A stretch of DNA of 64,000 bases from Methanosarcinales archaeon (GTDB taxonomy: Archaea > Halobacteriota > Syntropharchaeia > Alkanophagales > Methanospirareceae), in NCBI GenBank assembly GCA_030611045.1, contig JAUWQN010000001.1:1484-65483 (forward strand). The letters are read 5' to 3'. The position numbers and the translations under genes were made by a program. Below are positions 1-64,000 of the stretch, one piece after another. The notes beneath the pieces are model-generated. The model did no database searches. It was given only the letters and a program-made list of their open reading frames with translations, and had not been told where the DNA came from. Positions within the stretch are counted from its first letter, which is position 1, and every line of letters starts with the position of its first letter.

Positions 1-47
1 ACATATCTTAAGAATTACTAATTAAGTATTCAATCCGGTGATAAAAA

Positions 48-1085
48 GTGGTCAAACCGCGAGCTGCGTTAGATGGGCTAAGAGTCTGTGAGCACGGAGG
101 AAAAATAGAAGGAAACAAGAAAAGCAGGATAATAGACTTCAGCGTGAATCTAAACCCTTACGGGCCACCGGATTTCGTTTCCAACGCGATACAAGAAGCA
201 ATAGAAGAGATACATCTTTATCCAGATGCCGAATGCCGCGCGCTACGAGAGAAGATAGCCGAAAAATTCGGCTGCGAGCAGCCCGAAGTATTGGTTGGCG
301 CCGGTGTTTCTGAACTCATACAGCTTGTAGCGCTTGCTTTTGTAAAGAATCGAGTGCTCATACCGCAGCACACGTATGGCGAATACGAGACTGCGACAAA
401 GCTGCTGGGTGCGCAGATCAAACGTGTAAAAATGCCCTCACTGCGAATCAATCCAGAGTTAATAGTGCAAGAGATGAAAACCGATGATGTCGTCTTCCTT
501 TGCAATCCGAACAATCCAACAGGGCAGTATCTCGATAAAAATGAAGTAACGCTGATATTAGAAGCAGCGGAGCGGGTTGATGCGTTAGTTGTGCTCGATG
601 AAGCATACGCGGATTTTGTAACGGATGCGTTCCCCGCGCATAAATTTTCTACGCACAATATGATTATTTTACGGTCTCTAACGAAATCGTTTGCTATACC
701 TGGTATAAGAATAGGATATGCGATTTCATCAGAGGCTATTATAACGGAGCTGGAGAAAATAAAAGTGCCGTGGAGCGTGAGCGTGTGTGCACAGAAGGTA
801 GGTGCAGCGGTGATCGGTACAAACGGTGATAATTTTTTGGCTGAGACAAGAGAGAGAATAGAACGGAGTAAGAGAAAGATAGAAAGAGCAATGGGCGTAC
901 AAACAGACGCGAATTTTTATATCCTTGACGTGGGTAATGCAGGAGAAATGAAAAAGAAGCTCTTGAAGCATGACATCCAGGTGAGGGATTGCACTTCCTT
1001 TGGCCTGCCTACCCATATCCGGTTCTCCGTGAGGACGGATGAGGAGAATGAGGTGCTGATGCACTTTCTACAAATGACGGAATGA
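48..1085 (+). CDS. PLP-dependent class I/II aminotransferase, CobD/HisC family (probable L-threonine-O-3-phosphate decarboxylase for cobamide aminopropanol arm)
   Basis: 345 aa. Shows 'DFSVNLNPYGPP' substrate motif and PLP-lysine motif 'SLTKSFAIPGIRIGY', typical of CobD/HisC. CobT and other cobamide genes are nearby in the window. Confidence 0.6.
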   Translation: MVKPRAALDGLRVCEHGGKIEGNKKSRIIDFSVNLNPYGPPDFVSNAIQEAIEEIHLYPDAECRALREKIAEKFGCEQPEVLVGAGVSELIQLVALAFVKNRVLIPQHTYGEYETATKLLGAQIKRVKMPSLRINPELIVQEMKTDDVVFLCNPNNPTGQYLDKNEVTLILEAAERVDALVVLDEAYADFVTDAFPAHKFSTHNMIILRSLTKSFAIPGIRIGYAISSEAIITELEKIKVPWSVSVCAQKVGAAVIGTNGDNFLAETRERIERSKRKIERAMGVQTDANFYILDVGNAGEMKKKLLKHDIQVRDCTSFGLPTHIRFSVRTDEENEVLMHFLQMTE

Positions 1086-1089
1086 TACC

Positions 1090-1866
1090 ATGTCAAAAGT
1101 CGTCATCGTGAGGGGGAAAAATCGCGAAAATATGGTTGAAAGAGCTCTTACTGCATTAGGAATCAATCCGTACAGAGATAAAGTGGTGATAAAACCGAAT
1201 TTGATTATCAATCGCCCGTATCCTGTAACAACGTCACCAAAAACGGTCGAATGCCTCATAAATTATTTCACGGGAAAGGCAAACGAGATACTTATTGCGG
1301 AAGGCTCGGGAATGTGCAGGGGAGGAACGAATAAAGCATTTCTTGATTTAGGATATGTTGAACTTGCCGAAAGAAGAGGGACACCATTAGTGGACCTCAA
1401 TGAAGATGATTATGAGCTCATGAAAGACCCTGAAGCGTTGAGATTGAAAGAATTTAAGTTCCCTCTTACGTTGAAAAACGCTTTCCTGATTTCAGCAGCG
1501 GTTCTGAAACGGCATTCGATGACCGAGGTCACATTATCACTTAAAAACATGATGGGTGCAACCATAGGTAGAAAAGCCAGATTCCATCTCCTTGGCTTAA
1601 CCAAGAACATTGTTGACATCAATCTTTACACAAAGCCAGATTTGGCTTTAATCGATGGAATAGAAAGCAGTGATAAGGAATTAGGCAGGGAAGTGACAAG
1701 ATACGATTTGATGATATGTTCCAAAGATCCCGTTGCTGCAGATGCCGTTGGTGCCAATATCCTGGGATTGAATCCACTCTCAGTACCTCATATAAAGTTG
1801 GCTCAGGATAAGGGGCTGGGAATAGCAAGAATAGAAGAGATGGAAATAGAGGAGATGAGTGAATAG
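1090..1866 (+). CDS. DUF362-family protein (function unknown)
   Basis: 258 aa. N-terminal 'KVVIVRGKN...VVIKPNLI...TTSP' pattern and 'LSLKNMMG' segment are typical of DUF362. Start lies 5 nt after the upstream stop, suggesting an operon with the CobD-like gene. Confidence 0.45.
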   Translation: MSKVVIVRGKNRENMVERALTALGINPYRDKVVIKPNLIINRPYPVTTSPKTVECLINYFTGKANEILIAEGSGMCRGGTNKAFLDLGYVELAERRGTPLVDLNEDDYELMKDPEALRLKEFKFPLTLKNAFLISAAVLKRHSMTEVTLSLKNMMGATIGRKARFHLLGLTKNIVDINLYTKPDLALIDGIESSDKELGREVTRYDLMICSKDPVAADAVGANILGLNPLSVPHIKLAQDKGLGIARIEEMEIEEMSE

Positions 1867-1948
1867 GAGCTGTTTTACACCGAGGGATTAAACGAGCTTC
1901 CGCCTAATTTTATATAATATTTAAGTTGGACGAGCATAACTGATTACT

Positions 1949-2404
1949 ATGAGAAGTAGCGTTGAGAGTGGCAATATCGAAGAGTGGGGAGAGACGAAAA
2001 AAGCGAGGTTTGAAAAAGAGCGGGAAACGCTTAACAGTAGAATGGACGCGCTTAACAAGCAGATTGAAGAGTTTGAAGAAAAGAAAAAACAGATGAAGAC
2101 ATCGCTGGAAGAGGAAAAAGATCCTGAATTAAATCCTGAATTCCCACGAATGGTGGAAAAAGGGATAATACGGATTACCAATAAGCAGGAAGAGCTTAGT
2201 AAGAGGCGTGAAGCGCTTACCAAACGGATGAAAGAGCTTGATAACGAGGAACAGCAGTTGAACGCACTGTTAGGACATGAAAAATACCACTACTGGCTTG
2301 AACTGAAGAAAAAGAGAGATGAGGCTGCTGAGGAAATGGCAAGACTCGAGGCTGAGATGACGCAGCTCATAGAACGTATTATAAGTGATACGAAACTGAA
2401 ATAG
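1949..2404 (+). CDS. hypothetical coiled-coil protein (E/K-rich)
   Basis: 151 aa. Heptad-like E/K/R/L-rich sequence; no recognisable catalytic motif. Confidence 0.35.
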   Translation: MRSSVESGNIEEWGETKKARFEKERETLNSRMDALNKQIEEFEEKKKQMKTSLEEEKDPELNPEFPRMVEKGIIRITNKQEELSKRREALTKRMKELDNEEQQLNALLGHEKYHYWLELKKKRDEAAEEMARLEAEMTQLIERIISDTKLK

Positions 2405-2457
2405 GATAGTAATCACAGGTAAGTTACGTACGTGAGAGGAGGGAAAAGATAAGATAA

Positions 2458-3069
2458 ATGCCTGAAAGATGGTTTGTTTACGATATATATCCCGCGGGAA
2501 GAGGAGTTCCGAGTACGCATGATGAATTGAATAAGGTGCGAGTGAACGTAGAGGCTAAACTTAAGGAACTCACTCAGCCGTACCACTGGTTCACGCTACT
2601 CATGAAGTCGAAGCGCGTAATGTTTGGTGCCAAAGTGGAAGATGGAAAACGTATCAAAGACCTTATAGAAACCGAACTGAAAAAGGAGTATCCTGATTTG
2701 GTTATTGGTTTCGGTGATGAGGATCCTGATAATTGTGAACTTATAGCAATTGCGTCGCAATGTAGAACAAAATTAGAAGAGACGATTCCAATTTCAAAGT
2801 GGAACACAGGACAGATTGGTTTTATCGTCCATTGTATGTTAAATCCGTATGGATTTGATAAAGAAGCATGGACCTATTGGACTTCTCTTTGCTGTATTGA
2901 TGAAGATGTTGAGATTACCGATCGTGATATAAAAGATGTTATTACGCTTGTCCGATTCTTTTTAGAGCACAAGAAGGGAATGGAGCTGGAAGACGATTAT
3001 GAAAAGTTAGAGGCACTCATGAAAGAATTAGACGCTTTTACGAACTATTTGAGGAGGAAATCGGCTTAA
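2458..3069 (+). CDS. hypothetical protein
   Basis: 203 aa ORF on the same strand, directly after the coiled-coil ORF; no recognisable motifs. Confidence 0.35.
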   Translation: MPERWFVYDIYPAGRGVPSTHDELNKVRVNVEAKLKELTQPYHWFTLLMKSKRVMFGAKVEDGKRIKDLIETELKKEYPDLVIGFGDEDPDNCELIAIASQCRTKLEETIPISKWNTGQIGFIVHCMLNPYGFDKEAWTYWTSLCCIDEDVEITDRDIKDVITLVRFFLEHKKGMELEDDYEKLEALMKELDAFTNYLRRKSA

Positions 3070-3247
3070 ACTACTGTTCGTTCTCTGTTTTAGGCGTCTT
3101 GTCATTCCTTTTAGGTAGTTGTATAGTTAGTATGCATGCTCCTATCCATACATCGCGATACAGCAGGATTCCGAACGTTAGTTGGATTGTAGATAAGATA
3201 AAATATAAACTGATCTTTTTAGAACAGAGGAAGGTGAGAGAACGAAC

Positions 3248-3898
3248 GTGCCTATGGATATCGAAAAAATCGTGCTGATTCTTACGGAACGGTACCACAA
3301 CAACACATCAGCATTGATGGACGTTTCAAACAACGCAAAAGACCCTTTTCTCGTTCTAATCTCATGTATTTTGAGTCTGAGGACCAAGGATGCAGTGACT
3401 GCCGAAGCTACAAAACGGTTGTTCGCACGTGCAAAAACACCTGCGGAGATGCTAAAACTAACGAAGGAGGAGATAGAAGTTTTAATTTATCCAGTTGGCT
3501 TTTACCATAGGAAGACTGAGCAAATCCTCGAGATTTGCCGCGTCCTGATCGAGCGGTACGATTCACGCATCCCAGACGAGCTCGAAGAGCTCTTGAAATT
3601 TAAAGGTGTTGGTCGAAAGACCGCGAATATCGTTGTCACGATGGGCTACAATAAATTGGGTGTCGCCGTTGATACGCACGTCCACCGAATATCCAATCGC
3701 CTGGGACTCGTAGCGACCAAAACGCCTCACCAAACGGAATTCGCGTTACGTGACCTGCTTCCTGAAAAATACTGGATAATCTTTAATGACCTGCTCGTTA
3801 TGCACGGTCAGAACATCTGCACACCGATCAGCCCTAAATGCAGTATTTGTCCGATTGCTGAGTATTGTAAAAGGGTGGGCGTGGCAAGGTTTCGATGA
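3248..3898 (+). CDS. nth: endonuclease III (HhH-GPD DNA glycosylase/AP lyase with [4Fe-4S])
   Basis: 216 aa. HhH 'LKFKGVGRKTANIV', catalytic Lys/Asp region, and C-terminal C-X6-C-X2-C-X5-C cluster 'CTPISPKCSICPIAEYC'. Confidence 0.85.
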   Translation: MPMDIEKIVLILTERYHNNTSALMDVSNNAKDPFLVLISCILSLRTKDAVTAEATKRLFARAKTPAEMLKLTKEEIEVLIYPVGFYHRKTEQILEICRVLIERYDSRIPDELEELLKFKGVGRKTANIVVTMGYNKLGVAVDTHVHRISNRLGLVATKTPHQTEFALRDLLPEKYWIIFNDLLVMHGQNICTPISPKCSICPIAEYCKRVGVARFR

Positions 3899-4210
3899 AG
3901 CCGTTTCTTCTCGTCTGTTTATGGTGATTCTTCTGATTGCAGGGTTGTAAAGTTATTGGGTGTTATAGCACATTCACTTTGAAAATTATTCGGCATTTAC
4001 GAAAAATACGGTTTAAAATTAAGGATATTAGTATCAGCACCCAACAAGTTGACACTTCCGATTTTTTGATTGCAACAATTTTCCGGTTGAGAGACGCTAA
4101 GCAATATTCGCTCCTCTTCGTTTCATTCTTGTATGCTCTAAAACCGCCTAAAATTCATCTGCTAACTTTTGGGAACTATCACAGCTAACAAGGTAATATC
4201 CTTACTCAAA

Positions 4211-4414
4211 TCAAGGGATAATCCTTGCCCCTCTTCTCTTTAATCTCTCCAGTATTTCCTCATAGGTGGCTTTGTCTCTGTATTCCCTCAGCTCTTTTAC
4301 AGAATCACCAACTTTAGGTGTTATTACTGCCAGGAATCTGGCATATTCCTCAAGGGTGAGTTCCCTTTCTGCGATGTTTAAAACCTTTCTTACTATCTCA
4401 GCTTCCGTAGCCAT
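4211..4414 (-). CDS. small hypothetical protein (67 aa)
   Basis: Short helical ORF with no recognised motif. It overlaps, in another frame, the 3' end of a degenerate beta-helix gene remnant. Confidence 0.3.
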   Translation of the reverse strand: MATEAEIVRKVLNIAERELTLEEYARFLAVITPKVGDSVKELREYRDKATYEEILERLKRRGARIIP

Positions 4415-4607
4415 TTTCTGCCTCCTTTAAATTTAAATCTACCGGATTATTCATATTTATGTTTTCAGTGTAAGTTCCGTCAATAATCGTATCACCCTCC
4501 GTAGCATTATCCACCGCCCACTGAATCTTTGCGTAATTGTCTGGTACGTAAATTGTATTTGAAGCTAACGGAAGAGGCGTATTACTGGCGGTTATGTTCT
4601 CTGAAGT
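4401..4607 (-). pseudogene. remnant of a secreted right-handed beta-helix / surface protein gene (N-terminal region only)
   Basis: Minus-strand frame open for 69 codons between the GNAT stop and 4398. Encodes '...NTIYVPDNYAKIQWAVDNATEGDTIIDGTYTENIN...', the canonical 'IYV(D/P)D-Y-TIQ-AVD-A-GDTI-V-GTY-EN' opening of beta-helix cell-surface proteins. No start codon or signal peptide precedes it, and it is truncated after about 70 aa. Confidence 0.45.
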
Positions 4608-4612
4608 CTATA

Positions 4613-5029
4613 TCAAGAACCACCCAAAACCCTTCTGAGGAGTACTGGCCATAATCCCTTCCAGAACAGCATCTTCAGCTCATATATCCCTTCAGCACTG
4701 CTCTTCTCAACGTTAAAGCCCGCTTTTTCAAATACACGGAGCATAGGCTTGTTATCCATCAGCACTTCCGCAGTAAAACCAAGAAGACTCTGTTTCTTCG
4801 CCAGGTACGTGAGATAAGAAAGCAATTCCGTGCCCATCCCCTTGCCCTGACAAACATCCCGTACGGCGAACGCGACATCCGCAGTATGCGTAACCTCGTC
4901 TACATAATATTGCCCTATCCCTATAATCTTCTCTTTCTCCTCCTCTCCTTCCTCCTTTACCACCGCAAGAATCACCATCTGTTTTGTATAATCAATGATG
5001 ACAAATTCCTGCAAGCGATCATGCGGCAT
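4613..5029 (-). CDS. GNAT-family N-acetyltransferase
   Basis: 138 aa. Acetyl-CoA binding motif 'QGKGMGTELL', GNAT fold. Sits immediately downstream of acs on the same strand. Confidence 0.7.
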   Translation of the reverse strand: MPHDRLQEFVIIDYTKQMVILAVVKEEGEEEKEKIIGIGQYYVDEVTHTADVAFAVRDVCQGKGMGTELLSYLTYLAKKQSLLGFTAEVLMDNKPMLRVFEKAGFNVEKSSAEGIYELKMLFWKGLWPVLLRRVLGGS

Positions 5030-5139
5030 ATCCTTTCTCGATGAAATAAACCGGTGATAAAGCGTATCGTCAGAGAGTGAATAGAAAAAAACATTAGCAA
5101 GAAGACGAAAGAGAAAAAATAAAAAAAGAAAAGAAGGGC

Positions 5140-7095
5140 TTAGATCGCCCTGTCTAACGCCTCGACTGCTTCGGGGTTTGCAAGCGTTGAGATGTCTCCA
5201 ACTGGCTCACCACGCGCCTTAGCCTTTATAACTCGCCTCATGATCTTACCGCTTCTTGTCTTCGGCAGATCCTCCACGAAGTACAACTCATCCGGTACCG
5301 CTATCGGACCGATCTCCTTCCTCACCCATGTCCTCAACTCATCTTTTAACTCTGCAGAGGGAGTCTGCCCTTCCTTGAGGATGACGTATACCCTGACCGA
5401 CTCGCCCTTCAATTCATGGGGTATTCCAACAGCCGCTGCCTCGGCAACTGCAGGGTGACTTACCAGAGCGGACTCGATCTCCGCTGTCCCTATCCTGTGC
5501 CCTGAAACATTAACCACATCATCGTACCTACCTTGAATCCAGAAGTAACCATCTGCATCCTTCCTTGCAACGTCACCTGCCAGGTACACGCCAGGGAACC
5601 TGCTCCAGTATACTTCTTTGTACCGCTCCGGGTCACCGTAGAGTGTTCTGAGCATAGCAGGCCACGGTTTCTTGATTACTAGATACCCTCCTTTGCTGGT
5701 GACAGATTCGCCATCCTCGTTGTAGATGTCTGCATCAACCCCCGGCAACGGCCGCGTTGCCGACCCAGGCTTCAGTGGCGTGATCGGCAGGGGAGAGATC
5801 ATAAAGCTTCCGGTCTCTGTCTGCCACCATGTGTCCATTATCGGGCATCTCTCAGTTCCAATAAGCTTGTAGTACCATATCCATGCCTCAGGGTTTATCG
5901 GTTCACCAACGCTTCCGAGTATTCTGAGACTGCTAAGGTCATTTTTCTTCGGCCACTCGTCTCCAAGGCGCATATGAGCCCTGATTGCTGTTGGCGCGGT
6001 ATAGAGTACCGTTATGCCATGTCTTTCTATCATCTCCCACCATCTGTCACCGTGGGGATATGCAGGTGCGCCCTCATACATGAACGATGTCGCACCAAGC
6101 ATCAGCGGAGCATAGACGATGTATGAATGTCCGGTAACCCAACCTATGTCAGCCGCACACCACCAGATGTCCTCATCCTTCAGATCGAAGACGTACTTGA
6201 GAGTTCCATAGGTTCCAACTGCATAGCCTCCATGCACGTGTACGATTCCCTTAGGCTTCCCGGTAGTACCGGAGGTGTAGAGTATATACAACAGATCCTC
6301 TGAATCCATCTCCTCCGTTTCTGCACGAGTGGATTCGCCCGCTATAAGTTCGTCCCAGAAGAGATCCCGGTCATCAGACATTGAAACCTCTCTTTTCATA
6401 CGTCTGACCACAACCACGTTCTTTATTGATGCTGCATCCAGTAATGCTTCATCCGCGCTCGCCTTTGCATTGATGACGCTCCCCTTCCTGTAGAACCCAT
6501 CTACGGTTATAAGCACCTTTGCTTTGCAATCGTTTATTCTATCTCGCAACGCCTTCGCGCTGAATCCAGAGAAAACGACCGAGTGAACGGCCCCGACCTT
6601 CGCGCAGGCAAGCATCGCCATCGGTAACTCCAGGATCATTGGCAGGTAAATCGCTACTCTGTCGCCTTTCGCTACGCCAAGGCTCTTCAATGCATTTGCG
6701 AATCGGTTCACCTCATTGTAGAGATCCCGGTACGTTATTTTTCTGACTTCTCCATCTTCACCTTCCCAGATAAACGCCACTTTGTTCTTATGTCCGGTAT
6801 CCATGTGTCTGTCAAGGGCGTTATGGGCTATGTTCATCTTACCGTCCGTGAACCACTTGTAGAACGGTGCATCACTATCGTCGAGCACTTTACTCCATGG
6901 CTTGAACCAATCGAGTTCCTTCGCAACTTCGCTCCAATACCACTCTATGTTCTGGGCTTTGGAGAGCAATTCATCGTAGTTTTTGATTTTATGCTCATCC
7001 ATCCATTTCTTAATGTTGCTCTGCTGGACCAACTCCTTAGGGGGCTCAAAAACCCGCTCTTCCTTTAACAACACATCCAATTCTTTCTTTGCCAT
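5140..7095 (-). CDS. acs: acetyl-CoA synthetase (AMP-forming)
   Basis: 651 aa. AMP-binding signature '[11 protein letters not shown]', 'WWQTETG', C-terminal 'SGKIMRR' lysine motif. Full length for Acs. Confidence 0.95.
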
Positions 7096-7429
7096 TTTTT
7101 AACGCTCTCTCCTATAGCTATTCCACTTCCAAGTATTGGTGGTTTTGTAAATAGCACCATCATCGCAGCTATACCGGCCGAGATTGCCTATATCTGATTT
7201 CAATGTACCACCGTTCATGAAATTGTTTCCATCATTATATAAAACATCAGACTTCTTACCTACCTGAAAAACGGCTAAAGCAGAATACTAACAAGCTTCT
7301 TAAAGAAGTGCTGTGCAATGTGGATGTGAAACACGCACAACATTTTTTTTCTTTTTTATAATTTCACGTTAGTTCGTTCATACCGTCTTTTTGTTAAAGT
7401 ATGACCCCGATTGATTACTTCAGCGTCAA

Positions 7430-7981
7430 TTAACCAAGCGTCTTCACCACATCTTCCAGCTCTTCAAGCCGGCTCAAGACAGTGATACCTTGCATTCTTC
7501 GCAACTTCTCTACGTTCTCCACGTCCACTTTCCGTATGCGTATTTTCAAGTCACTGCCGTTGGGCAGCTTTGTTATTATTTCGCCCTCTTTCTGGTCTAC
7601 GGGAAAGATATACACCGGCACATCCACCTTCATAGCTTGTGCTGCAGAATTGGTGATAAGCGAATCAGCGATGCCATATGCCATCTTTGCCACGGTGTTT
7701 GCCGTAGCGGGCGTGATTAAAAACAACGAGTACGTACCTAACTGGAGTTTTGCTGTAAGAAAAGGTGCATTTGGCCCTTTTTCTACGCTCACCCTTGGAA
7801 AATTCCCCTTTACTTCTTTCAAAAGCTTGTAGTACTTTAAAACAACCTCGCCCTCTTTGGAGAGATAAACATGAACCTCCAGGTTGTACTTCTTTGCGAG
7901 CTCCTCCATTAGCACAACAGACTCGCGCATATGATCCCCGGAGCCTGTAATACCCCATGCTATCCTTTTATTCGTGCTCAT
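7430..7981 (-). CDS. archaeoflavoprotein AfpA-like (HFCD / PPC-decarboxylase-fold flavoprotein)
   Basis: 183 aa. 'IAWGITGSGD' flavin-binding N-terminus typical of HFCD-family flavoproteins such as AfpA. Overlaps the upstream gene by 4 nt (ATGA). Confidence 0.55.
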   Translation of the reverse strand: MSTNKRIAWGITGSGDHMRESVVLMEELAKKYNLEVHVYLSKEGEVVLKYYKLLKEVKGNFPRVSVEKGPNAPFLTAKLQLGTYSLFLITPATANTVAKMAYGIADSLITNSAAQAMKVDVPVYIFPVDQKEGEIITKLPNGSDLKIRIRKVDVENVEKLRRMQGITVLSRLEELEDVVKTLG

Positions 7982-8607
7982 ATACCCTTTTCACCTCCCT
8001 GCATCATAAAACAGACCCCCATAAGCCGGTCTACCGTCTTATAAAGGCCATTCAAACCTTCTTTATCCACTTCAACGCCTGCGGCACCTTTATCCTTCGA
8101 CCAGAAGGTGGCACCGAGGTTTGCACCGAACGCACCGCCCCCTACGTGGATTATCTCATTTATCACATAGAAATCTGTTATAGCCCTGATTGCAAGCTCC
8201 TGCCCACCTATACGGTCTCCACCATCCGCAACGGCAGCTCCTACTTTTCCCGTGAGTGCATGAGGCGTGCTCGCCGCAAATGCTCTCATACGGTCAAGAA
8301 CCACTTTTGTCTGACCACTGAGCGTTCCTTGATAAACTGGCGTTCCAATCAAGATCGCATCTGCCCATTCGAACCCCGAATACACCTCTTGCATCGCATC
8401 ATCGTGAACACAACTTCCTTCTTTGATGCATTGGTCGCAGTGTATGCAAAAGCTGAGTTTCTTACCGCGAACAGAGAAGTACCGTGTTTCCGCGTTCCAA
8501 CGCTCTTCTGCGTACCGTAATGCTTCTTTAATTATCCAATCGGTTGCGGCTCTTCTTGGACTCCCGGAGATACAAAAAAGTTTGACCATCTTTCTGCTTG
8601 CTTTCAA
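7978..8607 (-). CDS. iron-sulfur flavoprotein (Isf/DmrX-like, NADPH-dependent FMN reductase family)
   Basis: 209 aa. Flavodoxin-like 'FCISGSPRR' N-terminus plus compact Cys motif 'CIHCDQCIKEGSC' characteristic of Isf-type [4Fe-4S] flavoproteins. Translationally coupled on both sides. Confidence 0.6.
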   Translation of the reverse strand: MKASRKMVKLFCISGSPRRAATDWIIKEALRYAEERWNAETRYFSVRGKKLSFCIHCDQCIKEGSCVHDDAMQEVYSGFEWADAILIGTPVYQGTLSGQTKVVLDRMRAFAASTPHALTGKVGAAVADGGDRIGGQELAIRAITDFYVINEIIHVGGGAFGANLGATFWSKDKGAAGVEVDKEGLNGLYKTVDRLMGVCFMMQGGEKGI

Positions 8608-8837
8608 CCGCCATCCAACCTGAATCCCTCTTTCATACTAAACCATCCAGCAGGGTCCTCAAGATACTCGCGATAATCCCAAAAGCTGAGATGATGTCCT
8701 CGCTCCTCATGCGCAAGTGCGAAAAAAAATCTGCCCTCAAAAGGGTCGGTAGCTTTCTCCGCCAGCTCATTGTAAAACTTCTTGCCATCTTCTTCGAGTT
8801 TTATGGCGATTTCAAGCGCCTTCAGTCTCTCTTCCAT
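8604..8837 (-). CDS. small ferritin-like / rubrerythrin-like half-domain protein
   Basis: 77 aa with a single E...EERGHH (E-X(n)-E-X2-H) di-iron half-site, 'EEDGKKFYNELAEKA...ALAHEERGHH'. Overlaps the Isf start by 4 nt. Confidence 0.4.
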   Translation of the reverse strand: MEERLKALEIAIKLEEDGKKFYNELAEKATDPFEGRFFFALAHEERGHHLSFWDYREYLEDPAGWFSMKEGFRLDGG

Positions 8838-8856
8838 TATTTCTACACACCTCGCT

Positions 8857-10077
8857 TCACATTACCTTCTCCAAACTCATATCAAACATCTTCTTGGTCT
8901 CTTTTGCAAGCGCATCAGGCAGTCCCGTGATGTCCACATTCAAAAATCCGCGAATGATAACAGAAGTGGCCTCATCCTCGCTCAGGCCCCGTGCCATCAG
9001 GTATTGGATCTCCTCTTCTGCTATCTTTCCAACCGCAGCCTCGTGCGAAAGCTCGAGGTCTCTACGTGTAGCTTTGAGTTCTGGAATCGAATCTATCGTT
9101 GCAGTATCAGAAAGCATTAATCCCCTGCATTCAATATGCCCCTTTGCATCTGCCGCTTCTCCAAAAACATCACCACGGGCGATTACTTTTGCATTATCAG
9201 TAGCAATCACCCTTGATATGATCTCCGCCCTGCTTCCTTCGCCCTGAAGCACAGCTCTCGAACCCATATCGATTTTCGCATCATTCGTAGCATAGACAAT
9301 TGACTGAGAGGTTGCCCTTGCATTTCTTCCCACGCAATAAGTAGTAGGGAACATCTGAAGCGATTTCACTGGCGTCATTAAGATGTAATTGCTGATATAG
9401 ACGCCATCGTCCTCGATCACCACTGCACTTCTCGGTCTGACCTCAATACCACCGCCCCAGTTGTGTACCATAGTAAAGGTGATCTTCGCACCTTTCTTCA
9501 CGTAGAACTCTGAGACCCCAAGATGAAGTGCCGAATCGACCGTGTGCGAGACGGAACAGCCGGTGATGAGATGGAGTTCCGAGTTCTCTTCCGCAATGAC
9601 GATATTGTGCACATTCTGCCTGATTTTGTCTGACGTGATGAATAGACAGGACTGCACCGGCATTGTTACCTTTGAACCCGCTTCAGACCGGATAAAATAC
9701 CCATGCGTCTGGTCTAACTCTACTTCCGCGGTGTATTTATCCATATCCACGGGAATCGCCTTCCACAAATACTCTTTTAGCCAATCATACTTTTTTATCG
9801 CATCCGTAGTGCTCATAAGTTCCAAACCAGGGTATTTAGCTCTTGAAAAGATCACAGAACGATCTCGCTGTAAAAAAGAGCCGGATCTATCCTTTTCGGA
9901 TGGGTCAATACCTGCGTCGAGCAGATTTTGCTTATATTCTTCTGATATTTCGCCCAGCGAGGTAAGGGCTTCGTGTTCGTTCGTCTCAGTAGTATAATAT
10001 TCAATGTCCACGTCTTCGCCTAACAATGCTTTTTTGACCTTCGCGCGCTGCGCACGCTCAATTATCTCCTCATTCAT
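8857..10077 (-). CDS. sufB: Fe-S cluster assembly protein SufB/SufD family
   Basis: 406 aa. SufBD beta-helix core, overlaps sufC by 4 nt, archaeal sufCB arrangement. Confidence 0.8.
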   Translation of the reverse strand: MNEEIIERAQRAKVKKALLGEDVDIEYYTTETNEHEALTSLGEISEEYKQNLLDAGIDPSEKDRSGSFLQRDRSVIFSRAKYPGLELMSTTDAIKKYDWLKEYLWKAIPVDMDKYTAEVELDQTHGYFIRSEAGSKVTMPVQSCLFITSDKIRQNVHNIVIAEENSELHLITGCSVSHTVDSALHLGVSEFYVKKGAKITFTMVHNWGGGIEVRPRSAVVIEDDGVYISNYILMTPVKSLQMFPTTYCVGRNARATSQSIVYATNDAKIDMGSRAVLQGEGSRAEIISRVIATDNAKVIARGDVFGEAADAKGHIECRGLMLSDTATIDSIPELKATRRDLELSHEAAVGKIAEEEIQYLMARGLSEDEATSVIIRGFLNVDITGLPDALAKETKKMFDMSLEKVM

Positions 10078-10868
10078 TCAGCACACACCTTCGCTCCACA
10101 TAGTTTGACACATCTCTCAAACCCTTCTTTCATTATGTGCTTTGCCACTTCTTCAGGTATCCCGGAGCAAGCTATCCGTCCGTTAAGCATCACATGTGCA
10201 CGATCGGGCTTTATATAGTTCAATATAAATCCGCTGTGCGTAATTATAAGCCCAGACCGCTCTCTTTTACTTAGTATCTCGTCTCTACCCATAAGTTCAT
10301 TCATTAGATCGCCTATGAGTTCTATATTTTCGACATCTACACCAGAATCAGGTTCGTCAAACATGAGGAAGCTTGGGGCTTGCGCAAGGAGCTGTAGTAT
10401 CTCCGACCTTTTGACTTCTCCACCCGAAAATCCAAGATTCACATCCCGGTTCAAGAAATCAACGGAGATATTAAGCTTTTTTGCAAGCTCTATCACGCTC
10501 TCGTCTATTTTTTCCCCTTTTCTTCCCAACGCGATATTAACCATATCGCCGAGTTTAACACCCCTTATCTCTGGTGGGTGCTGGAAAGACATGCCCATTC
10601 CAAGTTTCACCCGTTCGTTGGTTGGAAAATCGGTTATATCCACACCGTTAAATGTTATATCCCCTTTTTTTACCTTATAAGCCGGAATACCAAGTATCGT
10701 CATCAGAAGTGTAGTCTTACCACAGCCATTAGGTCCAAATAATACGTGTACCTCGCCACGTTCAATACAGAGGTTAAAATCACTTATGATCTCCTTCCCC
10801 TCCACTTCTACTGTCAAATCTTTTATTTCCAGCATTTTACACCCAATAGGTGTTGTCAGCGCTTCCAT
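10074..10868 (-). CDS. sufC: Fe-S cluster assembly ATPase SufC (ABC-type)
   Basis: 264 aa. Walker A 'GPNGCGKTT', ABC signature 'FSGGEVKR', Walker B 'FLMFDEPDSGVD'. Confidence 0.9.
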   Translation of the reverse strand: MEALTTPIGCKMLEIKDLTVEVEGKEIISDFNLCIERGEVHVLFGPNGCGKTTLLMTILGIPAYKVKKGDITFNGVDITDFPTNERVKLGMGMSFQHPPEIRGVKLGDMVNIALGRKGEKIDESVIELAKKLNISVDFLNRDVNLGFSGGEVKRSEILQLLAQAPSFLMFDEPDSGVDVENIELIGDLMNELMGRDEILSKRERSGLIITHSGFILNYIKPDRAHVMLNGRIACSGIPEEVAKHIMKEGFERCVKLCGAKVCAE

Positions 10869-10990
10869 TTTTATCGCCTCCTTTAAATTATTACTACCAT
10901 GTAATATTTACATTTACAGGTCAATCACATAATAAATTTTCGGCACACGATTCACGTTGTAGAGTACGGATATTATTTCGCTTGCCGTTT

Positions 10991-11342
10991 TCAGTATCTT
11001 CCATTCCACTCATCCCCCATCAAGAACCTCCCAAGGATAGCTTCTGGTGGAGCTCTTCGCAGAAATGCCTCTTCCGGCGTCTCTCCATTGATATAGTCCA
11101 ACGCGCCGTGTATTCTGTTGTTATACCCACTTAAAAAGGCTTCGATAGTCTCAAATCGCCAACGGTGCCGATTATATTCCCGCCATAACCGCTCCAACTT
11201 GCCGTTGGTCTGCGGATTTCCCTTTCTTGACGGTACGTGTCTGATTCCTTCTTCTTTCAGGTATTGCTTGAACGCAGAGGTGCCAGAGTTCTTGTTGGGA
11301 TAAAAACGTGAGTCTCTATCTGTATTGACTTCTCTTATCAGG
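10991..11342 (-). pseudogene. truncated transposase/integrase catalytic-core (rve, IS481/IS3-superfamily-like) remnant
   Basis: Minus-strand frame encodes '...EVNTDRDSRFYPNKNSGTSAFKQYLKEEGIRHVPSRKGNPQTNGKMERLWREYNRHRW...YNNRIHGALDYINGETPEEAF...', the C-terminal half of a DDE rve domain (PQTNGK-ER...R-H-L-TP-E). HTH and the first catalytic Asp are missing, and the upstream frame is degenerate. Confidence 0.6.
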
Positions 11343-11425
11343 ATATTAAACTCAAGGGCTTTAGTCTACAGGAGATAATGGATACAATCCTGCGATTGAA
11401 TCGAAGTTACGAACAAGATGAGACG

Positions 11426-12481
11426 CTATTTTAAAATCCCTTCACTACATACAATTTCCATCGCATTTTGCGTATCAACCAGTTCAAAACCCGCGATTAG
11501 CTCATCCAGAGAGATGCGGTGCGTGATCAGATACTGTACATTTATCCTTCCAGCGGATAGCCGCCTCACCGCTTCTCTATTTTGCCCGGAAGTGCAACCG
11601 TATGCACCGAATATTTGAATCTCTTTATAGTGTACTAGGTTGTGGTCGAGGAAGATATTTTCATGCCCGTATGGCAGACCGGAGAAGAATACGATTCTGC
11701 CACGTTTATTGAGCATTTTCATGCCTCGAACAGGAACTTCTGGAGCGGAACAGGCTGGGATAACTACATCTACACCTCTATTATTGGTTTCTTCTCCTAT
11801 CGCTTCCACAGGGTCAGACTCTCTTGAATCTACGATGACATCTGCAATGTTGTTCTTTTCTGCAAATTCTATTCGCTGCGGTAATTTCTCAATGACTATG
11901 ATTTCAGATGCTCCGAGTAGCCGGGCAAGTTGCGCATTTAAATGTCCGATTGGACCTGCGCCGATGATTGCCACTGTATCTTCAGGACACACCCTGCATA
12001 ATGTCTGAGCATTAATACAACATGCGAGGGGTTCTGCGAGAGATGCCTCTTCAAAGGATAAAGACGGTGGTATCTTATTCACACAGCCATTTCGGACCCC
12101 GTTTGCGGGAACAAGCAGGTATTCAGCGAATCCTCCATCGTGATGGAAGCCGATTATCTTCATACAATCGCACATATTTGGAATGCCACTCATGCAGAAG
12201 GGACAAGTGCCACAAGGAAGCCCCGGTGCTACTTGCACTCGGGCACCCTCTTCAAATTTATCCTCAACTTCCTCTCCAACTTCAACGATTGTGCCTGCAA
12301 CTTCATGCCCGAGCACGCGCGGTAGTTTGAGGTCACGATGCCCCACATGAAACATCTTTACGTCTGTTTTGCAAATCGCACATGCTTCTACTTTTATCAA
12401 TATATCCCCACGGTTACACGAAGGTGTATCTATATCCGCTATCTTTAGATTCTCTGTTCCTATCAGAACCGCTGCTTTCAT
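11426..12481 (-). CDS. Zn-dependent alcohol/threonine-type dehydrogenase (MDR superfamily)
   Basis: 351 aa. Catalytic Zn 'CAICKTD...GHE', structural Zn Cys cluster 'CGTCPFCMSGIPNMCD', Rossmann 'IGAGPIG'. Confidence 0.8.
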   Translation of the reverse strand: MKAAVLIGTENLKIADIDTPSCNRGDILIKVEACAICKTDVKMFHVGHRDLKLPRVLGHEVAGTIVEVGEEVEDKFEEGARVQVAPGLPCGTCPFCMSGIPNMCDCMKIIGFHHDGGFAEYLLVPANGVRNGCVNKIPPSLSFEEASLAEPLACCINAQTLCRVCPEDTVAIIGAGPIGHLNAQLARLLGASEIIVIEKLPQRIEFAEKNNIADVIVDSRESDPVEAIGEETNNRGVDVVIPACSAPEVPVRGMKMLNKRGRIVFFSGLPYGHENIFLDHNLVHYKEIQIFGAYGCTSGQNREAVRRLSAGRINVQYLITHRISLDELIAGFELVDTQNAMEIVCSEGILK

Positions 12482-12482
12482 T

Positions 12483-13640
12483 TCAATTTGTATCCATCTC
12501 CCCTAACAGGCATTCAAGTTTGTTCTCACCCTGTACACCGTCAGAATTTTGTTTCCTCGCCCATTCTCTCAATTTAGCGATTGCTTTGCCTGATTCCAAT
12601 GTCCTTCTCGATATCTCGATCCCCTCACTGATGTCTCTGGCTTTGCCCATCAAGTATAAAATAGAAGCAGCATTGAGACATACGATATCGGCTTTTGGAC
12701 CATCTTCTACGCCACTCAATATCTTCAGGAAGCATAGCGCTTCTTCTTTAATGTTTGACGCAGGGAGAAGAGCATGTTCGTCAACGCGTTGAATTCCAAA
12801 CTCCTCGGGCGTAACAGCAAAGGTAGTGATTTCACCATTTTCGTGCAGTTCGGCAACGATTGTCTCGCCTATGGTGGAGACTTCATCCATGCCCTTAGTC
12901 CCATCTTCGTTCATACCATGTGCTACAAAGGCTCTTTGATAGCCAATTTCTCTCATCGTCATGGCGACGGGCTCTACCAGATCCTTAGAATAGACACCTC
13001 TTACAGCGTAGCGAGGGCATGCGGGATTGGCAAGAGATGCCGCAATATTCAAGAAAGTGCCAAAGCGGATTTGAGATAAGATTCTCGCCAGTTGGGGATG
13101 GATTTCCGGACTCATGCCATTGAAGATGCCAATTCCTGCTTCTTCTATACTCCTCTTTACAATCTCCACCTCACAGTCTACATCAATTCCTACTGCTTCC
13201 AGAATGTCAACTGCTCCGCACCGGGATGTAATTGCTCTTGCCCCGTGTTTCGCCATGCAGATGCCGTTGGCAGCCGCAACGATAGAAGCAGCGGTGCTGA
13301 TATTAAAGGTATTGAGTGCATCCATTCCGGTACCACAGTTTTCGACCAATGGCTGCGACACCGCTGGTGTTACTTTCATAGTATCGTATTCATAAATGGC
13401 TGCCCAAATGCCCGCGATTTCTTCCGGTATCGCCCCTTTAGCGGTCATTGCAGCTAAGAACGCACCTTGCTGTAGATCTGGCTGTTCATTTATGAGCACC
13501 TGGCGGAACATCTCGCACGCCTCGCTTCGTGTAAGGTTTCTTCCCCGCATGAGATCGGTAATCATACTGCCGAAATACTTTATCCTATCTTCAGACATCC
13601 TTTTTCCCTCATTCCTTATCCGGGACACCGGATTCTTCAA
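12483..13640 (-). CDS. anthranilate phosphoribosyltransferase (TrpD) family protein
   Basis: 385 aa. GT family-3 fold motifs '[25 protein letters not shown]' and N-terminal helical domain. Overlaps cobT by 32 nt and abuts the dehydrogenase start. Confidence 0.7.
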
Positions 13641-14673
13641 ACGTTGCCATCTCTCGCAATATCTTACAGGACGCTTCCACGAGGCTTATTCCAAGTGCCG
13701 CACCCGTGCCTTCACCAAGTCGCATATCCAGATTGAACATTGGTTCGATTCCAATGTGGTCTAAGATAGCTCGATGTCCTGCTTCAACTGAGAGATGCGA
13801 CGCAATGAGATAGTCCCTCATCTTTGGACTGAGTTCGTATGCGATAAGTGCTGCAGCGCCTGAAATGAACCCATCCACGACAACAGGAATTCGATGAGAT
13901 GCGGCAGCGAGCATCACACCCGCCATTCCTCCTATCTCAAATCCACCTACTTTCGCTAATATCTCAATTGCATCTCCCCTATCCGGCTTATTAACCGCCA
14001 ATGCCCCTTTTATCGTTCTTATCTTTGCTTTTAACCCCTCGTCATCCAAGCCCGTGCCACGTCCAGTTACCTTCTCCACTGGCTCGTCTGTTATGAACGC
14101 GACGATAGCACTGCTCGGTGTTGTGTTTCCTATACCCATATCACCTACACCCACGATGTCGATGCCACGCGCCAGTTCATTCTCCAGAACTTCTATTCCC
14201 GCTTCGATAGAGTGCACAGCATCTTCATATCCCATTGCAGGTCCTTTTGCCATATTAGCGGTTCCATAAGCGATTTTATTGTCAATGAAATTCTCAACAC
14301 TGCCCTTAATCTCGATATCCGCTGCCACACCCATATCCACGACAATAACCCTCGCACCGATATATCTTGCGAGAACGTTTATCGCCGCACCACCGCTTAA
14401 GAAATTATAAACCATTTGCGGTGTTACTTCTTTTGGATAAGCACTCACGCCTTCCTCTGCAATGCCGTGGTCTCCAGCCATTGTTATTATCACTTTGTCA
14501 TTTATCTCCGGCATATAATCCCCGGTAATCCCTGCAACCTTCACCGAAAGGTCTTCCAGAACGCCGAGACTACGCAGTGGTTTTGTGAGTGTATCCTGTC
14601 GTGCCCTTGCGATCTCCATTGCATCTCCGTCTAACGGTTCAATCCGTTCTATGGTTTCTTTTATCTTGTCCAT
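13609..14673 (-). CDS. cobT: nicotinate-nucleotide--dimethylbenzimidazole phosphoribosyltransferase (CobT)
   Basis: 354 aa. Archaeal CobT pattern: '[11 protein letters not shown]' N-terminus, 'GMAGDHG', 'GDMGIGNTT', 'EAGHRAI', '[12 protein letters not shown]'. Confidence 0.85.
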
Positions 14674-14737
14674 GCTGGGAACATCAAAAACATCCGTTTT
14701 TAAATGTATCTTTTTGTATTACGAGTGTAATGCAAAA

Positions 14738-15667
14738 ATGGAACCCGTAAACATCAGACTACCAGAAGTGAAAATACAGAAGATTGATGAACTCGCCGCT
14801 AAGAATGGCATCACTCGCTCTGAGGTAATAAGACATGCACTGACGATTTATTTTCAACTCTTAGAGAACATCGGGGGATTCATAGACCTCAGGAGCTTGA
14901 GAATATCACCAAATGAGATTTTAACCTCTAAATGGGGTGACCTCGTTATTATGAGACTCAAGAGTGGACAGGCAATCGTGCTCGCTAATACATCCTCCGG
15001 CAGTATAGGACCGAAAAAAGAAGACGCGGTTAAACTTGATGGTAAACTCCTGGGACAGTTAATGGCTCGGACAGTGCTTGTAAAGGTTCTGTCTTCGGGA
15101 GCACAGCCGATTGCTTTGATCGCCAACCTGAGTGTAGAATTTTTCCCCACCGGCTCTCAAATATTCCAGGGGATAAGAGAAGAGGCACATAAAATTAAAG
15201 CCCTGGAGATATTAGAAGGGCATACAGAAGAGAATATGGAAACAAACCAAACGGGCATGGGTATCACCGTATTGGGAATATGCATGGAAAAAGAGTTGAA
15301 AATAGGAAAGTCGTTGAAAAATGACTTGATTGTCGCCGTAGGTGAGCCAAAGGTGGGGTACGAAGTGCTAAATGTCATAAAAGCTAATGCCAGAAGTATC
15401 GTAATGGTGGAGGATGTGCAGAAACTCTCAAAGATGGGATTTGTCCATGAAATCATACCCGTTGGTCACGTGGGGATAAAGGGAAGTTTAGAGATGATGC
15501 AGAGTAGCTCAGGTTATAAATACAAATTAGAGCCAGAAATGGATATTGATATTGAGAAATCGGCGGGACCTTCAACCGTTGTGCTTGTTACAGTGGAAGA
15601 GGGAAGTATGGAAATGCTGAGGAAATCGGTTAAAAAGCAGGTTCAATTCATAGGGAGGATTTTGTGA
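14738..15667 (+). CDS. ribbon-helix-helix (CopG/NikR-like) domain fused to AIR-synthase-related (PurM-like) domain protein
   Basis: The ORF opens at 14585 but overlaps cobT; the first plausible start is the ATG at 14738 ('MEPVNIRLPEVKIQKIDELAAKNGITRSEVIRHAL' reads as an RHH). The remainder resembles the PurM-like N-domain ('LMARTVLVKVLSSGAQPIALIANLSV'). Confidence 0.4.
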   Translation: MEPVNIRLPEVKIQKIDELAAKNGITRSEVIRHALTIYFQLLENIGGFIDLRSLRISPNEILTSKWGDLVIMRLKSGQAIVLANTSSGSIGPKKEDAVKLDGKLLGQLMARTVLVKVLSSGAQPIALIANLSVEFFPTGSQIFQGIREEAHKIKALEILEGHTEENMETNQTGMGITVLGICMEKELKIGKSLKNDLIVAVGEPKVGYEVLNVIKANARSIVMVEDVQKLSKMGFVHEIIPVGHVGIKGSLEMMQSSSGYKYKLEPEMDIDIEKSAGPSTVVLVTVEEGSMEMLRKSVKKQVQFIGRIL

Positions 15668-15718
15668 TGAGTTGCCTATATTACCTTTTAATACGGGATA
15701 AAATTAAAAAGATGAAAA

Positions 15719-16723
15719 ATGAACCACACAAAGGATACTGTATCTGGTTGGCTTGAGCTTTCCGGGTTGCCGAAGTTCACCACCACTATGCTCCCATTCC
15801 TCTTAGGGGCGGTCTTAGCATGGGCTGACGGGTACCCTTTCGATGGCACGGTATTTGCAATCTCGCTGCTTGCGGTCTTTCTACTGACGGATTTCTGCTT
15901 CGTGCTCAATGCGAGCAGTATATACGCGGATTTGAAGCAGAAAGGGATTGATTTTGGTAATGTAGAGGGAATGAGCACGCTTCATAATACCGCGGTCAGC
16001 GGGCGGTTTAACGCATTTGCGAAAGGGCTTATAACAGTGAAGCAGGCGAATATCGGTGCTTATCTATGCGCATTGGCTGCTTTACCACTCGGCGTGCTGT
16101 TACATTTTTATTTCGAGACCGGGGGTCTAACCTTGACACTCGGTCTCCTTGGCATAATCATCCCATACTCATATTCAAGGGGACCACGGTTCTCTTACCA
16201 CGGCTTGGGTGAACTAACACTAACCGCGGGAGTAGGATGGCTGACTGTCTTCAGCGGTTACTATTTGCAAGCAGGCCAGGTAAGCTGGCTCCCCACGATT
16301 GTTGCCCTCCCATGGGTGATAGATGTATTTAAGCTGAAATTAACGCGGGAAATCCCGGATTTCGAGTGTGACAGCGTGATAAACCGCAGGAATCTGGCAA
16401 TTCGATTGGGTAAGACCACGACTGCAGGCCTTTATCTACCGTTGACGGTTTGTTCATGGCTCGCATTTATCCCACTTCTTTTCCTTGACCTTGGCATCCC
16501 ATACGTTCTCTTCGTGCTGTTAGCCCTTCCGATGTTCTTCGCTGCAAAGAGTTTGCTTTTAATTCAACCGTTTAAAAGAAGTTTGATCGAAAATAGGAGC
16601 GAAGAGGGAATCAAGGAAGAGATCAGTGCGATAACTAAAAATGCCTTCACCGGCATGATACTGATTCCTGTTGCACTAATCGTGATTTTTGGGCTTACAA
16701 TGGTGACGACAATGGTGTTGTAG
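15719..16723 (+). CDS. polytopic membrane protein, UbiA-prenyltransferase-like topology (weak)
   Basis: 334 aa with about 8-9 predicted TM helices. No clear Asp-rich NDxxDxxxD motif, so a prenyltransferase assignment is tentative. Confidence 0.3.
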   Translation: MNHTKDTVSGWLELSGLPKFTTTMLPFLLGAVLAWADGYPFDGTVFAISLLAVFLLTDFCFVLNASSIYADLKQKGIDFGNVEGMSTLHNTAVSGRFNAFAKGLITVKQANIGAYLCALAALPLGVLLHFYFETGGLTLTLGLLGIIIPYSYSRGPRFSYHGLGELTLTAGVGWLTVFSGYYLQAGQVSWLPTIVALPWVIDVFKLKLTREIPDFECDSVINRRNLAIRLGKTTTAGLYLPLTVCSWLAFIPLLFLDLGIPYVLFVLLALPMFFAAKSLLLIQPFKRSLIENRSEEGIKEEISAITKNAFTGMILIPVALIVIFGLTMVTTMVL

Positions 16724-16948
16724 CATTTTGTGACAATCAAGTCATCAGATTTTTTGCTGAGCTGAGAGAGAAATGAATATGTCCTCCACAAGCGCTCTCA
16801 AAAAGGTGAATAGATACAAGCACTCTAAAGAATTTTATAATCCTTTTTCTACTTCCAGAACTACAGTATATTAAACGATTTTTGGTAAAAAGAAAAATAG
16901 CCGCTCAGTCTATTGTTTTTGCAATTTGCATTCTATTCTGCATCAATT

Positions 16949-17902
16949 TTAATCCCTCAATTCGCCCATATAGAGCCATTGGTCGAAATAGCCTTTACTT
17001 TCTTTGTTCTCTTTTATTACCGCTTCAAACTCATCTTGTAATATCTCATTCAGAATCCCCGTTTCTTCTTCATTCGATACCGTAAATAGCACCTTACCCT
17101 TGCTTTTTAAAACTTTTGGGACTGCTTTGAGCACCTTTTCCCATGTAAATCGCTCAAACGGTGTGAGCTTGCCCACCATAAATCCGAACACCACGTCAAA
17201 TTCCTTACCAAAGAATGCTGAAAGCAGTGAACAATCCAGTACAATGCTCTTCTTGGGCTTTAATACGCCTTCCTCTAATCCTTTGCAAATTTCACATCTG
17301 TTTATATCAATAGCGAGCGGGAAAATACCTGATTCGTGCAGTGCAATCGTAGCACCACCATTGCCACAGCCGATTTCGAGCGCTTTCGTAGTTTCTGCTG
17401 TTTCAACACTATATTCCCTTAAAAATTCGCTTAGCACTTTTTTCAATACCTCTATCCTCTCCCTGGGATAAAAGCTCTCCTCCTTTAAATCACAATCACA
17501 AAATAATCGGTTCACCAATCCCACGGAATAAAATTCGATCACCCCGTCATGATATTTTTCCCTCTTAACCTCTACCACCCGTTCCTGAGCACCTTTTATC
17601 TTATGTGCGAGAGCCTCAAAGTCTTCTTTCCTTACCTTATCTGCAATAACATCGGTGAAGATAATCCAGAAATCCAGGTCTTTATCACGTAGGGCAATGC
17701 CGATTAGCTCGTTTCGCTCATCATAGATCCTTACCAGTTCTAACACATCTTCTTCTTTGACGTTCCCCATATATTCGAGCGTTCTGCCAATCCACTTTTG
17801 CCCCGCATAGCTCTCTTCCACCAGCATAGAATTGTCAATTGCCAATAAATTGCTTAATTCCATTTTCATTTGATCAACTTCCTCTTTCATCGCCCTAAAC
17901 AA
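16949..17902 (-). CDS. class I SAM-dependent methyltransferase with extra N-terminal domain
   Basis: 317 aa. SAM motif I 'LEIGCGNGGATIAL', followed by 'DIN' and a 'VVFG' motif II/III. Start overlaps the upstream gene by 16 nt. Confidence 0.6.
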   Translation of the reverse strand: MFRAMKEEVDQMKMELSNLLAIDNSMLVEESYAGQKWIGRTLEYMGNVKEEDVLELVRIYDERNELIGIALRDKDLDFWIIFTDVIADKVRKEDFEALAHKIKGAQERVVEVKREKYHDGVIEFYSVGLVNRLFCDCDLKEESFYPRERIEVLKKVLSEFLREYSVETAETTKALEIGCGNGGATIALHESGIFPLAIDINRCEICKGLEEGVLKPKKSIVLDCSLLSAFFGKEFDVVFGFMVGKLTPFERFTWEKVLKAVPKVLKSKGKVLFTVSNEEETGILNEILQDEFEAVIKENKESKGYFDQWLYMGELRD

Positions 17903-18453
17903 TACGCAATAAACTGTTCTGAGGGGTATTCATGGATTGTCGTAGCGATAATCTCACCAGCCCCATACTCCGAGACAGCCAAAATCGCTTTCTCATCGTC
18001 ATCTTCTTTTACCACTAATATTACGTCCCAGCCATCTTCCATCTCTTCAAAGTAGCCGTCGCACAAACATTCTACGGTTTCCACTATTGCTGCTGTCTTA
18101 TGCGCCTTCATCTGCTCTATTTTTGCCCTTCGCACCTCTCTCACATAATTGACTTTTAGGGGGAGCCAATTGTATGCATCCCTACTTGAGAATGCACCGG
18201 ATACCAAAAGGGTACCTCCTACAGTTACGAAATTATTTATGAACTCGCTGGTTGCTCTAAGATCAGTTAGTACTCCGGAATAAAACGCATTTCCAAAACC
18301 CGCCGGCACTATTAGCAACTTACGTGCTCTCCATGAGAAGAAAGGTGCAGCTAAGATTTTTGGCGTTAACACCTCACAGTCAAACCCCCGATCGGCAAGA
18401 TACTGCTTAAATGGTGTATCTTTATCCCAGAGCAATGTAATTCCCATCTCCAT
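17887..18453 (-). CDS. hypothetical protein (possible class-I glutamine-amidotransferase-like fold)
   Basis: 188 aa. 'KLLIVPAGFG' resembles a DJ-1/GATase nucleophile-elbow context, but no catalytic Cys is evident. Coupled to the methyltransferase. Confidence 0.3.
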   Translation of the reverse strand: MEMGITLLWDKDTPFKQYLADRGFDCEVLTPKILAAPFFSWRARKLLIVPAGFGNAFYSGVLTDLRATSEFINNFVTVGGTLLVSGAFSSRDAYNWLPLKVNYVREVRRAKIEQMKAHKTAAIVETVECLCDGYFEEMEDGWDVILVVKEDDDEKAILAVSEYGAGEIIATTIHEYPSEQFIAYCLGR

Positions 18454-18550
18454 CTGTTCTTCCTTTTTACCACAGCAAAAAAATATAGTTGGATTTATAG
18501 ATGATTTTGTGCTTAGTGCTTAGCTTAGCAGGTTTTGCGGTTACCTCATA

Positions 18551-19150
18551 TTATTGTAGTTCTTGAAGGCTCATTTTTACTTTACTTACGATTTCGTTAA
18601 GCTTCTCTTGTGGAACCCCCTCATGCCTTACAATGCCAGTTACGATAGCCACTAATTTTCCCGGCGTATCTCCCTCTTTAAATCTCGTGCTCACTCCTAT
18701 CGACTCGAAATCTTTAAAAGTTGCGGGACATTGACAGAGAACGATGGCCGGTATATCCACCCTTTTCAAAATAAACCGCACTTTATAGATAAAATGTTGT
18801 TTGACGTTACCATGATGTAATACAGCAAGCTTATGTCTTCCGATTATATCCAGCTCCCTTGGCTCCAATCCAAAAGCTACGCCATGCCCCCCCTTGATTG
18901 GTGCCTCTGCCGGCGTTCCATCACCTGCATTCAATACTAATACACTCGCGTGAACACCTTTGTCCCTTAATTCGGTAGTTATTTCACATACCGGTTTGGG
19001 CACATGCCTCACACCAGGGGACATTGCCAGTGCTATAACATCACTTTCCCATGCTTTCGAAAATGTCCCTCTCTGAGCCATACCACCGCCTAACCCAAGC
19101 CCTTGCCCCTTCCTACATGCTACAATCTGGGTGCCTCTTCCTACAGACAT
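18551..19150 (-). CDS. McrC-like protein (methyl-coenzyme M reductase operon protein C family; MCR activation)
   Basis: 199 aa. 'GLGLGGGMAQRGTF...AMSPGVRHVPKPVCEIT...LVLNAGDG...KLAVLHHGNVKQHFIYKVRFILKR' matches the McrC/Mmp7 family pattern. Length fits McrC (about 200 aa). Confidence 0.55.
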   Translation of the reverse strand: MSVGRGTQIVACRKGQGLGLGGGMAQRGTFSKAWESDVIALAMSPGVRHVPKPVCEITTELRDKGVHASVLVLNAGDGTPAEAPIKGGHGVAFGLEPRELDIIGRHKLAVLHHGNVKQHFIYKVRFILKRVDIPAIVLCQCPATFKDFESIGVSTRFKEGDTPGKLVAIVTGIVRHEGVPQEKLNEIVSKVKMSLQELQ

Positions 19151-19246
19151 CTTTTAATCAGGACCTCGAATTACTCTCAACTCTTCTACTTGTTTTTGGA
19201 GTGACAAATAATCTTGGCAATAATACCATATAAAAGTTGAAAAGCT

Positions 19247-19621
19247 CTAACGCCGCCGTTTTTTCTTTAACATCATTATATCTGGTCTTGGAGGCGCTTT
19301 AGAGCCCGCAAACTCGTTCCTACAACGTTCACACAAGTCTCTTGTGGTAAGCACAACCACTTCTTCACTCCCTGGCAGCTTCCTCGCATATATGATTTCG
19401 GGCTTTACACCAACTGACTCACTTATCTCTTCCAGTATTGCATTTATCTTCTCCGTGAATACCTCTACCGCATCGCTCTGCAATCCCCTCAGGTCTGCAG
19501 CAAAGCCAACACAGCCACATGCCATTCCGAATACTTTTGCTTCTGGTACGAATATATTGCCCACCAGTTTCCTCAGTTCTTCTTCAAGTCTTCTCCTACC
19601 TTCTATTATCTCTTCTTTCAC
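19247..19621 (-). CDS. small Cys-containing hypothetical protein with basic C-terminus
   Basis: 124 aa. Cys pairs 'CGC' and 'CERC', C-terminal 'LKKKRRR'. Overlaps the upstream U32-like gene by 4 nt. Confidence 0.35.
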   Translation of the reverse strand: MKEEIIEGRRRLEEELRKLVGNIFVPEAKVFGMACGCVGFAADLRGLQSDAVEVFTEKINAILEEISESVGVKPEIIYARKLPGSEEVVVLTTRDLCERCRNEFAGSKAPPRPDIMMLKKKRRR

Positions 19622-20634
19622 TTTTCATGTACCCTCAACACTTTAGCTGTTAGTTCATCACAATATCTACATTCGTCACATATCTTTTTGCAGGTTTTCC
19701 ATTGTTTTATACTCCCGTCCAAGAGTTCGTTATCCACATGGAATGTATACCTGAGTTCAGAAGGACAGTCAATGAGTTCAAGCAGGTTTCCATTGAACGA
19801 ACGCCGGGCATAAGCCACCATACAGTTTATTATCCAGTTCACTGCATTTGCCCTGCCTGAGATCTTGAAGCTGTTTATGCCGATCGCCTCGTATTCTTGC
19901 ATGTCCTCCGGTCTTATCCACGGCGAGCGTATGATTTGCGAGGGATCTCTCACCCTCATGGAGATGCACTTGTCAAAGTAGTAGTCGCTGAAGATGTTCG
20001 GGGATTGCGCTTTCATGAGTGAAGAGTGAGATGATGTTATATGCGAGAAGAGGTTGAAATGAGCGTGACGAAATGGGCATTTATAAAGGCAGCCTTCATT
20101 CACGAGCACCTTGATGTCACAGTTAACCGCCTTCGTTATTGCTTCTAAGACCGCAAAGTTACGGTTTATGTTTGTATCCACCGCGATGGTATCCGCACCG
20201 AGGTCTTCGAAGAATTCAGCTCGTTGTGGTGAATCCACATGCGCGATGCACGAAACGACCGTCTCCATAGAGAAATCCAGTAACAGCTCAATGAAATACG
20301 GCTCTGCTACCGTAACGCCATCAACATCAGCTTTGTTCAGTTCCTCGAAGTACCTCTTAAACAGCTTGTACCCTTCAAACGTTAAGTGATAGCCACCCAG
20401 ACAGGAAGGATTTACCACGATGTTTATCATTATGCCGTGCTGATGCGCATAAGCTGTTTGTTCCTTTATATCTGCAATACGCGCAGAATGGAGCGTAGCT
20501 CTACCGCTTCCCATCACCTCTGGCGAACCTGCCATGTAAACCTCGACTACTTCGTTCAGGCCCTCTGCTTCTTTAACTTCGATTATCTCCTTCAAAGCGG
20601 CGAAATGTCCGGGGTGCGGGACGACCAATCTCAT
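19618..20634 (-). CDS. peptidase-U32-family-like protein (TIM-barrel, Cys-rich), paralog B
   Basis: 338 aa. Paralog of the adjacent gene, with some short nucleotide stretches conserved, e.g. 'tatgccgtgctgatgcgcata' in both copies about 1 kb apart. Overall pattern is U32-like (N-terminal 'L..P.G....LK..I....a.....VY.G..........R', central 'VNEGC.Y.CPF'). Confidence 0.45.
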   Translation of the reverse strand: MRLVVPHPGHFAALKEIIEVKEAEGLNEVVEVYMAGSPEVMGSGRATLHSARIADIKEQTAYAHQHGIMINIVVNPSCLGGYHLTFEGYKLFKRYFEELNKADVDGVTVAEPYFIELLLDFSMETVVSCIAHVDSPQRAEFFEDLGADTIAVDTNINRNFAVLEAITKAVNCDIKVLVNEGCLYKCPFRHAHFNLFSHITSSHSSLMKAQSPNIFSDYYFDKCISMRVRDPSQIIRSPWIRPEDMQEYEAIGINSFKISGRANAVNWIINCMVAYARRSFNGNLLELIDCPSELRYTFHVDNELLDGSIKQWKTCKKICDECRYCDELTAKVLRVHEK

Positions 20635-21635
20635 TTAAGATACGTCAATGCCTCCTTTGTAATTTTATCGCAATACCCACACTCGTTACAGACCTTCTTA
20701 CAATGCTTCCATTGGTCTATGCTCCCCTCAATCTTTTCATTATCGAGATAAAACATGTACCTGAGCATCTGAGGGCAATCAAGGATGTCAAGCACGTTAC
20801 CCTTAAAAGATCGCTGGGAATAGAACCGCATACAATCTATTATCCAGTTCACCAATTTTGTCCTACCAGAAAGTTTAAAGTCCGTTATTCCTATAGCCTC
20901 GTATGCTTTGAGGTCCTCAGGTCGTATCCATGCGGACTTTATTATCTGTGTGGGATCCCTCAGCCGAATAGATATACACTTATCGAAATAATAGTCCGGA
21001 GCAAATAGAGGGGAACGAGGTTGAATTAAACTGCTGAGATGCGATGCCAGATTGTAATGCGAATACCTGAACGGGCATCTATAAATACAGCCTTCGTTCA
21101 CTATCAGTCTCACATCGCAGTCAACCGCCTTTACTATCCCCTCCAAGAGGTCGAAATGCCGGTTTATGTTCGTATCCACCGTGATCATATCAGCGCCAAG
21201 CTCGTCGAAGAATTTTGCTCGCTGTGGCGATTCAACGTACGACAAACAGGACACAACGGTCTGCATAGGGAAATCACGTAAAAGCTCTACGAGGTACGGC
21301 TCTGCAACCGTAACGGCATCAACGCCTGCCTTGTTCAGCTCACCAAAGTACCACGAGAACATCTTATAGCCCTCGAACGAGAGATGATGTCCACCTGTAC
21401 ACGTAGAATTCATCGTGATATTCATCTTTATGCCGTGCTGATGCGCATATTCGGTCTGTTCCCGGATCTCATCGAGAAGCGGCGCGTGCAGCACACCTCG
21501 TCCACTACCCATCACGTCCGGAGAGCCACCCATGAACACCTCGTCCACCTCATCCAAGCCCTCCGCCTCTTTGACCTCGATTATCTCCTTTAAAGCTGAG
21601 AAATGACCAGGATGAGGGATTTTTAATCTCACCAT
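20631..21635 (-). CDS. peptidase-U32-family-like protein, paralog A
   Basis: 334 aa. Tandem paralog of 19618-20634, with 4-nt overlap between the two. Confidence 0.45.
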   Translation of the reverse strand: MVRLKIPHPGHFSALKEIIEVKEAEGLDEVDEVFMGGSPDVMGSGRGVLHAPLLDEIREQTEYAHQHGIKMNITMNSTCTGGHHLSFEGYKMFSWYFGELNKAGVDAVTVAEPYLVELLRDFPMQTVVSCLSYVESPQRAKFFDELGADMITVDTNINRHFDLLEGIVKAVDCDVRLIVNEGCIYRCPFRYSHYNLASHLSSLIQPRSPLFAPDYYFDKCISIRLRDPTQIIKSAWIRPEDLKAYEAIGITDFKLSGRTKLVNWIIDCMRFYSQRSFKGNVLDILDCPQMLRYMFYLDNEKIEGSIDQWKHCKKVCNECGYCDKITKEALTYLK

Positions 21636-21663
21636 TGCTTTGCTTTATTTTCAGTATGTTTCC

Positions 21664-21678
21664 GTTATTTAAATAAGT
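21664..21678 (-). promoter_or_regulatory. candidate BRE/TATA box for the U32-like operon
   Basis: AT-rich 'TTATTTAAATAA' about 30-40 nt upstream of the 21635 start codon. Confidence 0.3.
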
Positions 21679-21831
21679 TAAAATGCGAATAAACGAGACG
21701 AAAATTTGCGGGGCACTTTTCGGGAGATTGTGGTAGGTGGGACATGAAGCGGGAGGTGGAAAAAGGGGTTATAACTGCATGAAACAGCAATAGCGTTGGA
21801 CTACAACAGAAAAAAAGCTTCCCTGTTTGTG

Positions 21832-22116
21832 CTATTTCTTTTTCAGGACTATTTTGAAACCGAGATCATGTGGACCTAAATTCTGTCGTGATTTGAATGA
21901 TTCTTTGTGTCCTTTTGATTCTACTGCTTGCCGGATGTCTTCCACTTTCACAGTCTTCCTTCCAGCGTGCTTAGCGAGTGCTACAGCCTTCTTCGCTATT
22001 TTCGTGCCTTCCGCCTCTATCAGCTTCGCAAATTCCGCAGTAGCATCTTCGCTCACTCGCTCTGCTCCTGCGTTCTTAATCAACCTGTTTACAGGTGCTA
22101 ATGGTAGTTCAACCAT
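21832..22116 (-). CDS. archaeal histone (HMf family) with about 27-aa lysine-rich C-terminal extension
   Basis: '[65 protein letters not shown]' aligns with HMfB. It is followed by the tail '[29 protein letters not shown]'. The ORF has an upstream ATG at 22125, but the histone-like start is 22116. Confidence 0.8.
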
Positions 22117-22206
22117 TTTTATCACTATGATTAGGTAATGGGTGGGGTATATAAGCTTTTCTGGATGAATGAGTATCTTTTCTCTCCTTTCTTCAACACC
22201 TTCTTC

Positions 22207-23808
22207 TCAGGTCGTAAACAACCTGTAGATTCTCGTTATTTTATCCGGCAGTTTCATCACATCAGCTATCACTACCCATCTGCTGCTGGCATACATTCGT
22301 GGCAGATACTCCGCCGCTTCACGATCAACCGTTATACAGAACGACTTGATACCGTATCTTTGAGCTTCCCTTAATGCCATTCTTGTGTCTTCAATCGCGT
22401 AATCGCCATGATACTCCTGGTCTAATGGCTTACCATCACTCAGGAGAATAAGCAGTTTTGTCTTCTCCTCTCTTATTCGTAATTTCGTTGTCGTATGTCT
22501 TATTGCAGGCGCAATTCGCGTCGATTGCTCATTCGTCAGCATAGAAATTCTGCTCTGCACTCGTTGATCGTACGGAACCTCAAAGTCTTTAATGTTGTAA
22601 AACACCACATTATCCCTTCCATACCCTGAGAATCCGTAAATGGCAAAAGCATCGCCTAATTCCTGCAATGCTTCAGACATCACTACCAATGCTTCTTTCT
22701 CACACGCTATCGTTGCTCCACCCGTACTACCACTCACGTCAACGAGAAACGCTACTGCTATATCCCGAGAGCGTTTTTCAGTTCGTACATAGTTTCTTTC
22801 AGAAGGTGAAAGCCTCAGCCTCTTATCAATAAAAAATTGCACCGCTGCATCAAAGTCAATATCATCGCCATCAAATTGCCTCTTAAATTTTACTAACCCC
22901 TCCGGTCTGAGCATCTGGAATTCCCTCCGAATGGTCTTTACCAGTCCTTTATACTTCTGAATGGTGTCAAAATAGAAGTTGTTTGACTCACCCTCTAAGA
23001 CTCGTTCTCTAACCCGCGTCCAATTTACTCGATAATCGCCGATATCACTACCCCACTCGGGATATAAATACGTGTCTTGCTCGCGCTGAAGTTCATTTTC
23101 ATCTCGCACTGAAGTTTCAAGGTCGCTTAGATAATCCTTCACCGTGTTCGGCTCAAGCGCATCAATTCGTGACTCGACATCCCTGGGTTTGACTCCTTTC
23201 TTTTTGTACAAAGCGCGTAACAGCTCTCTTACTGTATCCTCTGAAGCATAATTTGCTGAATCCTTTTTATCTCCGTTTTTTGGGGTTTCGGTTTGTTCGC
23301 TCTCTATCTTCTCGGTTATTTTTCGCGCCGTCCTCCCAAAATTGCCAATCGTTTGATCAACTTGAGATTGGTCTAACGGTGCTGAAAAGGGAGGCACTGA
23401 TTGATAGGGTTCGTGAAAATTGACATCTATCAAAAAATATAATTCGGCAGCCACCCGTGCAGTTTCGTGGACGTCTGCATCAGGGGATGTTAACGTCTGG
23501 CTTAGTGATAACGCTTTGTCAAGTATTTGTTCTATTTCTTCTGGAACTTGCTCTTTTGTTCTCCCAGCCATTAACTTTTGCGCTATAAGCTCCACTGCTC
23601 TTCGTTTATCAGTGGCTAATTCCTCAAGTGAAGGCCTTTTCGATACCATGTGAACGCTCATTTCTGATATTTGTTCACCAAGAACCGGATATTCTGCTTG
23701 CAGCCGTGAATTGATTCTATAATCTTCAAGTATGGTTGTAAGATCCTTCGCTAACACCGGCTCAGGGAAGAGTTCATAAAAATGTTCCAGCTCGCTCGTT
23801 TCGTTCAT
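22207..23808 (-). CDS. von Willebrand factor A (vWA) domain protein, NorD/CbbO-like
   Basis: 533 aa. C-terminal vWA with MIDAS 'DVSGSTGG' and a NorD-like N-terminal region. Start overlaps the upstream repeat protein by 4 nt. Confidence 0.7.
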   Translation of the reverse strand: MNETSELEHFYELFPEPVLAKDLTTILEDYRINSRLQAEYPVLGEQISEMSVHMVSKRPSLEELATDKRRAVELIAQKLMAGRTKEQVPEEIEQILDKALSLSQTLTSPDADVHETARVAAELYFLIDVNFHEPYQSVPPFSAPLDQSQVDQTIGNFGRTARKITEKIESEQTETPKNGDKKDSANYASEDTVRELLRALYKKKGVKPRDVESRIDALEPNTVKDYLSDLETSVRDENELQREQDTYLYPEWGSDIGDYRVNWTRVRERVLEGESNNFYFDTIQKYKGLVKTIRREFQMLRPEGLVKFKRQFDGDDIDFDAAVQFFIDKRLRLSPSERNYVRTEKRSRDIAVAFLVDVSGSTGGATIACEKEALVVMSEALQELGDAFAIYGFSGYGRDNVVFYNIKDFEVPYDQRVQSRISMLTNEQSTRIAPAIRHTTTKLRIREEKTKLLILLSDGKPLDQEYHGDYAIEDTRMALREAQRYGIKSFCITVDREAAEYLPRMYASSRWVVIADVMKLPDKITRIYRLFTT

Positions 23809-25424
23809 GTTCCCTCACCTCCATATTTTGCCCTTATTCTACCGGCGACATCTTGAACTTTCATCAGTTCAAAATCAAAGCTACCGTATTCTAAATGCGC
23901 TTCTTCATGGGTCGCTATAACTTTGTACATCGTGAAATTTCTATCTTCTTCTCGAAACTCCTGAACTCGCTCTGGAAGATAGATCCTCGCACCGTCGGTT
24001 GAGGCTGATGCTCCCCGTGCTCCCACAATCTCGATCCTGTAACCCAATAATGCACTCAGATAAGTTGACAAAACGGGTTTAACTTTCTTCAGCGCAAGAC
24101 CTTGTGTGAGCGCATCAATAAAAGCAGCATATTCAGAAGACTCGCCCCTCACAAACGATGATGCCCTTCCTTCTCCTATCTCTGCTAACTCAGCCGCTTG
24201 GGCGGCAACTTTCTCTAACCCGTCATAACCAACCCTATCAATGAGATCAGGACTCACCTCCAGCAGACTAATGGCGGTACTCCCACTATACCCGGCGACC
24301 CGTGTACAAAGCTCATACACCTTCTTCACTAATTCTTTATCACCATATTCATGCAATTGCTTAAAGAGATCGGGACATTCATTGAGCAATCGAACAGCAG
24401 TTCTCCAATTATAATCCTCCGCTATCTGACAACTGAGACCATACACACTCGTAACGAACTCTTTATCACCGTATTTGAGCAATTCCGCAATGAAATCAGG
24501 ACTCCCATCAAGTAATTTAGCAGCAACAAAACCATCATCCTTGTTGACCTGACGACAAAGATTAGCAATCTTCTCCAAACAATCATTATCAACTCGATCA
24601 ACGAGATTCGAACTCATCTCCAGCAGCCGAGCAGCAACAAAACTATCCTCTTTGGCAATCTGGCTGCAGAAAGCCGCAACTTCCTCTAAGCCTTCATAAC
24701 CTACTTTATCAATAAGCTCTGGACTACTCCCCAACAAACTAACCGCCGTTCTCCAATTATACCTGGCGACCTGAGTACTAAGACCCGCAACCTTCTCTAA
24801 CCCTTCATATCCTATTTTATCAACGAGTTCTGGACTCATCTCCAGCATCCTAACCGCAACATCACTGTGATCCTTAGCAACTTGACTACTAAGGTCTGCA
24901 ACCTCCTCTAACCCGTCATAACCCACTTTATCTATGAGGTCTGGACTCGTCCCCAACAAACTAACCGCCGTTCTCCAATTATACCTGGCAACTCTACTAC
25001 TAAGACCAAAAACATTCTTAACCAATTCTTTATCGCCGTACTTCAGCAATCTATCAATGAGATCGAGACTCTCATCAAGCAGCCGCGCAGCAACAAAACT
25101 AGTATCCCGGGCAACCTGACGACAAAAGCCGTAGACCTCCATCACTAATTCCTTATCGCCGTACTTCAGCAATCTATCAATGAGTTCAGGGCTCTTCTCA
25201 AGCAACCTAACCGCGGTTCCTCCACTATACCTGGCGACCTGAGCACTAAGACCCGCAACCTGCTCTAAACCGTCATAACCAACTCTATCGAGCAAAGGAT
25301 ACAATTCGCTAACCAGTTTCTCAAGTACTTCACCTTCGTAGTGCTCCTCAAGCAGTTTCTTTATTTTTCTCTCTCCAAGAGCGCGTTTGATAGAATTTCC
25401 TGCCATCTTCAGGCTAACCCACAA
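23805..25424 (-). CDS. alpha-helical tandem-repeat protein (about 37-41 aa repeats, about 10 copies) with C-terminal HExxH-containing domain
   Basis: 539 aa. Repeats such as 'LIDRLLKYGDKELVMEVYGFCRQVARDTSFVAARLLDES' and 'LIDKVGYDGLEEVADLSSQVAKDHSDVAVRMLEMSPE'. Nucleotide-level repeat of about 222 bp (e.g. 'ctaaccgccgttctccaattatacctggc' at about 24737, 24960 and 25208). C-terminus contains 'IATHEEAHLEYGSF'. Confidence 0.5.
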   Translation of the reverse strand: MWVSLKMAGNSIKRALGERKIKKLLEEHYEGEVLEKLVSELYPLLDRVGYDGLEQVAGLSAQVARYSGGTAVRLLEKSPELIDRLLKYGDKELVMEVYGFCRQVARDTSFVAARLLDESLDLIDRLLKYGDKELVKNVFGLSSRVARYNWRTAVSLLGTSPDLIDKVGYDGLEEVADLSSQVAKDHSDVAVRMLEMSPELVDKIGYEGLEKVAGLSTQVARYNWRTAVSLLGSSPELIDKVGYEGLEEVAAFCSQIAKEDSFVAARLLEMSSNLVDRVDNDCLEKIANLCRQVNKDDGFVAAKLLDGSPDFIAELLKYGDKEFVTSVYGLSCQIAEDYNWRTAVRLLNECPDLFKQLHEYGDKELVKKVYELCTRVAGYSGSTAISLLEVSPDLIDRVGYDGLEKVAAQAAELAEIGEGRASSFVRGESSEYAAFIDALTQGLALKKVKPVLSTYLSALLGYRIEIVGARGASASTDGARIYLPERVQEFREEDRNFTMYKVIATHEEAHLEYGSFDFELMKVQDVAGRIRAKYGGEGT

Positions 25425-25524
25425 TAGTTACCTTTACTTTCTTGCATTTAAAATTTACCGCAGAGAACGCTGAGTTCTAAGAGGATATTCGATCCGTGAA
25501 CTCTGCGGTTAATCTGACATCAAG

Positions 25525-26355
25525 CTACAGGTTAAAGTAATTTTTAAGGATTTCTTCTATACTTCTTTTGAGATCTGCATCGTGCGTTAAAGGTTCTGTC
25601 ATAGTCGAGTAGAGCGCGTCTCTCATTGGCACTCCGCTTTTGAGCAAGGTGCCCGCATAAACGAGTTCCCTTGTAGAAACGCCTTCTTCGAGTCCTTGAT
25701 GAATAAGATTGCGTATCTTATTCGCGGCTTTTACCAATCTTCTTGCAGTATCCTCTTCGACACCCGTCTCCTGAAGAACAATTTGAGTTTCTAAATCTTC
25801 ACCTGGCCAGCCGAGATTGATACTTACAAACCGCTGTCTTGTGCTCTGTTTCAATTCTTTCAAGACGCTCTGGTAACCGGGATTGTAACTAATTACCAGC
25901 ATAAATTCATCCGGAGCGTGGAATATCATTCCGAGTTTCTCTATCAACAAAGATCTTCTATAATCTGTTAATGGATGAATGACGACCGTGGTGTCTTTTC
26001 GTGCTTCCACGACTTCATCCAGATAAATGAGTCCACCATTTTTAACCGCCATGAGAAGAGGACCATCAATCCACTCAACTTCATCGCCTTTAATGATGTA
26101 CCTCCCCGTCAGGTCATTCCCACTTAAATCATCGTGACAGGCAACAGTAAAGAGTGGCCGACCTAACTTCCAGGCCATGTACTCAACTAATCGTGTTTTA
26201 CCACTTCCTGTAGGGCCCTTCAGCATAACGGGAAGTTTGTTCTCGTAGGCGGCTTCAAATAGCGCAACCTCGCTTCCTTGCGGTAAATAAAACGGCTCCT
26301 CCTTTATTTCAAAGCTACCATCCTCATATAATCCGGAGTCCAATCTCTCTAACAA
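25525..26355 (-). CDS. CbbQ/NorQ/NirQ/GvpN-family AAA+ ATPase (MoxR class)
   Basis: 276 aa. '[46 protein letters not shown]...[37 protein letters not shown]...[11 protein letters not shown]' is a near-canonical CbbQ signature. Confidence 0.85.
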
Positions 26356-26409
26356 TTATACTCACCTGATAGTGACTATAAGAGCACGCAAATATTTAAA
26401 TCTTTTCTA

Positions 26410-26658
26410 TCAGAACATTCCCATCAATAGATGTAAAAGGATGACAATGACCGCACCGATGACGCCCCCGATCGCACATATCAGGATGACCACCCAGGTG
26501 TATGCGATATTCAATCCGAGGACGAGGTTTGCAGCTAAAAGAACGAGCACCCCGAGGATCGAATTTACAATGAGATGCTTAACCGCCTTGAACACGAGGT
26601 ACACCACGATTACCATTACAATTAACGCAAAAAGTATAAAGAGTTCTGCTAACATCAA
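26410..26658 (-). CDS. small hydrophobic membrane protein (2 TM)
   Basis: 82 aa, almost entirely hydrophobic with two predicted helices. Confidence 0.3.
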   Translation of the reverse strand: MMLAELFILFALIVMVIVVYLVFKAVKHLIVNSILGVLVLLAANLVLGLNIAYTWVVILICAIGGVIGAVIVILLHLLMGMF

Positions 26659-26810
26659 ATCTCACCCCATTCCAGCCATCTTGCGGTCACATACCCCCTT
26701 TCAGTCTCTTGTTGCTCCATCTTCATGGTTTCATTCATAGTTTTACAGCAGTTTTACCGCTACATCTGGACTTGTTACAAGCCTAAAAAGATTCGTACCA
26801 TAAATAAAAA

Positions 26811-26848
26811 AATAAAAAAAGGGGATAAATAAAAAATCCCCAAAAAAC
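26811..26848 (-). terminator. intrinsic-type terminator downstream of mtrH
   Basis: On the minus strand directly after the mtrH stop (26849-26851): 'UUUUUU-GGGGAU-UUUUUAUUU-AUCCCC-UUUUUUUAUUUUUUUAUUU'. This is a 6-bp GC stem (26821-26841) followed by a long U-run. Confidence 0.5.
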
Positions 26849-27823
26849 TTATGCGCCCATATTTATAGATGGATGCGGTGCTACTGGTTCAATCTCGTGT
26901 TCTGCTGTGTTCGCTTCTGCGACAATCATGTCTGCCATGCCGACCAGCGGGAACACCGTTGGTGCATTCTCTATTGGTCCGTAAAGCACGAAATCATGAC
27001 CCGCTATTACCGGGATAATATTAGAGGCTATGTCACAGATCTTGAATACGTCTGCGCCGAGTCCTTCCCAGCCGCCCGGTCCTTTCGTCGCATGCTCCTT
27101 CCGGAACGTCTTCAGCCACGTCCACGCGGAAGGTGCATTGTGGATACCTAATCCTACTGCAATACCGAATTTCGATTTGACGGCAAAGCCTGAAGCAACG
27201 GCCGAGCCACACCCTGCGCCGATGGGCAGTGTAGCTGGATCACACATCTGTTTCGTTACGCCCATGTCCCGCGCCAGATGCACCAAACCTTTCTCAAAGG
27301 TGCCTGCTCCTGTCTCTAACAGATCAATCTTCCCTGCTACCGTGGAATCTTTTGGATTGAACGCCAGTATAATTGCTGCTTCTATTCTGGAATTCTTGAT
27401 CGCTTCAAGCTCCTCTGGTGAACACGAAACGTTTATTGAGTTATACACCGCCTTCTCTATCAGTCCCACTTCATCTGCGTACTTGAGCCCTGCAACCTTT
27501 GCATCCGCCACCGTCGAGTCGATCAAGAAAGGAACGTCGCTCACCTCGGTGCAGAACGCGATCTCTTTCTCCATCGCCTCGGGCGATTCCGAAAATATCT
27601 GCATGATGCATGGATTTCCAGTCAAATCCGAGAATTCCTCTTGCTTCTTCAACACGTCTTCCGCCGCTTTCTTGTCAAATATCCCTTTCTCCGCATCTTC
27701 GACCAGATAATGCTTCGCGTAGAATATCGTGCCACAAAGGACTGTTGCGTGCTCTCCAGGCTGGCCTCCAACTTTCAATCCCGCAATATCATATACATCC
27801 TGTTCTCTATCAAACAAAAACAT
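26849..27823 (-). CDS. mtrH: tetrahydromethanopterin S-methyltransferase subunit H
   Basis: 324 aa. MtrH/pterin-binding TIM-barrel pattern. Last gene of the mtrEDCBAFGH order. Confidence 0.85.
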   Translation of the reverse strand: MFLFDREQDVYDIAGLKVGGQPGEHATVLCGTIFYAKHYLVEDAEKGIFDKKAAEDVLKKQEEFSDLTGNPCIMQIFSESPEAMEKEIAFCTEVSDVPFLIDSTVADAKVAGLKYADEVGLIEKAVYNSINVSCSPEELEAIKNSRIEAAIILAFNPKDSTVAGKIDLLETGAGTFEKGLVHLARDMGVTKQMCDPATLPIGAGCGSAVASGFAVKSKFGIAVGLGIHNAPSAWTWLKTFRKEHATKGPGGWEGLGADVFKICDIASNIIPVIAGHDFVLYGPIENAPTVFPLVGMADMIVAEANTAEHEIEPVAPHPSINMGA

Positions 27824-27844
27824 TTTTTTCCGTCTTCCTCCTTT

Positions 27845-28126
27845 TTATGCCATCAGGAATATCACATACGTAACTATTCCTATCATCACGCCGTATAAAA
27901 GGCCCATTGTGAAACCTATTTTTTCGCCCTGTCGTTGCCAGAGTTCTCCTGCGACGAATTCCACTCGTTCATCCATGTCATTTATTCGCTCCAGGAGTTT
28001 CGTGTGCTCTGGCGGCGTTACTGTGACAGGAACAGCTTTCTCCTCCAGTTCCGCCTCCAGTTTCTCCAGAATATCCGCTTCTATTTCCTTTTCCATCTCC
28101 TCTTCTGGCTTCTTTTCTTCTCCCAT
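27845..28126 (-). CDS. mtrG: tetrahydromethanopterin S-methyltransferase subunit G
   Basis: 93 aa. 'ERINDMDERVEFVAGELWQRQGEKIG' followed by a C-terminal TM helix. Position between mtrF and mtrH. Confidence 0.65.
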   Translation of the reverse strand: MGEEKKPEEEMEKEIEADILEKLEAELEEKAVPVTVTPPEHTKLLERINDMDERVEFVAGELWQRQGEKIGFTMGLLYGVMIGIVTYVIFLMA

Positions 28127-28153
28127 TCTTCTTTTCTCCTCTTATCCTCCTAC

Positions 28154-28357
28154 CTACACCATTACCAAAAGTTTAAGACCGACGAAAAGGGTAATCACGA
28201 AAATCCCGATTGCCAGACCTTTTACGAATCCAGCCCAGAGTCCCGCTGCGAACCGTGAATCACGGCCGATCATTGTTATAAAGTGTCTCAGGTCCTCTAT
28301 TCGTGCAGTTAAAACCGCCGTTTCCGGTGTTTGTTGTACTACCTTCTGTGGCGCCAT
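28154..28357 (-). CDS. mtrF: tetrahydromethanopterin S-methyltransferase subunit F
   Basis: 67 aa. Amphipathic N-terminus plus C-terminal TM helix; position after mtrA. Confidence 0.55.
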   Translation of the reverse strand: MAPQKVVQQTPETAVLTARIEDLRHFITMIGRDSRFAAGLWAGFVKGLAIGIFVITLFVGLKLLVMV

Positions 28358-28358
28358 T

Positions 28359-29099
28359 TTACAATATCACCCCCAATATGAGTGGCAAAAGGAAGATGAA
28401 CGCGCTTATCAACCCCGCCATGAGTCCGAAAAGAGCGTTTTTCGATAGCCCTGAAGTTAACTTCTGGTCCCTTGCCATTATCGTTGTCTTGTAGGTTATC
28501 TGCGCAGTGGCGCGGTCGATTGTGGACATCTGTGGAGATGCGGGCATGGCCAATGGCATTTCTAACACTGCTGCAGCCGCTTCCTCGCCACCCATTTTCA
28601 CAATCATCGGGTCTTCAGGATACGCGCCCGGATCTCGAGCTATAAGCTCTTTGACCTTTGCATTGATCTGCCCATAGTCCTCCGCACCCATCATGTCTAT
28701 TACTTCCACCTGCTGTCTAAATCGCTCCACTGCTTCACTCGGTAAGTTCTCGATGAATGGAATTGCTCCCGTGGTTCCGATTATCTTATGAGTCGATGGG
28801 TCAACACCGTTCGCCACCAGTGCCATCAATGATCCGCCGCTTATATGCCCTGGAACTTCCGCACCGGCTGCAATGATGAATCGTATGTTCGGGTTTGAGA
28901 TGATGTTCGTCATTATCTTCTCTAACCCGATGTTCTCTGTCTTGTCCGGTCCTTGTATTGCGATACCTTTCAGGTGCTCGATGTGGAAGTACGACCCATT
29001 TGAAGATATTGCCACGCAACTCTGCGGATCGCCAACTTCATAGTCGCCGGTTACCAGCGGCCATCCATCCGGAACTTCTTTCTTCTCTGCCATCTTCAC
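28359..29099 (-). CDS. mtrA: tetrahydromethanopterin S-methyltransferase subunit A (corrinoid-binding)
   Basis: 246 aa. 'EVPDGWPLVTGDYEVGDP...AISS...IAIQGP...GAEVPGHISGGSLMALVANGVD' and C-terminal TM anchor; hallmark MtrA sequence. Confidence 0.9.
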   Translation of the reverse strand: MKMAEKKEVPDGWPLVTGDYEVGDPQSCVAISSNGSYFHIEHLKGIAIQGPDKTENIGLEKIMTNIISNPNIRFIIAAGAEVPGHISGGSLMALVANGVDPSTHKIIGTTGAIPFIENLPSEAVERFRQQVEVIDMMGAEDYGQINAKVKELIARDPGAYPEDPMIVKMGGEEAAAAVLEMPLAMPASPQMSTIDRATAQITYKTTIMARDQKLTSGLSKNALFGLMAGLISAFIFLLPLILGVIL

Positions 29100-29398
29100 A
29101 CACCGCCTCCTAAGGCTATGAACACTATTGCGACCGCTAACACCGCAAAGGTAATTCCGAGCATGAAGAAGGTCATGAAGCCTGCATTACTCAACGCTCC
29201 CTCTCTGTTTGGCTGCGATAGTTTGAAACCGCTGGTTGGATCAAGGCAATTGAGCAGGTCATCCACTGCAGATTCCAGAACCGTTATTTGGTCTTCTATT
29301 GGTCCAAGATTCACTTTATAGAACCCCGGTCTGCTGACCCCTACGGTAAGCGTGTCTGGATCTAACACCACGCCATACTTCTCATTGATTACTATCAT
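29096..29398 (-). CDS. mtrB: tetrahydromethanopterin S-methyltransferase subunit B
   Basis: 100 aa with C-terminal TM helix. Overlaps mtrA by 4 nt; operon position. Confidence 0.7.
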   Translation of the reverse strand: MIVINEKYGVVLDPDTLTVGVSRPGFYKVNLGPIEDQITVLESAVDDLLNCLDPTSGFKLSQPNREGALSNAGFMTFFMLGITFAVLAVAIVFIALGGGV

Positions 29399-29420
29399 GT
29401 TTTCTTTTTTCCTCCATTAT

Positions 29421-30272
29421 TTATTCCAGCGTTTTGATTATTCCTGTTCCCACTGTTTCATAACACTCATCCATGCAGGCCTTGATGAACATCCTGAAGT
29501 ACACTACCCATACAATCGCTCCAAAGACTATCATTGACACTCCGTCTAAAATTCCATACGGAGAAGTACCGAGTCCGATCATCGCCAATCCCAACAGGAC
29601 GCATATCAACCCTGAAATCTCTACCGCACACATTCTTGTTCTCTCTCTTCGCTCATCTGGTCCGAGACATGCGTTGTACGGATGGAGCATCGCAAAACAA
29701 TTGAAGATGAACAGCAGTGCAATAAGCCCTGTATTCATTACGTTGTTTACCACTGCGGCGAAGCTCAGCGAGCCGGTCAAGATGGAACATTCGAGCAAGA
29801 TTGCAAGTGTCCCTGCCATTCCTAACTCCATCATCGCCCGCTCTAATCTCGGGATTTTCATCGCTATGAACTTCTCACCGTTCGCAAATATACCCGATAC
29901 CAGGCCAATGGCGCCCATGACTATGACACCAACCAACACTGCTGGATACAACTGGCCCACTCTACCATACTCTGCGACGGCCAATCCCATCAGCGCTCCT
30001 ACAACACCATAACCTGTCCCCAGCACGCCTATGGATGGAACGCCAGTCCCTAATCCATATTTAGACGTCTTTCGCACTGAATCCATACCCCAGAGTAAGA
30101 CTAAAAGTAGCCCCACTCCTTTTATCACTGCTGGCAAGCCCGTAAATATGACTATCACCGCGCCAATTATACCTGCGATAAGCCCCATCTCGGTCTCTTC
30201 CGGCGGGAATTTGAACGACAATCCCTTTTTCGTCGGCTCTTCCTCTTCTATTACTGCTGGTGTTACTGTCAT
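29421..30272 (-). CDS. mtrC: tetrahydromethanopterin S-methyltransferase subunit C
   Basis: 283 aa polytopic membrane protein. Operon position between mtrD and mtrB. Confidence 0.7.
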   Translation of the reverse strand: MTVTPAVIEEEEPTKKGLSFKFPPEETEMGLIAGIIGAVIVIFTGLPAVIKGVGLLLVLLWGMDSVRKTSKYGLGTGVPSIGVLGTGYGVVGALMGLAVAEYGRVGQLYPAVLVGVIVMGAIGLVSGIFANGEKFIAMKIPRLERAMMELGMAGTLAILLECSILTGSLSFAAVVNNVMNTGLIALLFIFNCFAMLHPYNACLGPDERRERTRMCAVEISGLICVLLGLAMIGLGTSPYGILDGVSMIVFGAIVWVVYFRMFIKACMDECYETVGTGIIKTLE

Positions 30273-30273
30273 T

Positions 30274-30975
30274 TTACAATGCCCCTCCTAATATCGTTGC
30301 TGCAAGCAAGACCACTATTCCGCAAAGCAGCGAGACCGCAAACGATGAGATCAGTGCTTTTGGCAGTCGCTTGAACTTCGGGTCATGGAATCCCTCTATG
30401 GTGCCTCGTATGTTGTACGCTGCAAGTATCGCGTTGGCTACGAAGATGGATAACGCCACAATCGCTGCCAGGCCTGCTGAAAAGTGCGCGTAGTTCAGTA
30501 GCGCGTAGTACATTAGCGCACCGGCGAAACCTGCTAAGAACCCTCCTATGGTGCCGGATACATAAACCACGTTTGGCACGCCGTGCCCATCGGTTTGCGG
30601 TGTCCTGTACGGAGCTTGTGGCTCCTTTGTTATCGGGTCCACGTCTACTCTGCCTGAAACTGGAACGATACCACAGCCAAAGGCATAAAGGACATTCGCC
30701 ATGAACATGACCACACACATCATCACCGTAGCGCCGACTGCACCGGATAACGATACGAGAAGGAGACTGTCTGAGAAAGTAGCCACTGATGCCGCTGTGA
30801 ATAACCCGGTCATTACCGCTCCAAGCATTATCTGGACTGTCCCCGTTGCGATTCCTGTTGCAGTGCCCATTGCCGCTGGTGCACCGCCCACTGGTAATAG
30901 ATGAGCGCCTAAACTTGCAAGTAACCCACCTATCACCACACATCCCACTATCAAAATCATCAATACTGGTTCCAT
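30274..30975 (-). CDS. mtrD: tetrahydromethanopterin S-methyltransferase subunit D
   Basis: 233 aa polytopic membrane protein. Operon position. Confidence 0.75.
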   Translation of the reverse strand: MEPVLMILIVGCVVIGGLLASLGAHLLPVGGAPAAMGTATGIATGTVQIMLGAVMTGLFTAASVATFSDSLLLVSLSGAVGATVMMCVVMFMANVLYAFGCGIVPVSGRVDVDPITKEPQAPYRTPQTDGHGVPNVVYVSGTIGGFLAGFAGALMYYALLNYAHFSAGLAAIVALSIFVANAILAAYNIRGTIEGFHDPKFKRLPKALISSFAVSLLCGIVVLLAATILGGAL

Positions 30976-30984
30976 TTTATCTCA

Positions 30985-31968
30985 TCACACTCCTACAAAA
31001 GGCCCGTATTTCTTTCTCACCCATTTCACGAACACCAGGTTTCCCACCATCAACGCTGCTACTATAAGGAGCCCCAGTACGATACCGAATATCGCTGCCA
31101 TATCACCGGTCGCTGTAAAGGCTGGTAATGCTGGTAAAAAGCCTCCGAGCTGCATCCCCACCATACTTCTCCAGCTTTCAAAGAGAATGATTAGTCCAAA
31201 GGTCATTCCCGTACACGGTGCACCGAATTTCAAACAGAAACCTGCAATGTCCTTCTGTGTTCGTACACCGCACTCTGCGTATCGCGTGATCTTACCGTGG
31301 TAAACTACCCGCTTTCCTTCGCCAAACGGTCTGTCTTGAAACTCTCGCTCCGCTCCATAATGGACATCACCGGTAGAGGATCCTATTGCGCCCACCGTAA
31401 TCCCCCAGATGAATCCGAGTAGGGGTAGGGCGAACGGATGGTTCAATGCTGGGTTCCCTGACAGAGTCCCTATGTTGCTCTGTATGTAAGCTATGCAGGT
31501 GATACAGAACGTCGTCATAAACGCGTGCGCTCCAATCGGTACCAGATGTCCGTATAACACATCGAGATAGATTGGTTGCTGGAAACGCTTCTGCGCCGCT
31601 GTTCTGCCGCAATGCGATGTCGCCGAAAATATCATGTTGATCATTGTTGCCGCGAGTACCCCGATGGGTATTGCCAGCACTGCCGCTTTCCATTCCTCAC
31701 CCGGAACTAAAGGCTCAAACTGCCGCAATAGTAACCATGCTATCGTCCCCGCTGTTACACAATACATTGCATTCGATAATGGCTCGCCTGAAATCGCTTT
31801 GTTAAAGAACCGATTTACCTGCCCCACCTGCGCCGCTAGCTGCACTTGCGAATTCGGATTGCTCTGTGATCCCATATCTGACTCCAAGTCCTCGAACGTA
31901 CATGCTATGAACGCTAAGAACGCTATCACTAACATCCATGCAAAAAGCAATACTACTTCTATTGGCAT
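30985..31968 (-). CDS. mtrE: tetrahydromethanopterin S-methyltransferase subunit E
   Basis: 327 aa polytopic membrane protein. First gene of the operon. Confidence 0.8.
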   Translation of the reverse strand: MPIEVVLLFAWMLVIAFLAFIACTFEDLESDMGSQSNPNSQVQLAAQVGQVNRFFNKAISGEPLSNAMYCVTAGTIAWLLLRQFEPLVPGEEWKAAVLAIPIGVLAATMINMIFSATSHCGRTAAQKRFQQPIYLDVLYGHLVPIGAHAFMTTFCITCIAYIQSNIGTLSGNPALNHPFALPLLGFIWGITVGAIGSSTGDVHYGAEREFQDRPFGEGKRVVYHGKITRYAECGVRTQKDIAGFCLKFGAPCTGMTFGLIILFESWRSMVGMQLGGFLPALPAFTATGDMAAIFGIVLGLLIVAALMVGNLVFVKWVRKKYGPFVGV

Positions 31969-31984
31969 GAACGAAAATTAGACG

Positions 31985-32003
31985 GGGTCACCATATAAAG
32001 CTT
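31985..32003 (-). promoter_or_regulatory. candidate TATA box for mtr operon (would imply leaderless or very short 5' UTR)
   Basis: Minus-strand 'GAAAGCTTTATATGG' with TATA at 31991-31999, centred about 27 nt upstream of the mtrE ATG. Confidence 0.3.
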
Positions 32004-32266
32004 TCTATTTTTTCACCACAAAAAATGGTTTAGAAGATCTTAGTTTACACTTAAATAGCTTCCGTTTTGGGTTGGATTCATAACCAAAATGGCTAACATA
32101 TGCCGTGTGCTGAACGCGGAGAACGTGCTGATGTTTATAGCAGCTATTTTGACGTAAGAGCGTGTATCTATGTATGGGCGGGCTTGTTCACCAAAAAACG
32201 TAAATGTTTTTAAACGACGTTGTGTTTATACCTTAAGCATGTGCACTGCGAGCACAAAGGAGTAAT

Positions 32267-33706
32267 ATGGGGCTATTTGAGAGGAGGCACCAGCCAAAAT
32301 TATTGGAAACGGAAAGGATCAGTTACTCAGACTTATATTTCAGATTACGGCTTTCCCGAGGGGATCTCTCACTACGACCTATTTTTATCGTGGCAAGTGT
32401 GGAACTTGGGAACAGCACCACTAAAGCTATCTTAACCGCGACAGATCTGAAAAGTGGACAGACCTATATCCTTGACAAGGCGGTAAAAATGACCCGTGAG
32501 GCTATATCTCCTCGCGAGGCCTTCTGCCATACGATAAGTATGGTTGACCTTTCCGAGGATTCTATTGCGGAACTGGTGAAAGCGACGTTGCAGGAATGTA
32601 CACGGTCAGCGGGAATAACCATCGCTGATTTGCATTTCGTAGTGCGCTCAACCGGTGTCACCGCGTGTTTCTACAGAATAGATGAGGTAGCGGGGGTAAT
32701 AAAAGCCTTAGCAAAGGGGTGCATGCTTGCTGGTGTGCCGCCACGGAAGATGATTTCACCTATGACGATAGAGAACATCCCCCCTGATTTGAGGGCGTTT
32801 TCTCGGATGGAGAAGACTTATTTCGACGGCGCTGTGACCGGGGACCTCCCACCGGGGGGGGAGTCAATAGTGGGAAATGAGATGGAAGGTGAGCTTGTAA
32901 CTGCGGGACTTAAGGAAGCGGCTAAATGGTTGGATGTTGATTATCGTAGCCCAGTTCTATCTTTAGATTTCGGCACTACCCTCGCAGGTAGAATAACCGA
33001 GGATGGTTTGCCATACGCACGCGTTATAGGGAGCTTTTGCGGCTTAGCCGGTGCGATACCTGATGCGGTGGTATCAAAGGTGGTGAACGTTAATTTCCCT
33101 TCGGTGCTCGATTTAGCAAAAGCGAGTATCCGGGGGAAGAGAATAAGGAAGGAAGTAGTAAAAGGGTACGTAGAAGATATTTTAAGGCTGGTCTGCATAG
33201 AGAAAGTAAAAAATGGCAGCACGAGAATGGGGGGGATTCCGGTGAATGTAGACGCAGCAGAGAGAAATGGCGTGGTGCTCATCGGAGTCGATGCAGGAGA
33301 GAACCTCTCAAATCTACCTGAAATAGCGGAGATCGGTACAAAGCTCGTGAAAGAGGAAGGGAAGCAGTATATCATCCCGGTAATAGATGAGTTATCGGCG
33401 TGTGTAGTGGAAGATTTGGTGGGGATAGCGAAAGAGGAAGGGTTACTACTGCATAACACGAAGATAGGGATAACCGGAAGGGCGGGAATAACGGGTAAAA
33501 AGCCCGAACTTTTGTTGGAGAAGCTAAGCACATTATTTGGTAGAAATATGGATAAGGAGGTGATATTTGCAGACGATGCGCTGGCACGGGGTGCGGCCGT
33601 CCTTGGGAAGTGCATGCACCAGTTTGGAACAGTAGGGAACCCACTAGGTGGTATTCAAGGTCACGGATGTTTGTATGGCCCGCGGGTAAAAGCGCAGAAA
33701 AAATAA
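32267..33706 (+). CDS. methanogenesis-marker-like protein (Mmp3-like?) with ASKHA-type glycine motifs
   Basis: 479 aa. 'VELGNSTTKAIL' and 'VLSLDFGTTLAGRI' resemble ASKHA phosphate-binding motifs. First gene of a three-gene plus-strand cluster ending in Mmp7. SD-like 'AAGGAG' lies 6 nt upstream. Confidence 0.35.
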   Translation: MGLFERRHQPKLLETERISYSDLYFRLRLSRGDLSLRPIFIVASVELGNSTTKAILTATDLKSGQTYILDKAVKMTREAISPREAFCHTISMVDLSEDSIAELVKATLQECTRSAGITIADLHFVVRSTGVTACFYRIDEVAGVIKALAKGCMLAGVPPRKMISPMTIENIPPDLRAFSRMEKTYFDGAVTGDLPPGGESIVGNEMEGELVTAGLKEAAKWLDVDYRSPVLSLDFGTTLAGRITEDGLPYARVIGSFCGLAGAIPDAVVSKVVNVNFPSVLDLAKASIRGKRIRKEVVKGYVEDILRLVCIEKVKNGSTRMGGIPVNVDAAERNGVVLIGVDAGENLSNLPEIAEIGTKLVKEEGKQYIIPVIDELSACVVEDLVGIAKEEGLLLHNTKIGITGRAGITGKKPELLLEKLSTLFGRNMDKEVIFADDALARGAAVLGKCMHQFGTVGNPLGGIQGHGCLYGPRVKAQKK

Positions 33707-33795
33707 CATAACAATCGAAATATATATAAATTTGCCGGTGTTTTTCCTAAATTAGTGGATGACGGAATAGTATAGTATAAGTTAGGAGTGTTGAG

Positions 33796-34341
33796 ATGGA
33801 GGTAAAAGTTGAGGGGGGGGATGAATTTGCAAATGCATCTTACGAGAAGATATGTATGAATACGTTTAGGGATATAGGAGTGAGAAGCAGTTTAGACCTC
33901 GTTTACATGTATTGCAACCCGAAGGAACACGTTTTTATTATCTCAGTTAAGATAGGACGGGTGGCAAGTCCGATAAAGGTAGGGGACATAACGCACCGAG
34001 AAGGAGAGAAATTAAGGATAACGAATGAGACATATGCACCTAAATTGCTTGCTCTGCTCTGGGATAAGTATGGAGAGCGGGTTCAGCAAATAAGCAGATT
34101 GGAGATAGAATTTAAATTAGAGGAGAAGGAAGTAGACGAACTCAAGGAGTGGGTTGTCTATGACCCCCGAGAGGATTTAGTAGCGAGAATCTTGGATGGT
34201 ATAGACAGGATATTCCCAGAAGGTGCAAGAGTCCGGTCTACAATCCCTTCTACGGGTAGATTGACTATTATTTCCTCTGAAAATCCAATAGTGGAAGAAT
34301 GGAAGAAAAAAGCGGAAGAGCTGGTGAGTGCGTATGTATAA
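33796..34341 (+). CDS. methanogenesis-marker-like small protein (Mmp17-like?)
   Basis: 181 aa. Sits between the Mmp3-like and Mmp7 genes and overlaps the Mmp7 start by 14 nt. The assignment rests on size and context. Confidence 0.3.
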   Translation: MEVKVEGGDEFANASYEKICMNTFRDIGVRSSLDLVYMYCNPKEHVFIISVKIGRVASPIKVGDITHREGEKLRITNETYAPKLLALLWDKYGERVQQISRLEIEFKLEEKEVDELKEWVVYDPREDLVARILDGIDRIFPEGARVRSTIPSTGRLTIISSENPIVEEWKKKAEELVSAYV

Positions 34342-35227
34342 AATAATGATGTTTGAGGGTGGTGTGTACAAGTTTAACGAGTTGAAAGAGCTGATAGAGG
34401 ATATAGGCGGGTTTATATTGCAAGAATCAGTTATGCAGACGGAGACAATGCTGCATTTAGCATTCCCTGAGGAGGAAGAGCGGGTAATCAGGGATAAAAT
34501 AAAAGATCTGGGTGGGAAGTTCAAAGAGCTGCCATTAGCCGGTGCGGAGATTGTAATAATAGTCCCTTCTCTTGGCAAACACCACGCGGTTGATCCCGTT
34601 TGTGATATAGCGGAATTTTTCAGGAGGAAAGGTGCGATTACCAATATGCTGGGTCTGGCTAGGGGTGTGGGGCAGAGGATAGCACAGATGACCGCACAAG
34701 AGAAGAAGATAATAGAGGAATTTGATGCCGCGGTATTTGTATTTGGATGTTTTAAGGAGTGTATAGAGGAGAAGGTGCAGTTATGTGCTATGCTTGATGT
34801 GCCTTATATGGTAGTTGGGGGGCCACCTGACCTCGCGGTGGAACATTACGTAGGAGGTATAGGAAGGAAGACGGATAGAATGAGGAGAAAAGGTGAAATA
34901 GATATTTTAGATGATATGACCGCGGAATTGAGGACGATCGTAGATGATAGGAGGCGAGAGATAGAGGAAGACCCGTTAGCTGCTTCTCCTTTGTTTGTAA
35001 AAGATATGATAGAGATGGTTATACCATCCGAAGCGGGGGATGAGTTACCGATTATTATCCAATTGGATGGTTTACGGATAAACATAAAGGAAGAAGATGT
35101 GGGGATGGTAAAAGAGGTTGAAGTTGGTAAGAAGAAACTATCAGAAATTTGTGATTTGAAAAAATCTTTGTTTAAGGGCTATTTGCTAAAGATTCGCACG
35201 GAAGCTGTAACAGGGAGTGTTTATTAA
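34328..35227 (+). CDS. methanogenesis marker protein 7 (McrC paralog; MCR activation complex)
   Basis: 299 aa. 'SLGKHHAVDPVCDIAEFFRRKG...MLGLARGVG...AAVFVFGCFKE...MLDVPYMVVGGPPD' parallels the McrC architecture (HH...PVC...). Length fits Mmp7. Confidence 0.55.
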   Translation: MRMYKIMMFEGGVYKFNELKELIEDIGGFILQESVMQTETMLHLAFPEEEERVIRDKIKDLGGKFKELPLAGAEIVIIVPSLGKHHAVDPVCDIAEFFRRKGAITNMLGLARGVGQRIAQMTAQEKKIIEEFDAAVFVFGCFKECIEEKVQLCAMLDVPYMVVGGPPDLAVEHYVGGIGRKTDRMRRKGEIDILDDMTAELRTIVDDRRREIEEDPLAASPLFVKDMIEMVIPSEAGDELPIIIQLDGLRINIKEEDVGMVKEVEVGKKKLSEICDLKKSLFKGYLLKIRTEAVTGSVY

Positions 35228-35274
35228 CCCGGACACCCCCACATTTCCACTGGAGATGGTAACTCCTAAAACAT

Positions 35275-35961
35275 TCAAGGAATGGTCTCAATAAACTTAT
35301 CTATGTCTGTGTACACCACGTTTCCAACTACAATAACATCAGCATATCTCAGCATCTCGGCTGCGGTCACCTGAGAATCAATTCCTCCTCCATAAAACAA
35401 CGATGCCTCGTTTAACGATTCTCTTAGTCTCTTTATCAGGATTGGGTCTCCGTAGGTTCCGCTGTATTCCATATAAACGATAGGAAGCCGAAGATATTTC
35501 TCTGCATATTGTGCGTAAGCGATGACCTCATCTGAGGTTAAGTCCGTCTTCGATTCTGTCAGTTTGGCTACAGCAGATTCGGGATTCATAACGATATACG
35601 CTTCAGGTATAACTTTTTCCCACTTTATTTTATGATTCTGTATCCAGTCCTTATGCTTACCTACAATCCACTTCAAATCACCAGCATTGAGGACTAAGGG
35701 CACGAAAATACCGTCTACGAGGTCTCCACCCAAAACAGCATCAGGAGTTGCAGGCTCCAAAATTTTTGGTATATCATAAACCTTCAGATGTGATATGAGC
35801 TGACCTACATTTGTATTGGTGATATTTTGCGTCCCTGAAATCATAATGGCGTCTGTTCCACTTCCCACGATGGTTTCCAAATCATCAGGCGAGAGAGATT
35901 TATCAGGATCCAGTTTTGTGATATGTTTCCAGTTTTTCCACAGGTGTGTCTTTGTATTCAT
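35275..35961 (-). CDS. geranylgeranylglyceryl phosphate synthase (PcrB/GGGPS family)
   Basis: 228 aa. 'WKHITKLDPDK' N-terminus, TIM-barrel 'GGGI' phosphate-binding motif near the C-terminus. Confidence 0.8.
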   Translation of the reverse strand: MNTKTHLWKNWKHITKLDPDKSLSPDDLETIVGSGTDAIMISGTQNITNTNVGQLISHLKVYDIPKILEPATPDAVLGGDLVDGIFVPLVLNAGDLKWIVGKHKDWIQNHKIKWEKVIPEAYIVMNPESAVAKLTESKTDLTSDEVIAYAQYAEKYLRLPIVYMEYSGTYGDPILIKRLRESLNEASLFYGGGIDSQVTAAEMLRYADVIVVGNVVYTDIDKFIETIP

Positions 35962-36041
35962 CTCTTTTTACGATTTGAAGCAGTATAAAAAAAGTAGTTG
36001 TTGAAAGTAGATAGTTAATTGGTTTTTTACTCTTCTCTTCT

Positions 36042-36509
36042 TCAACGCATCTTATGCAATAACTCATTTATTTTATCGCCATGATAACCGAGTTCTCCGC
36101 CTTCTTTAACGCTACGTTTAATACCTTTGTGGCCTTTTCTCGGTGGGTGAAGTCTGAATACCGGTTTGATTTTATAAACCATCAAATCTTTCATCTTCAC
36201 TTCACCCTCTAACAAAGTATGAGCAAGATCTTTTAATGATGTGAAAGAGGTTTTTTCGTGTAAAAACTCTTCGGTTACTATATCACCCCCTTCTAATCTA
36301 CCTCGATTTTTAAATAAACTCTCAAGATCGTCCTCAGATATTTCTCCCCAGGCCACGTAATCCTTCGCCTTAATTATCATTCCCTTGTTATAATTATTCT
36401 CTTCCACGACTACACAATGGTTTACTCTATGTAACCTGAGGAGCTCTAACGTATGCTTTATCTCCGGCCTTATATTTACACTTCCCCTAAGCCTTATAAT
36501 TACATACAT
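36042..36509 (-). CDS. rpl30: 50S ribosomal protein L30 (uL30)
   Basis: 155 aa. 'VIIRLRGSVNIRPEIKHTLELLRLHRVNHCVVV...KPVFRLHPPRKGHKG' is archaeal uL30. Confidence 0.85.
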   Translation of the reverse strand: MYVIIRLRGSVNIRPEIKHTLELLRLHRVNHCVVVEENNYNKGMIIKAKDYVAWGEISEDDLESLFKNRGRLEGGDIVTEEFLHEKTSFTSLKDLAHTLLEGEVKMKDLMVYKIKPVFRLHPPRKGHKGIKRSVKEGGELGYHGDKINELLHKMR

Positions 36510-36519
36510 TTTTTCTGCA

Positions 36520-37164
36520 TCACTCCAAAGTTTTCACTAAAGCTATTTTGCGTAAAGCATCGAATGTTGCGAACGCTTGGTTAAATGTAGTTCTGGTTTG
36601 TCCTTTTGTCTGGGCCCATACATCTTTAACACCGGAAAAATCTAATACCCGCTTGGGGGTATTACCTGTAGCCAGTCCAATACCCTTAGGTGCAGGTTTT
36701 AATGTTATCTCCACACTTCCGGCTTTTCCTACAACCTTAAAAGGGATCGAATGTGTCCCCCCACAGTTGCACTCCCAAGAACCACATCCACGATTGATAT
36801 GCGTCATGTTCATTTTCGCGGTGCGTACCGCCTTCTCGATACCGCTACGCACAAGAGCGTCCTTACCCAATCCTATACCAATATAACCATCTCGATTTCC
36901 CACAATAACGCACACTCTGAACTTCACCCGCCTTCCCGAATCGGTCATTCTCTGGACAAGGTTAATATCCAAAACCTCCTCGCTGAGTTCCGGAAGAAGA
37001 GCTTCCACAACTTGATACTCCTTTAAAGGATAGTTAGAGCGAAGAGCATCTTCAAACGTCTTTATTTCTCCGCTTTTCACCAGCATCCCTAACCGTGTTA
37101 CAGGCTCCCAAGCCTCTAAATCTCTCTCCCTCTCACTCTCTCTTCTGTCCCTTCTTTGTGTCAT
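36520..37164 (-). CDS. rps5: 30S ribosomal protein S5 (uS5)
   Basis: 214 aa. 'RVKFRVCVIVGNRDGYIGIGLGK' S5 dsRBD plus C-terminal domain. Confidence 0.9.
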   Translation of the reverse strand: MTQRRDRRESERERDLEAWEPVTRLGMLVKSGEIKTFEDALRSNYPLKEYQVVEALLPELSEEVLDINLVQRMTDSGRRVKFRVCVIVGNRDGYIGIGLGKDALVRSGIEKAVRTAKMNMTHINRGCGSWECNCGGTHSIPFKVVGKAGSVEITLKPAPKGIGLATGNTPKRVLDFSGVKDVWAQTKGQTRTTFNQAFATFDALRKIALVKTLE

Positions 37165-37718
37165 TCTGTAGTTGACTCCTCCTCTATCGCACTCTCCTTT
37201 TCACTCATTATCTTATCTCTCACACTCTGGAACATATCGACAATAGATGGTTTTTGTAAGTAAGTAGCAATGTGGTTCCCGCTGATACGATCGTCGGCCG
37301 GAAAAACCGCAGGGTCGTGTGGGATCGTCAACCCACTATCAAGAGCACCTTTTAATGCGGCATATACGTTAGATCCATGAACCGATGTATGCAGGCCTAT
37401 GTCAAGGATAATATCATTAAAACCTGCTTCTTTTGCTCTTTTACCAAATAACAAACCTGTAAGATAAGCTGCAGGAGTGTTACATTTCCCACCGTCATAC
37501 CCATATTTTGTAAGTTCGGATGACATAACAGTAATAAGAGTTTTATCGCCGATTTTATCATTAGCGATCAGTTGCATCCTGATGTACTTGTTGCTTTTTC
37601 TCACAACAACACGATGTTTTTTGCTTAACAACAGTTTCAGTCTTCTACGGTAATCAGTCTTACCTTCTCGTCTTCTTCTAAAAGGGACGCGATAGGTTGG
37701 ACCTCTTGCTCTTCCCAT
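37161..37718 (-). CDS. rpl18: 50S ribosomal protein L18 (uL18)
   Basis: 185 aa. 'RRRREGKTDYRRRLKLL...RLVVRKSNKYI' archaeal uL18. Overlaps rps5 by 4 nt. Confidence 0.9.
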   Translation of the reverse strand: MGRARGPTYRVPFRRRREGKTDYRRRLKLLLSKKHRVVVRKSNKYIRMQLIANDKIGDKTLITVMSSELTKYGYDGGKCNTPAAYLTGLLFGKRAKEAGFNDIILDIGLHTSVHGSNVYAALKGALDSGLTIPHDPAVFPADDRISGNHIATYLQKPSIVDMFQSVRDKIMSEKESAIEEESTTE

Positions 37719-38183
37719 CTATTTAGCCTCCTCCCTTGTTAGCAGTTCATTTGTAGTTATATAATCATTTAAATGTGCCACCGACCTAAAATCTCCACCA
37801 TTCGCTTTGTTATATAACTTTCTATAGGCGGTTTTATCTACGAACTCGTTATCACGGAGTTCCTTTAATCTCTTACGTAACGCGCGAATCTTAGTTATCC
37901 ACTTTTTTTTCCTACTTGCTCTTGCACCTTTAGCGCCTTTCCTGGACCCTGGCCCTTTTCTACGACCTAAAGCTTTTTGTCCCGCACTTACTCTTGCTCT
38001 CCCTCTGCTTACGCCTTTTTTCTGCTTTTCTACTATGACTCCTTCTTCTATCAAACCACGGATGTCTTCTCTCGTTATAGCTCCTGCTACGTCTTCAGCA
38101 GCTTCGGGATCTATCCATACTCTCCCCTCACCGCTCTTCAACACTTGTGCTGCAATCCTCTTCTGTTTTGCAAGATTTACCAT
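37719..38183 (-). CDS. rpl19e: 50S ribosomal protein L19e
   Basis: 154 aa. 'LAKQKRIAAQVL..G..RVWIDPE' L19e N-terminus, basic C-terminal half. Confidence 0.9.
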   Translation of the reverse strand: MVNLAKQKRIAAQVLKSGEGRVWIDPEAAEDVAGAITREDIRGLIEEGVIVEKQKKGVSRGRARVSAGQKALGRRKGPGSRKGAKGARASRKKKWITKIRALRKRLKELRDNEFVDKTAYRKLYNKANGGDFRSVAHLNDYITTNELLTREEAK

Positions 38184-38219
38184 TGCCTCTTATCCTTACT
38201 CCTTCTTCTATCTATAAAT

Positions 38220-39467
38220 TTATCGCCGCATTATTAAGGCATCCAAGCCTTTTCTAACTATACCTATTTTAACCTTATCTTTTTTTACACCTGCAAGTGC
38301 TTCGCCTACTGACATGTAGGTTTTTATCTGCCATCTTCTCAGAAGGTGCGCATCAAGCTCAGAAACGATAGACAATCCTAAATGTTTCATTACTTTCCTC
38401 ATATAATATGCTTTATGCCCACCGAGCACAAAATTTGTTTTAATCGCCTCTTCCGCTTCTTCATAGGTTGCAGAATCGTTCATCCAGCTCTCAAAATACG
38501 GGTCACCTATACCATCGCGGCATTCCGCAACCAAAATCAGCTTTCCACCTGGTACTACAGCTCGGTAGCAGTTCTCTATCGCCTTAGTCGCCTGATACAG
38601 ATCCCTATCCTTTGGGAATCCACCAGCACTTACCACCAAGATGTCGAATAACTCGTGAGTTTCACGGCAGAACAGGTCTTTAGCAACCTCAACACCTTTA
38701 TGCAACACTTCGTGCAGGTCTCCTGCATATGCATCTACAACATTACCGTTACCAGAAGCGATGATATTCAGTACGAACTCCGGTGGTGCAAAAGCTGCTG
38801 CCTCCGACATATCCAGATGCACCGGGTTACGCTCTAAGTTTGCCGTCCGAGCATGCTCGTCCACCAAAAGTGCATGGTTCTTTTTTATCGCCTCCCGCGC
38901 TGATATACCCGGGAGAATACTCTTTCTTCCGCCGCCGAACCCGGCATAATAATGTAAAGTTATATCGCCCGTTAAGATCTTCATGTCAGCTTCAACGTAG
39001 TTCCTATTCAGACTTACTGGAGTCCCTCGACTGGTCGTGCCCACATGTACCAGATCTTCCGCATCACAATCATGTATTTTAATGGTATATTGATTGAAGT
39101 ATTTACCAAGAATCCTTTTTAAATCTTCTTCCGTTGGAGGTGAGTGGGTGCCACAGGCAACCAGTAGAGTTATATTGTCTTTATGAGCTTCACCAATCTC
39201 TTCTGTTAAGGCATCAAGCATCATCTCCGTTGGGGTGTCTCTTGTGTGGTCGTCAACAACGATTACTATGGTCTTCGGGTTTTTTGTAGCCATGATCTCC
39301 CGTAACCGTTTTGTGCTTAATGGCTTGCGGAGAGCGTCTTTTATCACATCCACGTTATCGGTAGTGGCGGTTCTTCTGCTATCTCCCTCCTCAACGTCTA
39401 ATAGCTCAGCTTCTTCTATCTCCAAGTCTATCTGCTTGGTGCCGTAGGGTATTTGGATCTTTGTCAT
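38220..39467 (-). CDS. LarA-family (nickel-pincer-nucleotide-dependent lactate racemase-like, DUF2088) protein
   Basis: 415 aa. 'IPYG...', 'ACGTHSPP', 'HYYAGFGGGRKSILPG' (cofactor-binding Lys context), and 'KDRDLYQ'. Confidence 0.65.
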   Translation of the reverse strand: MTKIQIPYGTKQIDLEIEEAELLDVEEGDSRRTATTDNVDVIKDALRKPLSTKRLREIMATKNPKTIVIVVDDHTRDTPTEMMLDALTEEIGEAHKDNITLLVACGTHSPPTEEDLKRILGKYFNQYTIKIHDCDAEDLVHVGTTSRGTPVSLNRNYVEADMKILTGDITLHYYAGFGGGRKSILPGISAREAIKKNHALLVDEHARTANLERNPVHLDMSEAAAFAPPEFVLNIIASGNGNVVDAYAGDLHEVLHKGVEVAKDLFCRETHELFDILVVSAGGFPKDRDLYQATKAIENCYRAVVPGGKLILVAECRDGIGDPYFESWMNDSATYEEAEEAIKTNFVLGGHKAYYMRKVMKHLGLSIVSELDAHLLRRWQIKTYMSVGEALAGVKKDKVKIGIVRKGLDALIMRR

Positions 39468-39705
39468 TGTCTGTTGTTAGCTTCCTACTATACTTACAGA
39501 GAGTTACGCCTAAAAGATTATTTGTTGGAATGTGATGTTAATTTGAGTCAACTCTAAGAACTGCTGGAGCATAAAAGTTCAAAGACGGCATAAAACCAAA
39601 AGAGAATAAACGGAAGTCGATATTTCCACCGGAAATGGTGGGGTGTCCGGGTATAGTATACCTTAACACCTTTTTAGTATCGCTCTCCAATAGAATCTAA
39701 ATGAT

Positions 39706-40398
39706 ATGGCAAGGACGAAAATAGCAGTTTGTGTCTGCTCAGGTGGAATAGATTCCACGGTTGCGGCAACCATTGCATCACAGGAAGGATACAATTTGTA
39801 TTTTTTCCATGCATCCTACGGGCAAAGAGCAGAGGCGTGTGAAAAAGAAACAGTAGAGATAATAGCGCGGTACTTAGGTGCAAAGGAATTGAAGTTTGTG
39901 GAAATACCGTTTTTGAAGGAGCTTGGCGGGTCTGCTCTAACGGACGCCAAAAGAACGGTTCCAGTGGGCGAAGAAGTGCATTTAGATTCAGATAAAGAGA
40001 CGCCGCCTACCTGGGTGCCCTGTCGAAATTTAATCCTTTTAGCGCATGCGAGCGCTTATGCGGAGGTTATCGGCGCAGATGCTCTTTTCGTGGGCTTCAA
40101 TGCAGAAGAGGCACGGTCGTATCCGGACAATGAGGCGGAATTCGTTAAGCGGTATAATACGGTATTAGAGAAAGCAGTAGCATCTTTTTCTCGCGTACCT
40201 TCCGTAAAAGCACCGTTAGTGCATTTGTTGAAACCGGAAATAATAAAGAAAGGGATGGAAGTCAAAGCACCTTTACTCTTGACTTATTCATGCTATCTGG
40301 GTGAAGAGAAGCATTGTGGGATTTGTGCGTCCTGTTTACATCGGAGGCGAGGGTTCAAAGATGCTGGTGTGGTGGATCTGACTGAGTATATACGCTGA
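39706..40398 (+). CDS. queC: 7-cyano-7-deazaguanine synthase QueC
   Basis: 230 aa. PP-loop 'CSGGIDS', 'VPCRN', C-terminal Zn motif 'CYLGEEKHCGICASC'. Confidence 0.85.
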   Translation: MARTKIAVCVCSGGIDSTVAATIASQEGYNLYFFHASYGQRAEACEKETVEIIARYLGAKELKFVEIPFLKELGGSALTDAKRTVPVGEEVHLDSDKETPPTWVPCRNLILLAHASAYAEVIGADALFVGFNAEEARSYPDNEAEFVKRYNTVLEKAVASFSRVPSVKAPLVHLLKPEIIKKGMEVKAPLLLTYSCYLGEEKHCGICASCLHRRRGFKDAGVVDLTEYIR

Positions 40399-40515
40399 AT
40401 AACGAGTAGAAAAATCCCAAATCCTAAGCAACACTTTTTCTTTTTAGAAAAAAGAAAACCTGTGCTAAAAGAAAAAATAATGGGTGGTTAGGATTTCGGA
40501 TTTAGAGTTTAGAGA

Positions 40516-41370
40516 TCACACCAGAGGCTTAGGTTGTCTATCCTCGGGAAGCACTGGCAACCTCATGGTATTCAACAACAAAGTATCTTCGACTTCTTTG
40601 GCACGTTCTAAAAGCAGTTCCTTGCCTATGGACGTGAGTGCGAATATCGGGATTGCGGTGCCCGCCTGTAAAAGGGCTTTTTCTTTTGCCAGTTCTCTTA
40701 TGTGCGGTGATGCGCAAGCAGTAATAAGGTCAGCGATCTCGCAGAACGCCTCTGCATCCTTTCTGGAGATGCCCGTGAGATGCACACCGAATATCACTAC
40801 ATGCTTGTTGATAACTCTACATTTTTCAGCATCTTCCACTGTGGATACTGTAACACCTACTCTTTCGTATCCGAGTTCAAGTGCCATCTGCAACCCATCC
40901 GGCTGGTCTATCCTTGGCGGATCAAGAGTTTCCCCACCTTTATCCTTTAGCTTCTTTATTATCCCTTCAATCGGCGTGGTCTCAATTACACCACTTAACC
41001 GTGCGCCTATTCCCTGCACAAGTGCGGGATTGGCAGTGATTACCGTGCCTGCACCTTCACAAACCGTTACGGTGCTGTCGAGCAAACCGCGACGAAGCGC
41101 AGTCATAAATGTCTCCGAAGCACCAAAACCAACGAAAGCGTCCATCTCTACTACTCTATCCCCGGTGCACATCCCAAAATCGCGTATCCTGAATTCAATA
41201 TTATCTTTTATTTCTTGCTCGTTCAGTTCCGTTATCCCGCGTATCTTTTCCCACAATCGGCAATACGTGAGTAGAGGTTTCCCTACATCAACGACCTTAC
41301 CCTCTTCTACCACAACTCTCGCTTTTCCCAAAGTCTCAAAGACATGGTGATCTCTTTTCATCTTATTCAC
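40516..41370 (-). CDS. conserved archaeal hypothetical protein (possibly DUF2099 / methanogenesis-marker-8-like)
   Basis: 284 aa with no catalytic motif recognised. Family assignment is from weak recollection only. Confidence 0.3.
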   Translation of the reverse strand: MNKMKRDHHVFETLGKARVVVEEGKVVDVGKPLLTYCRLWEKIRGITELNEQEIKDNIEFRIRDFGMCTGDRVVEMDAFVGFGASETFMTALRRGLLDSTVTVCEGAGTVITANPALVQGIGARLSGVIETTPIEGIIKKLKDKGGETLDPPRIDQPDGLQMALELGYERVGVTVSTVEDAEKCRVINKHVVIFGVHLTGISRKDAEAFCEIADLITACASPHIRELAKEKALLQAGTAIPIFALTSIGKELLLERAKEVEDTLLLNTMRLPVLPEDRQPKPLV

Positions 41371-41502
41371 AACTCTTCAGTCCCACTTTAAACTGTAACT
41401 CATCAAATTAAATGAAATAGAAAATTTTAAGAGGGTGCAAACTATTAGATTTTACATAAAATCTTAAAATCCAAAATCTTTACATATCTTAAAGTAATCA
41501 CG

Positions 41503-42459
41503 ATGAAATTAAAATTGACCGAATCGTCGGAGTTAACGATTGAAAAAGCAGGTGAAGAGCCTTTCCACTCTATTAATCTGGAGAATGGCATATCTGTAGA
41601 ATCCTTTTTATCATTGTTAAAGGAGATTGAAACTTTCATTCCAGAGTTTGAAGACGCGATTGGGTTGCAAGGCGCGACGACTCGGATAGGTGAACGATTG
41701 CATGAAGCCATCCATGCTGGACGGACAACTATTGAACGGCATTTAACGAATCAGTACTTCTCAGAGTTCGAGATAAAGTCAGATACGGCCCACATCTTGA
41801 TTGAGAATTATGAGATGGCAAAGACAAGGGTGGGGCTACTAAAACGAGCGTATCGTGCGTATGACTTCACCGTTTTGAGGTTTATGCTCACCAGGCAGGT
41901 ACATGAGGATACGCATTCGCATATTCACAAAACGGATTATTCAGCGTTATTCTCGGAGCTCGTGGACAAAACAGAGAGGCTGATAGAAGAGGAAAGCCCC
42001 TCAGCGAGGATAAAAATAAAGAAACTACCATTGGAACTCACGGCACCGATTTATGTCAAGGAGAAAGAAGAGCTGGTCGCAAGGAGAATGCAACGATTAG
42101 CGCTCAATGCTTTCTTGAAGGCGTATTATGAGCACGATCCTGACTGGTATGTATTGTTAGGTGTGCCGCTGTTTTTACCTCCACATCCAGAAGTTGTTGA
42201 AGGGATAAAACGAATGACCAAGAGAGACGTGGACTTCAAAAGTGGATTCTTGAGTACGTACAGGAAAATACTGGACGAATATGCGGGCGCGATAGCTACC
42301 AGTGAAGAAAGAATTTATGAGGATGCAAGGTTATATCTTCAGTCGAGAACGGACGACCTGATATATCTTGTGAAGCGGTGTTTGGAAGGTGATTATAGCG
42401 GTTTGAGAACGAGAGAGAGGGAGTTAGTGTGGAAACCCGATCGTGGGCTGAAAATTTAG
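41503..42459 (+). CDS. hypothetical protein
   Basis: 318 aa ORF. The AT-rich upstream region contains repeated 'AAAATCTT'/'TTTACATA' motifs. Confidence 0.35.
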   Translation: MKLKLTESSELTIEKAGEEPFHSINLENGISVESFLSLLKEIETFIPEFEDAIGLQGATTRIGERLHEAIHAGRTTIERHLTNQYFSEFEIKSDTAHILIENYEMAKTRVGLLKRAYRAYDFTVLRFMLTRQVHEDTHSHIHKTDYSALFSELVDKTERLIEEESPSARIKIKKLPLELTAPIYVKEKEELVARRMQRLALNAFLKAYYEHDPDWYVLLGVPLFLPPHPEVVEGIKRMTKRDVDFKSGFLSTYRKILDEYAGAIATSEERIYEDARLYLQSRTDDLIYLVKRCLEGDYSGLRTRERELVWKPDRGLKI

Positions 42460-42471
42460 GTGGCCTGAAAA

Positions 42472-43251
42472 ATGGATGTTAAAAATATCCTTATTGAGCG
42501 AGGCATAAGAGCTACGAGGAGTTTAGGGCAGTATTTTCTGATTGATGACCGCGTACCATCGAGAATGGTGGAGTATGCAGGTGTAGAGCGTGGTGATGTG
42601 GTGCTGGAGATCGGCGCGGGCGTGGGAAGCGTTACCGAGAAACTGGAGCGAAAAGCGAGGAAGGTGTATGCGGTGGAGAAGGACAAGGAACTGTGTGAGT
42701 TATTAAGGGAACGATATGGGAATAAAAAAAGCATAACGGAGGTAATAGTGGGGGACATTATGAAAATAGAGTTACCGGAATTTGATAAAATCGTTGCGAG
42801 CATACCTTTTTCGATATCCTCGGCAATCACGTATAAATTGCTGCTTCATAACGAAGGCTTTGGACTTGCGGTGCTGTTATATCAGAGAGAGTTTGCACAG
42901 AAAATGACTGCAAAGCCGAGATCGAAACTGTACGGGCGGTTATCCGTTATCTCGCAGGCGCTGGCAGAGATTGAAATTCTTGAAATTGTTCACCGAGATG
43001 CTTTTTATCCTCCACCGCCGGTTAAAACAGCGATAGTGCGATTGAAGGAGAAAGAGAACAATCGCGGATTAATAGAGGATAAAAACAAGTTTTTTGTGTT
43101 CGTCACTACAGCGTTTGATCAGAGGAGAAAGAAGATGAGTAGTATATTCAAATCGCGTTTTTCGGGAAGCTTAGGACTTGCAGTGTTGGAGAAGAGACCG
43201 GAGGAGTTAAGTCCAGAGGAGTTTGTAAAATTAGCTCAAGAATGTCATTGA
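42472..43251 (+). CDS. rsmA: 16S rRNA (adenine1518/1519-N6)-dimethyltransferase RsmA/KsgA (Dim1)
   Basis: 259 aa. 'GQYFLID', SAM motif 'VLEIGAGVGSVT', 'SIPFSISS', C-terminal helical domain. Confidence 0.9.
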   Translation: MDVKNILIERGIRATRSLGQYFLIDDRVPSRMVEYAGVERGDVVLEIGAGVGSVTEKLERKARKVYAVEKDKELCELLRERYGNKKSITEVIVGDIMKIELPEFDKIVASIPFSISSAITYKLLLHNEGFGLAVLLYQREFAQKMTAKPRSKLYGRLSVISQALAEIEILEIVHRDAFYPPPPVKTAIVRLKEKENNRGLIEDKNKFFVFVTTAFDQRRKKMSSIFKSRFSGSLGLAVLEKRPEELSPEEFVKLAQECH

Positions 43252-43261
43252 AGGCATACAT

Positions 43262-44107
43262 TTAAACACCCAGCATCATCCTGAGGGTGTTGCGCACGGC
43301 AGGTGCAAGACCAATAACGATAAGCGCTAACAAAACGAGATTTTTCAACTCTATTTCCTCATCCCCGGTAAATTGCGTATTCAGCACGTACAATATCGGG
43401 ACGAGAAATCCGAGCTTAAGGGGAAACATTCCGGCTGCTGTGCCCGTATACTTAACGATAAGCCCTTCTACTACATGTTTCCCGGTGTAACCAAGCATAT
43501 CAATCCCGATATAAGAGGAAGAGGCATCGAGCAGATGGGCGGATAACACAGCAACATTCACCTTTTCGGTGAGAAACCGAACACCGAAATTCGCAGCAAT
43601 TACGTATATTACGCTTACGAGTATCCCTGAAATACCGATGACGGCAAGAAGAACCCAACCGGAAACTATTTCCCCCATTCCCACCAGGATTGTAAGATTT
43701 GCAAAGAACCACAGCACTCCGATCAGACTAAAAGCCAGCGTGTAATCATAATCCTTTATCCTGTTTAACCGGGATAATTTCACCGATAGTAAGAGCAGCG
43801 AAATGCAGCAAAAGAACATAAGAAAGAAGATTAACGGTGTAATCAGCAGGTAGCTCAGCGGAGGCGAAAATAATTCTGCGTCTTCCATTACCCGTAGACT
43901 CGCGCCAACAATTATGTACGGTGATACAGCAGCGATAAAACGGTGGTCTATCTTTACGTCGAGCTTCTTCAGTATTTTCAATGTCAAAAAGAGGCATGCT
44001 ACCAGTAATAACGCCCAGGTTATCGTATTTACCAGATTGTAGCCAGTGTCATGGGTTATAGGATGGATGTAGTATGTTTCGAGAAATTGTCTTAGTGCTT
44101 CGGTCAT
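43262..44107 (-). CDS. polytopic membrane protein (hypothetical)
   Basis: 281 aa with about 7 predicted TM helices. Confidence 0.4.
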   Translation of the reverse strand: MTEALRQFLETYYIHPITHDTGYNLVNTITWALLLVACLFLTLKILKKLDVKIDHRFIAAVSPYIIVGASLRVMEDAELFSPPLSYLLITPLIFFLMFFCCISLLLLSVKLSRLNRIKDYDYTLAFSLIGVLWFFANLTILVGMGEIVSGWVLLAVIGISGILVSVIYVIAANFGVRFLTEKVNVAVLSAHLLDASSSYIGIDMLGYTGKHVVEGLIVKYTGTAAGMFPLKLGFLVPILYVLNTQFTGDEEIELKNLVLLALIVIGLAPAVRNTLRMMLGV

Positions 44108-44247
44108 AGTCAGTCCGTAAGGGAATAATAGGGTGAGAGAGGGAAAAGATTAAATAGCTTTTCAACATAGTTCTCTATAGGAAATATCCAAACAAAACCA
44201 AGGAAGAGAATGCCGGAATACTGCAAAAAATATAAAACTCAGATAAA

Positions 44248-46029
44248 ATGCCCCCAAACATCCCAACACTGCATAAAATAGGAGCGATAATAAAAGAAAG
44301 CGACACCGTAAAGACATTCATCTTTAACGCGCCGGAGATCGCAAACGAAAGCAAGCCGGGGCAATTCGTGATGGTTTGGGAACCCGGTATAGACGAGATA
44401 CCGATTTCAATAGCTCACGCATCACCGGACGGGGATCTGGAACTTGCAATTGCGGACGTCGGCGACTGCTCTCATAGCCTACATCAAAAAGAGGTGGGGG
44501 CTTTTGTAGGTTTAAGAGGCCCTTGCGGTTCGAGCTTCTCAATAAAAGGCGACAGGATTTGCATGGCTGCTGGTGGGTACGGCGCGGCGCCGTTGCGGTT
44601 TTCCGCGGGCAGAGCTAAAGAATCAGATAAGCACATTGTCGTCTTAGAAGGCGCAAAAAGTAGTGCAGAGCTTCTGTACGTGAACGAATTCCGAGATTTA
44701 GGTTGCGATGTTAAAGTAGCAACTGAAGATGGTTCAGAAGGTTATAAAGGGTTTGTCACAGAGTTATTTGAAGAACTGGTGGCGTCAGGTGAGGAATTCG
44801 AGCAGGTATTGACCTGCGGACCAGAGCTGATGATGAAACGCGTGTGCGAAATTACGAAACGTGAGGAAATCCCTACGCAATTATCGGTAGAACGAATAAT
44901 AAAATGTAGTTGTGGCGCGTGCGGCGCTTGTGACCTTGGTGGGTATCGAGTGTGTAAAGACGGCCCGGTATTCAATGCCGAAGAGCTTGCAAGCACGGAA
45001 TTCGGGCGATGGAAGCGAGAGAAGAGTGGTAAACGAATCCTTATTACTCCTTCCGTAGCAGGAAAAGAAGTTGAACTCTTATCAATTCCGCCTTCTCAGT
45101 TCACGCCCGAATACGAACCTTTATTAAAAACAGAAGTTTGTGGGATTGCGTTTCCCAATCCGTTTATGAACGCCGCGGGCTTTGGCGTTTCCGGTAAGTT
45201 ATTGTACCGATATGCAGTCGCAGGTGCGGGCGCAGTCGTAACGAAATCAATTGGGTTGGATGAGCGCGAAGGGTATCCCAATCCTACGTTTCTTGAAATC
45301 GCACCGCGGAGTTACGTGAACGCAATGGGGCTACCAAATCCAGGGATACAGAATTTCAAGCAGGAGATAGCGGATGCGAAATACGCACGTGTACCGTTGA
45401 CCTTGAGCATCTTTGGTAAGAGCGTGGAGGAATGCCGCGAAGTAGCGAAAATCGCTAAAGACTATCCCGTAGACATGTTTGAATTCGATGCCTCGTGCCC
45501 TCATACAGAGTTCGCAGCGGTTGAGCACAACCCCAAACTGCTGAGCGAGATAATAAAGGCGATAAAAGAGATTGTGCAGCCCAAACCAGTTGCCGTGAAG
45601 ATCTCACCGAATGTGGGTGCACCTGTAGGATTGGCACTGACGGCGCAACGGGCTGGCGCTGATGCGATTACCGCCATCAACACGGTGATAAGCAGACCCG
45701 TGGAAAATACGCTTGATATGCCCCTTTTAGGTAATCCCACGGGCTACGGCGGTAAATCAGGTAAGGATTTAACAGTTGGCGGTAAGCAGATTGTTTTTGC
45801 TCTCTACGAGGAGTTGGAGATACCGGTAATCGCAGTTGGCGGTATATTCACTGCTCAGGACGTGATAGACTATGCGAAGAACGGTGCACGGTTGTTCCAG
45901 GTGGGTAGCGCACTGGTAAGCGAAGGGGTTGACATCTTCTCTCGGCTGAAAGAGGATTTGACGGGGTATCTTCGTACTAATAAGTATAAAAATATCCGGG
46001 AGCTGGTGGGTGAGGTGCATAGGAGATGA
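44248..46029 (+). CDS. fused dihydroorotate dehydrogenase: electron-transfer subunit (PyrK, FAD/[2Fe-2S]) + catalytic subunit (PyrD, class 1B)
   Basis: 593 aa in a single ORF. The N-terminal roughly 255 aa form a ferredoxin-reductase-like domain ending in 'CSCGACGACDLGGYRVC'. After a linker, the rest is PyrD ('VCGIAFPNPFMNAAGFGVSG', 'ISPNV', 'VIAVGGI'). Confidence 0.8.
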   Translation: MPPNIPTLHKIGAIIKESDTVKTFIFNAPEIANESKPGQFVMVWEPGIDEIPISIAHASPDGDLELAIADVGDCSHSLHQKEVGAFVGLRGPCGSSFSIKGDRICMAAGGYGAAPLRFSAGRAKESDKHIVVLEGAKSSAELLYVNEFRDLGCDVKVATEDGSEGYKGFVTELFEELVASGEEFEQVLTCGPELMMKRVCEITKREEIPTQLSVERIIKCSCGACGACDLGGYRVCKDGPVFNAEELASTEFGRWKREKSGKRILITPSVAGKEVELLSIPPSQFTPEYEPLLKTEVCGIAFPNPFMNAAGFGVSGKLLYRYAVAGAGAVVTKSIGLDEREGYPNPTFLEIAPRSYVNAMGLPNPGIQNFKQEIADAKYARVPLTLSIFGKSVEECREVAKIAKDYPVDMFEFDASCPHTEFAAVEHNPKLLSEIIKAIKEIVQPKPVAVKISPNVGAPVGLALTAQRAGADAITAINTVISRPVENTLDMPLLGNPTGYGGKSGKDLTVGGKQIVFALYEELEIPVIAVGGIFTAQDVIDYAKNGARLFQVGSALVSEGVDIFSRLKEDLTGYLRTNKYKNIRELVGEVHRR

Positions 46030-46044
46030 GAATCAAGATCAGGA

Positions 46045-47505
46045 CTAAAAGAAATTAGTCAGCGTCTTTTGATTCTCTGACTCTTTTCCTTCCTCTTCCT
46101 TAGGTTCTACTTTTTCTATTTTCCTTCGTTCTTCTTCACCAACTTCGGCTTTAACCACACGTTCTTTTTCAGAGACACGCTCCTTCCCTCTTTTCGGAGA
46201 TACCGCAAACGCATCCTGGTATATCTGCTTCGCTTTTTCTTTATCAGTATCACCCAGTAGAAACGCTATTTGAGGCACATCCAGTCGCAGTGATGCAGTT
46301 ATCTCCGCAGCTTTTCGTTCATCCTCAAAAAATATCGGTAAAAACGGAACGACGAAAAATAGCGCATAGCTCCGAGGCACTTTGCTATAGTCCGCTATCT
46401 TCTTCGCGAGTTCTTCCTGCATCGGTCCTGATTTCCTATCTTCTCCTTCTTGCAGTCGAACGCGCTGCCACGGCGAACGGAAATATCGCTGCTTGCGTCG
46501 TTCCCATCCTTCTCTTTTTCCTTCCTGCATCTCTTTTGCCGAAAGCACGCCGCACGCCATCAAACTTGATGCATAACGCCAGAACTTGTAATTCTCCCGC
46601 CGTCTCACCCGCCCTAAGAACATATCCGACCTGCTCAGGTAATGCAGCCCGTGCAAAAAGCTTTCGTCATCATACTCGTACGAAAAATTCTTGTAGATCC
46701 ATTGGATGCTCTCCTCAGGTGTCTTATCAAGACTGTAAAGAGCGGAAAGCGCGCTTTGTATGTCGTATCCCTCTGCACCAAAAATTACACTCAAAACGCC
46801 GAAAATATCCCCCTCAACGTCTCTCCATCCTGTCGCTATGTCTTCTTCACGGATACTCTCCAATTTCGATTCTGACACTGAAATAGCCTGCAAGTCGTTT
46901 ATCGCAGACCGCAAATCACCATGCGCATTTTTAGCCAGACTAATCAGCGCACTATCATCTATCTTGATCTCGGCATCATCGCTTATCCTTCTCAGCACAC
47001 GGAAAACCGTTCCTGCCTTTATCTGCTCGAACGTAATAACCTTACAATATCTCTGTAAACCTTGCCCCATTTTGTATTTATCGTTCGCTGTGAGGATTAT
47101 TGGTTGTGTGCTTCTCTTCACTATCTCGGTTATCGCCTTTGTTCCACCTCGGTCTTCTGTGCCATGAAGGTTGTCAGCCTCGTCCAGAATGATCAATCTC
47201 GTCGTCTGACTGAAAGTAGTGCTTGTTGAAGCAGGTCCAACTATGCTTTTTATCACGCCCGCACTTCTCTGGTCCGATGCGTTTAACTCTATAACCTCCC
47301 ACCCTTTCTCAGCAGCAAGTGCATACGCTGCTGACGTCTTGCCACAGCCTGCAGGTCCGTGCAGAATAGCAGCTTTCTTCGACTTCGCTTTTAAAACGTC
47401 CTCAGCCCACTTGGTCAACTCTTCTATTGCTTTTTCGTTACCAACAACCTCTCTCAACTTTTTTGGGCGGTATTTCTCTGTCCATTCCACGCTACTTCCC
47501 CGCAT
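46045..47505 (-). CDS. rfcL: replication factor C large subunit
   Basis: 486 aa. 'EKYRPKKL', Walker A 'HGPAGCGKTSAA', 'DEADNL', C-terminal charged tail ending in PIP-box-like 'QKTLTNFF'. Confidence 0.85.
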   Translation of the reverse strand: MRGSSVEWTEKYRPKKLREVVGNEKAIEELTKWAEDVLKAKSKKAAILHGPAGCGKTSAAYALAAEKGWEVIELNASDQRSAGVIKSIVGPASTSTTFSQTTRLIILDEADNLHGTEDRGGTKAITEIVKRSTQPIILTANDKYKMGQGLQRYCKVITFEQIKAGTVFRVLRRISDDAEIKIDDSALISLAKNAHGDLRSAINDLQAISVSESKLESIREEDIATGWRDVEGDIFGVLSVIFGAEGYDIQSALSALYSLDKTPEESIQWIYKNFSYEYDDESFLHGLHYLSRSDMFLGRVRRRENYKFWRYASSLMACGVLSAKEMQEGKREGWERRKQRYFRSPWQRVRLQEGEDRKSGPMQEELAKKIADYSKVPRSYALFFVVPFLPIFFEDERKAAEITASLRLDVPQIAFLLGDTDKEKAKQIYQDAFAVSPKRGKERVSEKERVVKAEVGEEERRKIEKVEPKEEEGKESENQKTLTNFF

Positions 47506-47619
47506 TACTGTTATATCATTAGACCTCCCATCCTTAATATCTTTCTTTCAACGGGGAAAGAACTACCGGAAAAAGCGAAAAGTTCTTATTTAAAAATAAA
47601 AAAGCTTCACCTTAGAAGC

Positions 47620-48309
47620 ATGAGCGAGGATAAAAAGGTGAGGAAAAAGGAAAAGGCAGCAGAATCTGCAGCTTCTTTAATTAAAGACGGCATGGTGGTC
47701 GGTCTTGGCACGGGGTCTACGGCAGAACTTGCGATAAGAAGGATAGGCAGGAGGATAAAGGATGAGGAGCTTGAGATTTTGGGCGTTCCCACCTCGCTTA
47801 GAACAGAAATGATAGCAATAGATTATGGTATTACACTTACCACGCTATCCGAGCATTCCTCTTTGGATATCTGTATAGATGGTGCAGATCAGGTTGATTC
47901 TCAACTCAATTTGATTAAAGGCGGCGGTGGTGCGCATACAAGGGAGAAAATAGTGTCGTATGCAGCGAAAAAACTGGTTATCTGTGTTGAAGAAGAGAAG
48001 GTGGTAGAGCAGCTCAATAAACCGGTGCCTTTAGAAGTTCTGCCCTACGCTGTGAAAGTAGTAGAGAAACAGTTGGAAGAGCTTGGTGGCACGCATGTTT
48101 TAAGGACTGATAGAAGCAGGGGTGGCTATTTTGTAACGGAGCATGGCAATCTAATAATAGATGCGGATTTTGGCGTTATAAGTAATCCTGGTGAGATGAG
48201 CGTTGCACTTTCTTCTGTAGTCGGCTCTGTCGAGCATGGGATATTTACAAATGCTACTGAGGTACATGTAGGAAATGATAAAGGGGTTAAGATATTAAAG
48301 AGAGATTAA
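47620..48309 (+). CDS. rpiA: ribose-5-phosphate isomerase A
   Basis: 229 aa. 'VVGLGTGSTAE', 'GVPTS', 'IDGADQVD', 'KGGGGAHTREK'. Confidence 0.85.
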   Translation: MSEDKKVRKKEKAAESAASLIKDGMVVGLGTGSTAELAIRRIGRRIKDEELEILGVPTSLRTEMIAIDYGITLTTLSEHSSLDICIDGADQVDSQLNLIKGGGGAHTREKIVSYAAKKLVICVEEEKVVEQLNKPVPLEVLPYAVKVVEKQLEELGGTHVLRTDRSRGGYFVTEHGNLIIDADFGVISNPGEMSVALSSVVGSVEHGIFTNATEVHVGNDKGVKILKRD

Positions 48310-48333
48310 ACATAAAGAGGAGGCCGGAGAAAA

Positions 48334-49050
48334 ATGAAATTGTTGGTAAGCCCGAAGGATGTGGAGGAAGCGAAGGCGGTAATTCGTGGAAATGCTGATA
48401 TTGTAGACGTGAAGAATCCGAAAGAGGGCTCTTTAGGCGCTAATTTCCCGTGGGTCATAAGGGCAATAAAAGAATTGGTGGAGAAGGAGCGAGGAAATGG
48501 CATGGAAATGAGCGCGGCAATCGGAGATTTTGATTATAAGCCCGGAACTGCGTCATTAGCCGCGTTAGGTGCTGCTTCAGCCGGTGCAGATTACATAAAA
48601 ATCGGGTTGCTCAAGATAAAAACAAGACAAGAGGCGATAGATTTGCTTACCGGCGTGGTTAAAGCAGTGAAAGGCTTCGACCCCACAAAGAAAGTTGTTT
48701 CTGCTTTCTATTCTGATTATAAACGAATAAATTCGATTTCGCCGTTTGAAATCGCAGAGATTGGGACGGAAGTGGATATAGATGTGGCAATGGTGGACAC
48801 AGGCATAAAAGATGGGCGGTCAACCTTGGAGTTCCTCAGCGAAGAGGAGCTTAAGACATTTGTTTCGGAATCAAAGGCGCTTGGATTGGATACCGCACTC
48901 GCAGGCGCACTCACATTTGATGATCTCCCGGTGATAAAGGAGATAAACCCAGATATACTCGGTGTGAGGGGCATGGTCTGCGGTGGCGACAGAAATGCTC
49001 AGGTAAGAGCGGAGTTGGTGACCGAGTTGCGAAGGAAAGTTTCAGAGTGA
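48334..49050 (+). CDS. mfnB: (5-formylfuran-3-yl)methyl phosphate synthase MfnB (methanofuran biosynthesis)
   Basis: 238 aa. 'LLVSPKDVEEAKAVIRGNADIVDVKNPKEGSLGANFPWVIRAI...YKPGTASLAALGAASAGADYIKIGL...GVRGMVCGGDRN' closely follows the MfnB family. Confidence 0.8.
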   Translation: MKLLVSPKDVEEAKAVIRGNADIVDVKNPKEGSLGANFPWVIRAIKELVEKERGNGMEMSAAIGDFDYKPGTASLAALGAASAGADYIKIGLLKIKTRQEAIDLLTGVVKAVKGFDPTKKVVSAFYSDYKRINSISPFEIAEIGTEVDIDVAMVDTGIKDGRSTLEFLSEEELKTFVSESKALGLDTALAGALTFDDLPVIKEINPDILGVRGMVCGGDRNAQVRAELVTELRRKVSE

Positions 49051-49102
49051 AGTTCAGACACAAGTCCTTAAAACCTTAGATGAAGGCACGGGATGACGAA
49101 CA

Positions 49103-49486
49103 ATGACAGATACTGAAATGAAGAATCAGAAACTTTCGAACGAAGAATTGAAGGAGTTAGCGACCGGGTTGGAGAACTTTGGGGATATGCTCATAATGAT
49201 GGGGACGCTTGCGACACTGGAGAAAGAGCTGATCGGTTTAGATAAACTCATGAAAAAACTCTTCAAACCGGAGAATCGCGACTTGTTCCAGATAATGGAG
49301 GGCAATCAGGAATTAATGGGTAAAGTAACGGACATTATGACGAAATGGAAACTGATAGAGGAGCAATCCCCGTTGGAACTCACACCAGAGGAGAAGATTG
49401 AAGTAGGGAAGAGTTTTAAAGAGTTCTCCAGTTTGCTTACCGAGATTGTGGGCGGTGCATTACGGGAGGAAACGCGGTCAGAATAA
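49103..49486 (+). CDS. hypothetical helical protein
   Basis: 127 aa ORF with no recognisable motifs. Confidence 0.35.
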   Translation: MTDTEMKNQKLSNEELKELATGLENFGDMLIMMGTLATLEKELIGLDKLMKKLFKPENRDLFQIMEGNQELMGKVTDIMTKWKLIEEQSPLELTPEEKIEVGKSFKEFSSLLTEIVGGALREETRSE

Positions 49487-49494
49487 GCTTGTCA

Positions 49495-50556
49495 TCACCT
49501 CACCACATGCACTGAAGTCGCTTTAAAGGTTGCACAGACTTCATCCCCTTTTCGCAGTCTGAGACTTTCACGTGACTGTTTTGTAATAAGGGCTACAAGT
49601 TCGCTACGCCCGATATCCATTTTTACACGTGTTAATGGCCCAATATCCTGCAGCTCTGTTATTCTCCCTATCATAACGTTTCTGGCACTGCTAACGCCTC
49701 TACTTTCAGACAAAATTATGTCTTCCGGCCTTATTAATACTTTTACCGCTTCAGCAGGGTACTCAGAAACGGCGAATATAGTACCCCCCGTATCAACTTC
49801 TATCTCGGCAATGCCTTTCACATTATTTCGAACTACACCACGTAATACATTCTCGATGCCAACAAAATCAGCTAACTCCTCGTTCAGCGGCTTATTAAAA
49901 ATCTCGTGTGGAGTCCCTACTTGCATTATTCGCCCTTTCATCATCACGGCTATTCTATCAGCGAGAACCAATGCTTCTGTTTGGTCATGTGTTACATGAA
50001 CCATGGTGATTCCGAACTCTTCTTTTACACGCTTCAGTTCTTCTCTCAGATAATCTTTCGTTCTGAGGTCTAAAGCAGATAAAGGCTCGTCCAAAAGCAA
50101 TATTGAAGGTTCAATGGCAACCGCGCGAGCAATTGCAACTTTTTGCTGCTCTCCACCACTGAGCGTAGCAGGGTAACGATTTGCAAGGTGAGATATACTC
50201 AACCAGTCCATTATTTCCTTCACGCTCTTCCTATTTGTATCCGGTGTTGAAGACTTCTTCAACTTAAGACCAAATTTTATATTCTGCTCAACGTTCAAAT
50301 GAGGGAAAAGGGAATAATCCTGATAAATAAATCCAACCCGCCTCCTCTCCGGGGGGAGAATCGTTACATCATCCCCTTCTATCCAGACTTCTCCTCTGTC
50401 AGGAATGTAAAAACCCGCAATTGTCTCAAGGAGTAACGTCTTCCCAGCACCCGTGGGGCCCAGAATAACGAAATATTCTCCTCTTTCAATCGCTAAGTTT
50501 ATATCTTTAAGAGCGAACTCTTTCCAATCCTTGTATAAGTCCCTTACTTCTATCAT
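49495..50556 (-). CDS. molybdate/tungstate ABC transporter ATP-binding protein (ModC/WtpC) with C-terminal TOBE/MOP domain
   Basis: 353 aa. Walker A 'GPTGAGKT', signature 'LSGGEQQKVAIARA', Walker B 'LLLDEPLSALD', C-terminal MOP-like beta domain. Confidence 0.8.
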   Translation of the reverse strand: MIEVRDLYKDWKEFALKDINLAIERGEYFVILGPTGAGKTLLLETIAGFYIPDRGEVWIEGDDVTILPPERRRVGFIYQDYSLFPHLNVEQNIKFGLKLKKSSTPDTNRKSVKEIMDWLSISHLANRYPATLSGGEQQKVAIARAVAIEPSILLLDEPLSALDLRTKDYLREELKRVKEEFGITMVHVTHDQTEALVLADRIAVMMKGRIMQVGTPHEIFNKPLNEELADFVGIENVLRGVVRNNVKGIAEIEVDTGGTIFAVSEYPAEAVKVLIRPEDIILSESRGVSSARNVMIGRITELQDIGPLTRVKMDIGRSELVALITKQSRESLRLRKGDEVCATFKATSVHVVR

Positions 50557-51390
50557 TTATTTACTTCTCCGCTGGAGCACCCTCAACATTATAAAAATAA
50601 CCAAACAAATCGAGATCAGCAAAACCGAAATCGGTCTTGACGCCGCTAATCCAAACGAGGTGAACTTCTCGTAGATTAAAATTGGTGCGGATATCGGATG
50701 GTACGCAAGGATCAGAACAGCCGAGAACTCGCTTATTGCACGCCCCCAGCTCAGAATCGCACCGCTCAATATGGAAGGGAAAGCCAGCGGGAACGTTATT
50801 TCTCGGAACGTTCTCCAATGCGATGCGCCCAATGAGCGAGCAACGTTTTCTAACCGTGGATCAACCTTTTTAAAACCTTCTCTTGCCGTGTCTACTAAAT
50901 ACGGTAGGCTCATGAACAGCATCGCAATTACGATTCCGGGATACGCATCTGTAATAACAATCCCTAATTTTCTAAGTGGTGCACCGATCATTCCGTACCG
51001 CATGAACACCCCGTACAATGCAATCCCAGCCACAACGTGTGGAATCATCAAGGGGACGTCCACAATACCTTCTATTATGCTCTTACCAATGAAATCCTTC
51101 CGTGCGAGGAAATACGCTAAAGGGACACCAAAAAAGAAGGCGATTAACGTGGAAACCAGTGCCATAGAGATGCTTATCCCTATTGACTTTAGAACTACGG
51201 GGTCAGTTGCAGCAGCAATCAATCCAGAAAAGTCTTCCGCTTGCTTGTAAAACAGGTTTCCAAGCGTAATAGCCACAAAAACAACAAGAAAAAAACCTAA
51301 AAAGAGGGAAAGGATAAAAAGTTTCTCCCTCTTCAGCTTTTCCTTCAATCCCATTCTTGCTTCTTGCACACGCATAATACTTGTTCTCAC
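50557..51390 (-). CDS. molybdate/tungstate ABC transporter permease (ModB/WtpB)
   Basis: 277 aa with 6 TM helices and an ABC permease 'EAA'-type loop ('ARSLGASHWRTFREITFP'). Confidence 0.75.
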   Translation of the reverse strand: MRTSIMRVQEARMGLKEKLKREKLFILSLFLGFFLVVFVAITLGNLFYKQAEDFSGLIAAATDPVVLKSIGISISMALVSTLIAFFFGVPLAYFLARKDFIGKSIIEGIVDVPLMIPHVVAGIALYGVFMRYGMIGAPLRKLGIVITDAYPGIVIAMLFMSLPYLVDTAREGFKKVDPRLENVARSLGASHWRTFREITFPLAFPSILSGAILSWGRAISEFSAVLILAYHPISAPILIYEKFTSFGLAASRPISVLLISICLVIFIMLRVLQRRSK

Positions 51391-51412
51391 AGTGTTATGT
51401 GTCCCTCTCTTT

Positions 51413-52621
51413 TTATTCCTTTCTCCTTCTCAGCGCCAGATATGCGATTACTGATAGACCTGTAATAGCGTATATTGCTCCAAAGCCCGGCTCTTCCGGT
51501 GTCGGTGTTGGCGTTGAAGTAGGACTAGGCGTCGGCGTTGCCTCGCCATCCTCAAGCTCTACTAAACTTTCCAACTCTTCAGGTAAATTCCCGCTCCCCA
51601 AAGGTGGCACAATTGGCGGCTGTCCCATATCGCTAAAAATCTTCTGCCCTGCATCACCGATAACGAATTTAACGAACTCTAATCCAAGTTCTGGATTTTC
51701 CGCATTCGTCGGAACTGTGATACCATACACAATTGGTTTTCCTGTTTTTGTTTTACCGTCGGCTGTTTCCAATTTGACCTTTTTGTAAGTGTCGGCATAC
51801 TCCACTTTGCTCAGGTCTATTTGCTCAGGCAAATCGAAAAACGCTAAATTGTGCTGAACGGCAACGCTTCTGTACTCAAATGCGTAGTCAAGCCCACCTT
51901 CCTCGACAAATGCTACGAGCTCAACCGATTTCGGTCTTATATCTACCTTCTCTGTGTTTGGCTTCTGATCTTCTGGCACCGTTATTAAATAAGTCCCGTC
52001 TACCTCCTCGCTAATCGTAATCGCCGTGTTGTCAAGAATCAAATCGTCGAATATCTGCTCATCCCCGTAATGTAACTCTGCGAGCTGAAAGACCATTACT
52101 GCCCGGTATCCGCAGGGGTCGAGATTCGGATTTGAGAAGGCGAAGACCACATCATCTCTGCGCAGAATCTCATACCAGTTCTCCGGTGTGATTTCATCCG
52201 CATACATGCTCAACTCCAAATTATATGTAAGAACCAAGTCATTCGTTGCAAATCTCACATACCAATCGGCATACTCGGGATACATCATGCCTGGTATAAG
52301 CGTGTAATCCGCGGATGCAATCACTTCTCCGTTCTTCCCCACGTCGGTTATCTGCCTCACTGCCGATATACTACCCATTGACTCCCGTTGCACATCTACA
52401 TCCGAATGCAAAACCTCGAATTGGCTCTCCGCTTCTTCCAACGGAACTGCTAAGCTCCCCGCGTGGAAGACTTTGACTGTTTGGACTTCCCGTGCTCCCG
52501 CAGAAGGAGTGCAAAAAGCCGCTACTGGTATACCTGCAAGTATTGCAATCACTATCCATAATACCACTAAGTCTCTTTTTTTCATCTCTTTCTTCACCAT
52601 CGACATGCATACTTGTGCCAC
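51413..52621 (-). CDS. tungstate/molybdate ABC transporter substrate-binding protein (WtpA/ModA family) with PGF-CTERM archaeal sorting signal
   Basis: 402 aa. N-terminal signal/TM, 'VFHAGSL' oxyanion-binding motif, Thr/Pro-rich linker 'PTPSPTSTPTPTPEE', then 'PGF-GAIYAITGLSVIAYLALRRRKE' (PGF motif + TM + basic tail). Confidence 0.75.
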   Translation of the reverse strand: MAQVCMSMVKKEMKKRDLVVLWIVIAILAGIPVAAFCTPSAGAREVQTVKVFHAGSLAVPLEEAESQFEVLHSDVDVQRESMGSISAVRQITDVGKNGEVIASADYTLIPGMMYPEYADWYVRFATNDLVLTYNLELSMYADEITPENWYEILRRDDVVFAFSNPNLDPCGYRAVMVFQLAELHYGDEQIFDDLILDNTAITISEEVDGTYLITVPEDQKPNTEKVDIRPKSVELVAFVEEGGLDYAFEYRSVAVQHNLAFFDLPEQIDLSKVEYADTYKKVKLETADGKTKTGKPIVYGITVPTNAENPELGLEFVKFVIGDAGQKIFSDMGQPPIVPPLGSGNLPEELESLVELEDGEATPTPSPTSTPTPTPEEPGFGAIYAITGLSVIAYLALRRRKE

Positions 52622-52667
52622 TCGATATAAAAAGGTTTATGGTTTTTTCCTGCTGGTTTCACAGCAA

Positions 52668-52680
52668 CCTTTTTAAGTAG
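52668..52680 (+). promoter_or_regulatory. candidate TATA box for orphan 5S rRNA
   Basis: 'CTTTTTAAGTAG' lies about 20-30 nt upstream of the 5S 5' end. Confidence 0.3.
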
Positions 52681-52699
52681 AAAAATTGTCATATTGTAA

Positions 52700-52830
52700 G
52701 TGGGTATAGCGGCCATAGCGGCGGGGAAACTCCCGGACTCATTCCGAACCCGGCAGATAAGCCCGTCAGCGTTCCTTACTGTACTGAGTTGCGAGAGCAC
52801 TTGGGAACTCTGGATCGCTGCTATGCTCAC
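52700..52830 (+). rRNA. rrf: 5S ribosomal RNA (stand-alone copy)
   Basis: 'GTGGGTATAGCGGCCATAGCGGCGGGGAAACTCCCGGACTCATTCCGAACCCGGCAGATAAGCCCGTCAGCGTTCC...GTACTGAGTTGCGAGAG...GCTGCTATGCTCAC' shows the conserved 5S loop motifs (CCGAAC, GTACTG). The 5' and 3' ends pair (helix I with G-U pairs), and a T-run follows. No 16S/23S is adjacent. Confidence 0.8.
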
Positions 52831-53145
52831 AACCCTTTTCTTTAAGAAGAAACGCGTTGACGGAAGAGAAATTGGGAAGCGTTTCGCCCGATAGTGGGTG
52901 ATATGTACGATAACAGGAGCGAAAAAGTCGCAAAATAAGTGTCAAACGTGAAAATATGAGCAAAATGTTTTACCTATTTCTTTAAAACCAGAGTCAATCA
53001 AAATTCTCATTATTTTATTTTATTCCATTCCAGCGTAATCGTCGTTAATCATCAGAATTGGCGCGATCGGGCACACCTCTCTTAACCATAACTTGGTGTT
53101 AGGCGCAAAAACCCATCAGAAGACTTAAAAACTGAAGATTCGAGT

Positions 53146-53218
53146 AGTCCCGGGAGGATTCGAACCTCCGTCACGGGCTCCAAAGGCCAGTATGCTTGAC
53201 CGCTACACCACGGGACTT
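53146..53218 (-). tRNA. tRNA, probably tRNA-Gln (anticodon TTG)
   Basis: Minus-strand 'AGTCCCG-TG-GTGT-AGCGGTCAA-GCAT-A-CTGGC-CTTTGGA-GCCCG-TGAC-GGAGG-TTCGAAT-CCTCC-CGGGACT-A'. The 7-bp acceptor stem and T-arm are perfect, with GTTCGAAT in the T-loop. The anticodon loop CTTTGGA gives TTG. One U-C mismatch in the anticodon stem leaves the isotype call unconfirmed. No encoded CCA. Confidence 0.7.
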
Positions 53219-53381
53219 CTTTTTTTCTTGCTTCGCTTGCTCAATCATTTTTAGTGCAGTCAGCATTAAAAACTTTTTTTCTTGGTCTCTGAAATGCGGG
53301 CATCCGCAAATTAACAGCATCGTTTGCCTGACCCGCGATCGAAGTGAGCTTTCCTCCTATTTTCTATTCGCTTATTTCTTG

Positions 53382-54524
53382 TTACTCCTCGCTCTCACTT
53401 TCCCAAGCCTGCATATACTGCAACCCTAACTCCTTGAGCCGTTTTTTATCAATATGCACACCTATCGTGTACTTCTCCATGAAGTGCTCGTACTCGGTAT
53501 ATAACGAACGAGACATGGGACGTTCAGTAGAAAGTAACTCATTATCCCGCTTGAACTCGTATTTTATCTCAAAATGAACTGCAGACCGTGTCAATCGCTT
53601 CAGCTCGTCAAAATCCAGTGAATGATAAACCTGCATGGGCATATCCAGCACCTTTAACCTCCCCACCTTATCCTCAGGATTGCATTCCTGGATGCGATCC
53701 GTTATAGCACGTTTTATCTCATGCGCATCCAGATTAATACAAACAACGGGCTCCAAATCCACCATCTCCCGCGTGTTCAATTCGTGAAATATAATCTCTT
53801 TATCACCATATTCGTCCAACCGTACTTCCAAGAAGCCTTTAGCCTCGTTCACCTCGTTAAAGCTGAATCGTTCGGTCGAGCCCGCGTAATATGCGTTGTC
53901 TCGTACTCTTATGTATTTGTGATAGTGCCCCAATGCGAGGTAATCGAAATTGGTCAAGTCGTGAATAGTAATCAGTTGCTCGTTGAATTCATCCATTAAA
54001 AACATCTGCTTTCCCGCGCCGTAAACGCCTGCATGAAGCAGTGCGATATTAACCCCTCCCGTGCTGTCGCGGTTCAACCGCATTTTCTGCTTCTCACTCT
54101 CAATATCATCGCAATGGGGAATCGCATGAACCTTTAGATCACCAATTTCAACGAGTTCGTATTTATTCCCATAAACTACGTGAACATTAGGAATATGCTC
54201 AAACAGGCTGAATACACTGCCCGTCTCCTTCAAACGAGGCGTTTCGTGATTGCCTGAGATCACCACAAAAGGAATCCCTGCTTCGCTTAATCGTATTAAT
54301 TGCCCGAGCACGACCGAAATAGCACGATTCGTGGGTCTTACGGAGTCGAACAGGTCACCCGCGTGTACTATCACATCGGGCTTTTCAGCAACGGCATAAT
54401 CCACAAAATGCTTGAATGCCGCGTAGGTGTCCACTTCACGTTGGTTCAGCCCGGTCGCTTCGTCCATCCTCCGGTATGCCGAGTAGCCTATATGCGTGTC
54501 TGCAATGTGGAATATTCTCGTCAT
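53382..54524 (-). CDS. mre11: DNA double-strand-break repair nuclease Mre11 (calcineurin-like phosphoesterase)
   Basis: 380 aa. 'IFHIADTHIG', 'HAGDLFD', 'GNHE' phosphoesterase motifs I-III, and 'GHYH'. Confidence 0.8.
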   Translation of the reverse strand: MTRIFHIADTHIGYSAYRRMDEATGLNQREVDTYAAFKHFVDYAVAEKPDVIVHAGDLFDSVRPTNRAISVVLGQLIRLSEAGIPFVVISGNHETPRLKETGSVFSLFEHIPNVHVVYGNKYELVEIGDLKVHAIPHCDDIESEKQKMRLNRDSTGGVNIALLHAGVYGAGKQMFLMDEFNEQLITIHDLTNFDYLALGHYHKYIRVRDNAYYAGSTERFSFNEVNEAKGFLEVRLDEYGDKEIIFHELNTREMVDLEPVVCINLDAHEIKRAITDRIQECNPEDKVGRLKVLDMPMQVYHSLDFDELKRLTRSAVHFEIKYEFKRDNELLSTERPMSRSLYTEYEHFMEKYTIGVHIDKKRLKELGLQYMQAWESESEE

Positions 54525-54649
54525 CGCACTTTCTTTTTAAAAAGAACCTGCACTAAGAAAAACGTTGTCCATCATAAAAGTGTTACGGAAACATTTTTGT
54601 TGCATGCTGCATTTAGCCCGACCACGCTTCTGGGGTCTGTTATTTATAT

Positions 54650-55864
54650 TCACTTCAACATCTTCCGCAGCACATCTACATCCGCTTCTACTTCTATTGG
54701 CGGTTCGCATATCTCTATTACGCGTTCAGGGTCTTTCAAGAGATGTCCAGTAGTGATACAGACAATTCTCTCATCTCGTTCTACTACTCCCATCGCAACT
54801 AATTTCTTCAGCCCTGCAATTGACGCAGCACTTGCAGGTTCCACACCGATGCCTTCTAACCGTGCCAGCTCGAGCTGTGCATCTGTTATCTCCTCGTCAG
54901 TCACTGATTCCGCAACGCCACCTGATTCCCTTATAGCGACTAAAGCCTTTGCGGCATTCACCGGGTTCCCTATCCGTATCGCAGATGCAATGGTTTCTGG
55001 CTTATCTTCTGGCGTTATCTCAGCTTTTCCTTCCTTTAAAGCTCTTACTATAGGTTTCGCACCCTCTGATTGAATGCCGGTCATCTTTGGTATGGCGTCG
55101 GTGATGCCCAGGGTCTTCAACTCTGAGAAGCCTTTGAAAATCGCACTTATGTTCCCCGCATTCCCTACCGGCAGAATAAGCCTATCCGGCACTTCCCAGC
55201 CAAGTTTCTCGGCAACCTCAAATGCTATCGTTTTCTGACCTTCCAATCGGTACGGATTGATGGAATTCAGCAAATAGAGGCTTTCTTCCTCGCAGAGCAC
55301 GCGAACAACCCGTAAAGCATCATCAAAATTACCCTTTAGCGAGAATACCTGCGCACCATGCATCATCGCCTGCGCTACTTTCCCTAACGCTACCTTGCCC
55401 TTTGGGAGCAGGACGTAACACGGAAAACCTGCTTTTGCCGCAAAGATAGCCAGTGACGCGGACGTATTTCCCGTTGATGCACATGCAACGCCTTTCACAC
55501 CCAATTCCGCTGCTTTCGTTACGCCAACGGTCATTCCCCGGTCTTTAAACGAACCTGAAGGGTTCAGTCCTTCATGTTTCACCCATAAATCCTCAACGCC
55601 AATGGCTTTTGCAAGGCTATCGCACCGGTACAAAGGCGTATTCCCCTCCTGTATTGTTATCGGCTTGGTTTCTTCATCGAACGGCAATAACTCACGATAT
55701 TTCCATACGCCCTCTCCCTTCGCTTTGACGATTCTCTCTACATATACTTCGGAATAATCATATTTTATATCCAGCAAACTGCCACAATCCCTGCAGGTGT
55801 ATACTATATCATCCTTGGAAAAGCGTGCGCCGCATCGTATACATTCTACATCGTATTCTTTCAT
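54650..55864 (-). CDS. thrC: threonine synthase (with N-terminal zinc-ribbon)
   Basis: 404 aa. N-terminal 'CIRCGARF...CRDCGS' ribbon, PLP-lysine region 'HEGLNPSGSFKDRG', fold-type II PLP enzyme. Confidence 0.9.
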   Translation of the reverse strand: MKEYDVECIRCGARFSKDDIVYTCRDCGSLLDIKYDYSEVYVERIVKAKGEGVWKYRELLPFDEETKPITIQEGNTPLYRCDSLAKAIGVEDLWVKHEGLNPSGSFKDRGMTVGVTKAAELGVKGVACASTGNTSASLAIFAAKAGFPCYVLLPKGKVALGKVAQAMMHGAQVFSLKGNFDDALRVVRVLCEEESLYLLNSINPYRLEGQKTIAFEVAEKLGWEVPDRLILPVGNAGNISAIFKGFSELKTLGITDAIPKMTGIQSEGAKPIVRALKEGKAEITPEDKPETIASAIRIGNPVNAAKALVAIRESGGVAESVTDEEITDAQLELARLEGIGVEPASAASIAGLKKLVAMGVVERDERIVCITTGHLLKDPERVIEICEPPIEVEADVDVLRKMLK

Positions 55865-56117
55865 GGTAAAATCCTCACGTCAATGGTATTATAGAGAGAA
55901 TAAGAATATAAAGGGGGGCATGTTGCCAAATTTTCGCCTCTTTTATCGTTAATTATCTGATTGGGCTTATAAATGAATATTTTTGTTTACGGCATCGAAA
56001 ATTTAACCAATCCCGAAACACGACTAAAATTTCCTCTTCTTTCACGAAATTGGAAATCCTGGTGGCAAGCGAAAAGTCGAGTTGTTATACACAATTGCAA
56101 ATCGAGCCACGAGCTAA

Positions 56118-56810
56118 CTAACGAACAGGATCATCGAGAAGCTCACTTAAATCGCTTATAATAAATTCATCATCCTTTTTTTCCTCATCCTTTACGTTCC
56201 TTCTCCGCGCTCTATCCAGATAATACGCAGTTATACCGATTTTGCGTGGATTGAGAAAATCAAACACCCAGTGATCACCAGTATGAACAACCGCCTGCGG
56301 CTTCACATCCAGAATCTCGCACACGCGTGCAAAGAACCCGTTGGTCTTCTTCACCTCGCCGAAATCAGACGTTGCTGAGAACACATGCGAAAAGAATCTT
56401 TTGATAGGTTTTATTTGGAATTCAATGAATTCAGTTGCCGCATTTGAGCTTAATATCAGTTCGTAGCCTTCTTCCTTCAGCACGGTCAGAACACTTTCTA
56501 CTTCCTCGTATATCATTATCTCGTCTTTGTATTTCTTGAAGAGCGTCTCGTACGGGATGTCCAGGTCGAACTTTCGCAGCCAGTAATCTATGTTATACCA
56601 CTCTATCTGGTGCTCCCCGATCTTATCATACTCGCTCTTCACATATTCAAATGCCTGCTCAAAGCTCAAACCTTCTTTCTCCGCATAAGCCTTCGGGATT
56701 CCTTGCAGCCAAACGCAATCTACAAATCCAGGGCTCACTAACGTGCCGTCAACGTCAAAAGAGAAAACCTTTACACCTTCCCATGCTTGTGCTTGCCCAG
56801 CTCGTAACAT
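56118..56810 (-). CDS. HAD-superfamily hydrolase
   Basis: 230 aa. Motif I 'FSFDVDGTLV', downstream S/T and K/D motifs. Confidence 0.7.
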   Translation of the reverse strand: MLRAGQAQAWEGVKVFSFDVDGTLVSPGFVDCVWLQGIPKAYAEKEGLSFEQAFEYVKSEYDKIGEHQIEWYNIDYWLRKFDLDIPYETLFKKYKDEIMIYEEVESVLTVLKEEGYELILSSNAATEFIEFQIKPIKRFFSHVFSATSDFGEVKKTNGFFARVCEILDVKPQAVVHTGDHWVFDFLNPRKIGITAYYLDRARRRNVKDEEKKDDEFIISDLSELLDDPVR

Positions 56811-56817
56811 CTTCTCG

Positions 56818-57735
56818 CTACTCCCCCTTCAGGTGGAAAACATATGCAAACCCCCTCTTCTCCACCGGTACAATCTCGTCCAGAATTCGCTCAACTTCTG
56901 CTCGCGTGCATCCACCTGCGACTATCTCGCCCTCAAGTATCGCAAACCAGGCATTCCTCAGCCCTATCTTTGATAAGCATCTACCATACGTCCGTGCATG
57001 AACTTTGCCCATCTCCTGATGATAAACCGTTAAAAGCCTTGGATCCTTCTTAATCAGCCCGTCTATCTTACCCCCATATTTCAGTCGCATCGCCTCACTG
57101 CTCAAATATGATTTTAAGCGCTCTTCGTCGCTATCTTTTATCTCCACCCACGGAAGAGCGGTTATAATGCCAAATCTCGCTTTCGCTTCTTGATACCTCT
57201 CTTTCAAATCCTGCCGAATACCCGGACCGAAACTGACGGGGTAGGAATTCAAGATACCATCGTAGATAATTTGACCTTTAAAAGGCAGAAGAACTGCTTT
57301 GAGGTAAACCGGAAGTTCTTGGCTAACTATATCCTGGAAATCACTCACAAGTGCAAGCACACCATACGCCTTTGGGGGAGAACGGTTATCGAGAAAGATC
57401 GCATACTTCTTGAGATAGCGGAACAAATAGAACTCAGCCTTAAGGAAGTTATTCCAACCTCGAACGATCTCTAACTCGTCCTGTGAGAAATTGAATGGAT
57501 TCTCCTTCACAAAGGCATCAATCAACCCGGGTTGCCCGTATAAAGCTTCTCTGATTTTGTTTATCTCTTCGGATGGTAAATCCATGAACTCGTCAACGGT
57601 GGTTACGCTCCTAATTATGCCTTTTTGCTGGTTTGTGTAAACGAGCAATGCCGGATGCAGTTTATAAAACTGTTTAGTATCCTCTTCTGATTGTTTCATT
57701 TTGTAATAAAAAGCACTAATCCCATATCCCCTCAA
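56818..57735 (-). CDS. hypothetical protein
   Basis: 305 aa. Overlaps the upstream BrnA-like gene by 4 nt. Confidence 0.35.
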   Translation of the reverse strand: MRGYGISAFYYKMKQSEEDTKQFYKLHPALLVYTNQQKGIIRSVTTVDEFMDLPSEEINKIREALYGQPGLIDAFVKENPFNFSQDELEIVRGWNNFLKAEFYLFRYLKKYAIFLDNRSPPKAYGVLALVSDFQDIVSQELPVYLKAVLLPFKGQIIYDGILNSYPVSFGPGIRQDLKERYQEAKARFGIITALPWVEIKDSDEERLKSYLSSEAMRLKYGGKIDGLIKKDPRLLTVYHQEMGKVHARTYGRCLSKIGLRNAWFAILEGEIVAGGCTRAEVERILDEIVPVEKRGFAYVFHLKGE

Positions 57736-58004
57736 ACCCTTCTTGTAACTTTCAATTTATTCTTAATTCCTTCGTCAATCCAATTCTTTAGGAGAAGGTT
57801 AGAGCTAACGCCCTCTTCAAGTGCTATCTCCATCACCGATCTCAAACGATCCTCTCCCAACGGAATAACCAAAACACCTTTCTCACGTGTAAATGTAACT
57901 TGGACCTCCTCGTCTTCCATATCCTCAAAATATTCTGCAGAATCGTGAGTATCCCAAAATTCCCGTCTCTCCTCTTCCGTCCTAAATCTTGGAATTTGTC
58001 TCAT
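57732..58004 (-). CDS. BrnA-like / CopG-family type II antitoxin-like protein
   Basis: 90 aa. 'RTEEERREFWDTHDSAEYFEDM...VLVIPLGEDRLRSVMEIALEEGVSSNLLLKNWIDEGI' matches the BrnA-type antitoxin signature (EFWDTHDS + RHH). Confidence 0.5.
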   Translation of the reverse strand: MRQIPRFRTEEERREFWDTHDSAEYFEDMEDEEVQVTFTREKGVLVIPLGEDRLRSVMEIALEEGVSSNLLLKNWIDEGIKNKLKVTRRV

Positions 58005-58025
58005 AATAATTTTTAGAAATTAATT

Positions 58026-59204
58026 TCAAAGCGTTGTGGATATTACCCTTTTCGCTGCCTCCAATCCCTTACCTTCCTCTTCTATAAACTCATTTTCAAT
58101 CAATACCTGTTCTAATACCTCGACAGTCCTCAAAATTTCCGTGCTTGTTATATTCCCCATTGAGGCTATCCGGAAGATCTTACCTTTCAATTCTCCCTGC
58201 CCTCCTGATACGACTACACCCTTTTTCCGCATACCGCCCCGCAGTTGCTCATCGGTGATGCCATTCTCCAATGGCATGTTTATCGCAGTAACGGTGTTCG
58301 AGTAATCGCTTACCTCGTTTAGCTTCGGGAATAAGCTCAGCCCCAAGCTCGTAACTGCCGCTCGAATCGACTTTGACAGTGTTCTGTGTCTTTTTACCCT
58401 TTTTTCCATGCCTTCCTCTCGTATCACCGCTAAAGCTTCATGTAGCGCGAAGAACAGAGGTAAAGCCGGAGTGTAAGGTGTTTGTTTCTTCTTATAACTC
58501 TTCTTATACGCAATAAGGTCCTGATAATAAGGTCTGCTTGGGTTTTCCTGAATTAACTCCCACGCCTTATCGCTAATTGAGAGTGCTGCCAATCCTGGCG
58601 GCATACCCAGACATTTCTGCGAGCCAACAATCGCGATATCCACCCCCAACTCGTCCACTGGAACGTCATCACCGCCTATTGACGTGATGCAATCGAGCAC
58701 GAAAATAGCATCGTGCTTCTTCGCAAGTTTCCCCACTTCCTTTGCAGGATTGAGCATGCCGATGGAGGTTTCATTATGCGCCATCGTAACGACCTTAGGA
58801 TTGGGACTATTCTCCAAAGCTTCCTTTACCCGTTCTAAATCTATCGAGTGTCCCCATTCGAAATGAACAGGTGTAACATCCGCGCCATATCGTTCCGCAA
58901 TCTCTGTAAATCGCTCGCCAAATTTGCCGTTTGCTATCGTTACACATCCTCGCTCCGTTTTCCCTGCGCCATTCGGTCTCGCGATAAGATTCCCTATAGC
59001 TGCTTCCATTGCGCATGTCCCTGACCCGCTGAGCACGAAGAGGTCATTCCTCGTTTGAAATATGTTCTTAAGGTTCTCGACGATCTCGCCGTACATCTGT
59101 GAGAATTCGTCTCCTCGGTGGGATATCATCGGCTTTGCCATCGCTTCTCGAATACGTGGTATCACAGGTACCGGTCCCGGGATCATTAACAACTCTTCTT
59201 CCAT
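58026..59204 (-). CDS. class V aminotransferase (serine-glyoxylate/alanine-glyoxylate/phosphoserine aminotransferase-like)
   Basis: The ORF opens at 59393, but the first 63 codons are low-complexity and hydrophobic. The plausible start is 'MEEELLMIPGPVPV' at 59204. PLP-Lys context 'GSQKCLGMPPG' and 'DCITSIGG'. Confidence 0.8.
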   Translation of the reverse strand: MEEELLMIPGPVPVIPRIREAMAKPMISHRGDEFSQMYGEIVENLKNIFQTRNDLFVLSGSGTCAMEAAIGNLIARPNGAGKTERGCVTIANGKFGERFTEIAERYGADVTPVHFEWGHSIDLERVKEALENSPNPKVVTMAHNETSIGMLNPAKEVGKLAKKHDAIFVLDCITSIGGDDVPVDELGVDIAIVGSQKCLGMPPGLAALSISDKAWELIQENPSRPYYQDLIAYKKSYKKKQTPYTPALPLFFALHEALAVIREEGMEKRVKRHRTLSKSIRAAVTSLGLSLFPKLNEVSDYSNTVTAINMPLENGITDEQLRGGMRKKGVVVSGGQGELKGKIFRIASMGNITSTEILRTVEVLEQVLIENEFIEEEGKGLEAAKRVISTTL

Positions 59205-59308
59205 TTTAATCGCACTATTTTTTTCTTTAAAGCATATAAAAGCCTGACCCTTAGCTTTTATTTTAATTTTATTTATACTGATAACATAATAAATGAATAG
59301 GTGAATAG

Positions 59309-61510
59309 ATGGGAAACGAAGAAGGGAAAGACAAATCAGTGATATTACGGGTAGCCGAGGCGTATCATCGAGATGCAGGTAGATGGATAGCACGAATGGA
59401 TACGGAGACGATGCGAGCGCTGGGGCTCATACCCGGAGATGTAGTAGAGATAGAGGGTAGGAGTATTGCCACCGCTATTGTGCATCCCGCATATTCACCG
59501 GATAGTGGTAAGTCAATCATACGCGTAGATGGCAATATAAGAAACAATGCTGGCGTCGCCATAGATGATAAGGTGAGAGTGAAGCAGACAAAGGCGAAAG
59601 GTGCAAAAAGAATCACGCTTGCGCCTACACAACCGATAAGAATTGCCGGTGGCGAACGATACTTGTTAAGCAGATTGAAAGGGGTGCCAATTACCAAAGG
59701 GCAAATCATAAGGATTGAATTGTTGGGCAAACCTGTTTCTTTTGTCGTTACTAATACCGTACCCGCGGGCACGGCAATTCCAAATATAGATACGGAGATT
59801 GTGCTTCGTAAGGCGAGGGAAGAGAAGATAGGCGTTCCTCATGTGACTTATGAGGACATCGGTGGACTGAAGCGGGAGATAGGACTGATACGGGAGATGA
59901 TAGAATTACCGCTTCGGCATCCTGAACTGTTCGAGCGGCTGGGGATAGAGCCTCCAAAAGGTGTTCTCCTGCACGGACCGCCGGGAACCGGGAAGACATT
60001 GATAGCGAAAGCAGTGGCAAATGAGACCGATGCCAATTTCCATTCGATTTCTGGTCCTGAGATAATGAGCAAATTCTATGGGGAAAGTGAACGACATTTG
60101 CGAGATATATTTGAGGAAGCGGAAAAGAACGCTCCTTCTATTATTTTTATTGATGAGTTGGATTCAATAGCGCCGAAGCGGGGAGAGACAACCGGAGAAG
60201 TGGAAAGAAGAGTAGTCGCACAGCTCCTCTCTTTAATGGATGGTCTTGAATCGCGTGGGCAGGTGGTTGTAATCGGTGCTACGAACAGAGTCAATGCACT
60301 TGATGAGGCATTGAGAAGAGGAGGTCGTTTCGACCGAGAGGTAGAGATCGGCATCCCGGATAGGAATGGTCGTGAAGAGATTCTGGAGGTGCATACGCGG
60401 GGAATGCCACTTGCGGAAGATGTAAATCTAAAAGAAGTCGCAACTCTCACGCATGGATTTGTCGGTGCGGACCTCACGACGTTATGTAAAGAAGCTGCTA
60501 TGCATGCAATCCGGAAAATACTACCGGAGATAGACATAGAGAAGGATATACCGCCAGAAGTGATGGAGCAGTTGACCGTTTCAAAGTACGATTTCAGTGA
60601 AGCGTTAAAAAATACAGAGCCTTCTGCGCTAAGGGAGGTATTTGTAGAAGTGCCGAATGTGAAGTGGGATGACGTAGGTGGCTTGGAACATGTGAAACAG
60701 GAATTAAAGGAGGTGGTGGAGTGGCCACTCAAATATGCTGAGGTGTTTTCTCAGTTAAATACAAAGCCGCCAAAAGGTATCCTTCTGTTTGGACCACCGG
60801 GTACCGGAAAGACGATGCTGGCAAAGGCAGTGGCAAATGAGAGTGAGGCAAATTTCATCTCGATTAAAGGACCAGAGCTCTTGTCGAAGTGGGTGGGAGA
60901 ATCAGAGAAAGCGGTTCGTGAGATTTTCAGAAAGGCGAAGCAAGCTGCTCCCTGTATAATCTTCCTGGATGAGATAGATTCAATCGCGCCGGTACGAGGT
61001 ATGGGTTATGACTCGCATGTAACAGAGCGCGTCGTTTCACAGATATTAATCGAGATGGACGGATTGGAGGAGTTGGAGGATGTAATCGTTATAGCGGCGA
61101 CAAACAGACCTGATATGGTGGATCCCGCATTGCTCAGACCTGGCAGGCTTGATAGATTGATATACCTACAAATACCGGATAAAGAAGCGAGGCAGAGAAT
61201 CTTCGAGGTTCACCTAAGAGGTAAACCCCTTGGAGAGGATGTAGCTATGGAAGATCTTGTGAAGATGACTGAAAAATATGTCGGTGCAGATATAGCGGCA
61301 ATCATTAAAGAAGCGGTAATGGCTGCTTTGCGTGAGTTCCTCGCTTCTGGAATAACTGAGGAATACATGGAAGATGCCGTAAAGAACATCGTAGTAAAGA
61401 AGCAGCATTTTGAAGCCGCTATTAAGGGCGTGAAGCCGGCTACAACCCCTAAAGCACAACAGGAGTTTGAAGAGAAAGTGGAGGATTGGGTGAAACATGC
61501 TTATGCGTAA
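59309..61510 (+). CDS. cdc48: CDC48/VCP-like AAA+ ATPase (two AAA domains, N-terminal CDC48 domain)
   Basis: 733 aa. Two Walker A 'GPPGTGKT' and two Walker B 'IIFIDELD'/'IIFLDEID' motifs, SRH regions, N-terminal double-psi barrel domain. Confidence 0.9.
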
Positions 61511-61543
61511 ACTAATAATGATAGTAGGAGTAATGAACTAAAA

Positions 61544-62269
61544 ATGGGGAAGCATCAAAAAAGGATAGCTGCACCTCGTAGCTGGAAAATAGAGAGAAAA
61601 ACATCATACTGGGCGGTTAACCCAACACCGGGACCGCATCCAAAGGATAGAAGCATGCCCTTGCTTTTAATTGTGCGGGACATGCTGAAGTTAGCGGACA
61701 ATAGTAGAGAGGCAAAGCGGATATTGAACGAAGGCAAAGTAATCGTCAATGGCAAAGTAAGGAAAGACCATAAGTTCCCGGTAGGCATCTTTGATATTCT
61801 TTCCATTCCTCTTCTAAAGGCTAATTATATGGTGCTCTTGGACAGGAAGGATAAGTTATCACTGGTGGAAATAGAGGAAGAAGCGGCATCGAAGAAGCTG
61901 TGCAGGGTGAATGGGAAGAGAATGATAGGTGAGGGTGCGATACAATTGAACTTGCATGACGGTCGAAACATCCTCCCCGGAGAGTCCGGCGCGGACATAA
62001 ACACGCGTGACTCATTGCTGATTTCCATTCCCGATAATAAGATATTGCAGCACTTTGCGTATAAAGAGGGGTGTAAAGTGGTAGTGATTGGCGGGAAGCA
62101 CTCAGCCCAGACAGGCGAAATAGAGGAGATACGGATAGTGCAAAGTTCGCAGCCAAATGTCGTGCGGATAAAAGCCACAGAAGGTGAAGAGAGCTTTGAG
62201 AGCCGCGAGGATTCCTTATTCGTAGTGGGCGAGGAAAAAATCGAGGTGCCAGGATTAGGTATAGCATAA
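61544..62269 (+). CDS. rps4e: 30S ribosomal protein S4e
   Basis: 241 aa. 'MGKHQKRIAAPRSWKIERKTSYWAVNPTPGPH' canonical S4e N-terminus, KOW region. Confidence 0.9.
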   Translation: MGKHQKRIAAPRSWKIERKTSYWAVNPTPGPHPKDRSMPLLLIVRDMLKLADNSREAKRILNEGKVIVNGKVRKDHKFPVGIFDILSIPLLKANYMVLLDRKDKLSLVEIEEEAASKKLCRVNGKRMIGEGAIQLNLHDGRNILPGESGADINTRDSLLISIPDNKILQHFAYKEGCKVVVIGGKHSAQTGEIEEIRIVQSSQPNVVRIKATEGEESFESREDSLFVVGEEKIEVPGLGIA

Positions 62270-62332
62270 ATCAGGGCTATTTGGTATTATTAAACAAAAC
62301 ACCGGAAGCATCCAAGAAAGGAGAGTAAGGAA

Positions 62333-62851
62333 ATGACAGAAAACCCGATGAGGAGAATAGAAGTGGATAAGGTAGTGATAAACATGAGTGTGGGCGAAAG
62401 TGGCGAGAAGTTAGCAAAGGCGGAGAAGCTGTTGGATTCCATTGCGGGTCAGAAATCGATTAAGAGAACAGCGAAGCGAACCCTCCAGCCATTTAGTATA
62501 AAGAAAGGCGAAGCCATTGCGTGTAAAGTCACGTTACGAGGAGATCGTGCACGTGATTTCCTCAAACGCTGTTTTAAGATACAGAACAGACTTTTTAAGA
62601 GCCAATTTGACACGTACGGTAATTTTTCATTTGGTGTTGCAGAGCATACTGACTTTGGCATCCGTTACGACCCGAAGGTGGGCATATATGGGATGGACAT
62701 TTGCGCATCGTTAAAGCGGCCGGGGTATAGGATACAGGAGCGGAAGCTGCAAAAGAAGAAGCTGCCACAGAAGCAGAGAATAAACAGAGCGGACGTATTT
62801 AGTTTTCTTGAGGACGAGTATGGCTTAGAGCTGGTGGAGGACGTAATGTAA
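62333..62851 (+). CDS. rpl5: 50S ribosomal protein L5 (uL5)
   Basis: 172 aa. 'NPMRRIEVDKVVINMSVGESG', 'KVTLRGDRARDFL', 'GNFSFGVAEHTDF', 'YDPKVGIYGMDI'. Confidence 0.85.
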   Translation: MTENPMRRIEVDKVVINMSVGESGEKLAKAEKLLDSIAGQKSIKRTAKRTLQPFSIKKGEAIACKVTLRGDRARDFLKRCFKIQNRLFKSQFDTYGNFSFGVAEHTDFGIRYDPKVGIYGMDICASLKRPGYRIQERKLQKKKLPQKQRINRADVFSFLEDEYGLELVEDVM

Positions 62852-62888
62852 CCTTTCTCGGCTTGCCGTTCTTCATTTTGGACTAAAA

Positions 62889-62943
62889 CAATAGAATAGA
62901 GTAGAATAGAGTAGAGTAGAAAGAAGATAAGATAAGATAAGAT
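62889..62943 (+). repeat. short tandem repeats (AATAGAGTAG-like x3; AGATAAG x4) in intergenic region
   Basis: 'caatagaatagagtagaatagagtagagtagaaagaagataagataagataagatc' lies directly upstream of the 62945 ORF. Confidence 0.5.
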
Positions 62944-62944
62944 C

Positions 62945-63784
62945 ATGCACATCGGCGTTATTACCTGTGAGATTTTAAGAAAAGAAATAAAGGTCGTGAT
63001 TAGAGAAACCGGTGTGAAAGAGCTTTTTTTTGTGCTGCCCGACACCGCTAATTCAGTGACTATCGTACTGTATCAGCGAGTGATTGCGCGATTTTCGAGC
63101 GAGTTCGCTGATGACGGGTTCGTATTAAAGGCGCAGACATTGGAGAAGATAAAGAAGGAGATCCGAGAGCGTGACCTCACGGATTCAGTGATTATTAAGG
63201 TGCTGGAGTTGCGAATGCATGATTACCCAGACGTACTGCTGACCGAGATCGAGGAAGGCATAAAGAAAATGAGTTCGATGGTGGCTTTTTTTATCTTGGG
63301 ATACGGGCTGTGCGGCAGCACCACGGAAGCACTGGAGCGCGTAATCAGAGAGGCACCTGTGCCGGTTGTCATCCCAAGAGACAGCAAAGACAAAGACGGA
63401 GCGATATTGAACAATTGCATAGAGATTGCGCTTGGGAGAGAGACAGTACAGTCACTGCTTAGCGAAGAAGTAGGGACGTTTTTTATGACCCCTGCTGGGG
63501 CAGCGATCATAAAAGAGCCGCAGGTAATTTTAGAATCTTCTACCAATATCATGGCCGGGCGGATGAACACCTATGCTGTTGGTGACACGAAGCGCATCAT
63601 CCAGCTCATGCGGAACCATTACAACCGTGTGGTGAAGGTCTGGTATTCCGAAGCGGACAAGAAGGACGAGGAATACGCAGAAACGATTAAAAACTTTGCT
63701 AAAAAATTTAATTTAGAAATAAAAACAGTGAAAGGGTCTTCGAAGATCCTGTGTGAGGCGTTGGAGAAATTAAAAATCGAATAA
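62945..63784 (+). CDS. hypothetical protein
   Basis: 279 aa ORF with no recognised motif. Confidence 0.35.
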   Translation: MHIGVITCEILRKEIKVVIRETGVKELFFVLPDTANSVTIVLYQRVIARFSSEFADDGFVLKAQTLEKIKKEIRERDLTDSVIIKVLELRMHDYPDVLLTEIEEGIKKMSSMVAFFILGYGLCGSTTEALERVIREAPVPVVIPRDSKDKDGAILNNCIEIALGRETVQSLLSEEVGTFFMTPAGAAIIKEPQVILESSTNIMAGRMNTYAVGDTKRIIQLMRNHYNRVVKVWYSEADKKDEEYAETIKNFAKKFNLEIKTVKGSSKILCEALEKLKIE

Positions 63785-63918
63785 TCGGTAAAGGTGAAAA
63801 GGACAAATGTAACATTCTCTTTCATGTATTCTCAGGATAACTTTTCTAAAAGGTTTGTAAAGGCTTTTGTTTGCAGAAGGGTTTTTGTAAAAAAACCGTT
63901 GACTAAAAAGTAGGTACC

Positions 63919-64000
63919 ATGATCTCGATAGAAGCAGCGTTTGAACTGATGGAAAGCGAGGTAGAAACCGATGCTTTACGGAAGCACATGCTCGCCGTTT
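63919..64000 (+). CDS. partial CDS (5' end only), possible HD-domain phosphohydrolase
   Basis: 'MISIEAAFELMESEVETDALRKHMLAV...' resembles the N-terminus of HD/HDIG proteins ('...L.KH.LAV'). Truncated by the window edge. Confidence 0.3.
   Translation, partial: MISIEAAFELMESEVETDALRKHMLAV

Follow-up and report, generated by a model that had tools for sequence, protein, structure and literature searches.

An Mtr/MCR-activation supercluster in ANME-1

The window, a stretch of 64,000 nucleotides, derives from an ANME-1 methane-oxidising archaeon. It carries an Mtr/MCR-activation supercluster in the order mmp14-mmp17-mmp7, mtrEDCBA(G/F)H, an insert and a U32 cluster. On the minus strand, the last of these reads U32A, U32B, DUF5402, mcrC, a 188-aa ORF and a SAM methyltransferase gene. 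The features are as follows:

32267..35227, plus strand: mmp14, mmp17 and mmp7, divergent from mtrE (TIGR03285 525.8, TIGR03291 123.1 and TIGR03274 298.4 bits)
26849..31968, minus strand: mtrEDCBA(G/F)H operon, upstream of the U32 cluster on the same strand (mtrH, TIGR01114 401 bits)
21832..26355, minus strand: insert between mtrH and U32A, encoding a CbbQ/NorQ-type AAA+ protein, a 539-aa repeat protein, a VWA/CobT_C protein and a histone
20631..21635, minus strand: U32A, a divergent peptidase-U32-family TIM-barrel protein of 334 aa with 8 conserved Cys (PF01136 29.4 bits)
19618..20634, minus strand: U32B, its 338-aa paralogue (PF01136 37.8 bits)
19247..19621, minus strand: DUF5402, 124 aa, coupled to U32B (PF17393 126 bits)
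18551..19150, minus strand: mcrC (TIGR03264 247.6 bits, cut-off 213.5)
17887..18453, minus strand: conserved 188-aa ORF with an HE[YF]PS motif, all family matches below threshold
16949..17902, minus strand: class I SAM-dependent methyltransferase whose N-terminal ~150 aa form an uncharacterised domain (Methyltransf_11 22.5 bits, threshold 21.2)

Mmp7, a paralogue of McrC, scored below the TIGR03274 cut-off of 349 and matched PF04609 at 289 bits. The activation complex of known structure contains both Mmp7 and Mmp17 (PMC12176620). The identities of the remaining mtr subunits come from tblastn matches to ANME-1 loci with clusters identified as MtrA and MtrB. Pfam identified AAA_5 and CbbQ_C, VWA and CobT_C, and archaeal histone domains in the insert, which is specific to the source genome: it was missing at the same position in five loci (L014, L016, L017, L020 and L023), and the gap from mtrH to U32 in other ANME-1 genomes is 107-210 bp. 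A poly-T run follows the histone gene that precedes U32A, and a TATA-like TTATTTAAATA lies ~35 nt upstream of U32A. In other ANME-1 genomes two atwA genes (TIGR03269 630 bits) separate DUF5402 from mcrC, and the order mtrH-U32-(U32)-DUF5402-atwA-atwA-mcrC-GATl-MT is retained across deep-branching families.

The mcrC product, labelled only McrC-like in the original prediction, is a genuine McrC, a subunit of the MCR activation complex, matching chain 8S7V_I over its full length (E 9.6e-64). Its gene follows DUF5402 on the same strand after 96 bp, in agreement with the gap of about 100 bp first noted, and this spacer contains TTTATATGG upstream of mcrC. Stand-alone mcrC was already known in ANME-1 (PMC9081873). 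The 188-aa ORF starts 97 bp beyond mcrC. Members of its family match Glyco_hydro_42M, BPL_N, DUF4350 and GATase1_like weakly, so that the GATase-like call made earlier has sub-threshold matches behind it, and the ORF had no sequence match in the PDB; it probably encodes a GATase1-like fold without the nucleophile Cys. The family directly follows DUF5402 in 6 ANME-1 loci. The SAM methyltransferase was correctly recognised from the outset and has only generic methyltransferases as PDB matches. Its likely start is ATG 17890, from which it overlaps the stop of the 188-aa ORF as ATGA. Orthologues were found in ANME-1 loci and in the ANME-3 MAG HMMV2.

Two divergent U32 paralogues and a four-cysteine partner

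Both U32 ORFs were found on the minus strand at the positions given originally, and their 4-nt overlap was confirmed as an ATGA start/stop. Profile searches upheld their assignment to the U32 family, both exceeding the PF01136 cut-off of 22.4 bits, with a match that spans only profile positions 4-90 of 233. Pfam detected no Peptidase_U32_C domain, and the window proteins had no match to NCBIfam TrhP, RlhA or UbiU at E up to 0.1. The best sequence match in a PDB profile search was 5D88 (E 3.3e-34). The AF2 model of U32B (pLDDT 92.7) consists of a TIM barrel and a C-terminal helical CX3CX2CX2C region, and Foldseek again placed 5D88 at the top (E 1.8e-14, TM 0.76 on target). The TIM-barrel pocket is conserved and has invariant polar residues. 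5D88 is Mk0906 of the methanogen Methanopyrus kandleri, the only solved U32 structure. It is the closest match in sequence and fold. In the aligned region it has no counterpart of this clade's CxxxC, and it is a different paralogue from the DUF5402-coupled Methanopyrus gene.

In an alignment of 64 sequences that took in both paralogues and the Methanopyrus member, C182, C186, C223, C315, C319, C322 and C325 of U32B were invariant, and C78 (and C172) was kept in at least 90%. The search for cluster ligands thus yielded many invariant Cys, but not the canonical U32 motif CX6CX15CX3/4C, which is absent from both paralogues. The U32-like protein probably binds one or two Fe-S clusters. Since the canonical motif is missing and the Pfam match is partial, its chemistry may differ from that of other U32 enzymes.

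U32A and U32B share 64% identity and 83% positives (BLASTP, E 3e-177). The 21-nt string TATGCCGTGCTGATGCGCATA is present at exactly two positions, 20431 and 21429 (0/100 in shuffled controls), and codes for the conserved YAHQHGI motif. This shared stretch is no sign of a recent tandem duplication, and the event is ancient: nucleotide identity is 68%, and just 47% at third codon positions. U32A falls in an ANME-1-specific clade, and the nearest relative of U32B is the single-copy gene of ANME-1 loci with one U32 gene beside DUF5402. We conclude that the U32 gene was duplicated long ago and in ANME-1 only.

Translational coupling of the 124-aa protein to the paralogue pair was also found as predicted, the GTG start of DUF5402 overlapping the U32B stop codon as GTGA. 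DUF5402 carries an RPD motif and four invariant Cys, arranged as CGC...CxxC. Its AF2 model (pLDDT 91.2) matched no PDB fold significantly, and we found no description of it in the literature. The family is rare: a set of 1.84 billion proteins contained only 45 representatives.

Gene neighbourhoods of U32 and DUF5402 in other lineages

In 66 of 90 loci DUF5402 lies immediately 3′ of a U32-like gene, often with an overlap, and these 66 span ANME-1, Methanoperedens, Syntrophoarchaeia, Methanosarcinaceae, Methanobacteriaceae, Methanopyrus and Dehalococcoidia-labelled contigs. Most carriers have a single U32 gene, and the conserved unit is the U32-like gene with DUF5402, not the U32 pair. This module is limited to a few groups of anaerobes, and most methanogen orders yielded no carrier.

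Linkage of the module to MCR-related genes, which the original prediction left to a neighbourhood survey, is conserved in three further lineages. The order is U32-DUF5402-mtrEDCBAFGH in 13 Methanosarcinaceae loci; in Methanolobus the GATl family of the 188-aa ORF follows mtrH and closes this operon. Four Methanoperedens loci read U32-DUF5402-x-DUF2098-mcrBDGA, and DUF2098 co-purifies with the MCR activation complex (PMC12176620). In Syntrophoarchaeum an mcrA homologue and a 195-aa ORF precede U32-DUF5402, a ThiS-like gene overlaps the U32 start, and in one copy an RNase P subunit gene follows. Linkage to mcrC and atwA, however, was confined to ANME-1; the methyltransferase is also linked in one ANME-3 MAG.

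Elsewhere the surroundings differ. In Methanopyrus, U32 and DUF5402 end the hmd/hcg [Fe]-hydrogenase cofactor cluster, away from mcr and mtr. The module is likewise distant from these genes after guaA in Methanothermobacter tenebrarum-type genomes, where the context includes THUMP methyltransferases, downstream of TusA/HypA genes in Methanoperedens type 2, and beside a PaaK-like ligase gene in Dehalococcoidia-labelled contigs.

Proposed function and alternatives

We tentatively propose that U32/DUF5402 is an Fe-S, O2-independent hydroxylase-type enzyme acting on the methyl-transfer/methyl-reduction machinery, a reading we hold to be plausible without giving it even chances. The assignment draws on gene context and distant homology. 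The core would be the divergent U32 TIM-barrel protein with its eight conserved Cys and the translationally coupled four-Cys DUF5402. O2-independent prephenate-type hydroxylation, or a related two-electron oxidation, of an aromatic or activated carbon is the most likely chemistry because the sole characterised U32 enzymes to which the proteins are homologous are UbiU/UbiV, TrhP and RlhA (PMC6747719, PMC10990095, PMC6599085, PMC5727448); electrons would leave through Fe-S centres in the U32 subunit and in DUF5402. Gene context makes a substrate within the methyl-transfer/methyl-reduction machinery most likely, and its location inside a methane-enzyme moving and activating gene cluster makes the module a candidate for oxygen-free modification chemistry. 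In ANME-1 the substrate could be MCR itself (e.g., its 7-hydroxy-tryptophan) or an MCR cofactor; the enzymes installing this residue and the modified F430 of ANME-1 are still orphan (PMC9081873).

UbiU/UbiV, the O2-independent ubiquinone hydroxylase (E. coli YhbU/YhbV), likewise consists of U32-family TIM barrels with conserved Cys, encoded by two overlapping or adjacent paralogous genes. The analogy drawn originally holds for the N-terminal ~130 residues, which align to UbiU (hhalign probability 96%), but not beyond them, and UbiV gave no significant alignment. The Cys pattern also differs (here C78, C182x3C186, C223 and the C-terminal CX3CX2CX2C), UbiT and the ubiquinone pathway are missing, DUF5402 is an obligate partner that UbiU/UbiV lacks, and the duplication is ANME-1-specific. 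With the U32 gene duplicated early in ANME-1, U32A, U32B and DUF5402 would be produced from a single unit, and the three may assemble into a heteromer like that of UbiU and UbiV.

The substrate may instead be a small-molecule cofactor, a possibility we regard as somewhat unlikely. Candidates are F430 (functionalised at C17-2 toward 17(2)-methylthio-F430 in ANME-1), the lower ligand of the Mtr cobamide, H4MPT, and FeGP in Hmd-containing methanogens; the sulfur carriers, nickel chaperone, CoA ligase and methyltransferase encoded nearby would take part in the same pathway. Every U32 substrate characterised so far is either a small molecule or an RNA base, and no U32 enzyme is known to act on a protein. 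Cofactor modification would also suit the hcg cofactor-biosynthesis cluster of Methanopyrus, the PaaK-like aryl-acid ligase, TusA with HypA, the overlapping ThiS-like gene, the SAM methyltransferase and GATase1-like protein added in ANME-1, and the orphan status of F430 modification. Yet no one cofactor is common to all contexts, as F430 has no bearing on Hmd and ANME-1 lacks FeGP. Nor is modified F430 known from most carriers. The canonical 5-hydroxybenzimidazole and FeGP routes, moreover, are not known to need a U32 enzyme.

An RNA hydroxylase with coincidental methanogenesis neighbours is improbable. TrhP (YegQ) and RlhA (YdcP), prephenate-dependent RNA hydroxylases of the same Pfam family for which anaerobic Fe-S-dependent hydroxylation is proposed, account for two of three characterised U32 functions; a homologue goes by the name RlhA/YrrN/YrrO in one database source (P0077), and the guaA/THUMP and RNase P contexts are of a housekeeping kind. 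The window proteins, in contrast, lack the NCBIfam matches and the U32_C domain and sit among methanogenesis rather than translation genes, their very narrow spread is unlike that of a translation-related function, and in five lineages the module adjoins mtr, mcr or hmd clusters. A non-catalytic Fe-S accessory, for electron input or assembly of the ATP-dependent McrC/Mmp7/Mmp17/A2 complex, would suit the many conserved Cys, the position between mtr and atwA-atwA-mcrC in ANME-1 and beside DUF2098-mcrBDGA in Methanoperedens, and the still open identity of the physiological electron donor (PMC12176620). Of this complex (McrC, Mmp7, Mmp17, Mmp3, A2 and DUF2098; PDB 8S7V), the genes for McrC, Mmp7 and Mmp17 surround the U32 cluster in the window, A2 corresponds to two genes in syntenic ANME-1 loci, and DUF2098 occurs in the Methanoperedens loci. 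However, the solved complex includes neither U32 nor DUF5402, which gene neighbourhood ties to it, and neither protein co-purified with McrC in Methanococcus; most methanogen orders gave no carrier, and the conserved pocket resembles an enzyme active site. Such an accessory is quite unlikely. Peptidase activity on a protein, implied by the historical 'collagenase-type' family name and by annotations such as 'collagenase-like PrtC family protease', is very hard to credit: the U32 proteins characterised so far are Fe-S hydroxylation factors and not proteases, the sequences showed neither a protease motif nor a signal peptide, and tight coupling to a four-Cys partner is atypical of a protease.

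As for hydroxylation of the methyl-transfer/methyl-reduction machinery, the published PTM table lists no hydroxylated residue for M. kandleri MCR. Because this organism carries U32 and DUF5402, the hydroxy-Trp of MCR cannot be a single shared substrate. Given the non-MCR contexts, the ANME-1-restricted mcrC link and the composition of the conserved unit, we continue to infer a role in MCR modification from context. On this reading, the GATase1-like protein and the SAM methyltransferase encoded downstream would be ANME-specific accessories.

Gene cluster and its surroundings

ORF calling on the window identified six genes on the minus strand between 16949 and 21635, with best matches in Methanophagales/Methanospirareceae, that is, ANME-1.

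Genes of the cluster
20631-21635, minus: U32A, peptidase-U32-like protein, 334 aa
19618-20634, minus: U32B, its paralogue, 338 aa
19247-19621, minus: DUF5402 protein, 124 aa
18551-19150, minus: mcrC, 199 aa, starting 96 bp past DUF5402
17887-18453, minus: GATl, a weakly GATase1-like ORF, 188 aa, 97 bp past mcrC
ending at 16949, in-frame ATG at 17890, minus: methyltransferase, last gene of the cluster

The U32A and U32B genes overlap as ATGA, the GTG start of DUF5402 sits within a GTGA shared with the U32B stop, and the methyltransferase ATG overlaps the GATl stop as ATGA. The overlaps confirmed the original prediction of two overlapping paralogous ORFs coupled to a 124-aa Cys-containing protein. 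A poly-T run located past the histone gene upstream of U32A, together with a TATA-like element (TTATTTAAATA) ∼35 nt ahead of the U32A ATG, suggests a transcription unit beginning at U32A.

Genes upstream of the cluster
32267-35227, plus: mmp14 (DUF2114), mmp17 and mmp7, one unit divergent from mtrE
31968-26849, minus: mtrEDCBA(G/F)H
25525-26355, minus: CbbQ/NorQ-type AAA+ ATPase (insert)
23805-25424, minus: 539-aa internally repetitive protein (insert)
22207-23808, minus: VWA/CobT_C protein (insert)
21832-22125, minus: histone (insert)

The insert (21832-26355, ∼4.5 kb) separates mtrH from U32A, whereas other ANME-1 genomes have just 107-210 bp at this place. Its AAA+ and VWA genes form a MoxR/VWA pair of the metalloenzyme-remodelling kind within the MCR/Mtr cluster; PADLOC returned nothing meaningful for these two genes or for the GATl ORF. 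Together, mmp14-mmp17-mmp7, mtr, the insert and U32A-U32B-DUF5402-mcrC-GATl-methyltransferase form a supercluster devoted to the final steps of the pathway. Within 19 kb, mmp14, mmp17, mmp7 and mcrC supply much of the MCR activation machinery; McrC, Mmp7 and Mmp17 are subunits of the ATP-driven complex that activates MCR (PMC12176620). Neither atwA nor Mmp3 was identified among the window ORFs scanned. The location of mcrC outside the mcrBGA operon in ANME-1 was already known (PMC9081873).

On its other side the cluster is flanked by genes for a UbiA/MenA-like prenyltransferase (15719-16723), an RHH and AIR-synthase-like protein that faintly matches methanogenesis marker 2 (14585-15667) and CobT (13609-14673). 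The window also encodes a UbiX-type flavoprotein (7430-7981) and, near ribosomal protein genes, a LarA-family protein (nickel-pincer-nucleotide-dependent racemase; 38220-39467, minus strand), which scored 412 bits to a malate racemase model, under that model's cut-off.

A divergent U32 subfamily and the proteins encoded beside it

The two paralogues matched PF01136 (Peptidase U32) with 29.4 and 37.8 bits, above the gathering cut-off of 22.4, over profile positions 4-90 of 233 only. A 15-sequence profile found a single meaningful PDB entry, 5D88 (E 3.3e-34), the U32 domain of Methanopyrus Mk0906, on which our literature search returned nothing relevant. An AlphaFold2 model of U32B built from 64 sequences (pLDDT 92.7, pTM 0.91) showed a barrel of eight strands, extended at the C terminus by helices; its best Foldseek match was again 5D88 (E 1.8e-14, TM 0.76 normalised on target), followed by generic TIM barrels. 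The U32 assignment thus stood as to family and fold, but the four-Cys ligand motif expected with it was missing: the canonical [4Fe-4S]-binding motif CX6CX15CX3/4C (Pelosi et al. 2019; PMC6747719) is absent from U32A and U32B. Instead, C182, C186, C223, C315, C319, C322 and C325 are invariant in the 64 sequences, and C78 and C172 are each found in at least 90% of them, C78 being invariant in the 15-sequence set. Fe-S binding by this different arrangement (C78, C182x3C186, C223, C315x3C319x2C322x2C325) is plausible and may occur. Family and fold matches without the canonical motif therefore define a divergent U32 subfamily.

Comparison with UbiU, UbiV and RlhA gave a mixed outcome: by hhalign, residues 1-130 matched E. 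coli UbiU at 96% probability, but UbiV gave no significant alignment, and no window protein matched the curated NCBIfam U32 models (UbiU, TrhP, RlhA) at E up to 0.1. U32A and U32B are translationally coupled and may pair like the UbiU/UbiV heterodimer; some ANME-1 loci have one U32 gene only beside DUF5402. No UbiT/SCP2 gene was found in the window locus. As for TrhP and RlhA, the U32_C domain was not detected by Pfam in U32A or U32B, which yielded PF01136 alone. The subfamily is distinguished from UbiU/V, TrhP and RlhA by its Cys pattern, its obligate DUF5402 partner and its genomic context.

U32A and U32B are 64% identical as proteins (BLASTP, E 3e-177). The 21-nt string from which a tandem duplication had been predicted occurs exactly twice, 998 nt apart, where none would be expected by chance, and codes for a conserved YAHQHGI motif. 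The paralogues are thus real, but their duplication is old, since DNA identity is only 68%, and 47% at third codon positions. A quick NJ tree placed U32A and U32B in sister clades, each with a Methanoxibalbensis member at its base; this deep branching and the third-position identity ruled out a recent tandem event. The duplication is specific to ANME-1. The Methanoxibalbensis U32A-like gene has its own DUF5402, and a gene of the unassigned Cys-rich 336-aa family seen in Methanoperedens type 2 lies 2.8 kb from this pair (L024).

The DUF5402 protein is a full-length match to PF17393 (126.2 bits, profile positions 1-119 of 120), with four invariant Cys (CGC...CxxC) and an RPD motif. Its model (pLDDT 91.2) had no significant structural relative in the fold search. 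Just 45 representatives of the family at 50% identity were found among 1.84 billion proteins, and our literature search found it mentioned in no paper.

The gene first described as McrC-like encodes a genuine McrC: it exceeds the TIGR03264 equivalog cut-off (247.6 bits vs 213.5), and residues 1-194 align to McrC of the activation complex (8S7V chain I, E 9.6e-64). The methyltransferase call was also upheld, by Methyltransf_11 (22.5 bits vs a cut-off of 21.2), with several related models just under cut-off and generic methyltransferases as PDB matches; the protein is a class I SAM-dependent Rossmann enzyme whose N-terminal domain falls outside assigned families. GATl, first called GATase-like, gave only sub-threshold, weak matches to GATase1-like-fold families, and the alignment of its family members has no conserved nucleophile Cys as found in class I glutamine amidotransferases.

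Genomic placement of the U32-DUF5402 pair

We compared 90 genome loci (80 from one scan and ten by protein look-up or accession), with crude ORF calls grouped by BLAST. A U32-like gene was followed directly by DUF5402 in 66 of the 90, exceptions being mostly contig ends; this adjacency is the invariant feature. Carriers of DUF5402 were ANME-1, Syntrophoarchaeia, Methanoperedens, Methanolobus, Methanococcoides, Methanohalophilus, ANME-3, Methanothermobacter tenebrarum-type Methanobacteriaceae, Methanopyrus and one Dehalococcoidia-labelled group.

Gene orders around the pair (MT, methyltransferase)
ANME-1 families: mtrH, 107-210 bp, U32-(U32)-DUF5402-atwA-atwA-mcrC-GATl-(MT)
Other ANME-1 loci: U32-U32-DUF5402-GATl, without atwA or mcrC
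Methanosarcinaceae, 13 loci: U32-DUF5402-mtrEDCBAFGH
Methanoperedens, four loci: U32-DUF5402-x-DUF2098-mcrBDGA
Methanoperedens type 2 (L046, L048, L051, L052, L060): TusA, Cys-rich 336-aa ORF and nickel chaperone HypA just upstream of U32-DUF5402
Syntrophoarchaeum, one locus: mcrA homologue, 195-aa ORF, U32-DUF5402
Syntrophoarchaeum butanivorans, L085:7744-10457: ThiS-like gene overlapping the U32 start, U32, fused double DUF5402, DJ-1/PfpI
M. tenebrarum-type genomes: guaA-guaA-U32-DUF5402
Methanopyrus kandleri, AE009439 11326-19685 (L090:1-8360): hcgF, hmd, hcgC, NIF3, hcgA, hcgG, hcgB, U32, DUF5402
Dehalococcoidia-labelled contigs, L088:3220-6363 and L089:377-3502: PaaK-like AMP-dependent ligase, U32 fragment, U32, overlapping DUF5402

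The expected MCR-related linkage was recovered: the pair lies beside atwA, mcrC and mtr in ANME-1 (atwA scoring 630 bits to TIGR03269), beside mtr in Methanosarcinaceae, beside mcr in four Methanoperedens loci and beside an mcrA homologue in one Syntrophoarchaeum locus. DUF2098, encoded between the pair and mcrBDGA in Methanoperedens, co-purifies with the MCR activation complex (PMC12176620). GATl directly follows DUF5402 in six ANME-1 loci, and atwA-atwA-mcrC separates the two in other ANME-1 loci; L002, L005, L010 and L023 are among the ANME-1 loci with these orders. In Methanolobus (L029, L031, L035-L037) GATl comes after mtrH, with the entire mtr operon separating it from DUF5402. DUF5402 and GATl thus bracket methyl-transfer or reduction genes in two orders.

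The arrangements in M. tenebrarum-type genomes, Methanopyrus, Methanoperedens type 2, S. butanivorans and the Dehalococcoidia-labelled contigs fall outside an MCR-only picture. In Methanopyrus the pair closes the hmd-hcg cluster, whose genes serve [Fe]-hydrogenase and its FeGP cofactor. The S. butanivorans DUF5402 is a fused tandem double of 253 aa, and many representatives likewise measure 230-255 aa. The Dehalococcoidia assignment is provisional because MAG contig labels can mislead, several 'bacterial' DUF5402 labels belonging to ANME-1 contigs (L016 has mtr genes); should the binning be correct, the module would also be present outside MCR-bearing archaea, beside an aryl-acid-activating enzyme. 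No DUF5402 was found by tblastn beside the bacterial U32 homologues L073-L080.

In the Methanovorans/ANME-3 MAG HMMV2, a full-length homologue of the window methyltransferase (37% identity; L030:6741-7697) is encoded 2.3 kb upstream of U32-DUF5402-mtr, and none was seen in the methanogenic Methanosarcinaceae loci. It may be a methanotroph-specific gene common to ANME-1 and ANME-3.

Candidate function and target

The U32-DUF5402 pair behaves as one enzyme system, to judge by its translational coupling, by its co-inheritance and by fusions that involve DUF5402 copies alone. We judge it unlikely that recurrence beside Hmd, Mtr and MCR clusters in five lineages is due to chance, and this placement suggests a function connected with the cofactor-rich C1-pathway enzymes. 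For U32 proteins, the sole chemistry established so far is O2-independent hydroxylation in which prephenate donates the oxygen, and the Fe-S clusters of U32 enzymes are a proposed electron path (PMC10990095, PMC6747719). Because no other U32 chemistry is established, a hydroxylase-type oxidation would be the most likely mechanism by analogy; roles as RNA hydroxylase, electron donor or protease are less supported. The UbiA/MenA-like gene nearby could suggest a UbiU/V-like hydroxylase of quinones or methanophenazine. This is unlikely, as the pair is present in Methanothermobacter and Methanopyrus, which have no cytochromes, and Methanosarcina was not among the hits.

With atwA, mcrC, mtr and mmp genes as neighbours in ANME-1, the most likely target there is MCR or its cofactor. 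Both 7-hydroxy-Trp and methylthio-F430 of ANME-1 MCR are orphan modifications (PMC9081873, PMC11411713). Tentatively, and as a proposal we consider rather improbable in this specific form, U32A/U32B-DUF5402, helped by GATl and the methyltransferase, would be the missing O2-independent installer of these ANME-1-specific features of the methane-activating enzyme, either converting McrA Trp to 7-hydroxy-Trp or oxidizing the F430 C17-2 side chain and thereby starting the route to 17(2)-methylthio-F430. If so, a protein or a tetrapyrrole would be a new type of substrate for U32 enzymes. We rate a cofactor as almost as probable a substrate as a protein; a cofactor agrees with the small-molecule-type neighbours at several loci. 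A published PTM table excludes hydroxy-Trp as the common product, since M. kandleri has the pair and no hydroxy-Trp in its MCR, and likewise didehydro-Asp, which ANME-1 does not have. Because of the M. kandleri case and the small-molecule-type neighbours elsewhere, hydroxy-Trp alone does not define the family.

To our knowledge, ANME-1 MCR has never been obtained active in recombinant form. The interest of the subfamily lies mainly in testable candidates for ANME-1 MCR maturation: a gene set travelling with atwA, mcrC, mtr and mcr offers small, defined candidates for this chemistry. If the proposal holds, the recently recognised prephenate-dependent U32 hydroxylases would reach into archaeal C1 metabolism, and DUF5402, a family without literature, would gain its first functional context. 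The sole literature link between U32 proteins and ANME that we found is a 2024 preprint, in which their enrichment in ANME was noted and called hard to interpret.
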